Both the position numbers and the translations under genes were made by a program. Of a stretch of 64,000 nucleotides of DNA, positions 1 through 64,000 are shown one piece after another (positions within the stretch are counted from its first letter, which is position 1; the number at the start of each line of letters is the position of its first letter). This DNA is from Sminthopsis crassicaudata (lineage: Eukaryota). The stretch is from the NCBI RefSeq assembly GCF_048593235.1, contig NC_133619.1, positions 640,624,558 to 640,688,557 on the forward strand, read 5' to 3'. The notes beneath the pieces are model-generated. The model saw nothing but the letters and a program-made list of their open reading frames with translations. It was not told the origin of the DNA and searched no databases.

Positions 1-126
1 AAGGGGAGGAGCTGGGCTTTCCTTCCGGGAGGACGGAGAGCCACAGGCAGGAGAGGGGGGGAATTTTGGGGTGGGAGGGAGGGGGGCCTCTGATTGCACC
101 CTGTCCCCCCGCCGCTCCCCCCGCAG

Positions 127-2781
127 ACAAAGAACTCTTGAAGAACCTCTGCATGGATAAGCAGACTTGCCAGGATTATGTGCACAAGCTGAACAATGCA
201 TCCCATACCAAGGTCTCCTGTTGCCAAGGAAACTGCTCAGGTATGGTCAGCTCTAAGGGGAGGACGGGGGTGCCCCAGGAAGAGACTGGAGTGGCCCAGG
301 AAGAGCCTCCTGAGGGGAGGGATGGAGCCCCAGCCACTGCCTCTAAACCTGTGACAGGATGCTCTGGAGGAGAACTTTTAGGTCCCCCCTCTCTCTGTCT
401 CTAAGCCCCCTCCCCTCTCTCTCTCTCTCTGCAGTACCCACCACCACCTCTCCGCCCTCAGGGGGACACAAAAATACCACGTGCTCCTCCTGCCCAGACT
501 CTGGGCCCTGCCACCGCTTCCTGTGCCCCGCTGGGAGGGACACCTGCCTCAGCATTGTGGAGGTGCAAGGTGAGCCCGGAGCCGCCTCTGAGCCCCTGAG
601 CGGCCCGCGAGCGCCCTCCCTCGGCCAGGGCAGAACTCCTGGTCCGTGCCAGCCTTGGGGGGGCGGGGCCGCTGCTTAGTGCAAAAGCCAGTGTGGGGAC
701 ACGGAGGGGAGCAGAGGATGGATGCCGCCCCCGCTCCCCGCCTCCACTCGGGTCTCCCCCCACTGAAGGCAAAGGGGGTCTCTGACTCCCTCTGTGCCCT
801 GCAGAGTCCCAGCCAGCTCCCAGTGCCCAGAGAAACAGAGGCAGGGACAGGGACAGAGACACAGAGAGAGCCGAGAGACAGAGGCAGAGCCGGGGAGAGA
901 CAGGAGGTGCACCTGTGAAATGAGGGGAAGAGGGGCAGAGACAGGGAGGGAGATGGGGGGGGCGGGGAGGAGAAAGCCCGAAAGGAAAAGGAGGCAGAGG
1001 CAGAGCAGGACGGGGGAAAGATGGAGGAGAGCAGTCACAAGTCTTGAGATCGAATCCTGGTTCTGTTTAATCTGTGGCCTGGCGTCAGGCTGTGTAGCGA
1101 CGGCTCCTTTCTGGACAGCGTGTGAGCAGGGGGCACTGGTGCAGAACCGAGCTCTCCCTCCCACTCAGTGCTGACCGGGACTGCTCCCTCGGGTCTCAGT
1201 GGGAAGGAGGGATTGGATTAGAGGGTCCTTCCCTCTCTGTCCTATGATCCCAGAGACTGGAGGCACGTGGGTAGGAAGGATGGATGGGAAGGAAGCACCC
1301 TGGGAGAAAGAAGAGGAGGCACCCTGCCCGGGGATCGCCCAGGGCCCCTGTCTGGATGGGGGTGGGGGCAGGGAGGGGGTTCATGCACCTGCTTCCTGTC
1401 CCGGGGGGCACTTCCCCCTCCAAGGCCACTGGTGGCTGAGAGGAGAAAGGGGAGGCCGAGGAGGGGGCGGTCCCAGCTGCTGGCCGGCGGGCCTGAGCTC
1501 TGTCCCCTTCGCCCGATCTCCCGCCAAGGTGACTTTCGAGGGAAGGACAAGCCTGCCTTCAGAAGGAACGGCTCCTGTGTGGCGCCGGAGGACTGCCAGC
1601 CCGGGGTCTACAGCCTGTCCTATGGCTCCGGCCGGGGCCTCTGGGTAAATGTCACCTGCTGCAGCGGTGAAGACTGTGGTGAGCCCTCCCAGCCAGGTAC
1701 GCTGTGCCCGGGCAGGGTGGGGGGCAGCGGAGAGATGGAGAAATGGTTAAGGGGGGTCAGGGATCAGTGAAGAGATGGAGAAACAGCTAAGAGGGGTAGG
1801 GGGGCAGGGAAGCAGCGGATGGAGAAATGGTTAAAAGGGGAATTAGGGAGCAGGCCCATAAGACAGCCCCCCACCTTCTGTGCTGCTCTCCAAGACCAAA
1901 TGCCCCTTAGCACCAACCTCCTGAAGGGCGTCTGAGAGCACCGAAGGCAGAGACGAGCCTCCGAGGCCCCGGAGAGCCGTCTCTGGAGGGCTTCCTCTCC
2001 CCTGCATCCCCCAGAGTCCCTGCCGAAGGGTACCGCCAGTGACTTCCTGTGTCCCGTCTGCTCCCTGAATGAGTCCTCCTGTGATGAAAACTCATACCTG
2101 CTCTGCTTCCAAGGAGAGACTTCTTGTGTTAGCATGAATGTGGTTCAGCTCGGAGGTAAGAGGGATGGGAGGAAGGAGGGAAAGACTGAGAGGCAAAAGG
2201 GCCAGGAGAGCTGGGAGGACGTAGGAATGAGGGAGCTGCTCATTCTCTGTGGGCAAGTAGCCCTTCCCCCTTCCCCCATCCATCTTTAAAATGAAGGGAT
2301 CAGCAGCAGCTGGGTGGTGCAGTAAATAGAGCACCAGCCCTGAAGTCAGCAGGATCTGGCTTCCAATCTGGTGTCAGACATTTAACACTTCCTGGCTGTG
2401 TGACCTTGGGCAAGTCACTTAACCCCAACTGCCTCAGCAAAAATAAAATGAAGGCATTGGACTGGAGGGTCCTGGCTGGTGCTCCGGGAGGGGCTGTTTC
2501 CTGCTCCTGGGCCCGGTGGGGTCCAAAGCCTCCCTGGATTCATCCTCTCTCCAGGGAATCAGAAGAGCATCTTTCGAGGGTGTGGCTCTAAGGACCTCTG
2601 CCAGCTGCCCGAGAACCACACCCTGGGCCTGGACTACCAGCTTGTCGGGAAGCCCAGCTGCAGTTCCTCCAGGCGGGCCGTGCTGGGCTCCAAGTGCCGG
2701 TACAACGGAGCCACTGGCTCCGGGGCAGGCGCTCTCCTCCCGGCCCTGCTGGCGGTGGGGATGGCCACTTGGCTCGCCTAA
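127..2781 (+). CDS. LY6/uPAR (three-finger, LU-domain) family GPI-anchored protein with at least 3 LU domains; 5' part lies outside the window
   Basis: Five GT-AG exons, all phase 1, splice in frame: 127-240 (DKELLKNLCMDKQTC...VSCCQGNCS), 435-569 (TCSSCPDSGPCHRFLCPAGRDTCL), 1529-1696 (GSCVAPEDC...VTCCSGEDC), 2015-2155 (LCPVCSLNESSCDENSYLLCFQGETSCV), 2555-2781 (RGCGSKDLC...GAGALLPALLAVGMATWLA*). LU-type Cys spacing, hydrophobic C-terminal GPI signal, AATAAA at 2947-2952. The sequence does not resemble uPAR closely enough for a symbol. Confidence 0.85.
2304..2447 (+). mobile_element. Marsupial tRNA-derived SINE (WSINE1/SINE1-like)
   Basis: gcagctgggtggtgcagtaaatagagcaccagccctgaagtcag...gtgtgaccttgggcaagtcacttaacccc...aaaaataaaa; A/B boxes and A-tail; the same family recurs in the window. 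Confidence 0.8.
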
Positions 2782-4105
2782 GCCTTCCCCGTCATCCTCC
2801 CCAGCTCGGGCAGGAGCAGCCGTGTGTTCTGACAACAGGGGCTCAGCCCAAGTCTAGAATCCTTCCGAGAGGCTGCTGGGACAAACCCCAGCCCGGAGGA
2901 CGCCCTCCCCAAGTCTCTGAAATCCCAGAGCCCGACTGCAACAGCCAATAAATTATACATCGGTCAATTTCCTCAATCGGCCAATGTCTTTTCTCGAATT
3001 CTCTCCATCCCTCTCATGCTCATCTTGTCCTTCACACCTGGGCTGGGTCCTCGGCTCCTCTGGGAATTTTCAGACCCCAAGGGGAAGTCTTTGAGCCTGA
3101 CATTCTCTTTGAAGACTCAGGAGATGGGGCCTGGGGCTGCTTGGGAGGGGAAGGCAGCTGGGGAGTCTTGGGGTTCAGGAGTCCTGAGTTGCTATTGGGC
3201 TAAACCGAGCCCACATCTTGTTCGGAACCTGGCGCTGGTCCTAGGCTGCTGAAAATGGCTTAGGCTGAGCTGATGGGCCGAAGGGCTCCACGGCTGCACG
3301 GGACGCCTTACCTCCCATTCCGGGAATCCTCTCTGAGCACCTCCAACAGCGGCGAGCTCTCCACCTGGAACTTCTCAAGCTGTCACACACCGTATGTAGG
3401 CACAGAATCATGGGAGGGTTTTGCAGTCGGGACTTCCATTCAAATCCTAGGTTGTTTCCCCATCCCATCTCACTTCCTAGCTCTGTGACCTTGGCCTTAA
3501 TCTCTTTAGACTTGTTTCCTCATCTGTCCAAGGAGGATGCCTTAATTTCTCAGCACTTTTAACCTTCAGTCTCGCTCCAACCCTTTCCATTCATTTAAGA
3601 AAACCAAGAGCTATGGAAGAAAATGGACCCGGCAAAGAGCACCCAGGCGAATTTTCTTAGAAGAGAGAGACAAATGATGAGAGAAACAGAGACAGAGAGA
3701 GAGAGAAAAACCACAAGGAGAAGCAGAGGGGAAAAGGAGAAGAGAGAGACAGAGACAGAGAAACAGAGACGGGAGAGGGAGGACAGGTAGAGAGGAGAGA
3801 GAGAGGGGGGTAGAACAAGGAGAGAGACATTCATGTATGTGACTGACATCTCTCTAGTAGGCCATGGGTTTCCCTAGACTGTGAACTCCTTAAATAGAAA
3901 GAGACCGTGTCTTATTTACCTCAGTTTCCTGTATGGAACCCTGTGCTCAGTGGTAGTTCAGTAACTGTTTGCTGAAAGAATCAAGGGCCAATCATTTGGT
4001 CAGTGGGGGGACCCATCTCTCCTTTCCCCTCCCCCCTCGGGCTCCACTCATGAGGTCACCCCAGTGGGCATTGTTGGCCTGGGTCCCTGCTGGTGTTACC
4101 CGGCT

Positions 4106-4243
4106 GGGCGGGGCCAGCCAATCAGCCGCTAGCCCCTCTTATAATGGCCCCTAGCAACGGGGTATGAGCCCAGGCAAACGGGGAGAGACCCCGTGGGCGG
4201 GGAGAGTCTGAGGGGTGTGGGAAATTCCTCTGTGAATGTGAGT
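4106..4243 (+). promoter_or_regulatory. Putative IRGC promoter and non-coding first exon: GC box, CCAAT (NF-Y) box, RFX X-box-like site, splice donor
   Basis: GGGCGGGG 4106-4113, CCAATCAGC 4118-4126, CCCTAGCAAC 4149-4158, donor AAT|GTGAGT at 4238. Matching acceptor at 6530-6531 just before the IRGC ATG. IRGC is known to have a non-coding first exon and testis expression. Confidence 0.6.
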
Positions 4244-6538
4244 TGATTTGGGGGGAAATGGTACTCAATGTGGGTGAGATAGGGCAATTCCGAGGGAAGA
4301 AGGGAAGAGAAGTCCCGGGGACATAGACGCTAGGTCCAATTCTCCCGGTTGCCCTTTGGATCCCCGTAGTCTCGGCTACCCAGAACCCGTCACGCCGCGG
4401 GGGGGAGGAGGGAGCCCAGGGTTAGGTAGGAAGAGCTCAACCTCATTAAGTTCTCCAATAGACCCCGAAAACTTGGGAGAGGAGAGGTCTGGTCAGGGCC
4501 AAGAGGACGGAGTCCAATTCTCCGTCTCGATGGACCGGCTCGGCCTGCCCCTCGGTTCCTGGAGAAGAGAGACTGGAGCGGGTTTGAGGCACAGTCCATA
4601 TGGGCCCAATCGCCCGGGCTGAGCTCTCTTGCCTGTGCTAGCTGTCTCAGAGGTGCTAGGCCCGTTGTAAAAACGAGGGCAGGAGAAATCGGGGGGCTGT
4701 GGCCAAGTCCCGCTATAATCCCCACAGTTCCTTCTCCAGCTGTTACGATCTGTCCCTCCAATACCCCAGACCCGGCCCAGAAAAGAGAACTCCCCGGCGT
4801 GGGGAGTTTGAGCCCAATCCCCTCTATCAATTCAAATAGCCCATGGAGGGAAGTTTGGGGTGTGGGAAGGGTTTCCTGTGAGGTCCCCACTGAATACCCA
4901 GAGCTCTCTACGGAAGAGGCACTTTGTCCTGGGGCCCTCCGGACTGCTTATTGAAACACTCGGAACTGTGTTCGAGCGAGGCGGAGGGAGGTGGTGGCCA
5001 GGCCGGGGTGGGAGGGAACCAGTCTTAGCCCCTGCAGTATCTCAAATGAGTAGGGGTCCGGGTGAGTGGGAGAGGGGCAGAGAAACGAGACCGTGTGATT
5101 GTGTTGACTTCCTATGGACTGTGCTTGCTGCTTAGACGATTCTGGGCCCCCCATGCGCCAGAGGAGGGGAAGAGAGTTCTAAGTGTTGGAAGGAGGGGTT
5201 AGGGTCCCCTCCCTTCATTTCCATACTCAATCATACTCAAACCCCCCCCTCCAAAAAAAAAAAAAAACACAAACAAACAAAAACTCCAGAGCCATCCATA
5301 AGATTGGGAGAAGGAAGTGTCTCTGTGTCTGTTAGAGCTGGAGAGGAGGAAGGGGGTGTGCAGCTAATTCCCCAGCCTCTTTGTAGAGACTGACTGATAA
5401 ACTGTCACTCCTGGACCCCATGCTTACCGGGGAGAAACGAGTCTGAGTTCCCCACATTCTACTGTTCATATATCTCCTCTCACCTCAGACCTCCTGCTCT
5501 TCCATCTCCTGGGGACCCTGCCATAGTCCAGAAACAAAGGGAAAATGGAGGGGGTCCAGAAAGGGAGGAAGACACGGGGTGGGGAGATGCAATGGAACCT
5601 AGAGAGGAAGACACGGGGTGGGGAGATCCAATGGGTGGACTATCTCAGGGGATCATCCCTCCCTTTGGTAATAAAGGGGAAAATGGGAGTCAGAACCATG
5701 GGCTCCTAGGCCTCTCGGACAGGAAGGGACCTGTAGTCTGACCTCCAGTATTTTGCAGAGAAGGAAACTGAGGCCTAGAGTAGGAGAGATGATTAAAAGC
5801 TGGGACCCACAATCCTGGCATTGGCGCCATGTTGGGGTCGGACAAGCTGCCTTTCACGATTTAACCGTGAAAGGCTGTGGGCTTGACAGTAGCTCCCCCC
5901 TGAGTGGGAGTGTCCTTCCTCTCCTGTGGCCTCAGTTTCCCCTCCCTGTAGAAGCTGGTTCTCCGGCATGTGTTCTGCTTCTAGCGCCGGGCCCACCGAT
6001 TTGCTCTGAGAGTCCCTCCATTGCTTTCTTTACCTATGGGGAAAGTGGGAGGAGGATCCCTGCTTTCCTGCAAAGGGGGTAGGAAGCGGGCGTGGGATGA
6101 GGCTGGGGAAAGGCCCCCAGTGTAAGGAGGCTCCGGCTCGCTGGAACACACGGGAGCCTGTGGGGGCGGGCAGGGGGCCGGAGAAGGCAGAGACTAGGAG
6201 GAGAGAAGAGGGGAACAGAGGCCGCAAGCGGCCGAGTGGGAGCCGTTGTCAGGGACGGAGAGGGTCCGGTAGGAGAGCCGCCAGGCTGGCGCTTCCGAGG
6301 CTACCTCCGGCAGCGTAGCCTGGATAAGGGGGGGAAGGGGGCGGGCCGCCTTTACCGCTAACCGTGTCTGTGTCCGTGTCTGTGTCTGTCCGTGTCCGTG
6401 TCCGTGTGTGTGTCCGTCTCCGTGTCTCTCTCCTCGGCCCGCTCTCAGGGCCTAGGTGGTGTGAGCGGCCTGCCCCCTACCCCAAGGAGCACACGCATCG
6501 AGACTCCCCCACTCCCCCCCACTCTCCCCAGGGGCGCA

Positions 6539-7936
6539 ATGGCGTCCAAGTCACAAGCCCCCCCGACCGAGGAGGAGAGCACCATCCTCATGGCTAAGGA
6601 AGAGCTCGAAGCTCTCCGGACGGCCTTCGAGCTGGGGGATATCCCGAAGGCTGCCTCCCGCCTCCGGGAGCTTCTGGGCTCCGCCGAGAGTAGCCGCCTG
6701 GATGTGGGCGTGACCGGCGAGTCCGGGGCCGGCAAGTCTTCCTTGATCAACGCCCTTCGAGGGATCGGGGCCGAGGATCCCGGCGCGGCTCGGACTGGCG
6801 TCATCGAGACCACTACCCAGCCCACCCCCTACCCCCACCCCCAGCTGCCTGAGCTCATGCTGTGGGACCTGCCAGGGGCCGGCTCACCCGGCTGCCCAGC
6901 CGACAAGTACCTGAAGCAGGTAGACTTTGCTCGCTACAATTTCTTCCTCCTGGTCTCTCCCCGCCGCTGTGGGGCCGTGGAGACCCGGCTGGCGACCGAG
7001 ATCCTCCGTCAGGGCAAGAAATTCTACTTCATCCGCACCAAGGTGGACGAGGACCTGGCGGCTTCTCGCACCCAGCGCCCCTCGGGCTACAGCGAGAGCG
7101 CTGTCTTACAGGAGATCCGAGACCACTGCGCGGAGCGCCTGCGAGCCGCCGGCGTCCAGGACCCCCGGATCTTCCTCGTGTCCAACCTGTCGCCGGCGCG
7201 CTACGACTTCCCCCTGCTGGTGGCCACCTGGGAGCGGGAGCTGCCGGCCCACCGCCGCCACGCCGGCCTCCTGTCCCTGCCCGACATCTCCCTGCAGGCC
7301 CTGCAGAAGAAGAAGGATGCCCTGCAGGAGCAGGTGCTGAAGACCGCGCTGGTGTCCGGGGTCATCCAGGCCCTGCCCGTGCCCGGGCTGGCGGCCGCCT
7401 ACGACGACGCGCTGCTCATCCGCTCCCTGCGGGGCTACCACCGCAGCTTCGGCCTGGACGACGACTCCCTGGCCAGGCTGGCCGAGCAGGTGGGCAAGCA
7501 GGCCGGCGACCTGCGCTCCGTGATCCGCTCGCCGCTGGCCACCGAGGTGTCGCCCGAGGCGGTGCTGCGCATGTACGCCCAGTCATCGGACGGCGCCATG
7601 CGCGTGGCCCGGGCCTTCGAGAAGGGCATCCCCGTGTTCGGGACCCTGGTGGCCGGGGGCATCTCCTTCGGGACCGTCTACACCATGCTCCAGGGCTGCC
7701 TTAACGAGATGGCCGAGGACGCGCAGCGTGTCCGGATCAAAGCCCTGGAAGAGGAGGTCACCTCCCCTGGCTCCGACGCCCGCCTCGACGTCGCCAGCGG
7801 GCCCGGGTTGGAGAAGAGGGGGGCAGGCGAGGGCGGCGGGGAGGATCCTCCAATCTCAGCCCGCCGGAAGCTTGGACTGCTGCTCAAGTACATTCTGGAG
7901 AGCTGGAAAAAACGGGATGGGGTCGAAGACAAATAA
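6539..7936 (+). CDS. IRGC: Immunity-related GTPase cinema (interferon-inducible GTPase 5), 465 aa, single coding exon
   Basis: MASKSQAPPTEEESTILMAKEELEALRTAFELGDIP... closely matches human IRGC as I recall it, along the whole length. G1 GESGAGKS, G3 WDLPG and G4 RTKVD are intact; ends KLGLLLKYILESWKK. The ORF-track start at 6392 is an intronic GTG; the real ATG is 6539, after the acceptor at 6531. Confidence 0.97.
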   Translation: MASKSQAPPTEEESTILMAKEELEALRTAFELGDIPKAASRLRELLGSAESSRLDVGVTGESGAGKSSLINALRGIGAEDPGAARTGVIETTTQPTPYPHPQLPELMLWDLPGAGSPGCPADKYLKQVDFARYNFFLLVSPRRCGAVETRLATEILRQGKKFYFIRTKVDEDLAASRTQRPSGYSESAVLQEIRDHCAERLRAAGVQDPRIFLVSNLSPARYDFPLLVATWERELPAHRRHAGLLSLPDISLQALQKKKDALQEQVLKTALVSGVIQALPVPGLAAAYDDALLIRSLRGYHRSFGLDDDSLARLAEQVGKQAGDLRSVIRSPLATEVSPEAVLRMYAQSSDGAMRVARAFEKGIPVFGTLVAGGISFGTVYTMLQGCLNEMAEDAQRVRIKALEEEVTSPGSDARLDVASGPGLEKRGAGEGGGEDPPISARRKLGLLLKYILESWKKRDGVEDK

Positions 7937-8107
7937 AAACGGCCACCTCTCCCCCAAAGAAAGAAAACCCCCCTCCTGACCACTCCACCCCACCATCCCC
8001 CATCCCCATTCCCCCACCCCTGTCCCCTGTCCCTACCAAAAAAAAATTCATGTGAAGAAACCAATGGAAGGCTCCCGACTGCTTCCACACCGGCCCGGGC
8101 CCGCGCG

Positions 8108-8490
8108 GGAGGGAGGGAGTGGGGTTGGGATGGAGCGGGGGGACGGGGCAGGGGGAGGGAGGCGGGGAGGGAGGAGGGAGGGAGGGGGAGGAGGAGGGAG
8201 CGGTGTTGGGATGGAGCGGGGGGCGGGGCAGGGGGAGGGAGAGGGGTTGGGATGGAGGGGGGGCGGGGCGGGGGGAGGGAGCGGTGTTGGGATGGAGCGG
8301 GGGGCGGGGCAGGGGGAGGGAGAGGGGTTGCAATGGAGCCCCCAGGGGGCGGGGCGGAGGGAGGGAGCGGTGTTGGGATGGAGCCCCCAGGGGGCGGGGC
8401 GGGGGGAGGGAGCGGTGTAGGGATGGAGCCCCCGGGGGGCGGGGCGGGGGGGAGGGAGGCGTATTGGGATGGAGCCCGCGGGGGGTGGGG
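8108..8490. repeat. G-rich minisatellite (about 41-45 nt unit)
   Basis: Repeated ggagggagcggtgttgggatggagc(g/c)n ggggcgggg units, roughly 8 copies; source of several spurious Gly/Pro ORFs. Confidence 0.85.
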
Positions 8491-8764
8491 GGGAGAGCCC
8501 GTTCAAGGGCCGGTTTCACCTCCTCTATCCCACAGACGCGTCTTTTCGGGGAAGGGGCCACTGGGGAGACGGGATTCCCGGCGGGGTGCAAGCGTACGAG
8601 GGGGATTAGAACTGGGGAGCCTGCAGAAAGGCGTCCCTTTGGGGCGACCTTCCCCCCCCATCTCTCCCTCCCAAAGGGTGTCCTTTGATGGCAATCCTCT
8701 GGCTCCACGCCAGCACCCCGCCCCCTTCCTCGAAGATTCCCCCACCCCCTCCCCGAGGAGCCAA

Positions 8765-8913
8765 CCAATCAGCATTCGTTTCTCAATACAATGGGCCCTA
8801 GCAACAGGTGTGGCCGAGAAGCCAACCGAGTCGGTGGGGATAAGATGCTCCGCGACTAGAAGAGGAAGCAGAAGAAGGGCCAGGGTCAAAGGAAGGCCCT
8901 GCTAAATGTGAGT
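8765..8913 (+). promoter_or_regulatory. Second CCAAT + X-box promoter module and putative non-coding first exon, probably of the downstream IRG paralogue
   Basis: CCAATCAGC 8765-8773, CCCTAGCAAC 8796-8805 (same 22-nt spacer as at 4118-4158), donor AAT|GTGAGTT at 8908. Candidate acceptors at 14091-14092 and 14099-14100, before ATG 14135. Confidence 0.55.
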
Positions 8914-9787
8914 TAGGGAGGAGGCTGACGAGGCAGGATCGCCCCCGGCCCCCAACTCCCTGCCCCCGCCCCTCTGTACCCTTCCACGGGAAGATGAGAG
9001 AGGCGTTTCAGCCCCTAAAAACTCCCCAAACTCCCCCCAAGTCGCCCCAGGCCAGTGCGGCTCAGCCCCAGCCTCTTTCATGTTCCATCTCTGCAAGGGC
9101 AACTCTGGGGAAGGGTAGTTTTTTGGGTGGGGGAGGAGAAGGCGCACGAATCTAACGGTGGGCAGGAGGTTTTGTGCGGGTGACTGGAGTGTGTGTGTGG
9201 CCTCTGCGGTGATTTCAGCCGGTCCGGCTGGGAAGTTCTCGAGGATGATTGTGAGTGTGATTTAGGTCGGTGATTACTGTGACTTTGGGATGGCCACTTG
9301 GTGTGGCTGAGAGTGGACAGAGAATGACCTTTTGGCCGGGCTTTTACTTGTGTGTGTATGAGAAAAAGAGACAGAGACAGAGCCAGAGACAAAGAGGCAA
9401 AGACAAATAGACAGACAGAGACAAACAGACAGAGAGACAAGAGACAGAGAGACAGAGAGAAAGAGAGAGACAGTGTGTGTGACAGCATCACTTTGACTTC
9501 TGCCTCCTGGGGCCCCCCCTCTGTTAGGCCAGGCGAGACTCACCCCTTGTCCTCTTGTTGGGGACTTGGAGAAGAACGCCAACAGTCAATAAGCATAAGC
9601 ACCCACTGTGTGCCAGCCATACAGAGAAGGGCAAAAGCCAGTGCGTCCTCCCAAGGAACTTACGGTCTAAGGGAGAGTGGCACAAACCCAGCCCCAATCG
9701 AGTTAGAGACACGAAAACAAAGCGCTGGGACTGAGAGGGGTCACAAAAGGCTTCCTGGAGAGAGGGAGATTTTAGCTAGAACTTTTT

Positions 9788-9987
9788 AAAAAAAATTATT
9801 ATAGCTTTTTATTGACATTTGCAAGGCTAATTTTTCAGCATTGAGCCTTGCAAAAACTTCTGTTCCAATTTTTCCCCACCTTCCCCCCATCCCCTCTCCC
9901 AGATGGCAGATAGACCAATACATGATACATATGTTAAAGTATATGTTACATTTAATATAATGTATACATATTTATAGAGTTATCTTT
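9788..9987 (-). mobile_element. L1-type 3' end fragment
   Basis: AT-rich insert ttatagctttttattgac...ccttccccccatcccctctcccagatggcag...catatgttaaa; reverse complement resembles the L1 3' end at 62796-63300. Confidence 0.5.
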
Positions 9988-11639
9988 TAGCTGGAACTTG
10001 AAGGAAGCCAGGAAGCAGAAGTGAGGAGAGCGGAGGACCAACCAGGAGGCCAGGGCCCGTCAACCGAAGGAAAGAGAGGAGGAGGCTCATCAGATGTAGA
10101 AATCAAACCAAGAGAAAGCAGACGAGGTGAAGGACAGGGAATGAGGCCTTAAGAGTCTTCCAGCTTTACAGCTTTATGGGATCCATTTAGAGCTAGCTTG
10201 TTTAGAAATCTCACTTTACAGATAAGGAAACTGAGGCTCAGAGGAAGGAAAGATCACATGGAGAGAGCCAGGGGATCCTAGAGCTACAGCGGGAAGGGAC
10301 ATTCAAGGCCATCTAGTCATATTTGCTCACTTTACAGATGAGGAAACTGAGACAGAGGGGAAGTAGTTTGTCTGGTCAGTTCAGGTGGCAAGCAGAGGAT
10401 TTGAATCCAGGACCATTGACAAACTTACCCCTTTTCCACTGTCTCCTGGTAGTACATGGATTACTATCCCTATTTTATGGAGGAAACTAGTCAGCCAAGG
10501 GAGGAAAAAGAATCGTTCAAGATTAACCACAGCTTGTGAAATTTGGAGGCAGGATAGGTGCCCTAGCATTCTCATCTCAAGCTTGGGATCCAGAGCAGCC
10601 AAATCTGGACCAACCTGCTTCCATCCAGGTGGACTTGAATCAGGAGAGGAAGAAAATAGTTAGTCCATCCGAGTTGGACGAGACCTTAGGGGCCGATTAG
10701 GGCCAACCCCTTTATTTTACAGAAGAAACCATTACTGAAAAAAGGCGGCAGGGAACTTGTCCAAGAAAATCCAAGACAGAAACTTGGAGCTCCAAACTCT
10801 TGTAAGGTCCCGTCTCTCCACCTGGGACTGGCCCCAGGAGCACTGGGGATCTAGGTGCCTCAAGACACTCTGGGTCTCAGTGCCTTGATGGGGGTTGGGT
10901 CAAAAGCTGGGCTCCCTGTCTCAGGCAGGCAGGGCTCCAGGGGTCAGGAAGTATTAATACTTCAGGCAAGTGGAATGAGCTGGCTGAGGTGAGAAGGTGG
11001 AGGAAGGCCCCGCTTGTTTTCTCTTCGAGCTCACTGGCCCTAGTTCCCAGAAGTCTTTCTCCCCAGGCACATCTAGGAAGCCCTCTGGAGAAGGGGACAC
11101 CATTTGCTGGGAGCTGGGATGTATGTGTGGGAAACCCCAGCTCTGGCCCTCTTCTGTGCCCTTGTCAAAGCACACACGACAGAGGGAGGGGCTCTCTTCT
11201 CACACTGGGGGCCATGATCAAGTGCATTTACACTTGGAACTCCCTGCTCTGACTCGACTACACACTCTCACTATTAGAAGTCAAGGGTAGATTATTAGAG
11301 AAACAGGCAATGTGGCAGAAGCCGATGGAGAACTTGCCTTGGAATCATATTCGAGTCCTGTGTTCCATATATGAGCAAGTTTCTGGAGCGGTTTTGCCCC
11401 AATGGAACAGTCCCCCAAATAAGGAAAGCTCTGCCCTCAGCATTATTTTGAACAGAATCTGAACTCACCCAGGTAGGAACTCCCAGTACTCGAAAGCAAT
11501 CTGCCCAAATCAATTTGCACCATTCTTCGGGAAAGAATAACCCGAGGGCGTTTGTCCAGGGTCACCCAGTGCTTCTCACACCATTTAAGTGTGAGTCAGG
11601 TGTTACAATGGATTTCCATCCTGACTGAGTACTTCAGTC

Positions 11640-11850
11640 GTCTCCGGGATGTCCGATCCCTCTGACCCCATTGGGAGTTTCTTCGGCAAAGATGCTGAGA
11701 TGGTTTGTCCTTCCTTTTTCCAGCTTATTTACAGGTGAAACTAAGACAGAGTTAAGTGTTTTCCCATCACCCGGCTACTAGGTGTCTGAAACCAGATTTG
11801 AATTCAGGTCCTTCTGACAGAGCTATCCATGTGGCACCTCACTGCCCCTG
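11640..11850 (-). mobile_element. MAR1/MIR-type CORE-SINE
   Basis: ccattgggagtttcttcggcaaagatgctgagatggtttgtcc...ttacaggtgaaactaag...gtgtctgaaaccagatttgaattcagg; typical CORE-SINE minus-strand signature. Confidence 0.65.
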
Positions 11851-12327
11851 TTACACAAACTCTCGTTTACTGACAGCCACTGTGGACCCGAAAGGGACGC
11901 AAGGCCGGAGCTTTCTAAGTCCAAGGCTGGAACTTTCTAAGCCTGAGGCCGGAGTCCATGTCCAAGGCCCTAACTTTCCAAGCCCAAGACCAGAACTTTT
12001 CAAGCCCGAGGCCAGTCTTCTGCGCACATTACAGAGGCAGCTTCTGTACAGTGAGACACGGTCATGCTCTGGAGTATAATGAAGTAGGAAATGTCAGGAG
12101 AAATACCGTTCCCTTTACTGGGTTTCTCCTCACATACCTTCACCCTAAGTGTTACTTCTAAAGCCCTTTTACCAGAACCCAGGCTCTGTTTTCAGCCAAC
12201 TGGGATATCCTGGGATGTGCCTGGGAATGAGAGGCTTCAACTCTTGAGGATCAGCCTCTATGAGCTTCCAGAGGCTCATTACCAGATTTGCCACAGGGTG
12301 AAAATCATCCCCTAAAATGGAGGGGGT

Positions 12328-12483
12328 TAGGGGCAGATAGGTGGGTGCAGTGGATAGAGCACCAACCTGGAAATCAGAAGGATCTGAGTTCAAATCTGGC
12401 CTCAGACACTTAATATTTCCTAGCTCTGTGACCCTAAGCAAGTCACTTAACCCCAATTACCTCAGCAAAAAATAAAATAAAAT
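12328..12483 (+). mobile_element. WSINE1-like SINE
   Basis: gggcagataggtgggtgcagtggatagagcacc...ctgagttcaaatctggcctcagacactt...aaaaataaaataaaa. Confidence 0.8.
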
Positions 12484-14134
12484 AGAGGAGGTTGTCATCT
12501 GTACTGGTAGAGACAGCCCCACCAGGTACTCCTCAAGGTAATAAGAAACAGCTATTATTATTTTTCAATAATTCAATTCACTTCTCTTTCCATTCAACTA
12601 AGTTTTTAAGTACTTATTGTGCATCTTAGAGTATAGAGACAGAGACACGGAGACAGAGAAACAGGGAGAAAAGGAGGGAGGGAAGAGAGACAGAGACAGA
12701 GAGACAGAGACAGAGATAGAGACAGAGACAGAGGCAAAGAACGAGACAGAGAGACAGAGACAGAGACCCAGAGAGAGCGAATCTCTCTTGACCAGAGGGG
12801 CTGGAGAAGCCCGAAGGGGAGTGGTGAAAAGTGACACTGAGGGCAGGAAGATTTATCTCAGAGGCAGCTGGTTCGAGGTGACAGCTGGGGGAACAGCTGG
12901 GCTGGGAAGGGTGGTTGTTTTGAAAGGACTGGGGGAGTTTGTTAGCAGGAGGGATGGTGAGGTGATTCCATGGATGCTCCCTCTCAGCTCAGCTCCTCAC
13001 GCTCCCCTCTGCCCTAGGACCACCCTCATCGGCCCACTTCTTGAGGAGTCCCTCCAGAGAAAGCCCCTCTCCCCCGTTTTCTTCTCTGCATTGTTCCCCT
13101 GGGCTCCCATCACCCCTGAAGGATGTCTCTGATCCCCAGACTCACTGGGTGACCAGATTGTTCCCCAAGCCTCCACTTTCCCATCTACAAAATGGAGCCA
13201 ACAATGGCCCTACATACATCCCAGAACTATGTGAGGAGCTCATGAGGTCATGGACGTGCACTGGTGTGGTGGCCAGAATAATGTAAACCCTTATTATTAT
13301 CGTTAATGCTTCGATGGGAAGGATGCTGATGAGAGGACAGACTTTTGGCCTCAGGGTCCAGGGTGACCCAAAGGGGAATGACGTTTAGTGAATCACATGG
13401 TCTCAAAGCCTTAATGTCTTCACCTGTAAAATGGGACAATAGGATCCATGTTACAGCACTATTAGGAAGATCACTGGGATTATTTTGTAGCCTTGAAAGC
13501 AAAGTGACCAGGCTGGAGACTCCCCGATAACAGGCCTGGGTTTTTCAAACCAACTCAATGCAAGGAGTGGTGGTTAGTACGGCGGGGGCCTTTGCAGGGC
13601 TAAGCAGCCTGACGGGGCTCACAAGGAGAGCGTGTGAGTGACAGGACTCGGCTGAGGAGGGGGAGGCAGGAGGGATGAGGAAGGGATGTGTGCAGTTTGT
13701 TACAGACCAGGTGGGACTGAAGAGAGCAAGGAAAAAATAACCCTCTGGTGCCAGGAGGGAGCGGCTGCCCAGCCTGGAGCGGGCCCTCCCTCCACTTCCC
13801 ACCTTCTCCCCTACTTGGGGACCCCACGGGGCCTCGGGGAATGAATGGATGAAAACGTGTTTATGGCCTTGTGTGGGCGTGGAACACAAACGGGGTGCAG
13901 TCACGAGTGGGGGCCTAGACCACGGGACGTCAGAGCAGAGGGGACCTGGAACACGGGATGTAGACCTGAGCGGGCCTTAGAACATGGGGTGTAAACACAA
14001 GGGGGACCTGGAACGCGGGTGCCAGAGCCGGCCCTTTCTCGGCCCCTCCCCGCTGGGCGCCGCTCACGCCGCCCTCCCTCCTCGCCCCGAAGGTCACCAG
14101 CCTCCCCTCGTTGACACTTCCACCTTTCCCCGCG

Positions 14135-15526
14135 ATGGCGGCCCCGACGACCCAGGAGTCTAAGACCACCCTGACTCTGAGCCCGGAGAAGATGGCGTCC
14201 ATCGGCGAGGTGTTCCAGGGAGACAGCCTGTCGGCGACCTCCACCAAGCTGCGCTCCACCCTGCAGTCCCTGGAGAACGTGCGGCTGGACATCGCCGTGA
14301 CGGGAGGGGCGGGCTCGGGCAGGTCCACCTTCGTCAACTCGCTGCGGGGCCTGGGCGACGAGGACCTGGGCTCGGCGCAGACCGCGCTGGGCGGGACCAC
14401 GTCGGTGCCCACGCCGTACCCGCACCCCCAGTACCCCAACGTCATCCTCTGGGAGCTGCCCGACGTGGGGGCCGCCTCCCTGCAAGCCGAGCAGTACCTC
14501 GAGAAGGTCCTGTCCAGCCGCTACGACCTCTTCATCCTGCTCAGCGCCGAGCGCTTCAGCCCCGGCCACGCGCGCCTCGCCCGCGCCCTCCAGGCCCGGG
14601 AGAAGCCCTTCTACCTGGTCCGCTCCAAGGTGGACGTGGACGTGGCCGCCTCCCGCCAGCGCAGACCCAGCACCTTCTCTGAGGAGGGCGTGCTCATGGA
14701 CATCCGCGAAAACTGCCGTTCCTACCTGCAAGGTGAGGGCCGGGGCGCCGGAGGGCCGGACGCGTGGGGCGGGGGGCTCGGGGAGCGACGGGAGGGGCCG
14801 GGGGCTCGGGGAGCGACGGGAGGGGCCGAGGGCTCGGGAAGCGACGGGAGGGGCCGGGGGCTGGGGAGCGAAGGGAGGGGCCGGGGGCTCGGGGAGCGAC
14901 GGGAGGGGCCGGGGGCTCGGGGAGCGACGGGAGGGGCTGGGGGCTCGGGGAGCGACGGGAGGGGCCGGGGGCTGGGGAGCGACGGGAGGGGCTGGGGGCT
15001 CGGGGAGCGACGGGAGGGGCCCGGCACGCAGGGAGCGACGGGAGGGGCCGGGGACACGTGAGGGCCCAGGGATCATGATCCCAAAGCTGGGGGCGGCAAC
15101 CCCCCAACCTCTGCCTTCCGTGGGCACTCCTGGAGCCAGGGGAGCGAGCCCACAAGCACTCGGGACTGAGGCGGACCGGGTAGAAACCGCGCTGCAGACT
15201 CAGTGACAGATGGGCATCTGGGCCGGACCTGGACCCTCTAGGGACAGGGAACTCACTCCCTTCGTACCCCTAATATCAAATGGGCCCCCAAAGGGTCCGA
15301 ACAGGGACTCCAGCGGCCTTCAGCCGACCCTCCTTTAAAGGTCTCGGAGCTCTCCCTGGGAAGGATGTCCATATCCTTAATATCACAGAATATGAAATCC
15401 CAAGCCTGGAAATCCCCTGGGGGCTTATCAGTTCGAGTCATACATGAACAATGTATGAGCAATACTTCTCCCTGCCCTCAACTTTAGGCAAGTCATTCTA
15501 TTTCTCTGGACTGCAATTTCCTCATC

Positions 15527-15560
<34 letters not shown>

Positions 15561-18500
15561 CATTGAATTAAGAAGCCCCTAAGGGACCCCCTCATGGAGA
15601 CCTTTACTCCTCCACTCCCAGAAAAACAACCTTGACAAATGATCAAGCCTTTGCTTGAAGACTCATGGTGACAGAGAGCCTATTGTTTCTTTTCTTTTCT
15701 TTTCTTTTTTTTTTTGGCTGAGGCACTTGGGGTTAAGTGACTTGCCCAGGGTCACACAGGAAGTGTTAAGTGTCTGAGGGCAGATTTGAACTCGGGTCCC
15801 CCTGACTTCAGGGCTGGTGCTCACCCACTGAGTCATCTAGCTTTCCTCAAGGGAGCCCCTTTCACTTTTAAAGATCTCTTGACAGGATCCATCTCTGTGT
15901 TGAACCCACTCTTTATGTCTTCCATTCACTGACTCAGCTACAGATGAGAGAAAGGAAAAAAAAAGTCTTCAAAGGATCATGGGTTCATCACTTTGAAACT
16001 GAAAGAAAGGGCCCTCAAAGTCCATCTAAACCAGTCTCCTCATTGTACAGATAGAGAAACTGAGGTCTCCACAGGGCAAGAGATCTCATCTCTTTACAGC
16101 TTATGTAAAACAGCCAACATTTACATGGTGCTTAAAGCAAGGCTCACAACACATTTTAGAAATATTATTTCAGGGCAGCTAGGTGGGGCAGTGGATGGAG
16201 CACCAGCCCCGAAGTCAGGGGGACCTGAGTTTTAATCTTGCCTCAGACACTTAACACTTCCTAGCTGTGTGACCTTGGGCAAGTCACTTCACCCCAATTG
16301 TTGCAGCAGAAAAAAATTTTTATTCTTATGACAATCCTGGGAAGAAGGTGCTGCTGTTATTCCCATGTTGGAGACGGGGTGGGGGATGGTAAATTTTCCC
16401 GGGCAATATTATATTTTCGGTGCGCTCTGATTATTATTAGAAAATGCTTCCTTATATCACTAGGAAGTGGCCCTGGGTTTGCACATTATGTCTCCCATGG
16501 AGCAGTGCGGATTCCATAGGACAGCTCATGAGCCCCCATCGGTGTGTTTATTTTGTAAAAGCAGCCGGGGAGGCGACGGCTCCAAAGCAAAGACATTTGA
16601 TGAAGTAACATAGTGAGGAAAGTCCCCATGGACCCGGATCAGTCTCCCACCAGTTGCATCTGCAGTCGGGGGGGGGGGGGAGAGAAGATGCACAGACAAT
16701 ATGAGTGAGGCTGAACCCAGGCTGTCAGGGGCATGGAGATGGATTACTCCTGTAGCTAGGCAACGTGTGGAGCAGGGTAGCAAAGATAAGATGCTTTGTT
16801 AGCCGCCGCTCGCTACTGGCCTCTTGTGGCTGACCCGTGGCCAGCACCGGCTGCTAATGGGTAGACAGGGCCCCGGGAATTGTGGGAGTTTCTCTCACTG
16901 TCCCATTTCTGGCCTCAGCTGGAATCCTTAGTCGGGGGAAGAACATTTTTTCTTCCTGGGAAAAGTAAGTAGATGTCCTGTGTGACCCTGGGCAAGTCAC
17001 TTAACCCCAGTTGCCTCAGCAAAAATTAAAAAAAAAAAAAAAAAAAAGATGTCCTTGCATAAGACTTGCATAAACTCTTCTTGAGAAAAGCCCTTCCCAT
17101 TTCTCAGAATCTTCTGAGATTGTTCAACTGTGGTCATGCTGCCTGGGCCACACACGTAGGGTTCCTCCGAGTCAACTCTCTGTCCTCAGGCTTATCTCTG
17201 TTGAGTTTTTTTAATTTAGTGATCACTGAATCCTGTATCTCTGTTCCTTCATGTTTCGGGTCAGCAAATCCCACGTAAACTGTATTTCAGCCAACAATTG
17301 CTGTAGAAACTGACCCCCCCCACACTATTTACCAAGGCCTTTGGGGGTCTGGGGACACCATTCTGTCGGTTCCCAAAAAATATTCCCCTTCTCTTTGGAA
17401 GACGAGTGGATTTTCCGGTATTCCCGGTATTCCCGTGAGTTCCAAGCCTGAGTCCAAGCCTGCTGCTACAAGGCCGCCATATTGGACACAGCGCTCAGGC
17501 TCCAATCTAGTGATGGCTCAGTGAGGTCATGGGGGGGCAGTGAGGTCAGCAAGGTGGGGAGGGCCTCTCCGGCTGAAAGAAGAAACTGAGACGCAGAGAG
17601 GGTGGTCACTCACTGGGGCAGGCCTGAGAGGGGACTCCGGAGCCCTTCTCTCCCAAGCTTGTGGGTCCTCCCACAAATCCGTGGCTCTGAATTACAACAG
17701 GATCCCCAGAACGGAAATGCAAGAAGGGCACAGTCACTAGTGGAGATGGGGAAGGAGGAAGAGTCTGAGGGCAGAAAGGGCAAAGTGGGCCAAGCGTCTG
17801 GGCACCCGAGTCAGGCAGCAAAAGGGACCCTCAGCGCGGCCTAATGGTTCCTCCTGTGAAAAGGATTCTAGATGTGATCTGGAGAAACGTGGATGAGCAG
17901 GAGGAAGCACTAGCTACCCCAGTGGTTCAAGGATGGTCTGGTGGCTTCCCATTTTGACTTCTTTTTAACGAAGTACAGAGTTGTCAGTTTAGTAACTAGG
18001 AGTCTCCACACTGTAGCAGGAGAGCAAGTGTTCCATTTTTGTACCCTTTATATTTAAGTGCCCCGGGAAAAGCCCCCTTCACCCTGTCTTAGTTACAGCT
18101 CTGGTCAGAAGCCTTTACATGAGGGGGAAACAATTTGGAAAGGCCCCCTTCACCCTGCCTTAGTTACAGCTCTGGTCAGAAGCCTCGACAGGAAGGGGAA
18201 ACAACTTGCTAAGCAGCGCTGGGTTTTTATTTTTATTTTTTATTGTCCGGAGCTGGTTCAGACCTGGGGTTTCATCAGTGCAGGGAGTTTCCCGTGTGGA
18301 AACTTCCTCCGGAGAGACCAGTGGTTAGCTCCCCTTAATGCTCAGTCTGAGGGGGTTGCATGGGCCAGGTGGAAGCGGGAGAGCAGGTTCTGTTCTGTGC
18401 ACATCACTGCTTATGGACAAGGTGCTCTCGGTACAGCCAGGTGGGATGGAGGCCCCGCTTTCAGTGCCCGGAGACAGCTCCAGGGACAGAGAGAGTGTGA

Positions 18501-20034
18501 GATGGCAACGGCGAGGGCCGGAGAAAGTCCTCTGGGGACTGTGAGCAGGAGAGAAGTCGGAGCGCCCACTGTGGGCACGGGCATGGGGCCGGGGGAGAGC
18601 TCCACCAGGCAGGGGTTTGTGGACCATCAGGGGTGAGGAAGCGCTTAATTACCGAGGACAGAGGGTTGAATTTGAACTCGGGACTCTTAGCTTACAGAGC
18701 GAGAGTGATGGTTCTGTGTGCACCGGAGGGCAGAACCAGGAGCCGAAGGGGCAGAGAGGCGGATTTCAGCTGTATGCTGGGGGAAGGAGGGAGGACTCTG
18801 AGTCAGAGATCCTGGTTTCTAGGCCTTCTCTGCCTCGTGAATAAATCACAAATGTGAGGGGTCGTCGCCTCTGAGGTATTTTCTATTTTAAATCCAGGAT
18901 CCTGATAATAGCTCTCCTGATGTAGAATGTCTGTTCAGGTGGTGAGTTCCCCGCCATGGGAGGTATCCAAGGCGGGGGATCACTCATTCCCGGTTTTGGA
19001 GTTGTGTGCAGGTCAGGGCCTCCAAGATCCCTCCTGACTCCAGGACTTAGTGGTTCGGGAGAAGAAAAGCAGGTAGTGAGTGCCCCGTGCCAGCAGGTGG
19101 ATGGAGGCCCCGCTCAGGGATGAGTCCTCCTCCTCCCCTCTGAAGTTCCTGGCCAGGACTATGATTCTGGAACAGCGTTCCTGTCCCCCAGATTTGAGGA
19201 GTCCTGACTCTCAAATCGGGGTGCAGCAAGAGAGCACCTAGAGCATTCTGGGAGGCCTTCCGGGACAGGGGGCTGGAGGGCCCCCAAAGCTGGGCTTCCT
19301 GAGGGGGGGCTTTGGAGGTGCCCGAGCTCTGGCCCGAGGGCGCCCACAAGTCAGAGCCCGGGTACCTCGGCGCCCTGGGAGGGCCCAGGCAGACGCAGGG
19401 ACCCTTGTCTTCCTCAGCGGAGGGGGTCACCAAGCCCAAGGTCTTCCTGCTATCCACGTTCGCGCTGGACAGGTTTGACTTCCAGCTGCTCAGCGAGGTC
19501 ATAGTGAGGGACCTGGAGAGCTCCAAGCGCCACGCCTTCCTGCTGGCCCTGCCCAACGTGTCGGCCGCCATGCTGGACAAGAAGGCCGGCTCCATGCTCC
19601 AGCACATCTGGCTCGTGGCCACCGTGGCCTGCACCAACAACCCGCTGCCGGTGCCCGGGGTGCCCGAGGTGGCCTGCGACCTGGGCCTGCTCGTGCGGGC
19701 CCTGTCCGGCTACCGCCGCGGCCTGGGCCTGGAGGCGAGCAGCCTGCAACGGCTGGCCCAGCGCACCGGCGGCTCTCTGCAGGCCTTGCACAGCAGGGTG
19801 TGCGGCCCGCTGTGCGAGGCGAGCTCCCCGCAGGTGATCGACTTCCTGGGACGCGCCTGCGGGAGCACCGCGGCCACCTTCGCGCAGGAGCTGGCGTCCC
19901 TGCCCGTGCTGGGGGTCCTGGCCTCCTGCAGCTTCTCCTTCGCCACCGTCTACCAGATGCTCCGCGCCTACCTGGACAAGGCCACAGCGGAGGCCAAGAA
20001 AACCCTGAGCCAGGCCTTGCCCACGGGCCAGTGA
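14135..20034 (+). CDS. Second IRG-family (p47) GTPase paralogue, two coding exons, 404 aa, with degenerate catalytic motifs (G1 GGAGSGRS)
   Basis: Exon 14135-14732 (MAAPTTQESK...LDIAVTGGAGSGRSTFVNSLRGLGDED...PYPHPQYPNVILWELPDVG...RSKVDVD...IRENCRSYLQ) splices phase 1 (CAAG|gtgagg ... ttcctcag|CG) to exon 19418-20034 (AEGVTKPKVFLLS...RHAFLLALPNVS...PVPG...GLEASSLQRLA...SFSFATVYQML...). 598+617=1215 nt with no internal stop; colinear with the neighbouring IRGC. Confidence 0.9.
14771..15055. repeat. G-rich minisatellite (about 28 nt unit) just downstream of the IRG paralogue 5' splice site
   Basis: gggggctcggggagcgacgggaggggcc, about 10 copies. Confidence 0.9.
15697..15845 (-). mobile_element. 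WSINE1-like SINE
   Basis: Poly-T then ggctgaggcacttggggttaagtgacttgcccagggtcacac...tttgaactc...ctggtgctc. Confidence 0.8.
16171..16313 (+). mobile_element. WSINE1-like SINE
   Basis: gggcagctaggtggggcagtggatggagcaccagccccgaagtcagggggacctgagttt...gcaagtcacttcacccc; a further 3' partial copy at about 16975-17047. Confidence 0.8.
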
Positions 20035-23000
20035 GCCGGGGAGCGGCCGGGAATCCCCCTTGTGCTGCCCCGGGCCCGGGAGCAGCCCCTGCCAGCTGCA
20101 TGGGAGTGGGCCGGGAGGGACAGGAGGACCAAGAAACTCTCACCTCCAGAAACCCGGCTTTGTGGTTCTTTGTGTCCCGTCTCACCACACTCAGCAGGCA
20201 GGGTCACTGGTCACCGCTCACCAGTCAGCAAACATTAATCCCCTGCTGGAACAGCGTTCCGTCCCCCAGGACTCTGGGCAACAATGTTCAGAGGGGCCTT
20301 GAGTTTGCGGGTCTGGAGGGAGACAGTAACCCAGCTTTTCTTTCTGAGCCTGAGGAAGCTTTCCTGGGCCAGGGCTTCCTGCAGAGAAACTGCCTCCCGT
20401 GGGACAGTGACCTCCCCTTGCACGGCCTTAGAGGGTCTAAGGGGCACGTGGAGGTTGGAGGCCCAGAACAGGCTTGAATCCTGGGCCTTCCTGACCCAGG
20501 AACTGTCCAAAGCCCCCCCAGGGTCTCCCGGGGAGATGTCGCTACATTGCTCTTGGCTACCAAAGGCCTGGGGCCCACGCACTCACCTTTAGTCTTCTCC
20601 ACATGGGGTTCTCCCTAATAGAATAAGGGGTCCCGAGAGTAAGTAGGAACCAAACCCTTCCCTGAGTGAGCCCGCCTGGCAAAGGATCATTGCATCCCTG
20701 CTTGTGACCTCCCAAGAGGGCACCCCTCACTCACCAGCTTCACAATCTCTGTCTCTCTGTCTCTTTGTCTCTGTCTCTCTGTTTCTCTCTGTCTCTGTCT
20801 CTGTGTGTCTGACACACAATTCCACAGGTTTTCCCAGTTGTAATAGCGCTGCCCTCCCCATGTAGCCCAAGCCTCCACCTGCCCCCCAAGTCCCTCTGAA
20901 AGACCCCGGACAGTGTATTTTTCCAGGTCACTTTTTTAGGGGATTTTCCCTCTCAGCATCCTAGTGTTTCAGAGCCAGGAGTCTCAGAAGGAATTGTCAC
21001 ATGGATTCCGGACCGGGAATTCCCTCCCGACCCTTCAGCCTGTTCTCACTCTCAGACAGTGACTTTACCCAGCACCCACTGTGCGCCAGGCCCCGTACCG
21101 CACTCTGGGCCGGAAGGCCGCCCTGACCCCGGAGGATGACCGGCGCAGAAGCCTTTCTTGGGTCAGCCTGGCTTCTGGCCTTGTTCCCACTCCTCGCTTC
21201 CCGTTTTGTGCTCTGGGACCCAGGCTGGATAGTGCCCGAAGCCATCGGGGCAGCCTAACCCTAAACTTTAAGCCTTGGAGCTGGGATTGGCCGTCTTGTT
21301 GCCAAGGGAGATGGGAGGGTCTTACTTGGGGGTCACAGAAGCAGAAATGGGGAGATGGCTTTCACCCTCCCCCCCCAGCTCAGCCAGTGCCCCCACAGCA
21401 GAAGGCAGGCCTGAGCTGGCTGGAGAGAGATGGGACAGGCGGCCTTGGAAAGGGCACACTGCCCCAGGGGGCTCTGGGATGGATCAGGGATGGGCATTCA
21501 GGAGCAATAAAAGAGGGGGGTGGATCATGCAAAGCCACGTTTGTGTGACGTCGGGCAAATCACTTGTCTCAGGGCTTCGGCAATGCAAGATGTGGGGGTG
21601 GGGCGGGAGGAGGGCTGAACTGGGGGGTCTCCAAGGCCTGGAACTCATAAAGATCCATAGACCCATGCCAGAATTCTCACCCAAGGCCATGGAGTCCAAC
21701 CATCTCATTTTACACACAGGGAAACTGAGGCCCAGAGGGAAAACAATTTGGCCAAGATATTGGGACAGGCTGGCGATGGGAAGGAGGATGGCACCCCCCA
21801 GAAGTGGGGGTGCTGGGAGGGCCGGGCCCAGAGGCAAAGCTGCTGAGCTTGCAATGCCAATGGAAGTCCGGGGGAGCTGTCCAGCGGGCAGCCAGAGGCT
21901 CCGGGAGCCCAGAGTTTTCTGTGGAGAGAAGAAAGCAGAATCCCTGGGAGCAAATGAGATCTCTGACCTGAGACTGGGTCATTGCAGAGGGAGGGGAAGG
22001 TTCCAGTAAGGAGCCTGAGATGGGGAGGGGCCAGGATTGAGGGGGACCAGGAAGGGGGGAGGGCAGTGTATAAGAGAGAAGGAACACTGAAAAAGGCCCC
22101 GGCCTTAGTGGTTGGGGCTCAGAGGTGAAAAGTGAAATCCAGACTTGGGAGTTGGAAAGTGAGTGGAGAGGAGGAGGAGGATGGAAGAGGGAGGGAAGGG
22201 GGAGAGAAACAAAGGAGAGAGGCAGGGAGGGAGGGAGAGGAAGGGAGGGAGAGGGAGGGGAGAGAGAATGAACATGGAGAAGCGGGGCAGAGAGGGAGGG
22301 AAAGGGAAGGAGGAGGAGGGAGGGCATGGAGAGAAAGGAGGGAGGGTGGGAGAAGAGTCTAGGGGGCTTGAGTGGTCTCCCAGCACGGTTTGGTAAGATC
22401 TGATGTGTTGTAGTCCCTGAGAAGTCTACGCCCCTCTTCCTGGGCCCCCCAGGGTCACAGAGAAGGCCTCCAAGTTCCCAAGTTCAGCTTCACCTGCAGA
22501 ATGCCGCCTCCCATCATCCTGCCTGCGTTTCAGCCCACCCGGAGGCCCCTTCCACTCTGGGGCGCTTGGTTAGGGGGAGTGACCGGCTCCCTTTTGGCGT
22601 TCTCCCTCCCGGCTCCTGGCCCAGCAGAGCCGGACTCCTTCCTCCTCCACACGCCGGTCCCAGGAACACTGAAGACTCACGTCTTCCCTTCAGACTCAAG
22701 ATCCCCAAGTTGGCCCGAGAAGTACAATTTCTACAGCCTGACCATGGAGCTTCCTGGGCTGCCTTCCGACTTCTGGTCCAGCTCTGACTGGGTGACCCTG
22801 TGGCAGCCAGCAGGTGCTCTCTGAAGTCCCAGACGTGGGGAACTCACTCCCTCCCCGACTTTAACGGCACAGAATTAGAAACTCCAGTGAAAAGGGACCT
22901 CAGAGACCAATTAAAGCCGGAGATAATGTGGATTAAGCAAAAATTGAGACCACGTTGGAGTGTGTGCAAAGCAGGAGGATATAAAGGCAGGAAAGCAATG

Positions 23001-24118
23001 ATTCCTGCTCTGTTTGCTTTACTGCACTGGGGATGGGATGAGGAGGGTGGGTCCGTAGTCCAAGTAAGTCTGGGAGGGGGAACTGAAGAAAGCACAATGG
23101 GTTCCAGAGGCAAGGGCTGGCTGCAGGAAGGAGTCTTAGAAGTTCTGAGGGAGGGTTCTAGTCATAGAGGACCCCTGGCATGAATGGGCAGAGGATGGAG
23201 ACAATTCCTGATTGGGGAGAGAGACAGTCAGTCAGAGAGACAGAAATATGAAGACAAAATAAAAGAAAAGGAAAACTTTGAAAGAAAGAAAAGGGGAGGA
23301 AGGGAGATAAGTAGAAAAAAGAAGAGGAGAATGAGAAAATAGGAAGAGAAGTGGAAAGCTGAGAGCCAGTCTGTGAAGGAGCGCCAGCCTGACGAGTTTG
23401 TATTTTTTCCTGGTGATCAGTGTGAGCTCCGGAGGATTTGAGCAGAGGGAGGATGACTTGCTCCATCCTGTATTTTAGGAAGCCGCTCCTGGTGGCTTCT
23501 GGGAGGCTGGAAAGTGCAGGTGGGAGCCTGCCCCCAGTGGGAAGGACTGGAGGGGCTCTGGGAGTGGAGAGAGGACAGGACAAGGTGAAGAAAGGGAAGG
23601 ACCAAGGATCAGGCCTGGGGTTCTGGGGACCCCACACAGAAGGGTTTTGCAAGGCTTCTACTGTAGCTGTGTTGGGCTTGACAGTTTGTACCTGAGGTGA
23701 AAGGGACCTTTGAGATCATTACTCTGCCCTGCACCTGAGCAGAGATTCTCCTTTAGCCCTGAGAAAAGCCTTTGCTTGGAGTCCTATGGCGATGGGAAGC
23801 TCACTACCTTCTAGGGCAGCCCATTTCACTTTTGGACACTTCTAGCTATCAGGGAGCCTAATTTTGAGCCTATGTTTGTTTCCTTGCCCCTTCCATCCGT
23901 CATCCCACCGTAGCTTTGGGTTTTGTCCTCTGAGGCTGAACAGAACAAAGCTAACCCTCCTTCCGTGTGACAGGCCTTTATTCTGAAACTTGGCTATCCT
24001 GCCTCCCAAGTCACAGTTTTATGGACTTGGATATGAAAGGGACCTGAGATCGAGTCATAAGGTCATAGAAATGTAGGGCTAAAAGTTGGGACAGCAGAAG
24101 CCATCTACTCCAGTGTAT

Positions 24119-24706
24119 TGTGATTTTAAAGAAAAGTTCGGATTCGCTCCTATAAATGACGCTCTCAAGCTCAGTTAAAAAGTAAAAGTAAAAAGCTTTA
24201 ATCAAATAAGACAAAGTATAGATAGTTTAGATTTGCATAAAAAAATAGAAATAAGAACAATTAATATGACAATTATAGCAGATAGAGGAAGAGAATACAT
24301 CACCAACTCAAGGGAACCCGCAAGAACTTCAAACGGCTGGGAGCCCCTCTTTTTTCAGCCTTCTCAACTTGAGTTGTGTCAAGATTTCCCTGCGCAAGGC
24401 GTCCCTTCAAGGGCGAGGCTCTATCATAGTATGGGGCCCTGACCTTTTTTATAGGTCTTTAGACAAAGAAGGCTTTTTGCCAAAAAATTATATAAGGGTT
24501 TGGCACATCTGTGCAGGTGTGGGGTACAGGAGGGCTTCACTAGTTGACTCGTTCCATGTCGTCTGCATCTTGACAGTTCTTTATTAATTGCCTATGCTCA
24601 AGGGAGGGAGCCACTCTTCTCTGGAGCATAAACATCTCTAGGAATGGCTAGTTCCTAGTATCTAGTGTCAAAAATATACAGAATTCATGGAACGGTCAAG
24701 TTCCCA
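24119..24706. mobile_element. Possible solo LTR (AT-rich insert)
   Basis: Abrupt AT-rich segment starting tg... and ending near ...ccca, with ATTAAA on the minus strand near 24196; no clear target-site duplication found. Confidence 0.3.
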
Positions 24707-25959
24707 TAATTTGGAAGCTCAGGCCTGTCAGATTTGAGTGAGCTTATAATTCTAATATGAAATTTTTAATTTCTTATTCATCCAGATAGGTAAACTGAGA
24801 CCCAAGTGGTTAAGGAACTTCACACAGCCAGTGTGTGTCATTTGAACTCAGGTCTTGTTGACTCTGTGGCCAACTCTGACTCTACATCCCGCTCCATTCA
24901 TTTATTTTACAGATGGGGAAACTGAGAGCCCAGGAGGGAAGTCGTTTGTCCAAGGTCATATCTGTAGGAGAAGCTCAAGTCAGACAGATGAGTGATTAGG
25001 GAAACTGGCCTTGGGGAGCTTCATTGATGGATTCAGTGACCTGGAGAACCGGACAGGCAAAGATTGGGAAGTTGGGTAGACAAAGTGATTGCCCTGGGTC
25101 TAGAGAAGAGCAGGAGGCAGATTGATTACTTTGGGCAAAGGTCTGGGGCACAGATAGACTGGCCAGAGATGGACCGGCGAGGGGGTTGGAGGAGGGCTTG
25201 CCCCTATGGATCAATGATGATGAAATCAGAGTATGGATCAATGGACCTGTGGGTGCTGAACAAATGGCCCGAGTGGCCCAGAGAAGACAGACTCATTGAC
25301 CTAGATCTGGATGGATAGGCTGACTGACTTGGACAGAACAAGAGACAGACAGATCTCCTTATTGGGATGAGCAGGTGAGCTGCCTGGTATCAGGAGGCTT
25401 GAACTAAATGATGGGGAGGGGAGACTGAGTGAGGGAGGGACTCAGCAAGTAGGCTGGCCTGAAGGCAATGGACAGACAGACTGATTGATGGGGGCAGGAG
25501 AGAGAATAGAAAATTAGACTGACCTGGTAAAATTGAACATCTGAATGACTGTATTGGCAGATGGGATAGAACTGGATAGAGAAATGACATGATGGATTTG
25601 GGGGATGGGGACAAGTAGACTTGACTGTCCTGGCAGGGATGGACACTCGTACTGACTGACCTGGGGAGGATGGGCTGAAAAGCTAGATTGACTAACCTGG
25701 AAGAATTGGATAGATGGACTGAGTGACTTTGGAGCTCATCAGACTGATTTAAGGAAACTGGATAAAGGAAATGATTGGGAAATAGCTGATTTGGAATGGG
25801 GCTGGGGAAGTGGTTTGGCTTAAAAGGAGGGAGTGACCAGCCTGGACAGGACAGATCATGAAACCATAGACTTGGGACTGAAAAGGACAACTCATAGAGG
25901 AAGTGAGTCTTGGGGAGGCTGTGCCTTGCCCAAGGCCCCCCTTGTAGTAGAAGCGAAAG

Positions 25960-27200
25960 TCAGACTGGTAACCTTTTCCCCTGAAGGATTTTTTTACCCA
26001 CTTTTGCCGGGTAGGTGATTCTTGGGGGGGGAATTCTAGCTCCACTGCTCTTACAAATAACATATTCCAAGCCCTCTGGTCTTTCAATGCAGAAGCTGCT
26101 AAATCTTGTGCTATTCTGACTGGCTCCACTATATGTGAATTGTTGCTTTCTGGATGCTTGCAATATTTTCTCCTTGGCCTTGAAGTTCTGGAATTTGGCT
26201 ATAATATTCTTGAGAGTTGTCATTTGGGGATCTCTTTCAGGAGGTGATTGTTGGATTATTTCAATTTCTATTTTACCTCTGGTTCTTGAATATCAGAACA
26301 GTTTTCCATGATAATTTCTTGAAAGGTGATATTCAGGTTCTTTTTATGATCATAAAAGTAGACCAATAATTTTTAAATGATCTCTCCTGGATCTATTGTC
26401 CAGGTCAATTTTTCCAATGAAATATTTCACAAATTTTTTGGGCAGGGAGGGATTTCTTTTATTATATCTTGATTTCTCATGTTATTAGTTTCCATTTGTT
26501 CAATTATAAGTTTTAAGGAATTAATTTCTTCAGTGTGTTTTTGTACCTCCTTTCCCAATTGTCCAATTGTTCTTTCTAAGGAATTCTTCTCATTAGCTTT
26601 TTAAAATGTCCTTTTTGCACCACTCTCAGATCTTTTCCTTATTTTTCTTACTTTGAGCTCTTCCATGGCCCGAGCCCAAATCTGATTTTCCTTGGAAGCT
26701 TTGGATGTAGGAGCTTTGACTTTGTCATATTCTACGTCATCTTCCTATGATCAGAAACTTTTTTTTGCTATTCCCTCATTTTCCTAGCCTATTACTCGGC
26801 TTTTAACTTTCTGGTAAAGTAGGGCTCTGTTTCCAGGGCAGAGGGTGCACTGTCCCAAGCTGTTTTCTTTCAGAGAGCCTTCTCGGACTGATCACAAGCC
26901 CTCTTCTCTGCCCCTACCCCTCTGTCGCTGTAAGAGCCAGTGTGCTGAAGCCACAGAGTCCTGCTTTGCTGGGGTCCGGGCGAGTTGGCGCAATCTCTGC
27001 CAGAACTGCGTCCTGGACTCTGCCTATTGTCACAGACCTTTTCTGCTGACCTCCTAAGTTGTCCTTGGCTGGAAAACGGTCTATTCTGTCTTTTGGGGTG
27101 TTCTGATGCTCTAAAATTTATTCTGAATCATTAAGGGAATTTGGAGAGATTGGGGGAGAGCTTGGGCGAGCTCCTGCCTTTACTCGGCCATCTTGGTCCC
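25960..27200 (-). mobile_element. LINE-1 5' portion (5' UTR plus disrupted ORF1)
   Basis: Minus-strand peptides NIIAKFQNFKAKEKILQASRKQQF, RIAQDLAASALKDQRAWNMLF and PRITYPAK are L1 ORF1p motifs, broken by frameshifts. The 5' end reads GGGACCAAGATGGCCGAGTA (27200-27181), the YY1-type L1 start. Confidence 0.85.
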
Positions 27201-28289
27201 ATCTCTCAACACTTCACCTTTAAGGAAAGCCCAAGTCCTCCAGGAGAAGCAAGTTTGACCTTTGTCATTGTCTTCCATGAAGATGGATCACAGATCAGGA
27301 GGGCTACACTTTGAGCCGTGGACACCAATGGCGATCTCAGCCTGACGAAGAGAAAGGAGGCCGGGGGCGACCGGGTGCCTTGGATGTTGTTCACAAAACT
27401 GGAACTCGCCACCGGCTGTGTCCACCCAGGGCTCGGTGCTAGGACCGGGCCCCACATCCGCAGCCGGAACGCTCCTTACACGTAGAAAGGTTCCCCAAGC
27501 TGGGAGCCAATCCCAGACCGCTGACCGCTGACCGCTGCCGGCACTCAAAAAGAACTTAGTCTAATGACCCTCCCTGAGAAAAGGCCTGCTGGTCAGAGGA
27601 GGATGTGAGCCGGCACGGACAGCTCCGGAGGGGCCTCTGTGAGGAGCCTGCCCAGAAGGAAACAGGAGGAGGAAACGGGGCTGGATCATCTGGGAAACTG
27701 AGTCACGCCAGAGACAAGGGCTCAAGGGCTCTAGAACTACTGTCCTGGGGGTGTTGTGCGGCTGTCTCGGGGCTCCAGCTGACGTCTGTCAACGGGAAAG
27801 GTCTGACTTACGCCACCGCCCAGGACCCAAAGGGGGTTCCGCAAAGGAAGTGGCGGAGGTTTCGTCAGGCCGAAGACGTGCTTGTGGGGAAGGCTGGGCC
27901 GACTATGGGGCAAGAACCAGTCACAGGACCGTAGATCCGGCTCTGGTGGGCGTCACTGCCGAGCCTCTGCCCATGTTCCTGTTGTTGTGCCAGGGGAAGG
28001 GAAGCAGCATTTATTAGGCGCCCACTGTGTGCCTCACACTGTGCTCTCCAGGCTGGCCCCTCCCTGCCCGTTACCTCGGATGCTGTCCGTGCAGCTTCAC
28101 CCGAGCTGCCGGATTTATTTCCCTGTAAGCTCCTCTCTCTGATGCAGACTGCAGCCTGCCAAAGCAGGGACCCTTCCAAGGCTGAGACTTTCTAGTTTTC
28201 TTTTTTTCCTTCTTTTCTCCCTCCCTTCCTCTTCTCTTTTTCTTTCTCTCTCCTATCTTCCATTCTTCCTTCCTCCCCCCTCCCCCTTG

Positions 28290-30000
28290 CCCAGGGTCAC
28301 ACATCACGTGCCCCCTGGCTGCCAGAAGCCTGAGCTTCTCCCCTGAGGGGGTTATCCCGGGGTGGGGCTCGGTTCCGGAGCCAGACAAGCTCGGGGAAGG
28401 AGCCGGGACGTCGGGCCCGGGAGGCGGCCTCAGTCTCTGGGGCAGAATAATGGGCAGAGCCCGCGGCCGCCATCACTGACCCCACAAAGGCCGGGGAGAC
28501 GGTTCCCGCGGGGTTAGGAAAGAGCCGTAGCCCCTCGGTGCGACCCCATTCCGCGGCTCCGGGCCGGAGCGGGCCGAGGGGGAGGGGAGAACTTGGAAAT
28601 CCGCAGCTTTCCGAGAGGAACGGTAAGATCTGTACATATCCTGGGAGCCAAGGAAGCAGTTTCCGGAGGAGAAGACGCGTTCGGGCTAAGGCAGCCGGCG
28701 GCAGTGGAGACAGGAGGACCGAGGTCAAGTCCGGCCTGGGGCGCTAGCAGTGGGACGCGGACAAGTCACTTGCCCTGCCTCAGTTTACTCCCCGGAAATG
28801 GAAACCCTGGGTGGCCCCGGAGCGGGCGGGGCCGGAGCCACTGCGGCCAGGGTTCGGGCGGATGCGAGGGCCTGCCTGGCTCCTGGCGATGACGTCGCGT
28901 TTACCGGCCGGGAGACCCCGCATTTCCCGCGAGAATCTGGCTTCCGGTCCAGACCGGAGACACCACGGGGGATACTCTCAGCCAACCAGCACTTATTAAG
29001 CACCTACTACGTGCTAAGCACTGGGGTTACAAAGAAAGGCAGGCAGTCGCTGTCCCGGAGCTCGAGGCCCGACGTGGGGGGAGGGGGGTCACGTGCGAAC
29101 CATCCCGTGCGGACGGCAGGGGGCCGGGGTGGGGATCAGACAGCCCCGCGCCACGGTCCCGGTGAGCTGGGGTAGCGCCCCCTGCTGGAGGTCCTGTGCG
29201 TAACAGCCTCAATGTCCGCGCGCCCTCCCCCGCCTGAGAGGGAAGCCACTGGGACGCGGGAGGCGTTCTGGCCGCTCCGCGGTCGAGGTTAGCGCTGCAG
29301 AATCCCCGAGACGAGACTGAACCCCCAGGGCCCGTGTTCTGTCCCCCGCCCCCGTTATGGGGGGAGCTGAAGGGAGCCGGCTAAGCGGGAGGCAGAATGA
29401 AGGAGAGCACCCCGGGCCTGGGGGGAGGGGATCTCTGGGGTCGGGATACGAAGCGTCACGTGCAGAGACGCAGCGGGGAAGCCGTCGGCCGCCCCCCGCC
29501 CGGGGCCAGGGAGGGCGCAGAACGCGCCGGAGGTTCCCGAGCGGGGGCGGACGCGCTCAAAGCTCCCGAAGAGTGACAGCCGCGGGCGTGGGGGGCCCGA
29601 CGGCCCGGGGACGAAGGGCCGCAGAGGAGGGAGGGACGGGCCGGCACCCGCGAGGGACGGAGGGCGGGGCCCGGGGGCGAGGCGGGACTCGGAGCCTAGC
29701 GGGGGAAGAGGCGGGGAGAGGAGTCTGGGACGTTGGGGGGGGGGCGGAGGGGGCGCTACCTGGAGGAAATGCGGGCCTGGAGCTCCGCCCTGAGGCTCGC
29801 TAAGTGGGGCTGAGTCATCCGGGCCGAGATAATTGAAACCCTGGAGGTGGGTGAGATCACCCGGAGACCAGGGAGATGAGCGGTTAGCGGTGGGGATGAC
29901 TAGGAGGGGATCCGGCCGAGGAGGCCGGGGGTGGCCAGACGGGGCGTCGGGGCACGCGGGGAGAGGGCGGGGCCCGCGGAGGTGCGGACTGAAGCAGCAT
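28290..30000. promoter_or_regulatory. Orphan CpG island with promoter-type motifs
   Basis: Dense CpG; TGACGTCG 28890-28897, TTTCCCGCG 28923-28931, CTTCCGG 28941-28947; no recognisable CDS attached. Confidence 0.55.
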
Positions 30001-32291
30001 TTTCGCTTTTCCCCCTTTTCTTTGACCACATGACCAAGGAGAAACGTTTCCATCTTTGCACGTGTATACCCTACAGCAGACTATTTGCTATTTGGGGGAG
30101 GGGAGAATGGGAAGCGGGGGAACAAATGTCAAGTTCAAAAATCTAAGAAACGAATGTTGTCCAGTCCCAGCCTGTGATTCCCTCTTATGGGTGATGGAAA
30201 AAAGTAAAATACGATTTACCAAAAAAAAAATTTTTTCTGAAAGAATGAGGAGCGTTGGAGGCTGCAGAGGGAAAGGACAAGGACTGAGGGCAGGACGCTG
30301 GCTCTGGCCCTGAGGAGAGCAAGGGCGTCTGGAGAGCAGCGGTTTCCAGGGAAGGAGGAGGTCAGAAGCCAGATGTGGAGGAGTCTGAGGGCGAGATGGG
30401 AGGAAGTGGAAGCTTCCACTGTCCCCGGCTTTTCCGGAGAGCGGCCGCTCCTCATCGGGATACGGATCCTTGAGGAGGGAGGCGTGTGCACATGTTCACA
30501 GGCAGTAAGGCGCTAAGAGATGAGGCGGAGGGGGCGAGATCCCGGCAGGCCCATCAGCCGGGGGCCCAGCTCTCCTGTGGAGCAGAGGCGCCCCAACGCG
30601 GGGGATGGGCGCAGGGAGGAGAGGAAGGGCTGGTGGAGGGCTTTCCTTCCTCCAGCAGAATGTCAGGGCAGATCCTCAGCTGAGGAGGAATGAAAGCTGG
30701 CGAGCCATGGCGAGGCCAGGGACAGGGCAGGCTCCTTCCTGTGTCTCTCTGTGACCCCGTGTAGGGCCTCTGGGGCAGAGGGTCTGGCGAAGGGCCGGCT
30801 TTGACCCCGAGGACGAGTCCTCTCCATCCCCAGTGCTCTGTGCACCAAGGCAGCGGCTGGCAGCCAGGCCGTGGGAGGGCCCACTTGGGGTCAGGCTGGC
30901 AAGCAGGAGCAGCAGGCGGGTGAGGCCTGAAGGTTTTAGACAAGGGCCAAGGGGAGCAAGGAACGCGGCAGCGTGTCCGAGTGAGCGGTTTCCAGGGGGA
31001 TAGCCTGGGAAAGAACGGAGGGGCGCGGGGCGGGGGGCACATGGACAAGACGGCCATCGGGTGTCAGAGTCCGTGACCCTGGGGGTGGGGGAGCACGTGT
31101 GGGCGATGGGGAGATGGGGCGTGCGGATGTCTCAGGGAATAAAGGAGGATTTAGGGAGGTTAGGGCGAGGGCGCATCCATGTGACTTGGGGAGGAGAAAG
31201 ACTGAGCCAGACTGGAAAAGTGGCTTGAACCTAAAAACGAAGGCCAGAACCCAAACTGCCATCTCAGCGCAGGGATATGTGGGGGAAGCCAGCCAGGCGT
31301 CCTCTCAGGAGATCCTGGGACCCCTCCACCCTCAGGCAGGACCAGGGAGTCTCTGGGAGAGGAGCTCCGAGTTCACGTCCCACGCCCAGGCCAGCGCCAC
31401 CAGCTGACATGATGCAGCACCTGCCCCTGTCCCTGTCTAGGGGCTCTCATGTAGCTCTCCAGCCGTTACCTGAATGACTCACCTGCCTGCAGGAGGCGCC
31501 GTCTACAACGCACAGCTGCTGCCAACCACAGCCCACAGTAGCCTCTACACTGGCCGTTTGTACAACCAGTGCTGGGCCAATCCCACAAACACTTAGTAGG
31601 TGCTTACAGTGCACTGAGCCCCCTGCTGCTACTGAACCCTTCCCTCCTGCTCGCCCCCGCATTCCCAGCCTGGGGGGGGGGGGCACGGGGTCTCTTCTCT
31701 GCCAGTGAGCGGGAGGGATGGGCCAGAACTGACCCTTGCGTCCGGCCAGCCCCTCCATGGGCAGTGGTCCCCACAGAAGCTGCCCTGAGCCACGTGCCAA
31801 GGCCGAGCAAGGGGGAGGAGGGCGGCGTCTCGGAGTGAGAACCGGCGCGGTGCTGTGTTACCATCTTTATTAACCAACAAATCGGACCCAGATGAGGAGC
31901 CCTGGAGGACAGGGGCATCCCCGGCCCCAGCTCTCAGAGGGACCACCCGGGGAGGACAGGAGCTCTGAGCTCCCCACTTGTCTGGCTGTCTGGCCCGAGA
32001 ACGAGGGGCTGGGAGAGGGGCCCCGCTTCTCGCTGGGTCTTGAAATCGGTCACCTTCCTCCCTCAATCTGTGGGGATGGATGAGCCCCAGGCTCTGACCC
32101 CCGAGAACCTTCCGCTGGCCCCGGGACGTCCGAGCAGCTGAATCCCCCCACTGGCTCTCCCGCTGCTGCTGTCTGCGCCCTCGGGGGGCCTGGTGTGCAC
32201 GTACTCACACACGGCAGCTGGAGGTGGGGAAAGGGACCCCAGGACCTCCAGGAACTTAGCAAGCCCTGCGCGCCGCCCTCCTCGCACACCC

Positions 32292-35200
32292 TCACGCCAG
32301 CAGGCGGCTGTACTCAGCCAGCGCGGAGGACTTCTTGACCCCGTCCCAGATACGGGCGGCGTAGTGGAACCTAGGCCAAGGGGAGGATCGGTGTCAGTGA
32401 GTGGGCCGGAGGGAGTCATCAGAGAACTTCTGGGACTCTCTGAGACCTCCAGGACCTCACCAGAACCTCCGGGACCTCACTGAGACCCAAGAATCTCAGA
32501 CTGCTCAGGACCACCTCTGCTTTGAAATGGGCCCAGACCACCCCAGCTCACATGTCCTGGGGACTGAGCTTTGCCAAGGGTGGAAGGTGAGCTCCTTGTC
32601 CACCGGCCCCCCTTTCCTGTGCCCCCCTCCCCCCAGGGCCGTACCAGTTCTTCTCGGTGAGGATGGTGTGCGAGAGCTGCGGCCGGGCCATGGACATCAC
32701 CTGGCTCCGGAGTTTGGTCACTAAGGACTGGAAGCTGGGGTGGCCTCGGTAGCCCGGGAGAAGGGAAAAGAGCGGGCTGGAGCCCGGGCCTGGGGATTGA
32801 GGGATAGGGTGAGAACCTCGGCCTGGTGCCTTTGCCCTTCCCCTTGGGTGCCCGTCCCCTCCAGAGCAGCCCCATGCCCACCCCACACCCCTGGGGAGCC
32901 CCCCTCCTAGGCCCAAGGCCCTCTGGCTGGTACCTGCCCGGGGCAGGCTCTCGCTGTCCCCCTCGGTGTCCATGAAGGGCACCAGGAAGAGGTTCACTTC
33001 TGAGTCCAGGAAGTCGGGGGGCAGGCCCGGGAAGACGTTGCACTGCAGCATGGACAGGGTGCCTGATGAAGGGGAGAGGAGGCCGTGGTGAGAGCTAGGC
33101 GCATGAAGCGGCCTCGAGGTGGGTCCGAGGGCGGCCCCTTACCCTTGTAGCGCAGGTGGGAATGGGCCATCAGCTGGTCGATCACCAGGTGCATCTGCCG
33201 CAGCTTCTGGGGGCAGAAGTCCTCCCGCCGGGCCTTGTTCTGCAGGAAGACTGAGGGAGAGGGACAGGTGAGCCCGAGGCTGGGCAGGAGCAGCCCCTCC
33301 CCCCTCCTCCCCCCTGGAGCGGCACCTCACCCAGATGGGGGTAGTACTCCGTGCCTTCGTCCGAGCCGGAGGAGCTGCTGGCCTCGTGGCTGGGGGAGGG
33401 GGTAGAGGGCTTCACCATCTCAGCCGTCTGCAGAAACCTGGGCGGGGACACAGGGAGGCTCGCTGCCTTGCCTGTGGCCCTGCCAAGCAAGACCCGCCTG
33501 CAGGAAGCCCCCCCCAGTGTCTGTGGACTCCCCTTGCTCGGCCCAACCCCATTTTACAGAGGCTCTGGGTCTTCTTGGCCTCGAGCTCCTGCCTCTCTGC
33601 TGCTGCCTCCAAAGCTTAGGGAGCCACTTAGCCCTCAGGAGCACAGACAGAAGCACCCAAGTCAGAATTCGAATCCGGTACCTTAAGCCCAGGCCCGGGT
33701 CCCCCAACTGCTCACCGGTACAGACTGAGGTCAGTGAACCAGTCCTGCACCACGATGACCACGTGGCAGACGGTGAAGAGGAAGGCCGCGATCTGCAGGG
33801 ACTGGACAAGAGAGATGATGCTCAGGGGGGCCATGGCCCTGCCTTCTCCCCCCTCCCCCCCGCTTGACCCCCAACCTCTCACCTGCATCTCCACGTAGGT
33901 GTGGGGCAGGTTGTACTCGGGGGGCAGTTTGCGGTCATTGTTGATGAGGTGGTCCAGGATGGACGGGCTCAGGATGGGCTGAGGGGAGGAGGGAAGGAGC
34001 GTCAGGGCCGAGACGGGGAGAACCGCCAGCAGGTGAAGAGGACTTGGCGGCCCGAGCTGGGCACTGTGCTCGGCATACAGTGGGCGCTTAATGATGCCTT
34101 GGGTGCCGTTACTGCCCCCTGGTGGCCTGCAGAGGCCCGGCCCACCTGGGTGTCCAGGAAGACGATGCGCTCCTGGGTGATGAAGAAGTCAATGCCGCTG
34201 GTCTGGTTCCCCCCGCGCTCCTTCATCTCGGCGCTCTGGGCCCGGAACACGTAGGCTCTGTGGGGGCAGCACGGGTTCCCTCCCGTCAGACTCTGTGCCC
34301 CCTCCCTAGGGGCCAGGGAGGCCCTCGGGGGGGCCCGGCCCAGGGAAGCAGCCTCAGAAGCTGCTCCACATCTGAAACGGGGGTGACGGCACGTGTCTGC
34401 CGCGAAGGATCAAGGAGATGTGGGGGGAGCATGGCGTCAGCCTCCAGTGCCGTGGGGAAAAGCTGGGGGTGCTAGTGGACCCCCAGCTCCTGGTGAGCAC
34501 GGGCCTCCCTAGGCTCCTCCCCTGCTACTTCATGCAGACAATATGGGCCAGGGTTAGGGACCAGAACTTGGCTCTTCCTGACCCTGTCTGAGACACGGCC
34601 CAACGTGGAGCCAGGGCAGGGAGGCCTCTGGGAGGTGGCCGCCTCCCCTCCCCCTCCTCCTCCCCTCTCAGGGACTAACCACAGAGGGAGGTCTAGGCTC
34701 AGTTCTGGGCGGGCTCCGCCTCACACCTAGTCTCCTTTTACTGACTCAAGCAGCCTTTAACGCCTACTGTGTGCCCAACCCTGTGACTGGGCTGAGAAAC
34801 CTCAAACTTAGCTCATCCTGGCCTGTGACTAAACAGAGCTGGGGCCGCAGGAGGGCGGGGCACAGGGAAAGCCCCCCCAGAACCACAGGGCTCGGGATCA
34901 GGGCTGACTTCTTGGAGGAGGCCAGGCCTTTGCTGGCCCCCTGGGGTGAACACGCTGGTGTTTCACTTCCTGGAGCTTCCCCACAGCCCTGGAGCCAGGC
35001 CCCCAAGGGACATTTCACAACTGAGGGCCCCCGAGGCTCTGGCTGGGTGAGAGCCGTGACCCCGGATCGCCCGTGTGGGGAGGGGCAGGGGGTCTCCGTG
35101 ATGGGTGACGCAGTGGGGAGAGGGCCGGGTGTGGGGGCGGAGGAGGAGCTGGGCCCGGGCACCCGCCTCCCGCCTACCTCTGGTCCTCCTCGGGGGTGTT

Positions 35201-38200
35201 GGCCGACAGCAGGGACATGACCATTGACTTGCCCGTTCCTTGCAGACCCAGGACCCCGACCACCAGCACGTCCGTCTGATCCAGCAGGTACTGAGGAGAG
35301 CGCAGTGCAGGACGTCAGCCCCCCCCTCCGACTGCAGAGGCGCCGCTCGTCCCACCACAGGCGGGGTGCTGCTGGAAGAGCCACCTGGGCAGCCCCCCCA
35401 GCAGGTAGGTTCTCCCCCCCGTCCCACCCAGGTCCTGCTCCTAAAGGGGCTCACCTCGATGGCGCTGTCGCACCAGTTCATCTGGTCGTCCACCAGCTTG
35501 ATGCTGTGCTTCATGCGCTCGGGGGGCAGCAGCTTGGCCTGGCCCACCACGGCTGGGAAGGGAGAGAGAAGGGGGCCGCCTGTCACCCGGACCAGGGGCT
35601 GGTTCTGCCTTTCTGTATATCTGCACGGCTTGGCACAGTGCCGCACACAGCAGGCACCTAATAAATGCACACTGGCTGGCCAATAAAGGGGAGGCCGCGG
35701 CCCGAGGGAAGGCCGAGCCGAGTGCAGAGTGGGGCGGCCTTTGTTCCTCCCAGGGTGAGCCCACCTCCCCCCCCCTTTTCCCTTCTGAGGAAAACAGGCC
35801 CCAGTCCCTGGAGCGGTAAGCCTGGGCAGTGGCCGGGCAGGTGCCCTGGGGGGAGGGACTGCCCCCCAGCGACTCTGACTGCAGCACCCTCCCTCCCAGC
35901 CTCTCCCTTACCTGCGAGTGGGTCCCAGGGAGTCTCCCAGAAGGACGGGCCAGGATGAGTCCTCCCAGATCCCTCTTGCTGGCTGTTCCACATGCCCACT
36001 CGCCCCCTGCCCCTCTCCATCCTCCCCCCTGCCCCCCAATGGGCCAGCCAGCAGTGCCCAAGTCTCCCCCAGGACCTGGCAGGGCTCCGTTCTCTATAAA
36101 TGTCTACCTTGGTGGGTCTCACGCCAGGCACTGTCCTCCACGGAGCCCATGTTGAGGCAGGACCCCGGATGAGCCTCCCTGGCAGGACCCCCGGCCTCAC
36201 TGCAGAATCGTGCCCCCCCATTTCAGGATCTCCCTCCTTTGGGACCTACGGGTCTGTCTGCACTGAGTCCCTGGGGAGGACCCGGCCCGGGCCCAGAGGG
36301 CCACTTTTCACATTAAGGATGCGTCTCCCAGACAGGAGGTGATGGCACTGGGCGTGCGGTGGCCCGGCCTCTCCCCGGGTAATCTCGGCCATGCCATCGC
36401 ACGTCTGCGTGCAGATACGTCACACAAAGGGTCCTTCCTTCGCCTTTTATTGGAGGCAGAGGCCGGCCCTGAGCGTGTCCCCCTCCCCGTGCACACAGAA
36501 GTGCCCCAGGCTCCCTTGCTGTGCTGACTGGGGGCCCCACCCCCCATCCGAGCATCTGCCACAGGAACAGGCATGGTGGGGTGTGGAGGGCAACCTCCAG
36601 AGCCGCCTACTGACACATCGTGCACCTGCTCACCCCGCTTTGTTCCGAGCACCCCCTAGTCGCAGCACCGTCTCCGTGTGCCCCCCACTTACGGTCCAAG
36701 GCGGCGGGCGTCGTGGTGCCCATGCCCCGGTTCTGTATCTGGTAGACGGGCTGGGTGGGCCGCTGGCCTTCCTTCTCCCCCTTGGGGGGGGTGGGTACCA
36801 CTGGAGGGGGCGGCGTGGCCCCTTCAAGGGCCGGGGCTCCTGCCCCCCCGGCCGGGCCCTTGGCTTCCTCCCGAGGCTTCATCAGAACAATAGGTTTGTC
36901 CAGAGGAGCAGGGGCCTGGAGAGCAGTGGGAGCCGGCGTGGTCGGGGGCGGAAGTTTGGACTGAGGAGGAAAAAGAAGCTTCAATCCCTGCGGCCCCCCC
37001 AGAATACCCCGGGCCCCCCAAGGACTTGCCCACAGCCTTACCCGCTCTGCTGGAGGCTTGGAGAGAATGATGGGCGTTTTCTGGATGATTGACGTCCCTG
37101 CCTCCTCATTGCCATCCTGTGAAAGGGAAGGAAGGGCGCCAGAGATCAAGGGCCTGGGACGGCTCCCCAGTACTGCCGCACCCTGTCAAGACCCCACTCC
37201 AGCATCCATCCCTCTAGCTCTCCTCTATCCCATCACACCCCTTGAGCCATCCTCTCTCCCCGGCCAGAGAAGACTGATGTAGTGCAGGGTGTCCCCCCCC
37301 ACACACACACACACACTCCCAGAGGTCAAGGAGGGACGAGCCACCCCTTCCTCCTTGGAGGACTGTAATCAAATCACCTGGGGTGCTTTAATCCCCTCTC
37401 CTCAGGGGGATGGCAACGTCACGACTCCCCTCAGCGTGGGAAGCTGGAGGAGAGCCTGACTTCTGAATGCAGGCAGATCCCCTGACCTCCCCGACCCCCC
37501 TGCCCAGCCAAAAGTGGAGCCCGAAAAACCATAGGGAAACTCAATGCGAAACTGGAGGGAGCGACCCCCTCCAGCCCAGGAGTGCACAAGGGTCAGCCAG
37601 GAACCCAGGACATGGTGACTAAAGGTGTCGAGGGGCCGCCAGAGGCGGGGGCCTCAAGGGCGCACCCTGGGGATGCTCAGGCCCAGAGGCTCGTCCCAAG
37701 AGGTCCTGAAGGGCAGCGGTCCCTGGAGGCTTCGAGGGCCTAAAGTGGGCCTGAGCACGCACTAGAACTGAGGCCGGGGGGAGGCCCTGCAATCCCAAAG
37801 AGAGCAGGGGTCAGCGTCCTGCCAAGCGATGAGGCCCCAGAGCCTTCAGCATGAGCGAGCAGAGACTCTGAGGAAAATGGAACTTCCAGAGGCACGGTCG
37901 TCCAGAAAAACGGGCAAGGGTGAAAAACCAAAGCTCGGCAGGAAGAAGCGGGAGAAGACAAAGTCTGCAAGCTGGCCCGGACCCGGGACCCTGGCCAGCC
38001 AGGACGGCGCAGACCCGCCAGCGCCGGAAGGAGCGGGACGGAATCAAAGCAGCAGAGACTCAGGAAGCCAAGGGCTGATGCCCGGAACCCAGGTGGAAGA
38101 TCAGGGGGCCGGGGGCAGAGTTCAAGGGTCCCTGGGTGTGCCAACCATGCTCCCAAAGCAGCCAGACACCGACTCTCTAAGATCCTACGTGGAGGATGCC

Positions 38201-41200
38201 CTGACACCGAGGGCACGGCCGGAACACCCGCAGGACCCGGCCCAGAGAGTCTGAGCCCAGCGGGACCGAGCCCAGAGGGACCCGGCCCAGCGGGACCTGG
38301 CCCAGCGGGACCCGGCCCAGAGGGTCTGAGCCCAGCGGGACCGAGCCCAGCGGGACCCGGCCCAGAGGGACCGAGCCCAGAGGGACCTGGCCCAGAGGGA
38401 CCTGGCCCAGAGGGTCTGAGCCCAGCGGGACCGAGCCCAGAGGGTCCGAGCCTAGCGGGACCGAGCCCAGAGGGTCCGAGCCCAGCGGGACCCGGCCCAG
38501 AGGGTCTGAGCCCAGCGGGACCGAGCCCAGAGGGTCTGAGTCCAGAGGGACCCGGCCCAGCGGGACCCGGCCCAGAGGGTCCGAGCCCAGTGGGACCGAG
38601 CCCAGAGGGTCCGAGCCCAGCGGGACCCGGCCCAGAGGGACCCGGCCCAGAGGGTCTGAGCCCAGCGGGACCGAGCCCAGAGGGACCCGGCCCAGAGAGT
38701 CTGAGCCCAGCGGGACCCGGCCCAGAGGGTCTGAGCCCAGCGGGACCGAGCCCAGAGGGACCCGGCCCAGCGGGACCTGGCCCAGCGGGACCCGGCCCAG
38801 AGGGTCTGAGCCCAGGGGGACCGAGCCCAGCGGGACCCGGCCCAGAGGGACCGAGCCCAGAGGGACCTGGCCCAGAGGGACCCGGCCCAGAGGGTCTGAG
38901 CCCAGCGGGACCGAGCCCAGAGGGTCTGAGTCCAGAGGGACCCGGCCCAGCGGGACCCGGCCCAGAGGGTCCGAGCCTAGCGGGACCGAGCCCAGAGGGT
39001 CCGAGCCCAGCGGGACCCGGCCCAGAGGGTCTGAGCCCAGCGGGACCGAGCCCAGAGGGTCTGAGTCCAGAGGGACCCGGCCCAGCGGGACCCGGCCCAG
39101 AGGGTCCGAGCCCAGCGGGACCGAGCCCAGAGGGTCCGAGTCCAGAGGGACCCGGCCCAGCGGGACCCGGCCCAGAGGGTCCGAGCCCAGTGGGACCGAG
39201 CCCAGAGGGTCCGAGCCCAGCGGGACCCGGCCCAGAGGGACCCGGCCCAGAGGGTCTGAGCCCAGCGGGACCGAGCCCAGTGGGACCAAGCCCAGAGGGT
39301 CCGAGCCCAGCGGGACCCGGCCCAGAGGGTCTGAGCCCAGTGGGACCCGGCCCAGAGGGTCCAGGCCCAGCGGGACCCGGCCCAGAGGGACCCGGCCCAG
39401 AGGGTCTGAGCCCAGCGGGACCGAGCCCAGCGGGACCCGGCCCAGAGGGACCGAGCCCAGAGGGACCTGGCCCAGAGGGACCCGGCCCAGAGGGTCTGAG
39501 CCCAGCGGGACCGAGCCCAGAGGGTCTGAGTCCAGAGGGACCCGGCCCAGCGGGACCCGGCCCAGAGGGTCCGAGCCCAGCGGGACCGAGCCCAGAGGGT
39601 CTGAGTCCAGAGGGACCCGGCCCAGCGGGACCCGGCCCAGAGGGTCCGAGCCCAGTGGGACCGAGCCCAGAGGGTCCGAGCCCAGCGGGACCCGGCCCAG
39701 AGGGACCCGGCCCAGAGGGTCTGAGCCCAGCGGGACCGAGCCCAGAGGGACCCGGCCCAGAGGGTCTGAGCCCAGCGGGACCAAGCCCAGAGGGTCCGAG
39801 CCCAGCGGGACCCGGCCCAGAGGGTCCAGGCCCAGCGGGACCCGGCCCAGAGGGTCTGAGCCCAGCGGGACCCGGCCCAGAGGGTCCAGGCCCAGCGGGA
39901 CCCGGCCCAGAGGGACCCGGCCCAGAGGGTCTGAGCCCAGCGGGACCGAGCCCAGAGGGACCCGGCCCAGAGGGTCTGAGCCCAGCGGGACCCGGCCAAG
40001 AGGGTCCAGGCCCAGCGGGACCCGGCCCAGAGGGTCTGAGCCCAGCGGGACCCGGCCCAGAGGGTCCAGGCCCAGCGGGACCCGGCCCAGAGGGTCCAGG
40101 CCCAGCGGGACCCGGCCCAGAGGGACCCGGCCCAGAGGGTCTGAGCCCAGCGGGACCGAGCCCAGAGGGTCCGAGCCCAGCGAGACCCGGCCCAGAGGGT
40201 CCAGGCCCAGCGGGACCCGGCCCAGAGGGTCCGAGCCCAGCGGGACCCAGCCCAGAGGAACCCGGCCCAGAGACCAGAGGGCAGCAGGCCCCAGACCACA
40301 GGGACCCAGCCCAGAAAAGAAGCCTGTGTGTCCAGAAGGGATCATGCCAGGTAAGGTGGAGGCTCCGGACCATAACCAGGAAGGGTGGACCCTGCAAAGC
40401 CAAGGAGGGAAAAGCCCGGAGCTGGGCAGGACTGGGAGGTACAAGAAGAGGCCGGAGCCTGGAAGGAGCGGGGGCGGGGCCGGCCCGCTCTGGGCGCTCT
40501 GGAACCTGCAGGCTTTCCAAGGGCTTTCTGCGAGTCCCGGGCGGTTCTGAGGGCTGGGAAAGGCAGAGACGCAGGCAGAATGGGGGAGGAAGGGGTGCAC
40601 TGGGGCCGTCCTCAAGGGCACGGGCCGGGCAGTTTCCATCGGGATCTCCAGAGCTTTGCTCTTAGACGAAAGCTGGGCCTCCGAGGCCTCTCGTTCCGGG
40701 TGTGACTGGGTGTGAATGTGCATGGACGGGGGGCATGTCTGCGCCTGAGGGGAGTCTGACCGAGCGGCCCGGGGGTGTCCCCTTAGGTGTGTGCCTGTCT
40801 GAGGCTGTCCGCGCCTGCATGGGCACATCTGAGCGAGGGACGGCTGCCCCCCCACCGCCCGGCCTTCTCTGCAGCATCGGCTGCCCGCCCCGGCTCCCCC
40901 CCACAAGCCCAGCTCTGTGCCCTGTGGCATCCTGCCGGCAGAGCCCTCCTGCAGCTCGGCCCCCTCCGGCCTTCTCAAACGACATACAAATCTGCAGACC
41001 CTCTCCCTTTGCCCCCCAACCCCAGACTGCCGTCCCCTGGGGGGGTCACAGGTTCCTGAGGTGGGAGCTCCTCCCTGCAGCTGGAGCCGCACACACACTC
41101 ACCCGCCGCTCGCGCTCCCGGTCCCAAGGGGCTCCATAGTCGCGCTCCCGGCCCCCGGGCCCGGACAGGTTCTGGGGGCCCCCGGAGCCCGGCTCCTTCC

Positions 41201-41258
41201 ATCGGCGTCGCCGCTCTATCCCGTAGAGCCCGGGCTGGCTGTGCCCAGACTCGGACAT
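32292..41258 (-). CDS. SMG9: SMG9 nonsense-mediated decay factor, 13 coding exons, 523 aa
   Basis: Exons (minus): 41258-41103 (MSESGHSQPGLYGIERRRRWKEPG), 37116-37042, 36960-36693, 35552-35455, 35290-35178 (VVGVLGLQGTGKS P-loop), 34257-34146, 33978-33883, 33801-33716, 33437-33331, 33250-33143, 33062-32934, 32789-32645, 32370-32292 (WFHYAARIWDGVKKSSALAEYSRLLA*). All GT-AG with consistent phases, total 1572 nt. AATAAA (minus) at 31866-31871. Confidence 0.97.
38232..40275. repeat. 15-nt minisatellite (about 136 units) in SMG9 intron 2
   Basis: Variants of gga ccc ggc cca gag / ggt ctg agc cca gcg / gga ccg agc cca gag; underlies the 691, 926, 973 and 440 aa ORFs in the track. Confidence 0.95.
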
Positions 41259-41899
41259 GGCACGGCCTGGTGAGGAAAGAGCGATGTCAGGGCCCGCCCT
41301 GCAGCAGCTGCAAGCAGAGGGGGGGGGCGGGGGCTCTCCCGCTCTAGGAATTTCCTGGTTCCCTGCCGGGGGATGGAGAGTTCCCTGGGGGAGGGGGGCA
41401 TTGCTTGGATGGGCAGCTCCCTGGTGGGCACAGGGCCTCTGTTTGGATGGACAGCCCCCTAGGGTGGGCACCAGGCCCTTGCTGAGGGAAGGAGAGCTCC
41501 CTGGGGTGGGCACGGCCCCTGTGGCAGCTCACTAGGGATTCCAAGCCCGTGATTCAGGTCTTTATTTTCACCCCCACCCAGGGGCGCGACCCTAAAGCCA
41601 GGGAGCCGGGCCTGAACACGGGTCACATGACCCTAAGGTCCGGTCAGCCAGGGCCCCTCCCCCTCCCTTTCTTTAGGCCTGGTTCCGTTAGGGTGTAAGC
41701 CTCCAGAGGGCAGGGCTGGTTTCCCTTCCGCTGTTCTCTACCCCAGGCACACAGGGAAGGCTTAACAAATGCTTGTCCACTGGACGCTTCCTCAGTCCCC
41801 AGCCCTTGTGCATGTTACAGATAAGGCCATTAAGTAACTTGCCCAAGATCACCCGGGTGGTGTCGGAGCGAGATTCGGACCCGTGCGCCTTCCCTCCCC

Positions 41900-42720
41900 C
41901 ACCTCAGGTACTTAGACGCCTGGTGAGAGGGGGCAATAAGGTGGTCGTGGGCCCTTTCCCAATCACTTCCGGGTTGGGCTACCAGCAATGGTGGGGGAGG
42001 AACGCTAACGGGGGTGGAAGGACAGAATCAGGCACGTGCAGAGGGAGGGTGGAGTTCGCTCGTCCGCGCGCCTTGCTCTGAACTGAATCCTGATTGGCTC
42101 GCTGGCGCGGAGGCCTCGCGCGCGCGGGATATGGGCGCGGTCCTCCCTGAGATCGAGTCTGATTGGTCCTTTGGCCCCAGCGCGAACAGGGAAGGGGAGG
42201 GGCCCACTTCTCTAAGATGACGTCTGATTGGCTGCGACAGAAGCGCATGGGGGGGCTCCCAAAGAGGGAGGAGAACAGTGGCGCGCGCCCGCGGTAGGAG
42301 GAGCCCTTTTGCCCGCGCGCCGCCTGATCCTTACCTGAGCTGGTCGCCGAGTAGCGCCACGACCAAGTCGCGCGCTTCTCCCGCGTCGAGCTATTGAAGG
42401 GCCCGTCACCGGCAAATCAACGGAAAACGATGGGGAGCGACGCTGCTGGACTCCCGGAACCGGGGGGCGGGAGAAGAGGGAGGGGGGAAGAAGGGGAGCT
42501 ACGGCAAAGAGGATTGTCGCTAGAGTGATGTCATCGCGCATGCGCCGAGGGTGCCGGGTGTGCGGGGAGCGTGAGAAACTGCGCATGCGTTAACTTGCGC
42601 TTCTGCCGGGTGTTGCTCCCCGCCCTTTCTCGGCTCTGTTCTCATCTGGCTCCACTGCGCCTGCGCCGGTGCCGGGCGGTTGTCGGCGCTGAGGGCTGCT
42701 TCAAATTCCTCTTCTGGGAG
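41900..42720 (-). promoter_or_regulatory. SMG9 CpG-island promoter and non-coding exon 1
   Basis: Minus-strand donor CAG|GTAAG with the exon ending at 42335; NRF1-type GCGCATGCGC at about 42536-42545 and TGCGCATGCG at about 42580; several CCAAT boxes (tgattgg) around 42090-42230; acceptor before the ATG exon at 41267-41268. Confidence 0.75.
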
Positions 42721-42926
42721 TAAAATTATCTGGCTATAGCAAGACCTTGAGGAAGAGGTTCTGAATGAAACCAACCTAAATAACTCTGGGCTCAAGCATG
42801 GAGGTCTTCCGGGTCACTGGCCGGGAGGGGGGAGGGGAGGGAGAAGGGGGAATGGCTTCTCAGCTGCGCCCTAAATATCCTCATCTGTCAAACGGGGGAT
42901 TGGCCTGAAAGGATGCTCGGAGTCCC

Positions 42927-44410
42927 GACACCCCCTGTTCTAAGCCCCTCCCAGCTCTGACACCCCCTGTTCTAAGCCCCTCCCAGCTCTGACACCCCTG
43001 TTCTAAGGCCTCTCCCAGCTCTGACACCCCCTGTTCTAAGCCCCTCCCAGCTCTGACACCCCCTGTTCTAAGCCCCTCCCAGCTCTGACACCCCCTGTTC
43101 TAAGCCCCTCCCAGCTCTGACACCCCTGTTCTAAGGCCCCTCCCAGCTCTGATCCCCTGTTCTAAGCCCCTCTCAGCTCTGACACCCCCTATTCTAAGGC
43201 CCCTCCCAGCTCTGACACCCCCTGTTCTAAGCCCCTCCCAGCCCTGACACCCCCTGTTCTAAGCCCCTCTCAGCTCTGACACCCCCTATTCTAAGGCCCC
43301 TCCCAGCTCTGACACCCCCTGTTCTAAGCCCCTCCCAGCTCTGACACCCCCTGTTCTAAGCCCCTCCCAGCTCTGACATCCCCTGTTCTAAGCCCCTCCC
43401 AGCTCTGACATCCCCTGTTCTAAGCCCCTCCCAGCTCTGACCCCCCCCTGTTCTAAGCCCCTCCCAGCTCTGACATCCCCTGTTCTAAGCCCCTCCCAGC
43501 TCTGACATCCCCTGTTCTAAGCCCCTCCCAGCCCTGACATCCCCTGTTCTAAGCCCCTCCCAGCTCTGACACCCCCTGTTCTAAGCCCCTCCCAGCTCTG
43601 ACATCCCCTGTTCTAAGCCCCTCCCAGCTCTGACATCCCCTGTTCTAAGGCCCCTCCCAGCTCTGACATCCCCTGTTCTAAGCCCCTCCCAGCCCTGACA
43701 TCCCCTGTTCTAAGCCCCTCCCAGCTCTGACACCCCCTGTTCTAAGCCCCTCCCAGCTCTGACACCCCCTGTTCTAAGCCCCTCCCAGCTCTGACATCCC
43801 CTGTTCTAAGCCCCTCCCAGCTCTGACATCCCCTGTTCTAAGGCCCCTCCCAGCTCTGACATCCCCTGTTCTAAGCCCCTCCCAGCCCTGACATCCCCTG
43901 TTCTAAGCCCCTCCCAGCTCTGACACCCCCTGTTCTAAGCCCCTCCCAGCTCTGACATCCCCTGTTCTAAGCCCCTTCCAGCTCTGACATCCCCTGTTCT
44001 AAGCCCCTCCCAGCCCTGACATCCCCTGTTCTAAGGCCCCTCCCAGCTCTGACATCCCCTGTTCTAAGCCCCTCCCAGCTCTGACATCCCCTGTTCTAAG
44101 GCCCCTCCCAGCCCTGACATCCCCTGTTCTAAGGCCCCTCCCAGCCCTGACATCCCCTGTTCTAAGCCCCTCCCAGCCCTGACATCCCCTGTTCTAAGCC
44201 CCTCCCAGCCCTGACATCCCCTGTTCTAAGCCCCTCCCAGCTCTGACACCCCCTGTTCTAAGCCCCTCCCAGCTCTGACACCCCCTGTTCTAAGCCCCTC
44301 CCAGTTCTGACATCCCCTGTTCTAAGGCCCCTCCCAGCTCTGACCCCCCCCTGTTCTAAGCCCCCTCCCAGCTCTGACACCCCCCTATTCTAAGCCCCTC
44401 CCAGCCCTGA
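42927..44410. repeat. 32-nt minisatellite (about 46 units) at the 3' end of a MIR-type SINE
   Basis: gacaccccctgttctaagcccctcccagctct repeated; preceded by the MIR-core-like cctcatctgtcaaacggggga at about 42879. Confidence 0.95.
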
Positions 44411-44809
44411 TAGTTTATCATACATTCGAGAAATATTAAATGTATCCGTTTCTGGTTGAGGTCCCATGCTTAACATTAGAGATACAGAGGCAGTTTCAGT
44501 TGCTTAGAATCCAGAGGAAAAGTTTACATAAATATGTAATGTGAGAGTGTTAGGAAAGGACTTAAAGCCCCGTATGTCCGAGCTGGGAGGCCCTTAGAAC
44601 AGGGAATGTCCAAGATGCGCATGGTGTCTGGTGGGCGAATGCATTTCAGAGAGACTAGGGCTAGAGGTCTAGAATTGAGGAGGGTCCCCAGAGGTAATAA
44701 TTGAACCTTTGCGAGATGAGCTCACTAAGGGGAAAAACAAAGAAGAGGCCCCGGGATAAAGCCAAACTAGCAATGGGCTAGGAAAATTTTAACTATCATT
44801 TGGGGGGGG

Positions 44810-44992
44810 GGGGGATGCATGAAGGACATACTTTTTAAGTGTAATTTGTGTTGTAACATTTTCCCATCACTTCCTTGAGTCTAGAAATGAACAACACAAC
44901 AAATCAACCCCTGATTTTATAGTGTTTGCTCATACTCTTAAAAAAATTTAACAATAAGCTCTTCCAGTTCAAACTGGCTCCAGTGTGCCCCT
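44810..44992. mobile_element. Possible hAT-type DNA transposon remnant
   Basis: caaatcaacccctgattttatagtgtttgc...aaatttaacaataagctc...ctggctccagtgtgccc resembles the end of hAT-Tip100-type elements as I recall them; family not verified. Confidence 0.3.
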
Positions 44993-45104
44993 TGTGGATA
45001 TGCCTGGTTAGTGGTCATCACGTGGAATGAGAATAGGCAAGACTCTCTCTTATGGGGTGCTCAGCCTGGGGAACCTAGAGAGGAGAGCCCATCTGGGAAG
45101 GAAA

Positions 45105-46320
45105 GTGACCAGCAGTGTCAAGGGCTGCAGAGAGGTCAGAGTGCGTGACCAGCAGTGTCAAGGGCAACAGAGAGGTCAGAGCGCGTGACCAGCAGTGTCA
45201 AGGGCAACAGAGAGGTCAGAGCGTGTGACCAGCAGTGTCAAGGGCTGCAGAGAGGTCAGAGAGCGTAACCAGCAGTGTCAAGGGCTGCAGAGAGGTCAGA
45301 GCGCGTGACCAGCAGTGTCAAGGGTAGCAGAGAGGTCAGAGCCCGTGACCAGCAGTGTCAAGGGCAACAGAGAGGTCAGAGCGTGTGACCAGCAGTGTCA
45401 AGGGCTGCAGAGAGGTCAGAGAGAGTGACCAGCAGTGTCAAGGGCTGCAGAGAGGTCAGAGAGAGTGGCCAGCAGTGTCAAGGGCTGCAGAGAGGTCAGG
45501 GAGAGTGACCAGCAGTGTCAAGGGCTGCAGAGAGGTCAGGGAGAGTGACCAGCAGTGTCAAGGGCTGCAGAGAGGTCAGGGAGAGTGACCAGCAGTGTCA
45601 AGGGCTGCAGAGAGGTCAGGGAGAGTGACCAGCAGTGTCAAGGGCTGCAGAGAGGTCAGAGCGTGTGACCAGCAGTGTCAAGGGCTGCAGAGAGGTCAGA
45701 GTGACCAGCAGTGTCAAGGGCTGCAGAGAGGTCAGAGTGACCAGCAGTGTCAAGGGCTGCAGAGAGGTCAGAGCGCGTGACCAGCAGTGTCAAGGGCTGC
45801 AGAGAGGTCAGAGCGCGTGACCAGCAGTGTCAAGGGTAGCAGAGAGGTCAGGGAGAGTGACCAGCAGTGTCAAGGGCTGCAGAGAGGTCAGAGTGACCAG
45901 CAGTGTCAAGGGCTGCAGAGAGGTCAGAGAGAGTGACCAGCAGTGTCAAGGGCTGCAGAGAGGTCAGAGAGCGTGACCAGCAGTGTCAAGGGCTGCAGAG
46001 AGGTCAGAGAGAGTGACCAGCAGTGTCAAGGGCTGCAGAGAGGTCAGAGAGAGTGACCAGCAGTGTCAAGGGCTGCAGAGAGGTCAGAGAGAGTGACCAG
46101 CAGTGTTTATGGCTGCAGAGAGGTCAGAGAGAGTGACCAGCAGTGTCAAGGGCTGCAGAGAGGTCAGAGAGAGTGACCAGCAGTGTCAAGGGCTGCAGAG
46201 AGGTCAGAGAGAGTGGCCAGCAGTGTCAAGGGCTGCAGAGAGGTCAGAGAGCGTGACCAGCAGTGTCAAGGGCTGCAGAGAGGTCAGAGAGAGTGACCAG
46301 CAATGTCAATGGCTGCAGAC
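45105..46320. repeat. 40-nt minisatellite (about 30 units) derived from LINE2 sequence
   Basis: gtgaccagcagtgtcaagggctgcagagaggtcagagaga repeated, running into unrepeated L2-like gaatgaggattgagaaaaggccgatggatttggcaat. Confidence 0.9.
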
Positions 46321-48319
46321 AGAATGAGGATTGAGAAAAGGCCGATGGATTTGGCAATGGGGAGGTCAGCCTTGAAAGGGGCTTTAGAGTGCAGGCTGTC
46401 TGAGCCGGAGGGGCTGCGGCTGGGAGCAGAGCCCTCTGTGGGAGGTGTTTGCTGGGGGCCCAGCAGTCAGTAATCCTTAGGATCCTGTCCCTGGGCTGCC
46501 TCCAAGGTGTGTCCTACAGATACCTGGCTGACTGGGTGGGGCAGAGCAAACATTTCCAGGGAAGAGGGAGAGTCTTGGCTGTGGAGGAGGGTGCATTTCT
46601 TTCTGTCACTGATTTACTGAGTGACCTTGGGAAAGCCCATTTCTCAGATTTCTCACTTGTAAAAAGCAGAGTTTGGGCCAGTGGGTCTCAAGCTTCCTTT
46701 GTGCTGACATCTTATGTTTTCTATCCACAAAACGCCCTTCCTGCTCTACAATCTGTGTTCTTAAATCTCTTTTATTTATTTTACTTGTATCTCCGGCCCT
46801 TATCACACATGTCTGGCTCATAACAAGCACTTAATAAATGCTTGTGGATTGATTGATTTTGTGTAGGAACTGAGGCTGTTTGCTTTGGAGAGGAGGCGGC
46901 TCGGGAAGGGCTGTGAACCCCGGCTTCGGAGACAGGGCTGTCACCTGGAGAGGAGATTAGATTTGTTCTGCCGGGCCTTGAGGGCCCAACGAGGAGCCCA
47001 GCGGGAAGAGTTACAGGGAAGCTCTGTGTCCTAGGACTTCACGCGTGACGAGCAGGATCTGGTCATCGTCGACCTGGGCCTCGAACTCAAAGAGAAACTG
47101 GGCCGCTGGGCCCCACACGAGAGGCCCGGAGGCGACCCTGACCTAGAAAACCACACACTCCATTTTTATTTATTTTGCTAAATGTTTCTCAGTTACATCT
47201 TGCTCCGATCCAGTGGGCCCCATGCAGTCTGGACGCCGACATCCGACACCTCTGTGCGACGGCCCAACGGGTTAACCAGGAGTCCTGAAGCCTTGCTGAG
47301 AAGGCCTCCAATGAGGAAGAACCGGCCCTTCTGAGGCAGCCCATCACTCCAGGTTCCTTGTTAGGAACCGTTCCGTAACAGCAAGCCCATATTTACTTGA
47401 AGTACCTTAAACCGGTTACTTGGGGCCAAGAAAAACAAAGGGGTGGGATGAGGTGGGGTGATTGTTCCTTCATCTCAGTTCTGGCCTTCAGCTACAGGAT
47501 GACCTCAGGAAAGTGAGTTTTGCTCTGAGCTTGAGAGATTTTTTTTCCTGTAAAATGAAAGGCTTGGACTGGATGGTCCCTTCATAATCTTGTGTAGGAC
47601 CTGGAGAAGTTTCTCTTGAGAAGAGACATCTGGGGAAGGGGGAGATTTGATACGGTCCCTGTTTTAAGCATTAGAACGGGAGACCCGTTGAGAACTGGCC
47701 CCGGACAGCAGAGGAAGAAGGGCCGTGGTGCATTACGTTAATTCCTTTCTCAGGAACTTTGATTTCATGGTAGTCTCCATTTGGAGGGAATTTGACCATC
47801 GTGATGGCCCCTGCCTGTTCCTATGGGCTCTACTGTGCTAATATTGCATAGGAGTCATTCATTTTTAATACTTTTGTGATTCTCCACGTTGGGGAACATT
47901 CCCATATCTGAGCCACATTTGGGGTGTGAGCTTGGGCTCTCCCTCCGTCTCATTTTCCTTACATTTCTGTGAAAAGGAGCGAGTGGGAAGATGGCAACAG
48001 AACCTTCCTGTGCTGACATCGGGCAATGCCAACCATTGGCCAGCCTGTGCTTGAAAATCTCCATTGAGAGCTAATTGGCTATTTTGATATTGCTAAGTGT
48101 CACAGGAAGAGACTGTGGAGGCTGCAGAGTCCAACCCTTTCCTTTTACAGAGAGGGGAACTGAGGTCCCAAGGGATTTCCTCCAAGTCGCTCAATGAGTC
48201 AGTGCCAGGGGCGGCCTGAAACCTAGGGATCCTCGCTCTGGGTCTGCCTCTGCCCTTAGAAACGAGGGCTTGCTTGGCATTGGGAGGCTGGAAGTGTTTT
48301 AAAGGAAGGAACAACATCT

Positions 48320-48761
48320 CCCTGTTCTATAATATTAACTTTAATTACAAAGTAGGGGAGGAGGAGGGAAAACTGGGAAGCTCGGGCCAGACTCCCCTCC
48401 AGGAGCTCAGGCTGCCCATGTCCCCCTGCTGTTCCCACTAGGGGGTGTTCCGGGCCTCTGTGTACCGGCAGCTTGTCCGTCCTAAGAGCCTCTCTCCACC
48501 TCTAACACTGGATCCCTTTAGCTGTCCTACTGTCCAGCAGCTGCTGAGGACAGGATCTAGTGTCCAGTCTTCTCAGTTCTCGTTCAGCCTGAGGAACCAG
48601 CTCTCTCAGCTTCCTGTCCCTAGGAGGATATCCAGCCTCCTCTGCTCCACAGAGCCAGCCATCTGGGCCTCCAGGAGTAACTCCATCCCCGTCCTTCCAG
48701 GGACCCAAGAGCCTGGCTCCCGGCTCCTCCCCCTCCCCAGAACCTCCTCTTCCTTCTGCTC
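48320..48761 (-). other. Putative non-coding last exon (3' UTR) of KCNN4
   Basis: Donor G|GTAAGG 3 nt after the KCNN4 stop (49952-49951); minus-strand ATTAAA at 48345-48340; possible acceptor at 48763-48762 (uncertain). Confidence 0.45.
48435..48447 (+). promoter_or_regulatory. CTCF-like motif
   Basis: CCACTAGGGGGTG matches the CTCF core CCAC(C/T)AGGGGGCG except at one base. Confidence 0.4.
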
Positions 48762-49104
48762 CTGAGTTGCTGGTATGACTTGGAGAAGGCCTGTGGTCTG
48801 CAGCTCCTGGGGTCCTTGACTCCCAGCCCCGTAGCAGCTTCGAAATTCACCCGTTCATTGCTTGGGTGAACAGGGTACCCCTGGCCCAGCCAGGGACTCG
48901 CCTAGCAGCTGTTGGAGAGAGGGACTCCCCTGGATTTGGGTCCCTCGTCAATGCTTTTGAAGTGAAAGGGGATAACTTCAGCCTTGTCCCCTGGGGCCAA
49001 AGGAGTCAAGATTCCCCTTCCACAGTCCCTGGCGGGGGGGGGGGGGGGGGGAAGGGGGAGTGGAGAGAAAGAGAAAAGAGAAAGAGGAAGAGAGAGAAGG
49101 GGAA

Positions 49105-60585
<11,481 letters not shown>

Positions 60586-60875
60586 GGGCCTGGGGGCCTT
60601 GGGGCCGGGGGGAGCCCGCCCCCAGGGCCCGGAGCCGCCCCCGCCCAGCGCGCAGAGCGTCGCCAGAGCTGGCTCCGGAGCTAGCGGAAAGCTGGGGAGG
60701 GAGCCGCGGGAGCCACAGAAGCCGGGAGGCGCAGCCAACGAGTCTGGCGGAGAGCCGGGCGGCGGGGGGCCGGGAGCACGAGCGCTCCGGAAAGAGCCGG
60801 CCAGAGTTTGGGGAGAGCCCCGCCAGTGCTTAGAGAAACTTACGCAGAGCCTAGCCAGAATTCCCCAGAGAGCCC

Positions 60876-61205
60876 AGAGACAGCTCAGAGACAGCCCGGA
60901 GAGAGACAGCTCAGAGACAGCCCGGAGAGAGACCGCTCAGAGACAGCCCGGAGAGAGACAGCTCAGAGACAGCCCGGAGAGAGACCGCTCAGAGACAGCT
61001 CAGAGACAGCCCGGAGAGAGACCGCCCAGAGACAGCCCGGAGACCGCTCAGAGACAGCCCGGAGAGAGACCGCTCAGAGTCAGCCCGGAGAGAGACCGCT
61101 CAGAGACAGCTCAGAGACAGCCCGGAGAGAGACCGCTCAGAGACAGCTCAGAGACAGCCCGGAGAGAGACCGCTCAGAGACAGCCCCGACACCTCTCAGA
61201 GACAG
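60876..61205. repeat. About 26-nt minisatellite roughly 300 nt upstream of the KCNN4 ATG
   Basis: gagagagaccgctcagagacagcccg with an 11-nt ctcagagacag subunit, about 12 copies. Confidence 0.9.
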
Positions 61206-62795
61206 CCCGGACACGGCTCCAGAGACAGCCCGGGGACCGCTCCGAGACATCTCCGAGAGAACGACAGCGCGGGGAGTCCGGGAGAGAGGCGAGAGAGTTC
61301 AGAGAAAGCGTGGAGAAAGAGCAGAATCAAGGAGGGCGCCAGCCAGAGGGGGCTTGGTCGGAAAGCTGCAAATGAGCCCCGTCCGGTGCCGGGAGCCAGG
61401 GCAATATCTGTACTCTGTACCAGCCAGAGGCTGAGACCCAGAGGGCAGGGAGGCAGGGAGGGAGGGGCCTGACCGCGGCACAGCCCGTGGCTGCCAGGGA
61501 GGGAGGGGAGAAGGAGGGGCTCAGGGTGATCTCCCCCGCCTTCAGACACCCTCCCTCCCTCCCTCCCTCTTTCCCCCGGCCAGGGAAGTGCCAGGGGCTG
61601 GTGGCGGCAGATCTCTCAGCGTCCTTTCACGTACCCCAATACCCTCAGAGTCAACCAGAGGACAGAACCAGAGAGGGGCAGAACCGGGGCAAAACTCGGA
61701 CCATAGATTGTCAGATCACTCAGTCTACCAAGAAGGATTTGTTGAGCACCTACTGTATACCAGAACTTTTTTGGGGCACTGGGGATAGGAAAGCAAAGAA
61801 TGAAAAAAAATATGCCATGTTTAAAAGGAAGATTGGGAGCCCCCCCCCCAAAAAAAAAGAACGTGTGAGTTATCAAGGATCATATCAGCCTTGGAAGGAA
61901 AGTTAGAATCAAGAATATCAGACGAGGAAAATCTTAGAACATAGAACATCACAGCTAGGAGGAAACTTAGAACTTTGAACTATGGGATCTTTTAAGCTGA
62001 AAGGACCTTAAAGTACAGAACTTCAGAGGGAAAAGTAGCCAAAGAGCACAGTGTCATAAGATGTCAACTCTTTTTAGCACCCAAAGGTGTTCCCAAGCTA
62101 ACCCTCTTATCTTTCCAGTCATCCACACATCCACGTTCTAGTGTCCAGACACAGTGTTTCTCACACATGGCTCCCCATTTCCTCTCTGTGACTTTACATA
62201 ACAGCCCCACATCTGGAGCACCCCCCCTCCCACATTTCACCTCACGGAACCCTTCCTTCCTTCTAGACTTAGCTTGACCATCACCTTTTGCCCAAAGCCT
62301 CTCCTTATCCCCTAGCTTCGGTCCTTCCGCTCCCTCTCTCATTTTTTCTTCTTCCTTTAAAGAACCTGTATATAATTTTCCTGTATAAACTTCTGTTTGC
62401 ACATTTTCTACCTTGATTGAATGTAAGCTCCCTGAGAGCTTACAGGAACTGTTTCGTTTATTATCTAGCAGGGTACCTGGAACATAGCACATCTTTAATA
62501 AATGCTTGTTGAGTGATTGATTAGAATAGAGAACGTCATTTCTAGGAGCAAGGGGGAACTTTAGAATCTTAGAACTAGAGCTGTAACTAACACAGGATGA
62601 CCAGGGTTTTAACTTAGGGTGCAACAATAGGGTGAAGAATGGCACAGTTCTTCCAAAAAGCAGTTGACCATGATCTTGATCAGTAGAGGATTGATTGGAG
62701 AGGAGATGCCGGCTCCATGGGGGAGGAGGTTTAACCAAAAGCCTGCTCCATCCTCCACCAAAGAGACTGTACCCAGTCAGGATAGATTGGGTCAA

Positions 62796-63300
62796 GCAGG
62801 AGGAATGGCTTGGAGAGACTTGCATGAACTGATGCTGAGTGAAATGAGCAGAACCAGAAGATCGCTGTACACTTCAATGCTGTATGAAGATGGATTCTGA
62901 TGGAAGTGGATATCTTCAACATAAAGAAGATCCAACTCACTTCCAGCTGATCAATGATGGACAGAAATAACCACACCCAGAGAAGGAACACTGGGAAGTG
63001 AATGTAAATTGTTAGCACTACTGTCTATCTACCCAGGTTACTTATACCTTCGGAAGCTAATACTTAATGTACAACAAGAAAATGGTATTTACACACATAT
63101 ATTGTATCTAGGTTATATTGTAACACATGTAAAATGTATGGGATTGCCTGTCATCAAGGGGAGGGAGTAGAGGGAGGGAGGGGAAAATGTGGAAAAATGA
63201 ATACAAGGGATAATGTTATAAAAAAAAATTTACTCATGCATATATACTGTCAAAAATGTGTAAATAAATAAAAAAAGAATAATTAAGCAAAAAAAAAAAA
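62796..63300 (+). mobile_element. 5'-truncated L1 (3' end with poly-A) flanked by a 16-bp target-site duplication
   Basis: ggatagattgggtcaa at 62780-62795 and 63301-63316; internal catgaactgatgctgagtgaaatgagcagaaccag L1 3' motif; AATAAA and A-tail. Confidence 0.9.
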
Positions 63301-63599
63301 GGATAGATTGGGTCAAAAAGACTCATTCTTTATGGAGTACTGTTCTTGAAATCAAGAACTGGATTTGAATCCTGCTTTGGATTGGGATATTGGGCAATGT
63401 TACTTCTCTGTGCCTTAGTTTCCCTATTTGTAAAGCTGGGAAGGGAGGTTATTGAGGTCCCTTCCAGCTCGAAAATCCCAATTCCTATATATGTGAAATC
63501 AGAAGAAGTGATTTCTAAGAAGCTCTTAAATTCTAAGTTTAATAATAAAATAATATCTGACATATGCTTAATGGAAGGCTTTCAAAGCACTTTACATGT

Positions 63600-63760
63600 G
63601 TCATCTCATTTAATCCTCACAACCTTTGAGCAAAGTTAATAGTTACTAGCCCCATTTTGCATACGAGGAAACTGAGGCAAAACGATAAGTGACTTGCCCA
63701 GGGTCAGTTAGCCCACAAGTGTCTAAGACTGGATTTGAAGTCAGTTTTCTCTGACTTTAA
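63600..63760 (-). mobile_element. MIR-type SINE
   Basis: atctcatttaatcctcacaacc...cccattttgcatacgaggaaactgaggca...gtgacttgcccagggtc...ggatttgaa. Confidence 0.75.
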
Positions 63761-64000
63761 ATTCAGTATTCTATTTTTGTGATTCCACAACAATCATACC
63801 GTTGTGTAGGTGCTACCATTATCCTTATTTGTAAAATGAGGAAACTGAACCCAAAGGACTGACTACCTTGTTATTTGCACATATTCTGATCATGCTTCCA
63901 TATGTATTCCTCGATAGAACTAAGCTTTCCCTCCCTCTCAGTGCCTGGAACATCACTGGTAACACATGCCTGCTTGATGATTGACTTACGCACTGACCTG

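Follow-up and report, generated by a model that had tools for sequence, protein, structure and literature searches.

A candidate promoter and first-exon module duplicated ahead of IRGC and its sister gene in the dunnart and other mammals

Introduction

IRGC is expressed in testis and spermatids of mouse and human, with onset in round spermatids, and in mice it is required for the integrity of the sperm fibrous sheath and for motility (PMC9232189); a 'weak Sox element' was described in the mouse and human IRGC promoter (Bekpen 2005, PMC1297648). In the dunnart Sminthopsis crassicaudata, IRGC is followed by a sister gene ('IIGP5-like'), and a CCAAT box paired with an X-box half-site precedes each of them. 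Are these two motif pairs copies of one promoter, how old is the duplication, and which factors may read them? The window analysed here is the whole stretch of 64 kb, on both strands.

The duplicated element in the dunnart window

The composite CCAATCAGC-N22-CCCTAGCAAC has exactly two matches in the window, at 4118–4158 and 8765–8805, and still just two with two mismatches allowed (0.00 expected from shuffles). The preliminary description had reported this pair with identical spacing and near-identical flanks, and both observations stand: exactly 22 nt separate the boxes each time, and the two 18-mers differ at two positions (T/C and C/G). AATGTGAGTT also occurs exactly twice, at 4235–4244 and 8905–8914 (0.04 expected), which places a donor GT at 4238 and 8908, 80 and 103 nt after the X-box, as had been described. 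Outside the motifs, the local alignment of the two dunnart modules is weak, though above chance (score 32 vs 17.5 ± 2.4 shuffled), hence the earlier wording 'unalignable by eye' for the surrounding DNA is fair. Observed/expected CpG is 0.35–0.56 in the modules; neither is therefore a CpG island, which matches expectation for tissue-specific promoters.

Module 1 and IRGC

Features of module 1 and IRGC, all on the + strand, are as follows.
4048–4247, +: module 1, the IRGC conserved promoter/first-exon block, by dunnart–Dromiciops identity
4051–4058, +: CRE-like octamer TGAGGTCA, 67 nt 5' of the CCAAT box
4069–4075, +: SOX-like CATTGTT (reverse of AACAATG), kept in marsupials
4118–4126, +: CCAAT box (CCAATCAGC); CCAAT invariant across all module-1 copies
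4140–4147, +: TATAATGG in the spacer, TATA-like or weakly SOX-like, kept in module 1 of marsupials, cat, L005, and Fukomys
4149–4158, +: X-box half-site (CCCTAGCAAC); CCTAGCAAC invariant in 7/7 module-1 copies
4159–4237, +: putative non-coding IRGC first exon, donor GT 4238–4239
6532–7936, +: IRGC second exon, acceptor AG 6530–6531, ATG 6539, stop 7934–7936
7932–7937, +: AATAAA overlapping the IRGC stop codon, an overlap seen across species

Dunnart–Dromiciops identity is 95–100% within module 1 (40-nt windows) vs roughly 55–85% in the flanks, and reaches 100% over the putative first exon, whose 5' end may sit upstream of the X-box. Between dunnart and either cat or the placental contig L005, BLAST aligns no syntenic non-coding sequence other than module 1. 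In NCBI's isoform X1 model for Fukomys IRGC, splicing starts from the homologous donor, GGGCAG-GTGAGT (here and below, a hyphen marks the splice site). The second exon encodes a product of 465 aa, 97% identical to wombat IRGC; the AATAAA/stop overlap recurs in a second dasyurid, Dromiciops, echidna, and L005, and is not present in cat. Its position suggests that the IRGC mRNA ends about 0.8 kb 5' of module 2.

The upstream CRE-like octamer and the SOX-like ACAATG/CATTGT motifs are parts that the preliminary description did not list. The octamer is identical in three marsupials; TGAGGTCAAC lies 5' of both echidna modules, and placental module 1 has TGACATCA at this position. TGAGGTCA or TGACATCA, one mismatch from TGACGTCA, is found about 40–75 nt 5' of the CCAAT box; in therian module 2 the octamer is not recognisable. 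Fukomys shares CATTGTT with the dunnart; the site reads CATTATT in cat and L005 and CTTTGTT in echidna module 1.

Module 2 and the sister gene

Features of module 2 and the sister gene, again on the + strand, are as follows.
8702–8936, +: module 2, the sister-gene conserved promoter/first-exon block, by dunnart–Dromiciops identity
8765–8773, +: CCAAT box (CCAATCAGC), present wherever the sister gene is intact
8788–8794, +: SOX-like ACAATGG in the spacer, in module 2 of marsupials, cat, and L005
8796–8805, +: X-box half-site (CCCTAGCAAC), GGTGCCTAGCAAC in cat and L005
8806–8907, +: putative non-coding sister-gene first exon, donor GT 8908–8909
14093–14733, +: sister-gene first coding exon, acceptor AG 14091–14092, ATG 14136, donor after 14733
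19417–20034, +: sister-gene second coding exon, an ORF with BLAST matches to the cat and echidna orthologues

Identity between dunnart and Dromiciops is 82–90% in module 2, with one dip, vs 53–70% in the flanks. Both echidna modules carry CATTGT, the reverse complement of the ACAATG motif. Marsupials, echidna, cat, and L005 all retain a discernible CCTGC..GTGAGT(T/G)A donor context; an alternative sister-gene donor, CAG-GTGTGG, is present at 8807/8808. The sister-gene acceptor, (G/A)AAG-GTCA(C/T)C, is common to dunnart, Dromiciops, and cat. The gene itself occurs in monotremes, marsupials, and many placentals, including carnivores, artiodactyls, bats, and a mole.

Conservation and paralogy across mammals

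A loose pattern (CCAAT, 10–40 nt, YAGCAAC) finds exactly two matches each in the second dasyurid, Dromiciops, cat, L005, and echidna. With dunnart, these are six loci from three mammalian subclasses, and all matches are syntenic, on the gene strand, and in the same order: one 5' of IRGC, the other 0.46–2.6 kb beyond the IRGC stop and 5' of the sister gene. Chance predicts 0.03–0.19 matches per locus (P of at least two, ≤ 0.023). The CCAAT-to-X-box spacing is always N21 or N22, with 10–40 allowed. Module 2 is hence conserved in other marsupials, the comparison proposed in the preliminary description, and likewise in placentals and a monotreme.

Both modules form sharp conservation peaks that end just after the conserved GTGAGT donor, and the CCAAT box and X half-site are the most strongly conserved bases, above the CRE-like octamer. 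None of the 13 intact modules departs from the CCAAT pentamer, which is flanked as CCAATCAG, CCAATCGG, CCAATGGG, or CCAATAAG, i.e., with the conserved flank of an NF-Y-type box. CCTAGCAAC, an unbroken run of nine bases, is unchanged in 12 of these modules, the exception being CTTAGCAAC in echidna module 2.

Modules 1 and 2 align at score 63 vs 19.4 ± 2.5 shuffled in echidna, where the paralogy runs through the spacer, and at 34 vs 18 ± 2.7 in Dromiciops. They lie on one strand, each 5' of one paralogue, with similarity beyond the motifs, as a tandem duplication would leave them; from these comparisons, we date the module duplication before the therian–monotreme split.

In Fukomys (a mole-rat), the sister gene is a decayed, stop-containing remnant. 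Its module 2 has lost the CCAAT box, by deletion, and the spacing, and the donor is mutated to GGGAGT; module 1 is intact. Where the sister gene is intact (dunnart, second dasyurid, Dromiciops, echidna, cat), so is module 2. Conservation of module 2 thus appears to track the presence of the sister gene, as judged from one lineage of loss. Given the conservation, the paralogy, the conserved donors, and this joint decay, the proposal that the paralogue arose together with the IRGC promoter, and that selection has kept it, holds.

Candidate binding factors

An X-box consists, by definition, of GTTGCC in inverted repeat, with 0–3 nt between the halves (PMC2797782). Here (A)GCAAC, the right half, and its CCT flank do not vary except for CTTAGCAAC, while the left half matches at 3–5 of 6 positions in marsupials and the monotreme and at 5 of 6 in placental module 2. 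This second half is degenerate in most copies, and the element would be either a good half-site or a weak full one. Of the 13 bases in GTTGCCTAGCAAC, the RFX site of the polyomavirus enhancer (cited in PMC3834807), the nine on the right are CCTAGCAAC, and GGTGCCTAGCAAC, the module-2 form of cat and L005, matches 12 of the 13. An NF-Y CCAAT box is expected about 60–100 nt 5' of the transcription start. NF-Y and RFX are plausible as candidate binders.

A specific link to RFX2, drawn in the preliminary description, is weakened by mouse data. Mouse Irgc1 is listed as a target of CREM by ChIP, with lower expression in Crem knockouts, and it is in none of the columns for Rfx2-knockout reduction (>2-fold) or RFX2 ChIP (Table S2, PMC4498915), being flagged for CREM alone; nor is it found in the searchable text of the other supplementary files of that paper. 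The literature thus gives no RFX dependence of its expression, as far as RFX2 in mouse is concerned. RFX1–4 are all highly expressed in haploid cells, hence loss of RFX2 could be hidden by redundancy.

Comparison with known systems

The H1t promoter combines an X-box with an NF-Y-binding CCAAT box. Histone H1t, Alf/Gtf2a1l, Spag6, Adam5, and Pdcl2 are candidate RFX2 targets with X-box testis promoters, and the modules resemble these in having an X-box-type motif near the start of a male-germ-cell gene (PMC2797782). They differ in having one strong half-site at a fixed 21–22 nt from CCAAT and in the doubling of the unit before two paralogues; moreover, mouse Irgc1 is not among the Rfx2-knockout-reduced genes. 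With CREM-tau-dependent spermatid promoters, the locus has in common that mouse Irgc1 is listed as a direct CREM target, that the CRE-like octamer is kept, and that expression starts in round spermatids; however, CCAAT and the X half-site are best conserved, and the octamer cannot be recognised in therian module 2. The EP element of the polyomavirus and HBV enhancers (RFX1 site GTTGCCTAGCAAC) likewise contains CCTAGCAAC, and placental module 2 reaches 12/13, whereas the marsupial and monotreme copies retain the right nine bases alone.

In MHC SXY promoters, the RFX5 complex binds X, CREB binds X2, and NF-Y binds Y, in the canonical order S-X-X2-Y. The modules share with MHC class II and class I SXY a CCTAGCAAC-type X half-site, a CCAATCAG/CTGATTGG Y box, a CRE-like site, and strict X–Y spacing, and CCCTAGCAACAGGTG of module 2 is nearly identical to the HLA-DRA X1 box. 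In contrast to SXY, CCAAT comes first, the X half-site is flipped relative to Y, the CRE-like site lies 56–76 nt upstream rather than adjoining X, and no S/W box is seen in the modules; the genes are testis-expressed and are not under interferon or CIITA control. Judged by the order and orientation of its boxes, the element is a case of resemblance, not membership.

Discussion

We propose that, before the monotreme/therian split, a tandem duplication copied an ancestral IRGC-like gene along with the proximal promoter and short non-coding first exon of that gene, and that selection would then have held both promoter cores. The core would comprise the CRE-like octamer, the CCAAT box, the SOX-like ACAATG, and the CCTAGCAAC X-box half-site at 21–22 nt from CCAAT; module 1 would drive IRGC and module 2 the sister gene. 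Each module most likely begins a short 5'UTR exon, with predicted splices 4237->6532 and 8907->14093, just 5' of the ATG. Contact between the bound proteins is suggested by the fixed spacing. Likely binders would be NF-Y on CCAAT and an RFX-family dimer on the X-box, since both cooperate in other promoters, while CREM would give spermatid-specific activation in mouse. We infer the transcription starts, splice junctions, binding factors, and testis co-expression. Support is good for reading the element as a promoter that was duplicated with its first exon; to the full account, in which the tandem copies drive both genes, predicted binders included, we assign a probability of about 0.7.

Existing transcript models bear on where transcription would start. 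The Fukomys isoform X1 model begins its CDS at the ATG of TATAATGG, inside module 1, and the Trichosurus 927-aa IRGC–sister fusion model runs through the module-2 CCAAT box and X-box; both place the motifs in transcribed sequence, hence either the starts may be 5' of the X-box, or these may be read-through transcripts. The Logan contigs L006 and L007 are genomic or unspliced. If module 2 were an internal exon or a downstream regulatory element of an IRGC–sister read-through unit, the sister gene would be expressed mainly via the IRGC promoter. Fused gene models exist (NCBI Trichosurus P0125, 927 aa; Ensembl Myotis P0002, 709 aa), and the P0125 linker is the translated module-2 region, followed by a donor directly after the X-box. 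However, neither dunnart nor Dromiciops keeps an unbroken reading frame across module 2, the Trichosurus mini-exon has no GT donor in dunnart, the overlap of AATAAA with the IRGC stop, seen in five species, argues against read-through, and the acceptor of the fusion falls within the usual coding exon, 3' of its ATG, as chimeric predictions typically show; module 2, besides, matches module 1 in order, strand, and spacing, with its own conserved donor and acceptor 5' of the sister ATG. We consider a read-through unit unlikely.

The modules might, on the other hand, be promoters read by CREM (at the CRE-like site), a SOX30/SOX5-type factor (ACAATG), and A-MYB (YAACNG overlapping GCAACNG), their likeness to an X-box being incidental. 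The dependence of mouse Irgc1 on CREM rather than Rfx2 (PMC4498915) and the conserved CRE-like octamers favour CREM; all module-2 copies and both echidna modules contain ACAATG or CATTGT, with ATAATG in therian module 1; CAACNG fits YAACNG in five of six lineage/module combinations; and Bekpen 2005 (PMC1297648) named the weak Sox element alone. Yet the nine-base invariance of CCTAGCAAC (12/13 modules) exceeds what a 6-bp MYB core needs and fits a defined RFX site, the 12/13 match of placental module 2 argues against an incidental X-box, RFX1–4 redundancy in haploid cells could mask RFX2 loss, and the strict CCAAT–X-box spacing points to two interacting bound factors; we regard this set of readers as possible but doubtful. 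Chance or convergence of common promoter motifs is refuted by the zero expectation for the composite, the syntenic pair in six further genomes, and the echidna spacer paralogy, although CCAATCAG by itself is common enough (6 copies vs 3 expected in the window). A more speculative, and rather improbable, extension of the duplicated-promoter account is that the core is a reused immune-type X–Y enhanceosome (RFX and NF-Y, partnered by a CRE-like element), inherited from an IRG ancestor under immune regulation and rewired for spermatids by swapping the RFX5 complex for germ-cell RFX and CREM, the 21–22-nt spacing being an obligatory RFX–NF-Y contact over >180 million years and in two paralogues.

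In the literature searched, the IRGC promoter had been described by a weak Sox element alone (PMC1297648); we now have a mammal-wide candidate promoter of roughly 200 bp with four discrete motifs. A composite element whose spacing has been frozen in two paralogues for >180 million years is a clean natural example, and the module pair would be useful for studies of cooperative CCAAT/X-box binding outside the MHC. As the sister GTPase carries the IRGC control core, it is predicted to be a spermatid gene too.

Duplicated composite motif upstream of IRGC and its sister gene

In the dunnart window, a composite of a CCAAT box, a 22-nt spacer and an RFX-type X-box half-site stands before IRGC (module 1) and again before its sister gene (module 2).

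Features of the window (carets mark splice junctions)
4118–4158, + strand: composite CCAATCAGC-N22-CCCTAGCAAC, module 1 (pattern match)
6539–7936, + strand: IRGC ORF, 465 aa, 97% identity to wombat IRGC
8765–8805, + strand: composite CCAATCAGC-N22-CCCTAGCAAC, module 2 (pattern match)
14136–14733, + strand: opening coding exon of the sister gene, an IRG gene with a GGAGSGRS P-loop; ends CAAG^GTGAGG
about 19417–20034, + strand: ORF, continuation of the sister gene

The preliminary description had reported the composite twice with identical N22 spacing, and this is confirmed: no third match occurs in the 64 kb with two mismatches permitted, and shuffled sequences are likewise expected to contain none. 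By itself, CCTAGCAAC is found in the window at just these two sites, and the donor string AATGTGAGTT only at 4235 and 8905 (0.04 expected), which puts the donor GT 80 and 103 nt past the X-box, the distances described earlier. The duplicated motif is non-random and deeply conserved.

A polypyrimidine tract and an AG (6530–6531) come before the IRGC ORF. Orthologues of the sister gene, listed with the single-exon echidna orthologue as the reference, carry "interferon-inducible GTPase 5-like" as their sole annotation and are present in platypus, echidna, several marsupials, and many placentals, including cat, hyena, seals, mustelids, cattle, deer, pig, bats, and mole; the P-loop lysine is retained in the Trichosurus copy. 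In Dromiciops, echidna, and cat, IRGC is followed by the sister gene on the same strand, and the next gene in cat is a minus-strand gene of 520 aa, probably SMG9, judging by its size and by the order of these genes in human and mouse. A partial novel dog sequence with IRGC as its closest relative was already noted by Bekpen et al. 2005 (PMC1297648).

Several repeat-like stretches lie elsewhere in the window. G-rich tandem repeats with units of roughly 30–60 nt occupy 8100–8480, between IRGC and module 2, and 14740–15040, in the coding intron of the sister gene, and yield long spurious ORFs on both strands. Three copies of CCAATCAG, spaced 65–69 nt, at 42090–42231 (minus strand) suggest a short tandem repeat. 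The segment 38000–40000 (G+C 75%, AT skew 0.57, overlapping ORFs of 700–970 codons on both strands) is either low-complexity or repetitive DNA, or else an exon encoding proline- or arginine-rich protein.

Two modules per locus across mammals

Loci around IRGC and the sister gene were obtained through exact-protein look-ups and searched with a loose pattern (CCAAT, 10–40 nt, C/T-AGCAAC). Each of the five loci below has exactly two matches, all on the gene strand; 0.03–0.19 matches are expected per locus, and the probability of at least two is at most 0.023 for each (dinucleotide shuffles).

Positions of the two modules in the compared loci
L002, second dasyurid (GCA_016432865.2): module 1 at 989, module 2 at 6233
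L003, Dromiciops gliroides: module 1 at 7379, module 2 at 11961
L004, echidna: module 1 at 9698, module 2 at 14023
L005, placental-like Logan contig (SRR28250555): module 1 at 243, module 2 at 3974
L008, cat: module 1 at 4267, module 2 at 7894

Module 1 is always upstream of IRGC, and module 2 lies 0.46–2.6 kb past the IRGC stop, upstream of the sister gene. The spacer measures 22 nt in every therian module 1 and in marsupial module 2, and 21 nt in placental module 2 and both echidna modules. The conservation of module 2 in other marsupials, on which the idea of a maintained second promoter had leaned, is seen in the second dasyurid and Dromiciops, and extends to echidna, cat, and L005; the marsupial DNA compared comes from dunnart, the second dasyurid, and Dromiciops. 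Neither the composite nor CCTAGCAAC was found within 10 kb on each side of one alligator IIGP5-like locus (n = 1), of uncertain orthology among the many reptile paralogues. The only sister-gene-like fragment of L005 (5336–5434, minus strand) is on the strand opposite to IRGC, which may reflect an assembly artefact or a rearrangement.

Conservation profile and splice sites

Between dunnart and Dromiciops, identity is 95–100% over 4048–4247 and falls to 60–85% directly past the donor; at module 2 it is 82–90% over 8702–8820 and 8858–8936, with flanks at 53–70%. Across 19 kb, BLAST of dunnart against cat and L005 aligns a single syntenic non-coding stretch, module 1 with its exon (4136–4215, E = 1e-7 for cat; 4111–4215, E = 5e-12 for L005). 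With an observed/expected CpG ratio of 0.35–0.56, neither module is a CpG island.

The donor past each module can be recognised across lineages. For module 1 it reads GAAT^GTGAGTT in marsupials and GGCAG^GTGAGTC in cat, L005, and Fukomys; for module 2, CCTGCTAAAT^GTGAGTTA in marsupials, CCTGCCACAC^GTGAGTTA in echidna, and CTGCTGCC(A/T)^GTGAGTGA in placentals. The sister-gene acceptor (G/A)AAG^GTCA(C/T)C is common to dunnart (exon start 14093), Dromiciops, and cat, and echidna has CCTCCTAG^, 10 nt upstream of the ATG.

Origin and maintenance of the second module

Paralogy of the modules was measured as the local alignment score of module 1 against module 2, compared with shuffles.

Local alignment of module 1 with module 2
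Echidna: score 63, shuffled 19.4 ± 2.5; about 85 nt aligned, spacer included
Dunnart: score 32, shuffled 17.5 ± 2.4
Dromiciops: score 34, shuffled about 18 ± 2.7
Cat: score 23, shuffled 18.4 ± 2.3; the X-box end alone still aligns

In BLAST, cat module 1 is also matched by dunnart module 2. The simplest origin is a single tandem event that copied the promoter together with exon 1 and the coding exon, because the modules share order and strand, the first exons are similar, and the genes are tandem paralogues; this putative duplication predates the therian/monotreme split. The claim of a duplicated promoter and first exon is well supported by comparative evidence.

Fukomys damarensis (L010) appears to have lost the sister gene. 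Only a second-exon remnant is left (18302–18804; 31% identity, gapped and carrying an in-frame stop), and the G-domain exon is not detectable in L010. The module-2 site (13500–13570), 553 nt past the IRGC stop, retains the X half-site but has lost its CCAAT box and most of the spacer to deletion, and its donor has GGGAGT in place of GTGAGT. Module 1 is intact, with N22 spacing. The decay of module 2 together with its gene, next to an intact module 1, argues in this one lineage that selection on module 2 would track the sister gene, not IRGC.

Transcript starts and read-through

Among the Logan contigs, searched for spliced IRGC cDNA, L005 is genomic, and L006 and L007 retain the intron acceptor, hence they are genomic or unspliced and uninformative on start sites. 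The CDS of Fukomys IRGC isoform X1 (P0007, NCBI) begins at an ATG inside TATAATGG (L010 10001) and uses the predicted exon-1 donor, which confirms the donor, yet the 5' end of the model lies upstream of the X-box. Its 48-aa N-terminal extension, with 26 aa from exon 1 (MGPSNR...) and the first residues encoded by the X-box, is probably an annotation artefact.

Read-through transcripts of IRGC and the sister gene could account for the two models that fuse these genes, P0125 (Trichosurus, 927 aa) and P0002 (Myotis lucifugus, 709 aa). In P0125, a splice shortly upstream of the IRGC stop leads to an exon spanning the module-2 CCAAT box and X-box, so that the linker peptide is translated module-2 promoter region; the model then exits at CAG^GT directly past the X-box and, via a mini-exon, joins the sister gene at a point beyond its ATG. 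However, the linker frame is interrupted in both dunnart and Dromiciops, and dunnart has no donor for the mini-exon, which counts against read-through and led us to reject the linker as a real conserved coding exon; the P0125 fusion is probably a chimeric prediction. Also against read-through, AATAAA overlaps the IRGC stop (AAA TAA A) in five species, namely dunnart (7932–7937), the second dasyurid, Dromiciops, echidna, and L005; in cat, L006, and L007 the stop is TGA or TAG, without such overlap. This arrangement would imply a nearly absent IRGC 3'UTR in many species, and a location of module 2 inside that 3'UTR is unlikely. The Fukomys isoform X1 and Trichosurus P0125 models give a hint that the module motifs can be transcribed.

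Candidate binding factors

The CCAAT box, whose standard binder is NF-Y, is invariant across intact modules. NF-Y and RFX cooperate at the MHC class II X-Y boxes and at the H1t promoter, and their binding to the composite is predicted here from the motifs; the likeness to the MHC SXY module is one of resemblance only, as order and orientation differ.

The 9 bases of CCTAGCAAC coincide with the right end of the polyomavirus-enhancer RFX site GTTGCCTAGCAAC (PMC3834807), and GGTGCCTAGCAAC of placental module 2 matches 12 of the site's 13 bases; the left half is degenerate in the other copies. RFX is a reasonable candidate for the X-box binder, given this match, the definition of the X-box as an inverted GTTGCC repeat with a spacer of 0–3 and the high expression of all of RFX1–4 in haploid cells (both PMC2797782), and since IRGC is a spermatid gene, required for the fibrous sheath and motility (PMC9232189). 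Table S2 of Kistler et al. (PMC4498915), in which mouse Irgc1 is flagged solely as a CREM ChIP target down in Crem knockouts and under no Rfx2-knockout heading, counts against an RFX2-specific reading. The study also stresses how few genes the RFX2 and CREM sets have in common, and mouse publications implicate CREM as an activator, perhaps not the sole one. In the main texts searched, nothing useful came up on Irgc1 with Rfx2, Irgc1 with Sox30, or IRGC2.

The CCAAT box and X-box of the preliminary description stand as parts of the element; its inventory lacked a CRE-like octamer and SOX-like motifs. In marsupial module 1 (4051–4058) and both echidna modules, the octamer TGAGGTCA precedes the CCAAT box by 56–76 nt, and placental module 1 carries TGACATCA instead; each is one mismatch off the CRE consensus TGACGTCA. 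Between the octamer and the CCAAT box, module 1 of marsupials and echidna has a SOX-type C(A/T)TTGTT, as does Fukomys; cat and L005 have CATTATT at this site. The spacer holds TACAATGG in therian module 2, TATAATGG in therian module 1, and the reverse complement CCCATTGT in both echidna modules. These are probably the "weak Sox element" of the mouse and human IRGC promoter (Bekpen et al. 2005, PMC1297648). The spacer motif is flipped in echidna (CCCATTGT, L004 9717–9725 and 14041–14049) relative to therians (ACAATGGG, window 8787–8795), with GTAC common to both orientations; a palindrome in the ancestral spacer, reduced to one half in each lineage, may explain this.

The element adds a well-founded case to a familiar class, the composite proximal promoter kept in tandem paralogues, and co-expression of IRGC and its sister gene is predicted from it.

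What the first reader, a model, noticed from the sequence alone, without database searches (positions are those of the whole stretch)
14135..20034. Intact IRG paralogue with a 'GRS' P-loop: candidate new pseudo-GTPase class next to IRGC
Seen, compared with the adjacent IRGC: G1 GESGAGKS becomes GGAGSGRS (Lys to Arg); switch I TGVIETT becomes TALGGTT (Glu lost, both Thr kept); G3 WDLPG becomes WELPD; G4 SKVD is intact. The 404-codon frame is nevertheless open and spliceable. Knowledge: IRGs divide into GKS effectors and GMS (IRGM) regulators. In mouse Irga6 the P-loop Lys, switch-I Glu106 and G3 Asp are needed for GTP hydrolysis, and switch-I Thr102/Thr108 are Toxoplasma ROP18 targets. Human has no IRG gene between IRGC and SMG9. 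Inference: a hydrolysis-dead IRG, independent of GMS, acting as a regulator of IRGC or as a decoy for parasite kinases. This is of interest because Australian marsupials are very susceptible to toxoplasmosis. Automated pipelines may label it only 'interferon-inducible GTPase 5-like'; I cannot check prior description.
Basis: partly seen in the sequence, partly recalled or inferred. Interest (0 to 1): 0.85.

Follow-up and report, generated by a model that had tools for sequence, protein, structure and literature searches.

The report
Dasyurid IRGC-neighbour GTPase with arginine P-loop
This is a real, conserved two-exon gene of the fat-tailed dunnart, the marsupial copy of an old, unnamed sister gene of the sperm GTPase IRGC. 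In the dunnart family alone it has swapped the otherwise invariant nucleotide-binding lysine for arginine, yet it is still kept by selection.

Summary
ATG 14135, exon 1 14135-14732, a GT-AG phase-1 intron, and exon 2 19418-20034 give an open 404-codon IRG protein with the motifs GSGRS, TALGGTT, WELPD and SKVD. It is identical to the RefSeq model XP_074163147.1, 'interferon-inducible GTPase 5-like', of Sminthopsis crassicaudata.

It is not a new class. It is the dunnart orthologue of an ancient gene lying between IRGC and SMG9, found in platypus, marsupials and laurasiatherian placentals. None was found in primates or rodents. In 31 other orthologues and homologues the P-loop Lys is invariant. 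Only the three dasyurids (dunnart, devil, antechinus) carry Arg, plus E-x-x-D in G3.

The gene is not decaying:
- Crown-dasyurid dN/dS is 0.08-0.31, and dN/dS = 1 is rejected.
- 45 of 46 invariant positions are kept.
- The splice sites and a CCAAT + X-box promoter module shared with IRGC are conserved.

The K>R change (AAG>AGG) arose on a dasyurid stem branch with a strong GC-biased burst: synonymous W>S 28 against S>W 1.

My best reading is a selectively maintained, probably hydrolysis-impaired IRGC-sister protein. The proposed roles as an IRGC regulator or a Toxoplasma-kinase decoy have no support. Splicing could not be checked with reads, and biochemistry is untested.

The parts
8765..8805 (+). 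Putative promoter module of the paralogue: a CCAAT box (CCAATCAG), 24 nt, then an RFX-type X-box half-site (CCTAGCAAC). The same module with the same spacing lies ahead of IRGC at 4118-4158.
   Evidence: 2 matches in the window against 0.08 expected; the module is conserved downstream of IRGC and upstream of the paralogue in devil, Dromiciops, cat and bat. Factor binding is inferred, not tested.
14135..14732 (+). Coding exon 1 (598 nt, ends in phase 1). It encodes the N-terminal helices and most of the G domain.
   Evidence: It has the same length in devil and antechinus.
14321..14323 (+). Codon AGG = Arg63, the P-loop position that is Lys in all 31 other orthologues and homologues compared. 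It corresponds to Irga6 K82.
   Evidence: AAG>AGG, a W>S change on the dasyurid stem.
14381..14401 (+). Switch I core TALGGTT (residues 83-89). Both Thr are kept. The catalytic Glu (Irga6 E106) is replaced by Gly87.
14450..14464 (+). G3 motif WELPD (residues 106-110) in place of WDLPG.
   Evidence: The D>E change is shared with bilby. The Gly is lost in all Australidelphian orthologues seen.
14624..14635 (+). G4 motif SKVD (residues 164-167), intact.
14733..19417 (+). Intron of 4685 nt, GT-AG, phase 1. It is orthologous in marsupials and placentals and absent in platypus and in IRGC.
   Evidence: the donor G|GTGAGG and the acceptor tract cttgtcttc(c/t)(t/g)cag are conserved in six therian species.
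14759..15053 (+). G-rich 28-bp minisatellite (about 10.6 copies) at the 5' end of the intron. It is present in all three dasyurids and absent from the Dromiciops intron.
19418..20034 (+). Coding exon 2 (617 nt including the TGA stop). [quoted passage not shown]
   Evidence: In RNA-labelled runs this exon's word share is 0.45-0.93, against 0.07-0.42 for the whole gene span.
6539..7936 (+). IRGC (465 aa, single coding exon), the upstream neighbour and sister paralogue.
32644..32808 (-). An exon of SMG9, the downstream neighbour. It fixes the synteny IRGC - paralogue - SMG9.

Best explanation
The locus is the fat-tailed dunnart orthologue of an ancient, unnamed sister gene of IRGC. That gene sits between IRGC and SMG9 in monotremes, marsupials and laurasiatherian placentals.

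It is a working protein-coding gene with two coding exons and a therian-wide intron. It carries an IRGC-type CCAAT + X-box promoter.

On the stem lineage of Dasyuridae the gene went through a burst of GC-biased substitution. The burst was probably biased gene conversion at a recombination-active, minisatellite-bearing spot. During it the P-loop Lys became Arg (AAG>AGG). The G3 Asp had already become Glu, a change shared with bilby. In dunnart and devil the catalytic switch-I Glu was later lost.

The guanine-specificity motif, the P-loop Ser, both switch-I Thr and the whole three-domain IRG fold are kept. The protein has stayed under purifying selection since.

The most likely working mode is an IRG-fold protein that may still bind nucleotide but hydrolyses GTP poorly or not at all. 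It would then act through its structure and its interactions rather than through a GTPase cycle. It is probably co-expressed with IRGC and not interferon-driven.

Shown: the gene model, orthology, synteny, the motif states across species, selection, the GC-biased burst and promoter conservation. Inferred: biased gene conversion as the cause, impaired hydrolysis, and expression together with IRGC.
For: Gene model and identity to the RefSeq protein.

Orthology and synteny: IRGC lies 7.5-8.5 kb upstream in devil, sugar glider, Dromiciops and antechinus. Cat and bat have the order IRGC - paralogue - 520-aa gene on the minus strand. Platypus has three tandem IRGs. In the tree the paralogue clade has support 100/98 and the IRGC clade 100/100, both inside a mammalian clade at 99/99.

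Intron: same site and phase in six therians, none in platypus.

Motifs: Lys is invariant in 31 other sequences and is Arg only in the three dasyurids. This is the only one of 46 invariant columns that changed.

Selection: NG86 dN/dS for dunnart-devil is 0.31. Codon-model omega for crown dasyurids is 0.08-0.26 under three frequency models, with omega = 1 rejected at p <= 1e-9. Omega is no higher than background: 0.10 against 0.13, p = 0.32. Stem omega from GC-conservative changes alone is about 0.24, p about 1e-5 against neutrality.

GC-biased burst: GC3 is 0.79 in Dromiciops and 0.95 in dasyurids. On the stem, synonymous changes run W>S 28 to S>W 1, against 6 to 11 in IRGC. The stem is 0.80 substitutions per codon, against 0.11 for IRGC. 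The G-rich minisatellite at the intron start is found only in dasyurids.

Local loss of constraint: the switch-I core has 13 extra residue types in 8 marsupials against 3 in 20 laurasiatherians (Fisher p = 0.0015). Four of the 36 sites that vary within dasyurids fall in these 7 residues, p = 0.003.

Fold: the AlphaFold model has pLDDT 83.8 and pTM 0.82, with TM 0.77-0.79 to full-length Irga6.

Literature: no substitution of Irga6 Glu106 allows activation of hydrolysis (PMC3042988). The G3 Asp coordinates Mg2+, and D125G is a loss-of-function allele in GM4951 (PMC12749288).

Promoter. No ISRE core upstream.

Exon-enriched presence in some RNA-labelled runs and absence in others of the same studies.
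Against: No biochemistry exists. Arg keeps the positive charge and Glu keeps the carboxylate. Antechinus still has the catalytic Glu. Residual GTPase activity cannot be excluded.

Splicing and tissue of expression were not seen directly. The read-laying run failed. Run kinds are only guessed as RNA. Four runs hold most of the intron too.

The promoter reading rests on motif matches. A CCAAT + X-box pair also resembles MHC-type modules.

My codon model is home-written and assumes stationary composition, which this gene violates. Omega values depend on the frequency model (0.08 to 0.31).

The parsimony polarisation of stem changes used only Dromiciops plus three distant outgroups.

Biased gene conversion is inferred from substitution patterns only.
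Confidence: 0.55

Rival explanations
1. It is still an ordinary, active GKS-type GTPase. Arg63 and Glu107 are conservative replacements that the enzyme tolerates, so nothing about its mechanism has changed.
For: Both replacements keep the charge. G4, the P-loop Ser, both switch-I Thr and 45 of 46 invariant positions are kept. Antechinus keeps the catalytic Glu. Constraint in crown dasyurids is as strong as in other lineages.
Against: The Lys is invariant in 31 other sequences spanning amphibians to mammals. This argues that Arg is not normally acceptable. The G3 Gly is also replaced. Dunnart and devil lack the Glu that is indispensable for activation in Irga6. The switch-I core varies among three close relatives but is nearly frozen in laurasiatherians. 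From general knowledge, Walker-A Lys to Arg commonly abolishes hydrolysis in P-loop NTPases.
Confidence: 0.2
2. One reading: a hydrolysis-dead immune IRG that regulates IRGC, or acts as a decoy for parasite kinases such as Toxoplasma ROP18.
For: Catalytic residues are changed while both switch-I Thr (Irga6 T102/T108) are kept. From general knowledge, decoy IRGs exist in mice (Irgb2-b1). The gene lies next to IRGC and shares its promoter module, so an interaction is conceivable.
Against: The Thr residues are conserved across the whole family, so keeping them is not specific. No ISRE core lies upstream. The sister gene IRGC is a testis gene, not an interferon gene (PMC1297648, PMC9232189). The change is as old as crown Dasyuridae and so predates any contact with T. 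gondii in Australia (general knowledge). Erosion of switch I and G3 is seen in all marsupial orders, including American ones.
Confidence: 0.08
3. It is a gene on its way out. The active site has already gone, and the open frame is a leftover that has not yet been hit by a disabling mutation.
For: Related copies look eroded or partial in sea lion, Weddell seal, walrus and whales. No orthologue was returned for koala, wombat, brushtail possum, Monodelphis, primates or rodents, so the gene is dispensable in many lineages. The dasyurid stem is long.
Against: The frame is an intact 404 codons, with conserved splice sites, in three species that split tens of millions of years ago. Omega = 1 is rejected under every model, both for the crown and for GC-conservative changes on the stem. 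The promoter module is conserved.
Confidence: 0.07

Closest known systems
IRGC (IIGP5, CINEMA), the testis-expressed IRG needed for sperm fibrous-sheath integrity (PMC9232189)
   Same: It is the immediate neighbour on the same strand. It is the sister clade within mammals. It has the same CCAAT + X-box module upstream, and no ISRE was found. It shares the Pfam IIGP fold.
   Different: Identity is only 36-43%. The paralogue has no C-terminal extension of about 60 residues. IRGC has a single coding exon, the paralogue two. IRGC is extremely constrained (dN/dS about 0.01-0.02), the paralogue about 10-fold less so. IRGC keeps GKS, the switch-I Glu and DLPG.
Irga6 (IIGP1) and other GKS effector IRGs (Irgb6, Irgb10, GM4951)
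   Same: Same three-domain fold, TM 0.77-0.79. The G domain aligns without gaps. G4, the P-loop Ser and both switch-I Thr are present.
   Different: Arg replaces K82, Gly replaces E106, and E-x-x-D replaces D-x-x-G. His sits at the D164 position, and several catalytic-interface residues differ across the whole clade. There is no sign of interferon elements.
IRGM (GMS) regulatory IRGs
   Same: Another IRG branch in which the P-loop Lys is replaced and catalytic-interface residues are altered (PMC3042988).
   Different: IRGM has Met, not Arg. It belongs to a different, deep clade. Here the change lies within a GKS orthologue group and is confined to one marsupial family.
IRGQ quasi-GTPases (PMC1297648)
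   Same: IRG-related proteins near the IRGC region with anomalous nucleotide-binding motifs. They are a precedent for non-catalytic IRG-fold proteins.
   Different: According to the paper, the G motifs of IRGQ are far more degenerate. No IRGQ sequence was compared here.
[quoted passage not shown] 2005, PMC1297648)
   Same: It is probably the carnivore orthologue of this gene. Cat, hyena, mustelid and seal orthologues exist, and in cat the gene lies between IRGC and SMG9.
   Different: It was never named or characterised. Carnivore copies have canonical GKS, apart from some pinnipeds. The dog sequence itself was not examined here.

Membership tests
IRG / p47 GTPase family (Pfam IIGP PF05049) | Significant match to the IIGP profile over the G domain and the helical domains | tested here: met
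   exon 1 scores E 4.7e-57 over profile positions 1-180, and exon 2 scores E 4.9e-18 over positions 186-374.
IRG / p47 GTPase family (Pfam IIGP PF05049) | Three-domain Irga6-like fold: N-terminal helices, a Ras-like G domain and a C-terminal helical domain | tested here: met
   the model has pLDDT 83.8 and TM 0.77-0.79 to 5FPH and 1TQ4 over about 400 columns. This is a prediction, not a solved structure.
GKS subfamily of IRGs | G1 motif GxxxxGKS with the P-loop Lys | tested here: not met
   GSGRS in dunnart, devil and antechinus. The orthologues of other orders are GKS.
GKS subfamily of IRGs | Catalytic switch-I Glu (Irga6 E106) and G3 DxxG | tested here: not met
   Gly87, and WELPD in G3. Antechinus keeps the Glu but not DxxG.
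GMS (IRGM) subfamily | G1 motif GxxxxGMS and placement in the IRGM clade | tested here: not met
   Arg, not Met. The tree places the gene with IRGC-related sequences. No IRGM sequence was included in the tree, so clade exclusion rests on the orthologue group being GKS.
IRGC orthologue group | Position in the IRGC clade, a single coding exon and a C-terminal extension | tested here: not met
   separate clades, each at 100% support; no extension, and two coding exons. The true IRGC is at 6539-7936.
IRGC-neighbour orthologue group (RefSeq 'interferon-inducible GTPase 5-like' between IRGC and SMG9) | Synteny IRGC - gene - SMG9, a shared phase-1 intron, and monophyly | tested here: met
Interferon-inducible IRG effectors | ISRE/GAS elements in the promoter and induction by interferon | tested here: inconclusive
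   no ISRE core between 7.9 and 14.1 kb. GAS sites were not scanned. The transcription start is only inferred, and induction was not testable.
PseudoGTPase (GTPase fold without catalysis) | Loss of GTP hydrolysis and/or nucleotide binding, shown biochemically | not testable with these tools
   Only the motif states are known. They predict impairment by analogy with Irga6 E106 mutants and GM4951 D125G.

The most novel reading that the evidence does not exclude
Dasyurids carry a naturally 'locked' IRG. This would be a selectively maintained IRGC-sister protein that has given up GTP hydrolysis (P-loop Arg, E-x-x-D G3, and loss of the catalytic Glu in some species). It would work as a nucleotide-bound or nucleotide-free structural partner, plausibly with IRGC in spermatids. 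The stepwise erosion of switch I and G3 across all marsupial orders would then show that this old IRG lineage has been moving to a non-catalytic function for some 80 million years or more.
Probability: 0.3. Interest if true: 0.55.

Novelty: new variant of a known kind. Interest (0 to 1): 0.42.

Why it matters
Work on the IRG family has centred on mouse GKS effectors, GMS regulators and IRGC. The syntenic sister gene of IRGC is present from platypus to bats and ungulates, but no orthologue was found here for human or mouse. It seems to have no name and no literature beyond one sentence about a partial dog sequence.

The dasyurid copies offer a natural experiment. An otherwise invariant Walker-A lysine was replaced and the gene was still kept for tens of millions of years. 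That makes two questions directly testable: whether this IRG lineage needs GTP hydrolysis at all, and whether biased gene conversion can push an active-site change to fixation.

It does not, on present evidence, bear on the susceptibility of marsupials to toxoplasmosis.

Tried and rejected
Only the indirect word-share comparison was possible.

2. A pseudogene split by an insertion. At first I mis-indexed the ruler by 10 bases and found the strong donor and acceptor out of frame. I also noted a possible target-site duplication (GGTGAGGG / GCGGAGGG). Recounting showed the sites are in frame. The intron is orthologous in placentals, so this idea was dropped.

3. A blastn search for a duplicated promoter block between the two upstream regions. 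It found only simple repeats and MIR-like SINE cores. The real shared element is the short CCAAT + X-box module, found by motif search.

4. Pfam on four short minus-strand exons gave nothing. The SMG9 identity came from the PDB sequence search.

5. The literature terms IRGC2, IRGC-like, IIGP5 and 'interferon-inducible GTPase 5-like' returned nothing on this mammalian gene.

6. DNA for sugar glider, Gracilinanus and bilby could not be fetched because the files were too large, and the wallaby protein is not on record. The codon analyses therefore rest on seven species.

7. The third homologue search and the representative-library search were not used. The devil query already reached 31% identity, so orthologues at about 55% would have been seen.
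Full report
**What is there.**
The window carries IRGC at 6539-7936 (+, 465 aa, single coding exon). Six kilobases downstream on the same strand lies a second IRG gene in two coding exons.
- ATG is at 14135. Exon 1 ends at 14732 with the donor CAAG|GTGAGG.
- The acceptor ...cttgtcttcctcag|CG opens exon 2 at 19418, and TGA ends it at 20034.
- The joined frame is 1215 nt, or 404 codons plus stop, with no internal stop.
- Both exons match Pfam IIGP, at E 4.7e-57 and 4.9e-18.
- They are 43% and 36% identical to the neighbouring IRGC.
- A gap-free alignment to Irga6 (offset +19) confirms R63 = K82, T83 = T102, G87 = E106, T89 = T108, E107 = D126 and D110 = G129.

Downstream on the minus strand lies SMG9: window 32644-32808 matches human SMG9 residues 443-495 at E 5e-27. 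A KCNN4-like pore sequence follows near 51.7 kb.

**Whose gene it is.**
The spliced protein is 404/404 identical to XP_074163147.1/XP_074163148.1, 'interferon-inducible GTPase 5-like' of Sminthopsis crassicaudata.

**It is an old gene, not a dasyurid invention.**
Homologue searches returned orthologues from many groups:
- Marsupials: devil and antechinus (93% identical), bilby, sugar glider, tammar wallaby, Dromiciops and Gracilinanus.
- Monotremes: platypus.
- Laurasiatherian placentals: bats, cat, hyena, mustelids, seals, pig, peccary, hippo, deer, cattle, whales, rhinoceros, mole and shrew.

No primate, rodent, afrotherian or xenarthran orthologue appeared, although the search reached down to 31% identity.

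Where DNA or gene tables could be fetched, the gene lies directly downstream of IRGC on the same strand (devil, sugar glider, Dromiciops, antechinus). In cat and bat it lies between IRGC and a 520-aa minus-strand gene, the size and place of SMG9. Platypus has three tandem IRGs there.

A maximum-likelihood tree puts all these sequences in one clade (support 100/98) with the platypus 418-aa gene at its base. That clade sits beside the IRGC clade (100/100, on a long stem) inside a mammalian clade (99/99). So IRGC and this gene are sister paralogues that duplicated before monotremes and therians split. This copy stayed closer to the reptile-like ancestor.

Bekpen et al. [quoted passage not shown] That is probably this gene. 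I found no other literature on it.

**The intron is genuine and ancient.**
In devil, antechinus, Dromiciops, cat and bat the annotated protein is reproduced only by a two-exon model. The intron sits at the same codon and phase. The donor G|GTGAGG and even the acceptor tract are conserved between marsupials and placentals. Platypus and IRGC are uninterrupted at that site. An early idea that the gene had been split by an insertion was therefore dropped.

**How special is the P-loop?**
I tabulated the motifs in 42 sequences.
- *Lys.* Excluding low-quality models, the Lys is invariant in 31 sequences from amphibians to mammals. It is Arg in exactly the three dasyurids. A sea lion copy also has Arg, but it also has a damaged G3.
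- *Invariant columns.* Of the 46 columns invariant in those 31 sequences, K63 is the only one changed in dasyurids.
- *G3.* The D>E change is shared with bilby. The Gly is replaced in every Australidelphian seen: Ser in sugar glider and wallaby, Asn in bilby, Asp in dasyurids, deleted in Dromiciops.
- *Switch-I Glu.* It is Gly in dunnart and devil, but Glu in antechinus and Gln in Dromiciops.
- *Switch-I core variability.* The core shows 13 extra residue types among 8 marsupials against 3 among 20 laurasiatherians (Fisher p = 0.0015 against the rest of the protein). Four of the 36 positions that vary among the three dasyurids fall in these seven residues (p = 0.003).

So erosion of the catalytic apparatus is marsupial-wide and stepwise. 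K>R is the last, dasyurid-specific step. This is a lineage-specific state inside a GKS orthologue group, not a new class.

**Decay or function?**
- NG86 dN/dS for dunnart-devil is 0.31 (38.8 synonymous and 36.2 non-synonymous differences), against 0.018 for IRGC.
- In my own GY94-type branch model on seven species, omega for crown dasyurids is 0.10 against 0.13 for the background (difference not significant, p = 0.32). Omega = 1 is rejected (2dlnL = 101.7).
- With the three dasyurids alone, omega is 0.26, 0.09 and 0.08 under equal, F3x4 and F61 codon frequencies. Omega = 1 is rejected each time (p <= 1e-9).
- The frame, the length (404 aa) and the splice sites are identical in three species.

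**How the change may have arisen.**
- The dasyurid stem branch is very long for this gene: 0.80 substitutions per codon, against 0.11 for IRGC on the same branch. At protein level it is 0.32 changes per site, followed by only 0.01-0.07 in the crown.
- Third-position GC rose from 0.79 (Dromiciops) to 0.95-0.96.
- Polarised stem changes are extremely GC-biased at synonymous sites: W>S 28 to S>W 1, against 6 to 11 for IRGC. Non-synonymous changes lean the same way, 32 to 17.
- K>R is AAG>AGG, itself a W>S change.
- All three dasyurids carry a G-rich 27-28-bp minisatellite that begins at or within about 30 bases of the intron's first base. Dromiciops has none.

I read this as an episode of biased gene conversion at a recombination-active spot. 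It may have carried a mildly harmful or neutral active-site change to fixation. This is inference from pattern only.

Using only GC-conservative changes, which such a bias does not affect, stem dN/dS is about 0.24 and differs from neutrality (p about 1e-5). The protein was therefore under constraint throughout the burst.

**What the protein probably does.**
The AlphaFold model is confident (pLDDT 83.8, pTM 0.82). It superposes on full-length Irga6, GM4951, Irgb6 and IRGB10 at TM 0.77-0.79 for Irga6. The whole fold is kept.

The residues for guanine recognition (SKVD), the P-loop Ser and both switch-I Thr are also kept. The Walker-A Lys, the G3 Asp and Gly, and (in two species) the catalytic Glu are replaced.
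- In Irga6 no substitution of Glu106 permits activation of hydrolysis, although several of them still oligomerise (PMC3042988).
- In GM4951 the G3 Asp coordinates Mg2+, and D125G is a loss-of-function allele in vivo (PMC12749288).
- From general knowledge, Walker-A Lys to Arg usually leaves some nucleotide binding but abolishes hydrolysis.

I therefore think the dasyurid protein is hydrolysis-impaired and works through its structure or its partners. This is inference, and a tolerated, still-active enzyme remains possible (about 0.2).

**Regulation.**
A CCAAT box followed 24 nt later by an X-box half-site (CCTAGCAAC) occurs twice in the window, against 0.08 matches expected. One copy is at 4118-4158 ahead of IRGC and the other at 8765-8805 ahead of this gene. 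A donor-like AATGTGAGT lies about 110 bases further on.

The same module lies between IRGC and the paralogue in devil, Dromiciops, cat and bat, and also ahead of IRGC in cat and bat. No ISRE core lies in the 6 kb upstream.

IRGC is testis-specific, not interferon-induced, and needed for the sperm fibrous sheath (PMC1297648; PMC9232189). A shared, conserved promoter module suggests co-expression. I could not test the tissue.

In RNA-labelled public runs, exon 2 words are held at 0.45-0.93 where the whole 5.9-kb span is held at 0.07-0.42. Sister runs of the same studies hold none. That fits a spliced, tissue-restricted transcript but does not prove it.

Nothing here points to regulation of IRGC or to a decoy for parasite kinases.
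- The conserved Thr residues are family-wide.
- The promoter looks IRGC-like rather than interferon-driven.
- The change is as old as crown Dasyuridae, while T. gondii reached Australia only recently (general knowledge).

**Verdict.**
The feature is a real, annotated but unstudied gene. Its dasyurid form is a new variant of a known kind. Interest is moderate, for two reasons. It is a natural Walker-A Lys>Arg replacement kept under selection. It also draws attention to an unnamed, ancient sister of IRGC for which no human or mouse orthologue was found.

Noticed in passing
window 4118-4158 and 8765-8805; L001 3080-3120; L002 2966-3006; L004 4267-4307 and 7894-7933; L005 3239-3276 and 6986-7025; L003 16744-16783: A CCAAT box, 24 nt, then an X-box half-site (CCTAGCAAC) stands ahead of both IRGC and its neighbour. 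It is conserved between marsupials and placentals. In platypus it was seen only ahead of the third (452-aa) IRG within the stretch fetched. The pair also resembles, in reverse orientation, the X-Y part of MHC-type promoter modules.
   Followed up: partly
window 14759-15053; L001 10599-10890; L007 10616-11040: A dasyurid-specific G-rich 27-28-bp minisatellite starts at or near the first base of the coding intron. Its unit contains GTGAG-like strings, so it offers many cryptic donors. The open frame of exon 1 runs on through it to 15061. Dromiciops has no such array.
   Followed up: partly
proteins P0029, P0055, P0060, P0065, P0086: Marine-mammal orthologues look eroded. Sea lion has GSGRS and WDLLG. 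Weddell seal has GSGKL. The walrus model is partial. The humpback model is 'low quality' with G4 HSKVG, and the fin whale model lacks G4. A preprint reports IRGC itself as pseudogenised in Cetacea. Possible joint decay of the two neighbours.
   Followed up: no
L003 3982-5427, 10001-11257, 18032-19390: Platypus has three tandem IRG genes next to the SMG9-sized gene: IRGC (481 aa), the orthologue of this gene (418 aa, no intron) and a very divergent 452-aa copy. The divergent copy branches separately inside the mammalian clade.
   Followed up: partly
window 6539-7936 versus 14135-20034: Synonymous divergence between dunnart and devil is 2.5 times higher in the paralogue (dS 0.133) than in IRGC 6 kb away (dS 0.054). 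GC3 rose in both genes in dasyurids, but more in the paralogue.
   Followed up: partly
window 37740-41098: A very long GC-rich (about 75%) tandem array gives open frames of 690-970 codons on both strands (Gly/Pro/Ser/Leu repeats). It lies inside or beside the SMG9 region. It is probably a minisatellite, not a gene.
   Followed up: no
window 5745-5790, 10210-10255, 10325-10360: MIR-like SINE cores (ACAGATGAGGAAACTGAGGC) account for the only blastn similarity between the two upstream regions.
   Followed up: yes
window 48.9-54.4 kb: Several runs of N interrupt the KCNN4 region.
   Followed up: no
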